In this document: positions 1-22,051 of the stretch, piece by piece
Layout: every line of letters begins with the position of its first letter
How positions within the stretch are numbered: position 1 is the first letter of the stretch
Source: a bacterium
GTDB taxonomy: Bacteria; SZUA-182; DTGQ01
Length of the DNA stretch: 22,051 bases
Direction: 5' to 3'
NCBI GenBank assembly: GCA_040752695.1
Contig: JBFMGO010000005.1
Span: forward strand, 31,722 to 53,772
Translations under genes and position numbers: made by a program
The notes under the pieces: model-generated
What the model was told of the DNA's origin: nothing
The model's input: only the letters and a program-made list of their open reading frames with translations
Databases searched by the model: none

Positions 1-3000
1 CCCGATCTCCCCCTTGAATTCCCAACTCCTGCCTCAGGGAATGATTCAAAGCTTCGGCTTTGACCAGGGAGCAGTCGAATGATCCGGTGATCTTTTGAGA
101 TGAAACAATCAAAATCTCCTGATCCCCGACTTTCCCTTTCAGTTTCGCCGAAGATACTTCCAGGCGGTCGCCAGCGGCAATATCCGCCTCGCCGCTTTGC
201 ATGGTTATCTTCACGGTATCATAGGCATGCCCGGCTGTATTCAGCCACTCTATCCGAGCGGGCTTGCCCCATTTTTTCCTGATTGGGGTGCCTTCAGCGC
301 TATCATCGCCATAGACATCGAAAACAGCACTCACATCGTTTGGATCTTTGACTACATCAGGCCCATTGGTGGACACATTGAAGGTAATCGTCAACTCGTC
401 CCCATCGTCGATCCCTGCGCCGCCACTTTTTGCATTCCATGCCTCAGCCTTGACGATACGCGGATTGACATGAGGCAGGGCAGTCACTCCGTTGAATTTT
501 ACTTCGTGGAAGAGATAGCCAAGGGGTCCCGGACCTACCCGCCATCCCCTCACTCTGATATACCTGCCTATGGCATCGAACTGAGGGCTGTTGTGCTTCT
601 CACCCTTGATCAGCGTTACCTTCCACGGCCCATCTGCCGTGTCAGTTAATGAAGAGTCCGGACTGTAGAGCGGTGAATTCTGGTCACACTCCGGATCATC
701 GCTAACCCATACCCTGACCGCATCTTCGCCAGTACCGGTCCCTCCGGTTGTGATTTGAATCTGGAAAATCCGGTAAACTGCACCAAGATCATAGGTAATC
801 TCTCCCTCAGGAGACGATTGCAGGAACCAGAAAGTGTTCGGATCGCCATCGATCGAGCGGTAATTTTCGTGGTTACGCGTTCCCTGATGATTCGAGCAGG
901 AAACCGCCTTCGGACTGATCCAGACAGGCCCAAAGGAGCCTTCCAGCACAACAGAGCCGGTTATGGTACTGCCTGATATGTCGCGGATGTTGGGATCACT
1001 GAGAGTGACCGTATCGCCAACAGCAATTGTGGAAGCGGGAAGTCCGCTGCCAAAGGTCACGGTCAGCGTATCGGCAACAGGACTGCTCCATTCGATTTTC
1101 TGTACCTGGCCCCAGGAATGATCGTTATTCAGCCGCAGGGCCTGGCTTATCGTGGCAGGAGTCAGGTGAGCTCCATCGCCAAGAGTGGGACCTGAGAAGG
1201 AAATGATTACCCGGTCTCCCTCACGGGCATCCAACTCCTCGTCAGGTGAGTGATTCTCGGCATAAGCCTTGACCACTCCGCAGTCAAAGGTTCCCGTTAT
1301 TTCCCGGGCCGAGAGCACCGGCACATCGGCTCCGCCGACTTTTCCCTTGAGTTCTCCCGATCTCACCACCAGGTAATCACCCGCAGTGATGGCAGCATCC
1401 TGCTGCACGACAGTACCCAGGGTTATCCTTACCGTATCGTTTGAATGTCCACCCGCATCCGACCACTCTATCTTTCTGAGAGAGCCCCATTGCTTCCTGA
1501 CCGTGTAGTACAAATCTCCATAGACTTCGAAAGCGGATCGTACATCGTTTGGATCATCGATCACCTCAGGGCCATTCGTAGAGGTATTAAAGGTAATGAC
1601 CAGGTGGTCTCCATTATCGATCCCCTTGCCTCCGAAAGAACTATTCAAAGCCACGGCACCCGCTATCTGAGGATCATTCCTGTTCGGATCAAACGATCCT
1701 TCCAATAAAACCGACCCTGTCAGCGGATTCCCTGCCTGATCAAGAACTGCGTCCTTCCCAAGAGTGATGAAGTCGCCAACCGCAATCGTGGAAAAAGATG
1801 TATCACTGTCAAAGGTTATGGTTAAGGTATCGTGTACGGGTGCATTCCACTCAGCCTTCTGTATCTTGCCCCATACATGGCCGTTGCTCAATGGCAGTGC
1901 CTCATCGAGTGAGGCTGCATCTATCTCTTTCTCCGATGTAGATCCTGCAAAGGTGAGAACTACCCGATCTCCCCCTTGAATTCCCAACTCCTGCCTCAGG
2001 GAATGATTCAAAGCTTCGGCTTTGACCAGGGAGCAGTCGAATGATCCGGTGATCTTTTGAGATGAAACAATCAAAATCTCCTGATCCCCAACTTTCCCTT
2101 TCAGATTTTCCAAAGCACCTTTATTGAAATTTCCCGGTATCACCTTCAGCCAGTCACCAGAAGCGATGAGGGAATCCCTGCTCAGGACGATCGTTACCGT
2201 ATCATTGGAATGACCAGCCGCACAAGACCATTGTATGCCTTCTTTCGTGAGCGGTCCCCATTCTTTCCTGCTTCCATCTTCATAGACTTCGAAAACTGCC
2301 CGGACACTGTTTGGATCTTTGATTACCTCGGGGCCATTAGTAGCTACGTTAAAGGTAATGGTCAACAGCCTTCCATTCTCGGTCCCTCCGCTGCCACTCG
2401 GCGTAATAACACTGCCTTCAGCCTTGACGATGCGCGGATTGACATAGGTCAGGGCAGGCACTCCCTTGAATTTTACTTCGTGGAACAGTTCCCCAAGAGG
2501 ACCGTGGCCTTCCCGCCATCCCCTCACCCTGATATACCTGCCTATGGCATCGAACCGGGGGCTGTCGTATTCTTCTTTTTCGATGAGCGTTACCTTCCAC
2601 GGCCCATCTGCCGTGTCAGTTAATGAAGCGTCCGGACTGTAGAGCGGAGAATTCTGGTCACATTCCGGATCACCGCTCACCCAGACTCTGACCGGAACCG
2701 AGCCGCTGCCTTTACCAGTCGTGATCTGGACCTGCGAAATCCAATAGAATGCACCAAGATCATAGGTAATCTCGCCTTCTACAGCTCCGCCCAGGAACCA
2801 GAAAGTATTCGGATCTCCATCGATCGAGCGGTAATTCTCATGTTTGAAGGTTCCCTGATTGTTCGAGCACAATACCGCCTTCGGGCTGCTCCAGTAATCA
2901 ACCGGGGCAAAGGAGCCTTCCAGTACAACAGAGCCGGTTATGATATTGCCTGATATGTCGCGGATATTGGGATCACCGAGAGTGATCGTATCGCCGACGG

Positions 3001-3650
3001 CAATTGTGGAAGCGGGAAGTCCGCTGCCAAAGGTCACGATCAGGGTATCGGCAACCGGGCTGCTCCATTCGATTTTCTGTACCTGGCCCCAGGAATGATC
3101 ATGATTCAGCCGCAGGGCCTGGTTTATCGAAGCGGGAGTCAGATGAGCTCCATTGCCAAGGGTGGGACCTGAGAAGGAAATGATTACCCGGTCTTCCTCA
3201 CTGGCATCCGGCTCCTCTCCCGGCGAGTGATTCTCGGCATAAGCCTTGACTAAGGAACAATCGAACGTTCCAATAATCTTCCGGGGCGAAGCGGTTGTAA
3301 TCGTAACGTTTTTATCACCGACTATCCCGGAGAGTTTTCCCGGTATCACTTTCAGATAACACCCGGCAGCAATGGCATCCAAAGAAGTATCTTTGCTTAA
3401 GATTATCCTTAACGTATCATGAGAGCGGCCTCCTGCATCCGACCACTCTATACCCCTGAGAGGCCCCCATGCTCTCTTGCGGGTGCAGCCCTCGTCTTCA
3501 TAGACTTCAAAGGAAGCCGTTACATCACTCCGGTCGCTGATCCCTTCATAGCCGTTCGTAGCCGTAGAGAAAGTAAGGACCAGTTGGTCACCGTCATCGA
3601 TTCCCCTGCCGCCGGAAGGATTGTTCAGGGCTTCGGCCCGCAGGAGAAAA
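1..3650 (-). repeat. Intragenic tandem duplication, unit ~1.96-1.98 kb (~655-660 aa): [A-B-discoidin-A'-B'], nearly two copies visible
   Basis: 1-142 matches 1963-2104 with one mismatch (offset 1962). 611-660 matches ~2585-2634 (offset 1974). 1261-1273 matches 3238-3250 (offset 1977). All offsets are multiples of 3. Protein sub-repeats of ~115-135 aa share KA.A.N...GIDDGD.L.ITF...WG...EWS...DT..I...I..GD...GSF. Confidence 0.93.
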
Positions 3651-6600
3651 TCGATATCATTGGGATCTACGTGAGGTGACCGGAAATACTTGCCTGAAGT
3701 CGGATGGCAGGTATTGCAGATTCCGGTCTTCGAAACCCCGACATTGCCTCTCGGAAACTGTTCGAAGACCACGCCGCCGATACTGTTGACCAACTTGGTA
3801 TCCTCTGGCGGATCGGGTAAATAATGGAAATTGATTCCGGGAACTTTATCAGGAGGTTCGGAACCGGGAGTACTGATAAGCTCTCCGTGCCGCATCATCC
3901 TGGGCGATGGTGAACCATGCACGTTATGACATGCCGGGCAACTGATAGAGGAATCTCCGGTATTGTCCCAACTGGAAGTCCAGTCCAGGGCAGTACCGTT
4001 AAACCTGGCTTTCAAATGGTGGAGGTGATAGTTCGGATTCTTGTTGGGATCATAAAAGTTCGTTTCTCCGGGACCATCGGCATCACCCAATAAAGCGCCG
4101 ATATCCTGGTGACACTTGAAACATAAGGCAAAGTCCGTCCAATATTTTTGAGGATCATTGTTCGGACTGGGTGGATTCGTAGAGTTCGGTCTTCTGGGAA
4201 TATCCAGAGGCCGGGTTAAATTCGTTACCTCTTTTTCCGGCCAGTTCACTGCCTTGAGCCGGTATCCATCCCGGTAGTTATCTTGGGAGGCTGAATAGGT
4301 TCTGTGGGTATGATCAATGTGTCGCAGACTCCCGTCATGACAGTCAGTACAGGATGCTCCGGCACCGTTTGCCCCGGATGCCGCATAGTGATCGGCTCTG
4401 CTCAGACCGTGCCCGGTCACAAAATAACCGTATCCCGTTCCATACGGGGTTATCGCTTTCTCATCCCCGGCCACATTCGGGGCCTTTACATTCGGATCTG
4501 TCTGACACAGATCGCTCCGGCTGCTGGCAGGCGCTTTGTCGTGGCAGCCGACACACCACCCGTTTATCCCCGCTTTCAATATCAGGCTGTCATCTGCTGC
4601 TGCCTCGTACACGCCGGTCTTCCAGTTATCCTTGGCATCCTTTACGCCATCGTAGTCCCCTGCCGGGCTATGGCATGAATCGCATACCGTGGTTGAGCCA
4701 AAATCATGTCCATCTCTGAAGCTTATTTCACCGTCGCAATGGGCTGGATCATCATGAGATGAATGACACTCGCTGCACCACCTGTCCTGAGCACCAGCCG
4801 GCTCCCATGAATGGGGTCCCCTTTGAGCGATCAAGTGAACATAATGGCCATCCTTGGCCATGGTCTTATCCTGATCGTTGGGATCATACACTTCATGACA
4901 GGTCCCGCAAACCGATTGATTCTGCGATTGGCCATCCTCCGGATTCCAATCCCAGGAGACGGGGAGAGGCTCATTATCACTGAGACGGCGATGACAGGAA
5001 ACAGTACAGGTGTGATTATTATCACTGCCGGTACCACCGGAAGATGCCAGCCTGAACGGCTTATTCTTACTATTACTGCTGCCATTACTATTATTATTGC
5101 CATTATTACCGGTCGTATAGGTCCACTGTGGATCAGGCAGGCCATCGGGACCAGCGAAATAGACGTCTTTCCGGCCATTGACATGGAAAAGATGCTTCCT
5201 TTCATCCGTGACATCAACCCGGATGGTATTCGAGTTTACATTGCAGGTGTTTGCATGGCAGCGGTTGCACAGGATCTTCGCCTGTCCGGCTTTTTCCCCC
5301 TTGGTCACCACGACGTGCTGGCGGTGGTGAGAGGAAAGCTGCCATTTTTCCGGCACCGGGTATCCGGGATCAGGATCGAGAAACCCATGACAGCTATTGC
5401 AGGCTGCACCCGTGTCGGGATTCTTGTCAGGATCATCCCAGGTCAGGTGAAAGGATGGGTTCGCTACATAGCTGTTCTCCCGATAATAGGCAGAGTTCGG
5501 ATCATCGGAAATGCTGAGCGGATTGGCGTTGCTGTGACACCAGACAGCACTGCACGAGTTGACGATAAACGTACTCTGGTCGGTCCACATGACGCAGGTA
5601 CCGTTCCCTCTGGTATCGTCGCACTTTCCGGGATTAGCCGCATTATCATACGAAGGATCATACGAACGAGCGTCATATTTCGGTTGAGGCGTGATGAAAG
5701 GAGCACCCTCCTCGTAAGGATTCCGGTAAAGGGACCGATACTGGTAAGATCCGCCATGAATGGACCACTCTTTCCAGTCAATCGAATCGTCATGGAAGCA
5801 TATCTCCACCCACTGATTATCCGAATCAGGCACATGATGTGTGGCATGATTGACATGCGTAGCCTTATGCCCTGTATCCGTACTCAGCCACGAATGACAC
5901 ATTTCACAGGCAAAAGCATAGGTGGTGGTATGAATCTTGTGAGGGCCGGTATACTTCTGGATGTCAGCCTGCCAGACTCCCTGGTCTGCATGGCATATGT
6001 TACAGCTTCCGGGTGAGAGATGATGGACATTCTGTGATTTTTCATCGATATAGCTTCCGCCGTGGCAATCGTGGCAGCTTTCCTTTGCCCCCTTCTTATG
6101 CTCTGCAAAGTCAGGGATGGGCTTCATAAAAATCCCTTCGACATACCTGTCGTCACACACTTCATCGCTGTCCTTCGGAGTGCAGTCGGAAGGAACATGG
6201 CAGCCGAAACAGAACCTGCGGGAGGAATTGGGATCGGTAAGCGTATCTCCCAGATTATCCCAGCCTGGCCGCTCATCGGAAAGGAGGTGCCGGTTGGGGT
6301 TCCTATTTTCATTTTCGTTTCCGCCATGCCCCAGCGAGCCATGAGGATTATGGCAGTTTGAGCAGGCCAGTTTATCGCCCGGCCTTGCGAATCCGTCTGA
6401 ACTTTTAATTTGATGCCCGGCATAGTTGTCAGGCTGCCGGTAGTAGGTTTCGATTTTCTGGGTCTCCTCCCTCATTCCATTGGGGGCCCAGGCAGGATCG
6501 TCGCCATGGCAGTTAAAGCACAGCTCGTAGTTGTTAGGGTCATTGGCCGAGTTTACCGTTCCTTTATAGGAAGCTTTGAGCATATCGTATTTACTGCCTG

Positions 6601-8119
6601 TGCCGTGGGGTTTATGACAGTGCATACAGGAGCCCTCGTCGCAGTCCGGGCCGCATAAATCGCTTTTCATCTTCCCGTGCGGGGAGAAATTCGGATCGTC
6701 GATATGAACGTAAGCAGCCTGCCCTGGCCATCTTACCCGGTAGTCCAATCCGCCTTTGCGCTTTCCCGTTGCCGCATCATTTGCTTCAAAATAACCGCCA
6801 TACGGCTTGTCTTTTTCCTCGATCCGTATCAGTATTCCCTTGTCGGACAATTCCTCGGTCTTCGTATAAAACTTTGGAGTTTTCCCATGACACTCGGCGG
6901 ACAGACAGAAAAATTTGTTATTCTCCCCAAACAGGTTATAGGTGTAATAAGAACGCAATCCGCTCGGGTCTCCCAATTGAGGATCGCGCGGTGTACCATG
7001 CTGCTGATGGCAGTGTTCGCATTCACCTCTTTGGAATTTATCAGTCCGGTATACCCCGAAATTGGGATCTGCATGGGGACTGGATTCGTAGTTCCCGTCA
7101 CCGATATTATGACATGCCTGACAGGTATCCCGCATATACTGGCCATCTTCCCTCTCGGGATCAGCAGTATTCTCCCACAAAAGCCCATACTCGTGAGTCG
7201 ATCCGTGGGCCTTATGGCAACTGCCGCAAAAAGGCCGGTCTTCCCCCCGGTTATCCGGATATATCGTTACAGCCGGAGGGCTGGTTGGAATCCCTGATGC
7301 ATTCTGTGATGACCACTGCTCATGAATGGAGGGGTTGTCTCTCATGGCAATGGTATTGGTTGGATGAAGATTCCAGTGCTTATCACCCTCCCCACTATGA
7401 TGAAACGCCGGATTGAAGTCCGGATGACAGGCGGCACACCAGGAAGAAAGCCCTACGCTTTTTTCCCCGCCCGTTCCCTCTTCCAGCCGATAAATAATAT
7501 TGGATACATCGTAGCGGGCAAAGTCATTGGGGTCCATGAGGTCAACCAGTATCTGAATGCCCTTTCCTTCATTCCCGGCCACAGAGGTGCCTGCAAAATA
7601 GGTTACCGGGGAATCTGCAGAATCAGTCAAAGGTTTTGGGCGAAGATTCCGATAATATGAATTGCCATGGGGATCATGACAGGAAGTGCACGACAATTTC
7701 TTATCCCATCTTCCAGGGTAGCCTGGAGGCGAAAGGGTACTTCCCATCGTGTGGCCATGGACTAAAGGGTGATTGGGATCCACGGTTTTATCCAGTTCAT
7801 CCAGATGTCCGGCGGAACTCTGATAATTACGGGATGTTGGATGTATGACATCCGGTGCCTTACGGTCATATCCGTCATGACACATGAGGCACATTTCGGA
7901 GGTGATATTTTTTAAGAGAAAATCCGAAGGCGCATCTCCCCAAGCACGGGCACCAGCAGGGACTTGCGGGATCTTGCCATCCTGACTGAAATGCAGGGTA
8001 TGGCAGTCGTAGCAATTCAGGTTCTTGCCCTTGACATGATAATTCCCTGCTTTAACGAAAGAAAGAGGGAAGATTGATAATACACAAAACCATACAATGG
8101 TAGAGACAACTTTCTTCAC
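2..8119 (-). CDS. Giant secreted multiheme cytochrome c (27 heme motifs; N-terminal OmcS-like module) with C-terminal beta-repeat/discoidin tail; 3'-partial, >=2706 aa
   Basis: Manual translation from GTG at 8119 (in-frame TAA upstream at 8138-8140; alternative GTG at 8131): MKKVVSTIVWFCVLSIFPLSFVKA|GNYHVKGKNLNCYDCHTLHFSQ... I found no stop in this frame down to base 2, and the ORF track lists no closed ORF in this frame. Motifs in order: CYDCH, CLMCH, CTSCH, CAACH, CGSCH, CQACH, CEHCH, CLSAECH, CMHCH, CFNCH, CSNCH, CFGCH, CHDCH, CNICH, CEMCH, CSAVWCH, CNSCH, CNRCH, CTVSCH, CGTCH, CSECH, CDSCH, CVGCH, CTDCH, CFKCH, CPACH, CNTCH (approx. 8014 down to 3704). No heme motifs below ~3700. Confidence 0.95.
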   Translation of the reverse strand, partial: MKKVVSTIVWFCVLSIFPLSFVKAGNYHVKGKNLNCYDCHTLHFSQDGKIPQVPAGARAWGDAPSDFLLKNITSEMCLMCHDGYDRKAPDVIHPTSRNYQSSAGHLDELDKTVDPNHPLVHGHTMGSTLSPPGYPGRWDKKLSCTSCHDPHGNSYYRNLRPKPLTDSADSPVTYFAGTSVAGNEGKGIQILVDLMDPNDFARYDVSNIIYRLEEGTGGEKSVGLSSWCAACHPDFNPAFHHSGEGDKHWNLHPTNTIAMRDNPSIHEQWSSQNASGIPTSPPAVTIYPDNRGEDRPFCGSCHKAHGSTHEYGLLWENTADPEREDGQYMRDTCQACHNIGDGNYESSPHADPNFGVYRTDKFQRGECEHCHQQHGTPRDPQLGDPSGLRSYYTYNLFGENNKFFCLSAECHGKTPKFYTKTEELSDKGILIRIEEKDKPYGGYFEANDAATGKRKGGLDYRVRWPGQAAYVHIDDPNFSPHGKMKSDLCGPDCDEGSCMHCHKPHGTGSKYDMLKASYKGTVNSANDPNNYELCFNCHGDDPAWAPNGMREETQKIETYYRQPDNYAGHQIKSSDGFARPGDKLACSNCHNPHGSLGHGGNENENRNPNRHLLSDERPGWDNLGDTLTDPNSSRRFCFGCHVPSDCTPKDSDEVCDDRYVEGIFMKPIPDFAEHKKGAKESCHDCHGGSYIDEKSQNVHHLSPGSCNICHADQGVWQADIQKYTGPHKIHTTTYAFACEMCHSWLSTDTGHKATHVNHATHHVPDSDNQWVEICFHDDSIDWKEWSIHGGSYQYRSLYRNPYEEGAPFITPQPKYDARSYDPSYDNAANPGKCDDTRGNGTCVMWTDQSTFIVNSCSAVWCHSNANPLSISDDPNSAYYRENSYVANPSFHLTWDDPDKNPDTGAACNSCHGFLDPDPGYPVPEKWQLSSHHRQHVVVTKGEKAGQAKILCNRCHANTCNVNSNTIRVDVTDERKHLFHVNGRKDVYFAGPDGLPDPQWTYTTGNNGNNNSNGSSNSKNKPFRLASSGGTGSDNNHTCTVSCHRRLSDNEPLPVSWDWNPEDGQSQNQSVCGTCHEVYDPNDQDKTMAKDGHYVHLIAQRGPHSWEPAGAQDRWCSECHSSHDDPAHCDGEISFRDGHDFGSTTVCDSCHSPAGDYDGVKDAKDNWKTGVYEAAADDSLILKAGINGWCVGCHDKAPASSRSDLCQTDPNVKAPNVAGDEKAITPYGTGYGYFVTGHGLSRADHYAASGANGAGASCTDCHDGSLRHIDHTHRTYSASQDNYRDGYRLKAVNWPEKEVTNLTRPLDIPRRPNSTNPPSPNNDPQKYWTDFALCFKCHQDIGALLGDADGPGETNFYDPNKNPNYHLHHLKARFNGTALDWTSSWDNTGDSSISCPACHNVHGSPSPRMMRHGELISTPGSEPPDKVPGINFHYLPDPPEDTKLVNSIGGVVFEQFPRGNVGVSKTGICNTCHPTSGKYFRSPHVDPNDIDFLLRAEALNNPSGGRGIDDGDQLVLTFSTATNGYEGISDRSDVTASFEVYEDEGCTRKRAWGPLRGIEWSDAGGRSHDTLRIILSKDTSLDAIAAGCYLKVIPGKLSGIVGDKNVTITTASPRKIIGTFDCSLVKAYAENHSPGEEPDASEEDRVIISFSGPTLGNGAHLTPASINQALRLNHDHSWGQVQKIEWSSPVADTLIVTFGSGLPASTIAVGDTITLGDPNIRDISGNIITGSVVLEGSFAPVDYWSSPKAVLCSNNQGTFKHENYRSIDGDPNTFWFLGGAVEGEITYDLGAFYWISQVQITTGKGSGSVPVRVWVSGDPECDQNSPLYSPDASLTDTADGPWKVTLIEKEEYDSPRFDAIGRYIRVRGWREGHGPLGELFHEVKFKGVPALTYVNPRIVKAEGSVITPSGSGGTENGRLLTITFNVATNGPEVIKDPNSVRAVFEVYEDGSRKEWGPLTKEGIQWSCAAGHSNDTVTIVLSRDSLIASGDWLKVIPGNFNKGALENLKGKVGDQEILIVSSQKITGSFDCSLVKAEALNHSLRQELGIQGGDRVVLTFAGSTSEKEIDAASLDEALPLSNGHVWGKIQKAEWNAPVHDTLTITFDSDTSFSTIAVGDFITLGKDAVLDQAGNPLTGSVLLEGSFDPNRNDPQIAGAVALNSSFGGKGIDNGDHLVITFNTSTNGPEVIDDPNDVRSAFEVYGDLYYTVRKQWGSLRKIEWSDAGGHSNDTVRITLGTVVQQDAAITAGDYLVVRSGELKGKVGGADVPVLSAREITGTFDCGVVKAYAENHSPDEELDAREGDRVIISFSGPTLGDGAHLTPATISQALRLNNDHSWGQVQKIEWSSPVADTLTVTFGSGLPASTIAVGDTVTLSDPNIRDISGSTITGSVVLEGSFGPVWISPKAVSCSNHQGTRNHENYRSIDGDPNTFWFLQSSPEGEITYDLGAVYRIFQIQITTGGTGTGEDAVRVWVSDDPECDQNSPLYSPDSSLTDTADGPWKVTLIKGEKHNSPQFDAIGRYIRVRGWRVGPGPLGYLFHEVKFNGVTALPHVNPRIVKAEAWNAKSGGAGIDDGDELTITFNVSTNGPDVVKDPNDVSAVFDVYGDDSAEGTPIRKKWGKPARIEWLNTAGHAYDTVKITMQSGEADIAAGDRLEVSSAKLKGKVGDQEILIVSSQKITGSFDCSLVKAEALNHSLRQELGIQGGDR

Positions 8120-8269
8120 GTCTAATTCCACAGCGCATTATACATCGTTAAATTTACGGGGGGAGCACTCTTCACTTTACATTACGATGCAGATAACTCC
8201 TGACCTGATCATCTTATCTATGCTTTTCTCATAAGCCCATCCAAGTACACGTTTTTCCCTTGTCCACGC

Positions 8270-9277
8270 TTACATTTTCTTCTTCTCTCCTTGCATTCTC
8301 TTCTTCTCTCCTTGCCCTTTCGTTCCCTCGATCTCATGAGAACTATCTGAAATCTTCTGAAATACCTGAAATCTATTGCTACTTTTTTCTAATATATATA
8401 TCCTGTCCTGGTTATCAAAGTCAAGATCAATGGGAAAGCAAAATTTGCCCGCCTCCGTCCCATACGAGCCAAAACCGAACTGAAGTTTTCCCTGCTGATC
8501 AAATACCTGCACCCGGTGGCGGAAAGCATCCACCACCCATATCCTCTGAGAGCGATCTACGCAAACAGCCTGCGGGAACGAAAAATCTTCCTCGCGTTGG
8601 CCGTGTTTCCCAAAAGAATACAGATACTTGCCTTCTGTGGTAAACACCTGTACAGGAATCCCCTGAGCATCGGTAAGGTAAATTTTCTCTCCGTGAAAAC
8701 AGATATCGGTGATAAATTGAAATTTTCCCTCTTCCGACCCTCTGCCGCCGAACCGAAAAGCTAACGAGCCATTGGGCTCAAACACCCATATTTCATCAGC
8801 TTCTCTGTTTATTGCATATATCCTGCCTGCGGGGCCGAGTACGAATCTTCCTGCGGAAAAGGCATGTTTCTTCAAAAAATCAGCGGAAGGAACAGGATAG
8901 AGAAATTTCCCCTTGGCGTCAAAAACCTCCAGGGATTCTTTTTCCCGGCAGCTTACATAAATTTTTCCCTCTGGATCGGTGAATATACACACTGGAGCGG
9001 CAAAGGGATGCTCGGCATGGAAGATCCCCAGCGCTTCTCCTGAGAGCGAAAAAATGGCAACCTTCCGGTTACCCGTGTCCGCAATATAAATTTTTTTTTG
9101 CGAGCTATCCAGAAACATTCCCTGAGGTCGATTGAAGGAGTGGCTTTTCTGGAGCCCGTGCACCTCGAAAAGCCACTCTATCTTATCCTTCGCGATCGCC
9201 TCTTGAAAAGGAAAGAAAATGCTTAAAACCAACAAACAAAAAAGAAGAATACTGCAACCTGCTCTCATACCAGCCAA
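8270..9277 (-). CDS. Secreted NHL-repeat (6-bladed beta-propeller) protein
   Basis: Signal-peptide-like N-terminus (ILLFCLLVLSIFFPFQEAIA). NHL repeats: FNRPQGMFLD..IYIADTGNRKVAIF, FSFPQAVCVD..IWVVDAFRHRVQVFD, GKFCFPIDLDFD..IYILEKSSNRFQVF. Start may be the ATG at 9268. Confidence 0.92.
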   Translation of the reverse strand: MAGMRAGCSILLFCLLVLSIFFPFQEAIAKDKIEWLFEVHGLQKSHSFNRPQGMFLDSSQKKIYIADTGNRKVAIFSLSGEALGIFHAEHPFAAPVCIFTDPEGKIYVSCREKESLEVFDAKGKFLYPVPSADFLKKHAFSAGRFVLGPAGRIYAINREADEIWVFEPNGSLAFRFGGRGSEEGKFQFITDICFHGEKIYLTDAQGIPVQVFTTEGKYLYSFGKHGQREEDFSFPQAVCVDRSQRIWVVDAFRHRVQVFDQQGKLQFGFGSYGTEAGKFCFPIDLDFDNQDRIYILEKSSNRFQVFQKISDSSHEIEGTKGQGEKKRMQGEKKKM

Positions 9278-9371
9278 CGTCTCTCTTTCGGTTTACAACA
9301 ATAGTATCCACACTCTCAAGCAAGATGAACCGCCCGGTCGTTATATACTTCCTTGCTGCGGCTTTACGTTG

Positions 9372-10685
9372 CTACTTCTGCTTGCTATACTTTTTCGTAT
9401 GACAGCGGAAGCAACCGCCCCCATCCGTAGAAGTTGTCGACATCTTGCTGTAGTCCCAGCGAAGAGCGTCATCATAGGGCGATCCATGAGCGCGATGACA
9501 CGATACACAAAGGACTACACGCTTGGCTTTCTGAAGTTCACCGCTTCCCCCTCCCCTGGTTATCGAGGGAAAGCCTACCGGTACTTCCTGGGAATAGTCC
9601 GCTCCCGGATCTCCCGGATAATCTTTATACTCGGATTCAGCATCCTGCCTCATCGCTATATCTGTCGGGTGCCTTTTCCAGGGCGAAGCCATCTCATCGC
9701 TCTGAGTATCTGTTCCCTTTAATCCTTTGAAGCTGTGGAAGCCGTTTTCACTGTCATCTTCCTTGCATCCATGGCACTCGCCACACAGGCCGTTAATGGA
9801 GCGGTCCGGACCGGGATCGGTTTTACTTCCCTGCAATTCCTTATCCGTTCCCTGATAAATATTTACGTCCTCACCGGCGAGGTCTTCCTGCCTGAGAAAC
9901 TTGTTCGTATGGTCCCCGAACTCCCAGTTACTGGCAACCCGCCCCTTGACATGGTAAAGCATCCGATAGCTCGATGCGATGGTATTTCCATCCCGAAATC
10001 TATCCTCGTAGGCTTCCGTTGCAGGGCTGTGATGCCCGCCTTTAATTGAAACCAAAGGGTCTTCGACGTCCCGTTTCCCGTGACAGCCGGATACTCCCGC
10101 GCAGGTTAATTGCTTGTCAGCACCGCCGATACAGTCATCCGTCCCTCCGGGCGGGGTAATACCGAGCAGTTCATCCTCATTATCGTCGCTGTCGCCCATG
10201 CCCACGACGTTATGTCCCTTTCGGCAGCTTTTTCCGCCTGCATCGTCCTTGCCTTTCGTTACATAATAGTATGTCCCGGCAGCCGACAGTTTATTATCGT
10301 TGGCATTGGGATCAACATTTACCTGAGGCGCATCATACTCATCCTGCGGATCTTTGAAGTATCGCCCGTCATCGTTTCTCTTATGACATCCCAGACAGGG
10401 ATTTTTCGCTGATACGTCAGCCCCTTTAATCAGATATGCCTGGGGACCCACGTCTGTTCCTTCGATCTCGTTGACAGAAACCCCTTCCTGACTATTGTGC
10501 ATGGTATGGCATTCGGAGCAGGGTCCCTTTACTCCCGCTTCGGACTGCCCGCTCTGCATAAGGACGACTCCACCGACGACCACCAATACAAGCAGATGAT
10601 AAAAAACCCTTCTCATTCTCAAGTTTAAGCGCCCCCTTTCAAACAATTCACCTTTTATCAACCTTCTTCTATTCCCGCGCGACAT
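9372..10685 (-). CDS. OmcS-like hexaheme c-type cytochrome (5 CXXCH + 1 CX5CH)
   Basis: Signal peptide ending ..QSEA|GVKGP. Motifs CSECHTMHNS, CLGCH, RKGHNVV..PPGGT..QLTCAGVSGCH, SYRML, CGECH, WKRHPT, CVSCHRAHGS, CFRCHTKK occur in the same order as the motifs I recall from Geobacter OmcS (CEGCHTMHNS, RKGHNIV, APGGT..QLHCSSCH, AYRIL, RHPA, CLSCHRAHAS, CNKCH). Alternative start ATG 10616 (MRRVFYHLL). Confidence 0.88.
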   Translation of the reverse strand: MSRGNRRRLIKGELFERGRLNLRMRRVFYHLLVLVVVGGVVLMQSGQSEAGVKGPCSECHTMHNSQEGVSVNEIEGTDVGPQAYLIKGADVSAKNPCLGCHKRNDDGRYFKDPQDEYDAPQVNVDPNANDNKLSAAGTYYYVTKGKDDAGGKSCRKGHNVVGMGDSDDNEDELLGITPPGGTDDCIGGADKQLTCAGVSGCHGKRDVEDPLVSIKGGHHSPATEAYEDRFRDGNTIASSYRMLYHVKGRVASNWEFGDHTNKFLRQEDLAGEDVNIYQGTDKELQGSKTDPGPDRSINGLCGECHGCKEDDSENGFHSFKGLKGTDTQSDEMASPWKRHPTDIAMRQDAESEYKDYPGDPGADYSQEVPVGFPSITRGGGSGELQKAKRVVLCVSCHRAHGSPYDDALRWDYSKMSTTSTDGGGCFRCHTKKYSKQK

Positions 10686-10800
10686 AATATCCTATTAGTA
10701 TTTCGACATTTTTTAAAAAAATATACTACCTGCTTCAGAAGGTCGTCTTCACTTTTTTACTTCCTCCATCTGCAACGGGGGGAGCCTTCCCACGCATCCT

Positions 10801-11757
10801 CTACCGAGAATGAATGGTCAATACCTGGAGACGGTGGTTAAAAGAGTCCGCAATAACCAGCCGCTGCTCCTTATCCAAAAAGGTCTGATTCGGATGACTA
10901 AACCACCCGGCCTTTTCTCCCAGGCCTCCGTATTCCTGTAAAAACACTCCGTCCAGATTATAAATTGACAGAGTATGTCTCATATAGTCAGTCACAAAAA
11001 TTAATTCTTTGGCGCGATCGACCGTAATCCCCGCTGGCCGGCTTAATTTCCCGAATGACCCTCCCTTTTGCCCGAATCCGAATAGAAAGGTATCCGGATT
11101 TTCGTAAACATAAACCTTTCCCATTGTTTCACTCAGAAGGTATATTCTCCCGCTCGAATCGAGAGTGACGTGAGTTATGGCTGCCAGCTTTGGAGGCATT
11201 CCTTCCTTGCCCGGCTCCAGGGGAGTGATAGCTGCCTTGAGCTTGCCCTCCGGATCGAGGATCAGCACTCCTTCTTCTGTTCCGGTCGCCAGATAAAGGT
11301 TATCCTTCTGGTCGATGATCAGATCCTTTGCATAACGGACCTTGCCTTTCGTCATCTGATCCAGATCGATCTTCCTGAGAAGTTTTCCTATGGAATTGAA
11401 AACCAGAATTCCTCTGTCTGCGTCCGATACATACATATTACCCTTTTGATCAACAGCCACCGCAGTCGGCCCTTTCAGGCCGTTCGATGTGTCCAGCCGA
11501 CTCAAAGGGAGGTAATTGCTATCATAAATAAAAACAGATTTGTTATACAAGTCGACTACATACATGTTACCTGTACTGTCAACGTAAACATCTACAGGTT
11601 GCCCTAACGCAAGTTGATTATTAAATTGGCGAATAATTATGGCAGGGCTGATATTCTCTTTCAAATATTCAGCAATGGCCGCATCCGACAGGGGAGCACA
11701 CAGGAGCAGCCATAACCACAAGACACTCCAGGCAATAAAAAAGCCGTCTCTCTTCAT
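10801..11757 (-). CDS. Secreted NHL-repeat (6-bladed beta-propeller) protein
   Basis: Signal peptide MKRDGFFIAWSVLWLWLLLCAPLSDA; AAGGA RBS upstream. NHL repeats: LGQPVDVYVDSTGNMYVVD, LKGPTAVAVDQKGNMYVSD, GKLSRPAGITVD..IFVTDYMRHTLSIY, FSHPNQTFLD..LVIADSFNHRLQV. Confidence 0.92.
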   Translation of the reverse strand: MKRDGFFIAWSVLWLWLLLCAPLSDAAIAEYLKENISPAIIIRQFNNQLALGQPVDVYVDSTGNMYVVDLYNKSVFIYDSNYLPLSRLDTSNGLKGPTAVAVDQKGNMYVSDADRGILVFNSIGKLLRKIDLDQMTKGKVRYAKDLIIDQKDNLYLATGTEEGVLILDPEGKLKAAITPLEPGKEGMPPKLAAITHVTLDSSGRIYLLSETMGKVYVYENPDTFLFGFGQKGGSFGKLSRPAGITVDRAKELIFVTDYMRHTLSIYNLDGVFLQEYGGLGEKAGWFSHPNQTFLDKEQRLVIADSFNHRLQVLTIHSR

Positions 11758-12112
11758 CTATTATCCTTAATTGTGCAGGTGCCTTGCTCTCTCGTCTTTT
11801 GACTACAATAGCCTCCTTACAGCCTATAGTAGAAATAATAACATATCTTGCGATTGAAGGGAAGGAAAATACTCAAAAAACTAAATTGTAAAGGGAAATC
11901 TCCCCATATGACCTGAAAGTACATCCCTGGCACCGGGTTGTCAAAAGATAAAAATCCTGCCGGGCTGCAAACAAAATATTATGAGAAATCAGCTGGTTAT
12001 TAAAGTTATATTGAATTATTTACGTGGTCATGGTAAATTATATTAATAACTAGAAATGACGCCACAAGGTAACTTATTCATTTTCATAGGCTAATTTATA
12101 AGGATACTAAGG

Positions 12113-13870
12113 GTGAGTAATAAGCCGAAATCTGATTCGCAAAATAAAGAACTGACCAGAGAATTCATGAAGGCTTTTCTCAATAAATATACCTATGACC
12201 CAAGGAGTAATCTCTCGGCACGATGGGCTCTTTTATGGTGTACGCTGCTTTTGATTTTAGGTATCCTGCATCTTTCCTATCCGACATATTCCATAATAAC
12301 CACAGGGGTAGATACCATGTTCGGACTTATCGCCATTGCCCTCTATCCCACCCTTGGTACCTCCGGGACACTCTACAGGCTGAGAGAGGAAACTATCAAG
12401 GCCTACAGTAAAAATCTGGAAAAGCTGGTTGAGCAGAAAACCGTACAAATCCGCAAGAAAGAGAAAAAGTACCGGACACTTTTCGAAATAGTACCTGCCG
12501 GGATGTTCCGTGTAACCGAGGACCTGGAGATTGCCGACATTAACGGCTATGCTCTGGATCTCATTGGCTTGCCTCAAGAGCAGGTCATTGGACGAAAATG
12601 TCTCGATATTATCTGCAAGTGCGAGGGAGCATGTGCATTATCCGGTTTGACTGGGGAAATTGCCACCAAAGAAGTCGCCTTACCATCTCCAGACGGCAGC
12701 CAAAACTATGTGGTAATCAGTTGCCGTAACTGGGAAATGGAGGGCAGATCCAGTATCATCGGCAGTATCACCAATATCAATGAACGGAAAAAATTAGAGG
12801 AGACGATTTTAGAAAATAAACAAAGGCTGGAATCTATCTTCGATGGAATGGACGATGGAATCATTGTCATCGGCAGGGAATTTAAAGTTGTCGCCATTAA
12901 CCGCAAGTGGGCATCGATTATCGGAGCCCCGCCGGATGATCTGATCGGGAAACGCTGCACAGAGGTTATCACTCCCGCCTGCCAGGATATTGCCAAAAGG
13001 GTTTTTCTTACGGGACAGAAGGAGAGAAAAGAACTTATCCTCCTTCATAAAGGAAATGGGCAGCAACTTTATGTGGATATTATCTATGCGCCCATCCTTA
13101 ACAAGGAAACCCGTGTAGAGCAGGTTATCGGAGTTCTCAGGGATATCACGGAAAAAAAGCAAATGGGAGACCTTTTGCTTCGCTCCGAACGGCTGGCCAC
13201 CATGGGAGAAATTGCCGCTAATGTTGCTCATGAAATCAATAACCCCATGGGCATTATTCTGGGATTTACCCAAAGACTGCTGGGGCGAATGCCTGAAAGC
13301 AGTATGGACCATGAAGAATTGCAGATTATTGAGCAGGAATGCATCCGATGCAAGAAAATTATCACTGACCTGTTGGATTTTGCAAGGCCCAGTATTCCCC
13401 AAAAACGCCTTCTCCAGGGAGAGAAGTTGGAGGAAATCATTAACACATGCCTCAAGCTCCTTGAGTATCAGATTAATAAAAGAGGCATTCATGTCAAGCG
13501 CAATCTGGCGCGCGGATCAATGATTAACATTGACACCCTTCAATTTCAGCAGGTCTTGATGAATATCTTTTTAAATGCTATTCAGGCTATGCCGGGAGGC
13601 GGAAACCTGCGGGTATCCGTTTCGACTCAAACCCAGCATGCCCGACATCCCAATGGGCTTTCCCTGATCGCAGTTGAGGATACTGGGGTGGGTATTCCTC
13701 CTGAAAATATGGCCCGTATCTGCGAACCATTTTTCTCTGCCGGCAAACCCAACGGGACAGGGCTTGGACTGTCGGTATCAAAAAAAATCATCGAGGCCCA
13801 TGGCGGAACCCTGGATATAGCGAGCGAAGTTGGGAAGGGCACTAAGATGACGATAGAATTACCCCTGTAA
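12113..13870 (+). CDS. Membrane-anchored PAS-PAS sensor histidine kinase (NtrB/AtoS-like)
   Basis: Two hydrophobic segments, a coiled coil, two PAS/PAC domains (ending SITNINERK and LRDITEKK), H-box AHEINNPMG, N-box NIFLNAIQAM, G1 EDTGVGI, F-box EPFFS, G2 GTGLGLS. Confidence 0.95.
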   Translation: MSNKPKSDSQNKELTREFMKAFLNKYTYDPRSNLSARWALLWCTLLLILGILHLSYPTYSIITTGVDTMFGLIAIALYPTLGTSGTLYRLREETIKAYSKNLEKLVEQKTVQIRKKEKKYRTLFEIVPAGMFRVTEDLEIADINGYALDLIGLPQEQVIGRKCLDIICKCEGACALSGLTGEIATKEVALPSPDGSQNYVVISCRNWEMEGRSSIIGSITNINERKKLEETILENKQRLESIFDGMDDGIIVIGREFKVVAINRKWASIIGAPPDDLIGKRCTEVITPACQDIAKRVFLTGQKERKELILLHKGNGQQLYVDIIYAPILNKETRVEQVIGVLRDITEKKQMGDLLLRSERLATMGEIAANVAHEINNPMGIILGFTQRLLGRMPESSMDHEELQIIEQECIRCKKIITDLLDFARPSIPQKRLLQGEKLEEIINTCLKLLEYQINKRGIHVKRNLARGSMINIDTLQFQQVLMNIFLNAIQAMPGGGNLRVSVSTQTQHARHPNGLSLIAVEDTGVGIPPENMARICEPFFSAGKPNGTGLGLSVSKKIIEAHGGTLDIASEVGKGTKMTIELPL

Positions 13871-13879
13871 GGAGTGCTT

Positions 13880-15274
13880 ATGAAAAAAATTCTCATCGTG
13901 GACGACGAACCGAACTTTCTCACTCTCTTGGGCAGAACACTCAAAGATGAGGGTTATCAGGTTACTACAGCCGCGACCAGTTATGAAGCCATTTCTCTTG
14001 CCGAGAATACCGTTTTCGATACCCTGATCACCGATCTTGCCATGCCGGAAGTCAACGGGATAGAATTAATGGAGCGGTTCCGGAAATTATATCCGAACCT
14101 GCCTATCATCATTATCACCGGAGTGGGTACTGTCGAGCGGGCAGTTGAAGCCATGAAAAAAGGTGCGTATGATTTTATTACCAAACCATTTGAGCTGGAT
14201 AAAATCCGTACCACGGTAAAACGGGCACTCGAATATGGAGAGCTTCACCTCGAACTGCATCATCTGAGAAAAGAGGTTCAAAATAAGTACGACTTCAGCA
14301 ATATTATTGCTAAGAGCAAGTGTATGCAGAATATCTTCAAACTCATCGATCAAGTAGCGGACAGCATGGCTAACGTTTTAATTCAGGGGGAGTGCGGAAC
14401 AGGAAAAGAACTGATTGCACGGGCCATTCATTACCGAAGCATCCGAAGGGATAAACCCTTTCTGGCAATCGATTGCAGTGCCATACCGGAATCTCTTCTG
14501 GAAAGCGAGTTGTTCGGACACACCAAGGGCTCCTTCACCGGCGCTGTCAATGCCCGTCGAGGACTCTTTGAGGAAGCATCCGAAGGGACGATTTTCCTTG
14601 ATGAAGTAGGCGACATTTCTATTGCCACTCAATGCAGGCTCCTTCGGGTAATTCAGGAAAAGGAAGTAAGACCCATAGGCAGTAATCAGGCCAGCAAAAT
14701 CGATGTCCGCATTGTCACGGCTACCAATAAGGATTTGAGAGACTTGATTAAAAAGCAGACCTTCCGTGAAGACCTCTATTTTCGGGTCGCCATTATTCCC
14801 ATTTATCTTCCGCCACTTCGAGAGAGGAAAGAGGATATTCCTCTCCTGACCGCTCACTTCATTGAAAAATACAGCAGGCTTAACCAGAAAAAAGCGAAAG
14901 GGATTTCCCGGGAAGCATTGCTTGCCCTCACCCAGTATGACTGGCCTGGGAATGTCCGTGAACTTGAAAACACGATCGAGCGGGCACTCCTTATCTCCGG
15001 TGATGGTCAAATCGATCTTCCTCATCTGTTCATGGATAATATCATGATCGATGACTATCCCTCCGGCGATACCGACCAGACGAACGATGAGCAAAATACC
15101 CTGACCAAGGCCATCGAAAAGGCGGAAAAAGATTTTATCATTCAGGTCTTGAATACCGTAAATTTTAACCGAACGCATGCGGCTAAAATTTTAGGTATCA
15201 GCCGGAGAACTCTTTATGATAAAATTGAAAAGTATAATCTCAAAAGCATTTCACCCAATGGGATCGATGAATAA
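13880..15274 (+). CDS. Sigma-54-dependent response regulator (REC-AAA+-Fis HTH; NtrC/AtoC family)
   Basis: ATG 13880 preceded by AAGGAG. REC (ILIVDDE..TDLAMP..KPF), Walker A GECGTGKE, ESELFGHTKGSFTGA, Walker B IFLDEVGD, FREDLYFR, WPGNVRELEN, HTH NRTHAAKILGISRRTLYDK. Confidence 0.96.
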   Translation: MKKILIVDDEPNFLTLLGRTLKDEGYQVTTAATSYEAISLAENTVFDTLITDLAMPEVNGIELMERFRKLYPNLPIIIITGVGTVERAVEAMKKGAYDFITKPFELDKIRTTVKRALEYGELHLELHHLRKEVQNKYDFSNIIAKSKCMQNIFKLIDQVADSMANVLIQGECGTGKELIARAIHYRSIRRDKPFLAIDCSAIPESLLESELFGHTKGSFTGAVNARRGLFEEASEGTIFLDEVGDISIATQCRLLRVIQEKEVRPIGSNQASKIDVRIVTATNKDLRDLIKKQTFREDLYFRVAIIPIYLPPLRERKEDIPLLTAHFIEKYSRLNQKKAKGISREALLALTQYDWPGNVRELENTIERALLISGDGQIDLPHLFMDNIMIDDYPSGDTDQTNDEQNTLTKAIEKAEKDFIIQVLNTVNFNRTHAAKILGISRRTLYDKIEKYNLKSISPNGIDE

Positions 15275-15363
15275 CGAAAAATAACGATAAGGTTTGAGAT
15301 TCATCAATCGCCCCGGATTGACCCCGGATTGACATAGATAACAGACTTAAGGAGTAAGTCTCT

Positions 15364-16641
15364 ATGAAAGTATTAGTAATCGGAGGAGGCGGCCGTGAAC
15401 ATGCCCTGGCCTGGAAGATCCGCCAAAATGAGGAAGTATCAGCCTTGTACGCTATTCCAGGAAACGCCGGTCTGGCGGAAATAGCTGAATGTTACTCTCT
15501 TGAAGTAACCGATATCACCAGACTGGCCAGGTTTGCCAGAGAAAAAGAGGTTGACCTTACCGTTGTAGGACCGGAACTGCCGCTTTCTCTCGGCATCGTC
15601 AACGAATTCGAAAGACAGGGACTGGCTGCTTTCGGACCTGTCAGCGAGGCTGCCGCAATTGAATCAAGCAAAGCTTTTGCCAAAAAATTAACCACGGAAA
15701 ATAACATTCCTACCGCCCTCTATGAAATATTTTCCGATCCCAAAGAAGCACAAAAGTATGTTCGCCATATCAGCCGTCCACTCGTTATCAAAGCCGATGG
15801 TCTGGCCGCCGGAAAAGGGGTCCTGATTTGCCCCCACACCGAAGACGCCCTGCGGGCAATCGAACTGATCATGGTACAAAAGGCCTTCGGCCAGGCAGGC
15901 GAGCAGATCATCATCGAAGAACTCCTTAAGGGCGAAGAGGCATCTTTCCTTGCTTTTACCGATGGAAATACGATTCTCCCCATGGCATCTTCACAGGATC
16001 ATAAAGCTGCCTTCGATGGTGATCAGGGACCTAACACCGGAGGCATGGGAGCTTACTCTCCGGCACCGGTCATCAGTGAAGAAATGCACCAGAAAATTAT
16101 GACCAAGATCATGATTCCCGCAGTAGAGGGAATGGTCAGGATGGGAATCGATTATCGCGGAGTCCTCTATGCGGGCCTGATGATTCAGGATAACGAGCCC
16201 GTGCTCCTGGAATTCAACGCCAGGTTCGGCGATCCGGAAACCCAGGCAATTATCGGGCGACTTGAGACAGATTTAATCTCTATCATGCAAAAGGTACTCA
16301 AAAGAAAACTTCACGAGGTAAGCCTGCGTTGGCACGATGGAGCATCCACCTGCGTAGTTCTGGCCTCTGAAGGCTACCCCGGCCCATACCCTAAAGGAAG
16401 ACAGATCAATGGATTGCAGGATGCAGACCAGGTTCCGGGGGTGACCATATTTCATGCAGGAACGGTCAAAAGGGGAGATAAAGTCCTGACCTCCGGCGGA
16501 AGAGTCCTTGGAGTGACCGCAGTTGGTGAGACCATTGCCGAATCCATTTCCCGGTCTTATACGGCAATAGAGAAAATCCACTTTGATGGAATGCACTACC
16601 GGAAAGATATCGGAAAGCGTGCTCTTCAGCCATGCCCTTAA
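15364..16641 (+). CDS. purD: Phosphoribosylamine--glycine ligase (GAR synthetase)
   Basis: MKVLVIGGGGREHALAW, PGNAG, VVGPELPL, ESSKAFAK, VIKADGLAAGKGV, QDHK..DGDQGPNTGGMGAYSP, EFNARFGDPETQ, GGRVL, YRKDIG; AAGGAG RBS. Confidence 0.98.
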   Translation: MKVLVIGGGGREHALAWKIRQNEEVSALYAIPGNAGLAEIAECYSLEVTDITRLARFAREKEVDLTVVGPELPLSLGIVNEFERQGLAAFGPVSEAAAIESSKAFAKKLTTENNIPTALYEIFSDPKEAQKYVRHISRPLVIKADGLAAGKGVLICPHTEDALRAIELIMVQKAFGQAGEQIIIEELLKGEEASFLAFTDGNTILPMASSQDHKAAFDGDQGPNTGGMGAYSPAPVISEEMHQKIMTKIMIPAVEGMVRMGIDYRGVLYAGLMIQDNEPVLLEFNARFGDPETQAIIGRLETDLISIMQKVLKRKLHEVSLRWHDGASTCVVLASEGYPGPYPKGRQINGLQDADQVPGVTIFHAGTVKRGDKVLTSGGRVLGVTAVGETIAESISRSYTAIEKIHFDGMHYRKDIGKRALQPCP

Positions 16642-16803
16642 AACTACACGCAGAAAACGATACTCAAAGAGTGAAAGCCGATACTGGCCCTGATGTGCCA
16701 AAGAGAACCCCGCCCATCTCGAGTGAACCGCAGGAAGGCTCCCTTTTTTGGTGCTGCCTGTGACCTCTTTCGCGGAAGGGGAGAAAAGAGCCGAGAAACA
16801 TTA

Positions 16804-16832
16804 TTGACAAGTGTATGGAACTATGTTAGTTT
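16804..16832 (+). promoter_or_regulatory. Probable sigma-70 promoter upstream of tRNA-Arg
   Basis: TTGACA (16804-16809), 17 bp spacer, TAGTTT (16827-16832) preceded by TGn. Confidence 0.55.
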
Positions 16833-16978
16833 ATTAGAAAAAAGTATGATTTAAGGGGAAGCATAACCCAAGGTGAAAGTGTAATCCCAGATGAAAATGC
16901 AGCCCCAGGCTGAAGCAAGTATAAGGAAGACCATGAGGCAGATGCCAAGCCGAGGGGAGTAAAGGCTAAAGAAAATTT

Positions 16979-17052
<74 letters not shown>

Positions 17053-17063
17053 CTTATAAAATC

Positions 17064-17101
17064 AAGGGGGCTTCGGGAAAATCGATCCGAAGTCCCTTTT
17101 T
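17064..17101 (+). terminator. Probable intrinsic terminator after tRNA-Arg
   Basis: Hairpin GGGGCTTCGG-N10-CCGAAGTCCC (with a G:U pair) followed by TTTTT. Confidence 0.65.
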
Positions 17102-17312
17102 GCTTTATGGGCCCTTTTTATGCGCAATTTTTGAGAAGCAGAAAGCATATCCTGAAAGAGCAGGAGCATACCCATAGCTGGCCGGCTCATTTCTTTGCAG
17201 TAATACCCATAGCTGGCTTGATCATTTCTCAGAAGAATGCCGGGACCCCGCATTGCCGGGAAAGCCGGACCCACTTTTCGAATAGGGACTTAAGAAAGAA
17301 TAAAGAAGCAAG

Positions 17313-17382
17313 TTGACAGATCCCTTCAATACCTGTAATATTAACCAAACACTTGACTTAGGGGTCTCATAATCCCGATAAT
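17313..17382 (+). promoter_or_regulatory. Candidate tandem sigma-70 promoters for the gsp operon
   Basis: TTGACA(17313)-17 bp-TAATAT(17336) and TTGACT(17353)-18 bp-GATAAT(17377). Confidence 0.45.
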
Positions 17383-17477
17383 ACACAATAACACAGCAAA
17401 TTTAAGCTCCTCTACGAAGATTTTGAGGGTTTTTTCAATAAAAAAGAGGGATCCCTCAAAGGACAATATCTCTTTTT

Positions 17478-18407
17478 ATGATAAAAAGATTATTCTGGTT
17501 TTTGGCTGTCTTGCTCGTAACTGCCGACTCCTTTCTGGCTGCAGATCTATTAACGTCCAAAATCAGTACCAAGTGGGAGGAATTGACTGATTCAGAGGTT
17601 GCTTCAGATGCGCAACCCAAGTCAAAAACCGCTGCTGTCAGATACTCCGATTATGCGATAATCGACAGGCGTAACCTCTTTCAGACGGCAGGAGTGGAAA
17701 AACAGGAAGAAGTAGCGAAATCTCAGGAACCAAAACCCCCATCAGAAGTAAAACCCCTGGGTCCATTGAAGCTGAAACTTTTGGGAACTATCGTCGGAAC
17801 CATTGCGCGTCCGTGTGCAATTATCCAGGATCTTAACACCCAGAAACAGGATATCTACCGGGAAGGGGACACGGTCACCGACGCTGTAGTCTTGAAAATC
17901 TATCGTAATAAAGTGGTTCTCAACCATGGTGGAAACGAGGAGATCCTCCTGGCTTTTGAGTCGGAACTTCCCCGTTCCCCGCGGGAGGAGAAGACACCGG
18001 CAGTTCAAAAGGAGCCTGAACAACCCAATACCACCACTGGCCGCTATGATTTAGGCCGCCTGGGCAGACGGGTTTCGCAATACCGGTGGGAACTTGACCG
18101 GAGTGAAGTCTCCCGGGTTATTGAGAATGCCAGTCAGTTATTAACCCAGGTCCGAATTGTCCCTCACTTTAACAAGGGGCAGCTTGATAAACCTGATGGT
18201 TTTCAGGTTGCCAACGTAAAGCAGGGAGGGTTTTTTGACAAGCTGGGCATCATGCCGGGAGATGTCATCAAGGAAGTCAATGGAGAGGCGGTCGATAGTC
18301 CGGAGAAGGCATTTGCCGCCTACCAGAAGTTTAAAAACGAATCTAATGTCAAGATCATCATAGAAAGGCAAAATCAACTCCATACACTGACCTACGATAT
18401 TCCGTAG
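17478..18407 (+). CDS. gspC: Type II secretion system protein GspC (TM-HR-PDZ)
   Basis: N-terminal TM, RRNLF, HR domain LKLKLLGTIVG..AII..YREGD..KIYRNKVVL, C-terminal PDZ (RIVPHF..GFQV..LGIMPGDVIKEVNG); directly upstream of secretin and ATPase genes. Confidence 0.93.
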   Translation: MIKRLFWFLAVLLVTADSFLAADLLTSKISTKWEELTDSEVASDAQPKSKTAAVRYSDYAIIDRRNLFQTAGVEKQEEVAKSQEPKPPSEVKPLGPLKLKLLGTIVGTIARPCAIIQDLNTQKQDIYREGDTVTDAVVLKIYRNKVVLNHGGNEEILLAFESELPRSPREEKTPAVQKEPEQPNTTTGRYDLGRLGRRVSQYRWELDRSEVSRVIENASQLLTQVRIVPHFNKGQLDKPDGFQVANVKQGGFFDKLGIMPGDVIKEVNGEAVDSPEKAFAAYQKFKNESNVKIIIERQNQLHTLTYDIP

Positions 18408-18441
18408 CAGTGTGCGATGTCCTGCGGGAGGAAGGTATTCG

Positions 18442-20775
18442 GTGATAAAGATCAGAAAGACCACTTTGTGGCTCTTGTTTTTGTTCTGGTTTGTCGCAAT
18501 CGTCTGGAACGGAGGATGCAGGTTCTGCTGGGCTCAGGATATTCCGCCGGCACTCAATGAATTGGTGAAGAAGATCTCCTCGGATAAAGAGAGCAATAAG
18601 AAAGTATCCATGGATTTCGATAATGTGGATATCCGCCTGGTCATCAAATACATGAGCGACCTTACGGGGAAGAACTTTATTCTGGATGATCGGGTCAAGG
18701 GAAAGGTCACCGTGCTTTCACCCACGGAAATACCGGTTAAGGACGCTTTCAAGATTTTTGAATCAATCCTGGAGGTAAACGGATATACCACGGTCGTTGC
18801 GGGAAATGTTATCAAGGTCATTCCTGACAGCCAGGCTGCCAGCAAGAATCTGGAGACCGTTAAAGGGGAATCCCCCACAGCGGAGGAAGACGTCAGTGAC
18901 ACGATGGTCACTCAGCTTATTTCCCTTCAATACGCTGATGTCGAGAGGGTCAAGGCCATCCTGCAACCTCTTATCTCCCGGGAAAGCAAAATCCTGAGCT
19001 ACCTTCCTACCAATACCCTGATTCTGACCGAGCGGGTTTCGAATATCAACCGGCTTATGACCATATTAAAAGAGCTCGATATTGAAATCGCAAATTCCGT
19101 TATCTCGATCATTCCCATCAAGCATGGAGATGCTGACACCCTGGCCAAGCAAATACAAACCCTCTTCGGAGAAAGGACCAGTTACTACCGCAAAAGTCGA
19201 AAGACCCGCTCTGCCCAGGGGTCCACTCTGAAAATCCTCCCTGACAGCCGAACCGGCAACATCATTGTCATGGCCGAGCCCGATCAGCTCGAGGAGATCA
19301 AGGATCTGATCAGGCAACTGGATGTTCCTGTCTCCAGGGACAAGGATGATATCCATGTCTATTTCCTTAAAAACTCCAAGGCAGATGACATGGCCAAGGT
19401 TTTGGCTCAGATCATGTCCAAGACTATGGCTAAGCCGGCTAAAGATGCCAAGCCTGAAACGCCGCTTACCGTGGTGTCGGACAAAGCCACCAACTCCCTG
19501 ATTATTACTGCCTCTTCCGTGGATTACGGTGTCATCGAGCGGGTGCTTGAAAAGCTGGATATCATGCGTCCCCAGGTATTGGTTGAGGCCCTGATCGCCG
19601 AAGTAAGTTATGACAAATCCAGGGAACTCGGCGTTGAGTGGCGGGCCATGCGGGAGCCATCCGATGAGGGCGAACTCCTTCCCCTGGGAGGAACCAGCTT
19701 CGGAAAAATCAACAGTGTAATGGCTAACCCTCTGGCACCCCCCAGCGGTATGTTTATCGGACTGACCAAGGGATATATCAGCATGGGCGGTACCTCTTTT
19801 CCCAACCTGGCTTCACTGATCGCAGCCTATCAGACCGACAGCGACGTCAATATCCTCTCCACTCCGCATATCCTCACTACCGACAACGAGGAGGCCGAGA
19901 TCATCGTCGGCCAGGAAGTCCCCTTTGCCGGATCAAGGGAAGTTCTGGCCAACAATACCAGCAGTTCCATCTATTCCATCAATTACAAGAACGTGGGACT
20001 TACCCTGCGCCTCACTCCTCACATCAATCAGGATGATTATGTCAAGCTGGAAATCTATCAGGAGATCAAACAGGTGGTTGACGCCACAGTGAGTCAGGCG
20101 GGACCTATCCCCACCACCACCATTCGACAGGCCAAAACCACCGTTGTAGTCAAAAACGGCCAAACTGTAGTCCTGGGGGGATTGATCCAGGATGATAAGT
20201 TTAAAAATTCTCAAAGGGTCCCCTGTCTGGGATCCATTCCTGTCCTTGGCCTGGCCTTCAAATCTTCAAGCAAGAGGGGTCAGAAGAGAAACCTTCAGAT
20301 ATTTATTACTCCTCATATTGTCACAAAACCAGAAGATATCGACATCTTCACAAAAGGGATGAGGGACAAGCTGGAAGAGCAGGCACCGGCACCGCAGTCG
20401 AAAACCGGAAAAGCCACCAATGCTGCAAAAGATACAACCGGGAAAGCAAAAAAAACTGCAAAAGATACAAAAGCTGCAACAGACATGAAAGGTACAGGAA
20501 ATGCGAAAGATACACTATCTGCACCGGATAAGAAAGATAATGCCGTCCCTGCCAAAAAGGTGGAAAATAATCCAGCAGCGCCAGAGCAGCAACCGAAAGT
20601 CAAAGATGAGCAGCAACTAAAAGCCAAAGATGATATAAAGGCAGATAGGGCCCTCCCTGCCAAAAAGCTGAACGGCACCCCGCCAGCGGTGGAGCAGCAG
20701 CCGATAGTCAGTGAGGATAGAGAGAATAAGAAGGATAAAAAGGGAGAGACATTGCCGTTCCTGCCAAAAAGGTGA
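18442..20775 (+). CDS. gspD: Type II secretion system secretin GspD with long K/A/P-rich C-terminal tail
   Basis: N0 (MDFDNVDIRLVIKYMSDLTGKNFILDDRVKGKVTV), repeated N domains (TNTLIL, DSRTGNIIV, DKATNSLII), secretin core (RPQVLVEALIAEV, NILSTPHILTTDNEEAEIIVGQEVP, VGLTLRLTPHIN, VPCLGSIPVLG). Start placed at GTG 18442 behind GGAGG; the ORF track starts at 18412. Confidence 0.95.
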   Translation: MIKIRKTTLWLLFLFWFVAIVWNGGCRFCWAQDIPPALNELVKKISSDKESNKKVSMDFDNVDIRLVIKYMSDLTGKNFILDDRVKGKVTVLSPTEIPVKDAFKIFESILEVNGYTTVVAGNVIKVIPDSQAASKNLETVKGESPTAEEDVSDTMVTQLISLQYADVERVKAILQPLISRESKILSYLPTNTLILTERVSNINRLMTILKELDIEIANSVISIIPIKHGDADTLAKQIQTLFGERTSYYRKSRKTRSAQGSTLKILPDSRTGNIIVMAEPDQLEEIKDLIRQLDVPVSRDKDDIHVYFLKNSKADDMAKVLAQIMSKTMAKPAKDAKPETPLTVVSDKATNSLIITASSVDYGVIERVLEKLDIMRPQVLVEALIAEVSYDKSRELGVEWRAMREPSDEGELLPLGGTSFGKINSVMANPLAPPSGMFIGLTKGYISMGGTSFPNLASLIAAYQTDSDVNILSTPHILTTDNEEAEIIVGQEVPFAGSREVLANNTSSSIYSINYKNVGLTLRLTPHINQDDYVKLEIYQEIKQVVDATVSQAGPIPTTTIRQAKTTVVVKNGQTVVLGGLIQDDKFKNSQRVPCLGSIPVLGLAFKSSSKRGQKRNLQIFITPHIVTKPEDIDIFTKGMRDKLEEQAPAPQSKTGKATNAAKDTTGKAKKTAKDTKAATDMKGTGNAKDTLSAPDKKDNAVPAKKVENNPAAPEQQPKVKDEQQLKAKDDIKADRALPAKKLNGTPPAVEQQPIVSEDRENKKDKKGETLPFLPKR

Positions 20776-20860
20776 AAGGTAACCTGGCAGAGTATTTGGA
20801 AAACACCAGCCGAGAGCCGGAAAGAATAAAAAAAGACAATGCCATCCCTGCCAAAGGGGG
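20527..20860 (+). repeat. Four degenerate ~90-105 bp copies centred on CCTGCCAAA (PAK), spanning the gspD stop codon
   Basis: Copies near 20540 (aatgccgtccctgccaaaaaggtg), 20650 (gccctccctgccaaaaagctg), 20752 (attgccgttcctgccaaaaaggtg) and 20838 (aatgccatccctgccaaaggg). Confidence 0.75.
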
Positions 20861-20922
20861 GCAGCCCGGCGATTTTCGAAGCAGCAGCTAAAAAATCAAA
20901 AAGTGGAGCAGCCGAATAAGCA

Positions 20923-22050
20923 ATGGGTGTGATAAAGAAGAGTTTAGGGAATATTCTCCTTGATCAAAACCTCATCAGTGAAGAGTCGCTATCCGAAGCG
21001 CTGAACATTCAAAAAAGCAAAGGAGGGAAGCTTGGCAAGATTCTCGTTCATTTAGGCTATCTGAACGAAACCGAACTTCTGCGTGCCATGAGTCTGAAAT
21101 TTGGGATACCCTTCGAGGAAAGGATCGATTTTCAACTGGATAAGGAATTGATCCAAAAAGTTCCCTTTCACTTCTGCAGGCAGTATAAGCTGATCCCCTT
21201 TGCCCAGGAAAACGGTCTGATTAAAGTGGCCGTCTCCGATCCTCTTCAGATCCAGCTTCTGGACGATGTCCGGCTTTTATGCAATCAGCCCGTCAGGCCG
21301 GTCATCTGTACCGAAGATACGATTCTCGAGGCAATCCATGATGTTTATCATCAGTCACCGGAATCTGCCGAAAAAATGGTCAAGGATCTGGACATGGAAG
21401 ACTCCTCCAGTCTGATCGCTGATATCGGCGAAGAGGCCAGAGATATTCTGGACATGGCCAATGAGGCCCCCATTATTAAATTGGTCAACCTTATTTTACT
21501 CCAGGCGATCAAGGAAAGGGCCAGCGACGTACACGTGGAACCCCTGGAGCGGGAATTGCGTGTCCGCTACCGGATTGACGGAATTCTTTACGATACCCTG
21601 ACTCCGCCCAAAAAGTATCAGACTGCCATTATTTCCCGAATCAAGATCATGTCCAAGATGGACATTGCCGAAAAGCGTCTTCCACAGGACGGCAGGATGA
21701 AAATAAAGCTGGTTGACCGCGAGGTTGATATCCGGGTTTCCACCATTCCCGTGGCCTTCGGCGAGCGGGTAGTAATGCGGCTCCTAGATAAGAATTCCAA
21801 CATTCTGACCCTGGAAGACCTTGGGTTTTCCGAAAGAGACCTGACAGAATTCGGATCGTTCATCGGCTTTTCACATGGGATTATTCTGGTCACCGGTCCT
21901 ACGGGGAGCGGGAAGACCACTACCCTCTACGCTGTGCTTCGTAAGATCAATTTTTCCGATAAAAACATTATCACGGTTGAGGACCCGGTCGAATATCAGT
22001 TAGACGGGATCGGGCAGATTCAGGTCATGCCCAAAATCAATCTCCATTTC
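20923..22050 (+). CDS. gspE: Type II secretion ATPase GspE, 3'-partial, with N-terminal MshEN-like domain
   Basis: Manual translation (not in the ORF track because it is open at the window end): [30 protein letters not shown]...[93 protein letters not shown]. Confidence 0.96.
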
Positions 22051-22051
22051 T

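Follow-up and report, generated by a model that had tools for sequence, protein, structure and literature searches.

A locus of OmcS/osc type with a giant OmcS-headed multihaem cytochrome in an uncultured bacterial lineage

Described systems and the layout of the locus

What initiates and ends cytochrome nanowires, and what attaches them to cells or targets, is an open question in the field. A 2026 paper on the OmcE filament asks how assembly ends and raises the anchor subunits of chaperone-usher pili as a possible model (PMC13712944, in excerpt). Among the closest known systems is OmcS of Geobacter sulfurreducens (GSU2504; PDB 6EF8/6NEF), in which one of the 12 axial histidines is supplied by the neighbouring subunit (PMC6584659 and PMC9473688, both in excerpt). 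The omcS locus carries the regulators GSU2506/2507, a sigma-54 response regulator and a histidine kinase (PMC10599522, in excerpt), and its companions OscH, OscE/F/G and OscI/J are linked to folding, secretion and periplasmic cytochromes (PMC13194489, citing Shen et al. 2025). An OmcS-headed giant fusion does not appear in the Geobacter literature examined, part of it in excerpt.

Three further systems bear comparison. In Desulfovibrio ferrophilus IS5, the predicted extracellular multihaem cytochromes DFE_0450 and DFE_0464 lie beside the NHL genes DFE_0451 and DFE_0463, in clusters that also hold periplasmic multihaem cytochromes, and the excerpts of the two papers describe no giant fusion (PMC5815863, PMC9769857). 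Going by those partly available descriptions, DFE homologues occur across sulfur-cycling Thermodesulfobacteria and Deltaproteobacteria, and the matches to our small cytochrome family are spread similarly. In uncultured anaerobes, OmcS homologues of the oetABI cassette, known from syntrophic sulfate reducers, are proposed to form filaments accepting electrons from partner cells; those cytochromes are small and stand-alone, and no head–stalk–adhesin fusion is described for them (Murali et al. 2023, PMC10553843). Finally, the MHC-A/B/C proteins of ANME archaea join very long haem chains to surface-layer or carbohydrate-binding domains and are proposed to reach or recognise partners (Chadwick et al. 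2022, PMC9012536, in excerpt). They differ from the giant protein described below in being archaeal and in lacking NHL/osc companions, their fused domains are of S-layer and pectin-lyase-like types, unlike its tail, and the excerpt reports no close OmcS homologue among them.

The window analysed here (the whole stretch of DNA, 22,051 nucleotides) contains four co-oriented minus-strand ORFs, which encode an NHL protein, a six-haem cytochrome, a second NHL protein and a giant cytochrome, in the order that the initial annotation had read from the sequence (Table 1). Its assignment of signal peptides to all four agrees with the N-terminal hydrophobic stretches that we see, although this is a by-eye reading. 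The giant ORF enters a scaffold gap of 100 N, with a 203-aa piece ending in a stop on the far side; its length is therefore at least 2913 aa, and owing to the gap the number of its tail repeats is a lower bound only. No terminator was found in the three minus-strand intergenic gaps of the row, and co-transcription is plausible. A sigma-54 promoter pattern gave no convincing match upstream of the cytochrome row (15 matches, where 9.0 +/- 3.3 were expected and 6 of 100 shuffles reached as many), and an NCBIfam search returned nothing above its cut-offs.

Table 1. Features of the cytochrome row and the divergent regulators, in window positions
Feature	Position	Strand	Basis
NHL-repeat beta-propeller, 318 aa, exported, first in row	10801..11757	-	Pfam NHL E 2.9e-17
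OmcS-family hexahaem cytochrome, ORF 437 aa, candidate filament subunit	9372..10685	-	phmmer, profile, AF2
Second NHL-repeat beta-propeller, 335 aa, exported, directly before giant gene	8270..9277	-	Pfam NHL E 2.4e-20
Giant cytochrome ORF, runs off window edge	2..8131	-	ORF list
Giant start and signal peptide, residues 1-28, ending ...FVKA	8048..8131	-	translation; cleavage site by eye
Giant OmcS-fold head, residues ~29-345, haems 1-6	7097..8047	-	profile, AF2
Giant haem stalk, residues 346-1141, haems 7-21	4709..7096	-	motif list
Candidate for a second OmcS-like module, degenerate; haems 22-27, residues 1142-1480	3692..4708	-	head-family HMM
Giant repeat tail, residues 1496-2710 and beyond	2..3646	-	phmmer segmentation, Pfam
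PAS sensor histidine kinase, divergent from cytochrome row	12113..13870	+	Pfam HATPase_c, HisKA, PAS
Sigma-54-dependent response regulator	13874..15274	+	Pfam Sigma54_activat E 1.8e-68, Response_reg, HTH_8

The row is part of an island of about 40 kb of OmcS/osc type. The NHL genes, together with a divergent histidine kinase and sigma-54 response regulator, match in kind the setting of omcS to which the annotation had pointed; both regulators are kept in the related genome G002. Downstream of the row lie genes for an outer-membrane barrel (546 aa; Atlas TM 0.82 and 0.68 to OMP and MtrB/PioB models), three LpoB/GNA1162-like lipoproteins, a SurA-like PPIase and periplasmic multihaem cytochromes, two island cytochromes (716 and 490 aa) being rich in paired-CXXCH domains. 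Barrel, lipoproteins, PPIase and periplasmic cytochromes are met again in 45-55 of the 79 distant loci. The likeness to the Geobacter osc operon with GSU2506/2507 covers the adjacent sigma-54 regulator and kinase; by kind of gene, the companions (PPIase, barrel, lipoproteins, paired-CXXCH cytochromes) may also correspond to the Osc functions in folding, secretion and periplasmic cytochromes.

Both propellers score well above the Pfam NHL cut-off of 20 bits (71.9 and 62.2), and they share 23% identity over 283 columns (E 1e-23). NHL homologues adjoin OmcS-like genes in relatives, with one NHL gene paired with each OmcS-like gene in related loci; that directly before the headed gene keeps its position in the loci of 6 relatives. 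Farther away, 24 of the 49 well-flanked distant loci have a same-strand NHL ORF within 500 nt.

Two OmcS-like modules of different subfamilies

The giant carries 27 haem sites (24 CxxCH and three CX3-4CH), the number first counted for it, and six of the CxxCH motifs, at residues 40, 81, 148, 232, 302 and 337, belong to its head. The small cytochrome, called as 414 aa in the protein collection and thus likely starting at M24 (base 10616), has five CxxCH motifs and a CX5CH in third position. This CX5CH is invariant in all 46 members of its family and sets the protein apart from OmcS, to which sequence identity in the locus is about 17-23%.

The small cytochrome alone finds OmcS (6ef8) by phmmer with E 6.8e-9, and its family profile does so with E 2.6e-19 (profile 33-349 versus OmcS 7-348). 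As a single sequence the giant's head did not retrieve OmcS from the PDB; only the profile built from the head and 73 stand-alone relatives detects it (E 2.2e-28; 31-318 versus OmcS 1-352). AF2 models, made without haems and of middling confidence (pLDDT 77 for the head and 66 for the small protein), give the same answer. For the head, 6ef8_A is the best Foldseek match (E 1.2e-4), and VIA gives Z 13.0 with an rmsd of 3.6 A over 244 aa, the runner-up reaching Z 5.7. The small protein's Foldseek match to 6ef8_A is weak (E 1.6e-2, TM 0.32), and its top VIA match is again 6ef8_A (Z 9.9, with 263 aa superposed at an rmsd of 5.2 A). In both cases the score lies far above that of the runner-up. The structural comparison with OmcS proposed at the outset thus places 6ef8_A first for both modules, and profiles and predicted folds together uphold the annotation's view that both cytochromes are OmcS homologues. 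We are highly confident that the OmcS fold is shared by the small protein and the giant's first ~320 residues after maturation, and that the locus is an OmcS/osc-type system for extracellular electron transfer in an uncultured Gram-negative bacterium.

The two modules are nevertheless not close to each other. Across 417 aligned columns the giant's first 400 aa and the small cytochrome are 23% identical (E 2e-8). By hhalign their families are related with a probability of 99.95% (E 2.2e-38, 309 columns), and a FastTree tree places them in separate clades. Motifs 1-5 are colinear and in register, so the six-motif series that the annotation saw in both holds to that extent; six CxxCH motifs are not present in the small protein, the third being the CX5CH. 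Head and small cytochrome are different OmcS subfamilies, that of the head being closer to OmcS itself, and a profile search for stand-alone head relatives gave no named Geobacter OmcS among the 120 matches listed.

The donor histidine of OmcS, which we take to be His16, has an aligned counterpart in each module. H47 of the head lies beside the first haem motif and is invariant in the head alignment, and H63 of the small cytochrome, also beside its first motif, is likewise invariant in its family. The first motif has the form CxxCHxxH in 127 of 133 stand-alone head relatives. At the level of sequence both proteins keep the position of the trans-donated histidine, the ligation itself being putative. 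H47 may also be conserved for folding alone. With a six-haem fold and an equivalent of His16, the small cytochrome is, judged from its sequence, a candidate filament subunit of a CX5CH subfamily, with putative polymerisation.

Stalk, tail and distribution of the giant

The OmcS-like module stands at the extreme N-terminus in all 16 extended proteins compared; in P0126, an orthologue of the giant, the N-terminus reads MELDVKK. The motif that follows the head, haem 7, is CEHCHQQH in the giant, 34 aa past haem 6, and is a CxxCHxxH in 16 of 16 extended relatives, 31-43 aa beyond haem 6. Because it repeats the CxxCHxxH of haem 1, it suggests that the stalk occupies the C-terminal face of the head in cis and leaves just the N-terminal face free. 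The 16 of 16 compare with a genome-wide background of 25.5% for CxxCHxxH and speak for this polarity. As a multihaem motif CxxCHxxH is common, a caveat on the in-cis reading of haem 7.

Farther along, residues 1142-1411 match the head-family HMM (i-E 7e-11) and keep five of its haem motifs in register, and the match recurs in P0126, P0129 and P0135. The second module is less clear by other measures: hhalign gives a probability of 98.2% but over 102 columns that cover haems 1-3 alone, OmcE too is matched there by the profile, which is therefore not OmcS-specific in this part, and phmmer found no PDB match for the region of residues 1142-1480. P0131-P0134, four of the five relatives examined with 12-13 haems, have short partial profile matches only beyond the head. 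By FastTree, further haems were added to OmcS-like modules at least four times independently.

The tail is built from Ig-like units X and Y of ~120-130 aa each and discoidin domains D, in the order X-Y-D, X-Y, X-Y-D, X-Y... by phmmer segmentation, with D at 2447-2905 and 476-925 on the minus strand. The discoidin element of the initial annotation is borne out by Pfam F5_F8_type_C (PF00754; E 1e-10, 42.2 bits versus a gathering threshold of 28.2, residues 2411-2528), and phmmer adds copies at residues 1743-1895 and, a third, past the assembly gap. Atlas matches of X-Y units to Big_5/SWM_repeat (0.91-0.92) are a lead only. At the DNA level the repeats are spaced ~1974 nt apart and are 84-97% identical. 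In sister genera a fn3/Big_1 tail replaces the Ig-like/discoidin tail, and tail types can be exchanged from one genus to another.

An OmcS/osc-type system is already known, and what is new here is the giant, with its OmcS-fold head, 21 more haems and Ig-like/discoidin tail. The searches made found no characterised protein with this architecture. A literature search for multihaem–discoidin fusions also found none, in line with the annotation's statement that it knew of no described fusion of an OmcS head, multihaem stalk and lectin-like repeats; Shen et al. (2025) might describe fused forms. In the genomes, the head is present in 12 of the 41 relatives searched, with one copy per genome, and the order NHL–small–NHL–headed is kept in 6 related genomes from at least 3 families. 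The OmcS-headed giant was found in this uncultured lineage only, in the searches made here, and is absent from 79 of 79 distant loci with small-family genes. Since none of those loci has it, OmcS-type wires, if they exist there, would mostly manage without a giant.

A possible wire end-piece and competing readings

In chaperone-usher pili, tip adhesins of the FimH type use a subunit-like domain to join the fibre end and a lectin-type part to bind a target. The giant may be comparable to such a two-domain adhesin, in that a nanowire-type module, a long haem chain and adhesin domains in one protein make it a concrete candidate for an end-piece. The proteins and their assembly chemistry are unrelated, and the analogy serves the mechanism only. 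That the giant is the end-piece of an OmcS-type wire is the reading we tentatively prefer.

The steps would be as follows. First, the small protein would be exported and polymerise beyond the outer membrane as OmcS does, with H63 closing a haem of the neighbouring subunit. Second, this wire would end in the giant, whose head leaves its mature N-terminus free and has, in H47, the corresponding histidine. Third, haem 7 would continue the head's C-terminal face in cis, its CxxCHxxH imitating haem 1 of a next subunit. Because a C-terminal face taken in cis leaves N-terminal docking only, the giant would be limited to one filament end, where the head would join through its N-terminal face alone and then stop growth. 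Fourth, the remaining 21 haems would lengthen the chain by ~15-20 nm, assuming OmcS-like packing and what is presumably the OmcS rise per subunit. Finally, the wire end would be held by the Ig-like/discoidin tail to a surface that bears glycans, to a partner cell, to a mineral coating or to the envelope of the cell itself, and the NHL propeller preceding each OmcS-like gene would be a dedicated helper of that module. Because head and small protein share 23% identity and fall in separate clades, a shared interface between them is a proposal only. The full form of this mechanism, in which the giant is a dedicated end-subunit that plugs in by a trans-ligating histidine, uses haem 7 as a pseudo-subunit and has its attachment set by an exchangeable tail, we consider doubtful, and equally so that it is the first candidate for a protein terminating, nucleating or anchoring an OmcS-type wire.

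Only a little less probable, in our view, is that the giant works alone at the surface, as a long extracellular haem chain from the outer membrane to whatever the tail holds, its head being an inherited six-haem block that contacts no filament. The repeated, independent lengthening of OmcS-like modules, the swapping of tails between genera and the different subfamilies of head and small protein would all fit such a protein, as would the precedent of ANME MHC-A/B/C, with 20-86 haems and surface or carbohydrate-binding fusions but no filament partner (PMC9012536, in excerpt). It would then be what bacteria have in place of the giant cytochromes on the surface of methane-oxidising archaea. This account leaves less reason, however, for the head's invariable place at the free N-terminus and its retention of the His16-equivalent, for the order-wide synteny with small OmcS-like genes, or for an NHL helper of the giant's own like theirs, all of which argue for the end-piece.

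An improbable third reading is a conduit through the envelope, comparable to a porin–cytochrome complex or to the 21-27-haem PCC3 cytochromes, in which the stalk would span the periplasm and/or thread the 546-aa barrel and the tail alone would lie outside. The predicted structure of the barrel is similar to that of MtrB/PioB, the barrel gene and three lipoprotein genes directly follow the headed gene in relatives, and the periplasmic cytochromes of PCC3, with 21-27 haems, are thought able to span the periplasm (PMC10734462, in excerpt). But a 1203-aa gene separates giant and barrel in the window's own genus, the island already has its separate 716- and 490-aa cytochromes for the periplasmic role, and the OmcS fold is known so far from an extracellular filament. 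Least probable of all is a tail-decorated polymer of 27-haem subunits in which each giant would seat its head on the haem 22-27 module of its neighbour. The profile match would favour it; the partial, OmcE-sharing character of that match, the lack of a PDB match and the short matches in P0131-P0134, all set out above, speak against it.

Apart from the choice among these readings, the giant shows that OmcS-like units can be continued within a single polypeptide, a point of interest for engineered protein wires.

The gene row and the gap in the giant gene

The window (contig C5, 31722-53772), flanked on both sides by runs of N, very probably holds an extracellular electron-transfer island of the OmcS/osc type (osc being the omcS-companion operon of Geobacter), with both cytochromes having the OmcS fold. 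Such systems are of an already known kind; what is new here is a cytochrome that has an OmcS-like head, a covalent extension and an adhesin tail. As described in the initial annotation, the NHL, small cytochrome, second NHL and giant genes are four consecutive minus-strand ORFs, and signal peptides can be seen by eye (no predictor) at the N-termini of all four translations. The likeness to Geobacter drawn there, an NHL gene beside a two-component pair, also holds, a PAS kinase and a sigma-54 regulator being divergent from the row. The giant ORF is present, but its frame exits the window directly into a 100-N gap that lies inside the gene. Because a 203-aa piece beyond the gap continues the repeat type of the giant tail and ends with a stop, the protein has at least 2913 residues. 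The assembly break is attributable to DNA repeats of the tail, spaced ~1974 nt apart at 84–97% identity; window positions 1–153 and 1963–2115 are 97% identical, and near-identical tail repeats border the gap.

Features of the window and wider locus (window coordinates unless prefixed; C5, the contig; L001, the wider source locus)
Feature	Position	Strand	Remarks
PAS histidine kinase, sigma-54-dependent response regulator		+	divergent strand
purD, then gspC, gspD, gspE (type II secretion)	15364-22050	+	adjoins cytochrome island
NHL propeller	10801-11757	-	ORF; Pfam NHL repeats
Small cytochrome, 437 aa	9372-10685	-	ORF
Third heme site of small cytochrome	10080-10103	-	C-x5-CH
Second NHL propeller	8270-9277	-	ORF; Pfam NHL repeats
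Giant, open frame of 2710 codons	2-8131	-	ORF; leaves window
100-N gap	C5:31622-31721		inside giant gene
fn3/Big_1/invasin-D3 protein, 1203 aa	L001:15590-19201	-	directly downstream of giant
546-aa protein, no Pfam match, then three LpoB/GNA1162/CsgG-like lipoproteins	L001:11881-15450	-
Small cytochrome; HAMP protein; SurA-like PPIase		-	further downstream
Two paired-CXXCH-rich cytochromes, 716 and 490 aa		-	further downstream
YncE-type propeller; two more cytochromes		-	further downstream

The position of purD beside the island is kept in the same-genus genome G002. The Atlas model of the 546-aa protein (TM 0.82 to a TIGR03016-like OMP cluster, 0.68 to MtrB/PioB) suggests an outer-membrane barrel resembling MtrB/PioB. 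According to the summary of Shen et al. 2025 in PMC13194489, the osc operon has OscH for folding, OscE, F and G for secretion and OscD for morphology, together with OmcS-like paralogues and the periplasmic OscI/J; judged by that description, the downstream genes here are putative companions of the same kind.

Relationship of the two cytochromes to OmcS

Profile searches and models indicate that both the small protein and the head of the giant (residues ~29–345) are OmcS-like. As single queries, the small protein matches OmcS (6ef8) at E 6.8e-9 and the head gives no match to it; a profile of 46 small-family members matches OmcS over nearly its full length (E 2.6e-19), as does one of the head with 73 stand-alone relatives at E 2.2e-28. 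The two profiles match each other with 99.95% probability over 309 columns. The six-heme series that had been called the same in both proteins is indeed colinear, at 23% identity, but the small protein has five CxxCH motifs and one CX5CH. This third site (CAGVSGCH, residues 195–202), in which C195, G197, G200, C201 and H202 are invariant in 46/46 aligned family members, appears to be an unusual heme-binding motif that marks the OmcS subfamily of the small protein. In the giant, 24 CxxCH and three CX3-4CH motifs, all in residues 40–1476, make up the 27 hemes reported at the outset. Pfam finds doubled-CXXCH and c7-type matches in both proteins.

The AF2 models, built without hemes, indicate fold and not details. 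The comparison with OmcS that the initial annotation had proposed came out in its favor: 6ef8_A is the best Foldseek match of the head (E 1.2e-4; pLDDT 77, pTM 0.76) and, weakly, of the small protein (E 1.6e-2; pLDDT 66, pTM 0.70). Against 6ef8_A, VIA gives Z 13.0 for the head (rmsd 3.6 Å, 244 aa; next best Z 5.7) and Z 9.9 for the small protein (rmsd 5.2 Å, 263 aa), whose next best matches (Z ≤ 5.3) are confined to the signal helix. The head-family profile also matches 9yuq_N (E 8.5e-5), a "putative multiheme cytochrome c," and, over hemes 1–3 (profile positions 33–157), the filament protein OmcE (7tfs; E 3.1e-6). PMC9473688 describes OmcS and OmcE as having no sequence similarity though their hemes superimpose; the profile match may reflect a shared ancestry still visible in the sequences.

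An exhaustive search with giant residues 1–420 returned 462 representatives at E ≤ 1e-3. Among the best 150, 133 are 280–450 aa long and match end to end (124 with exactly six CxxCH), nine have at least 600 aa and seven fewer than 280. Since those 133 match end to end, the head corresponds to a complete stand-alone OmcS-like protein, with the fusion point just past heme 6. In a quick FastTree tree of 135 modules, made without bootstrap, the small family is a single clade (support 100), and the proteins of at least 1747 aa, including the relative P0140, labelled partial by its source, cluster together (support 89 and 81). The shorter extended forms (697–955 aa) fall elsewhere, and the starred branches force at least four changes between unextended and extended states; extension by additional hemes thus appears to have had several separate origins.

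The axial ligands of OmcS are given in PMC6584659 and PMC9473688 as 12 histidines, 11 from its own subunit and one from a neighbor. In our alignments OmcS residue 16, which is the final His in CEGCHTMH, corresponds to H47 in the head motif CYDCHTLH and to H63 in the small-protein motif CSECHTMH, each invariant within its own family alignment. The residue donated to the neighboring subunit is reportedly His16 (Wang et al. 2019). The first motif is CxxCHxxH in 127 of the 133 head relatives of 280–450 aa.

Extension, tail and possible role of the giant

Heme 7 lies 31–43 residues past heme 6 and is CxxCHxxH in 16/16 extended proteins examined (12 giants and four shorter forms), against 118 of 463 motifs (25.5%) in the other 44 multiheme ORFs of the source genome. 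We infer that it acts in cis: heme 7 would stand in for heme 1 of a next subunit, the second His of its motif closing heme 5 of the head. The C-terminal face of the head would thus be occupied, leaving free only the N-terminal face with H47. Farther along, residues 1142–1411 match the head-family profile with five heme motifs in register (i-E 7e-11) and are possibly a second OmcS-like module; hhalign backs only the first three hemes (102 columns), the matching profile region also matches OmcE 7tfs (E 3.1e-6), and phmmer with this stretch gave zero PDB matches.

From residue 1496 the tail consists of two related Ig-like units, X and Y (~120–130 aa), and a discoidin domain, D (F5/8 type C in Pfam), in the order X-Y-D, X-Y, X-Y-D, X-Y; beyond the gap follow the last part of a Y, one more D (the third) and a C-terminus reading APPSPP. 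Against the Atlas, X-Y resembles Big_5 and SWM_repeat clusters (0.91–0.92, a lead only). In sister genera, the headed proteins have 13 hemes and a tail that is homologous over its whole length to the separate 1203-aa protein; residues 730–1752 of P0132 align with residues 147–1195 of the latter (35% identity, E 3e-161). The head and hemes are thus the constant part and the adhesin-like part is exchangeable, fused or separate, and this split-or-fused relation would link the 1203-aa protein functionally to the cytochrome.

How might such a protein act? We tentatively favor the giant as the end-piece of a wire of small subunits, because the head is always N-terminal, the orphan histidine is conserved, heme 7 has the motif of a pseudo-subunit in cis and the head is paired with an NHL protein of its own, as small subunits are; this mode of action is inferred. 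Nearly as likely, the giant would be a stand-alone wire-adhesin of the cell surface. A conduit across the envelope through the barrel seems unlikely, and a self-polymer of the giant very unlikely. The initial annotation knew of no described fusion of OmcS head, stalk and lectin repeats, and the literature on OmcS, nanowires, NHL/beta-propellers, OmcS-like clusters and multiheme-discoidin proteins likewise gave no description of an OmcS-headed fusion in the texts covered.

Distribution of the small and headed proteins

At E ≤ 1e-3 the small family takes in 1224 of 5460 candidate proteins, and 557 of 639 candidate stretches in species genomes were confirmed (Thermodesulfobacteriota, Nitrospirota, Desulfobulbia and others). 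Companions were counted at the best 79 distant loci (30–37% identical; phmmer E ≤ 1e-5), many of them short. The second NHL has relatives in 51 of them, the three lipoproteins in 28–53 (50 and 53 for two of them), the PPIase in 45 and the paired-CXXCH-rich cytochromes in 54 and 55. Of the 49 loci whose flanks each reach 2.5 kb or more, 24 hold an NHL ORF nearby (<500 nt, same strand). The barrel, sought with the 546-aa query of the window genome, was found in 0/79, as was the headed giant, all 25 "head" matches being the small-family ORFs themselves.

The headed giant has a narrow distribution. A large collection holds 11 others (1747–2555 aa, head identity 34–64%, 13–44 heme motifs), with discoidin, fn3/Big_1/invasin or LamG-type tails. 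In a census of 41 genomes (the source and 40 relatives; E ≤ 1e-20), where relatedness steps from "same class" straight to "same domain," the head occurs in 12, one copy each: 5/5 of its own family, 4/6 of a second and 1/1 in each of two further families, in one of which it is a 349-aa stand-alone form. It was found in none of the other 27.

The neighborhood search proposed earlier bears out the row of NHL, small, NHL and headed genes. The arrangement of the window recurs unchanged in two genomes of its genus: regulators, NHL, small, NHL, giant and Big_1 protein. Four genomes of other genera have NHL, small, NHL, a headed protein of 1751–1862 aa and the barrel, followed by the lipoproteins if the contig extends that far, with additional NHL-small pairs upstream; one of these four contigs starts at the second NHL gene. 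The source bacterium belongs to an uncultured lineage and is very rich in multiheme cytochromes: besides the giant, its genome has 44 open frames with at least four CxxCH, and several multiheme frames exceed 900 codons.
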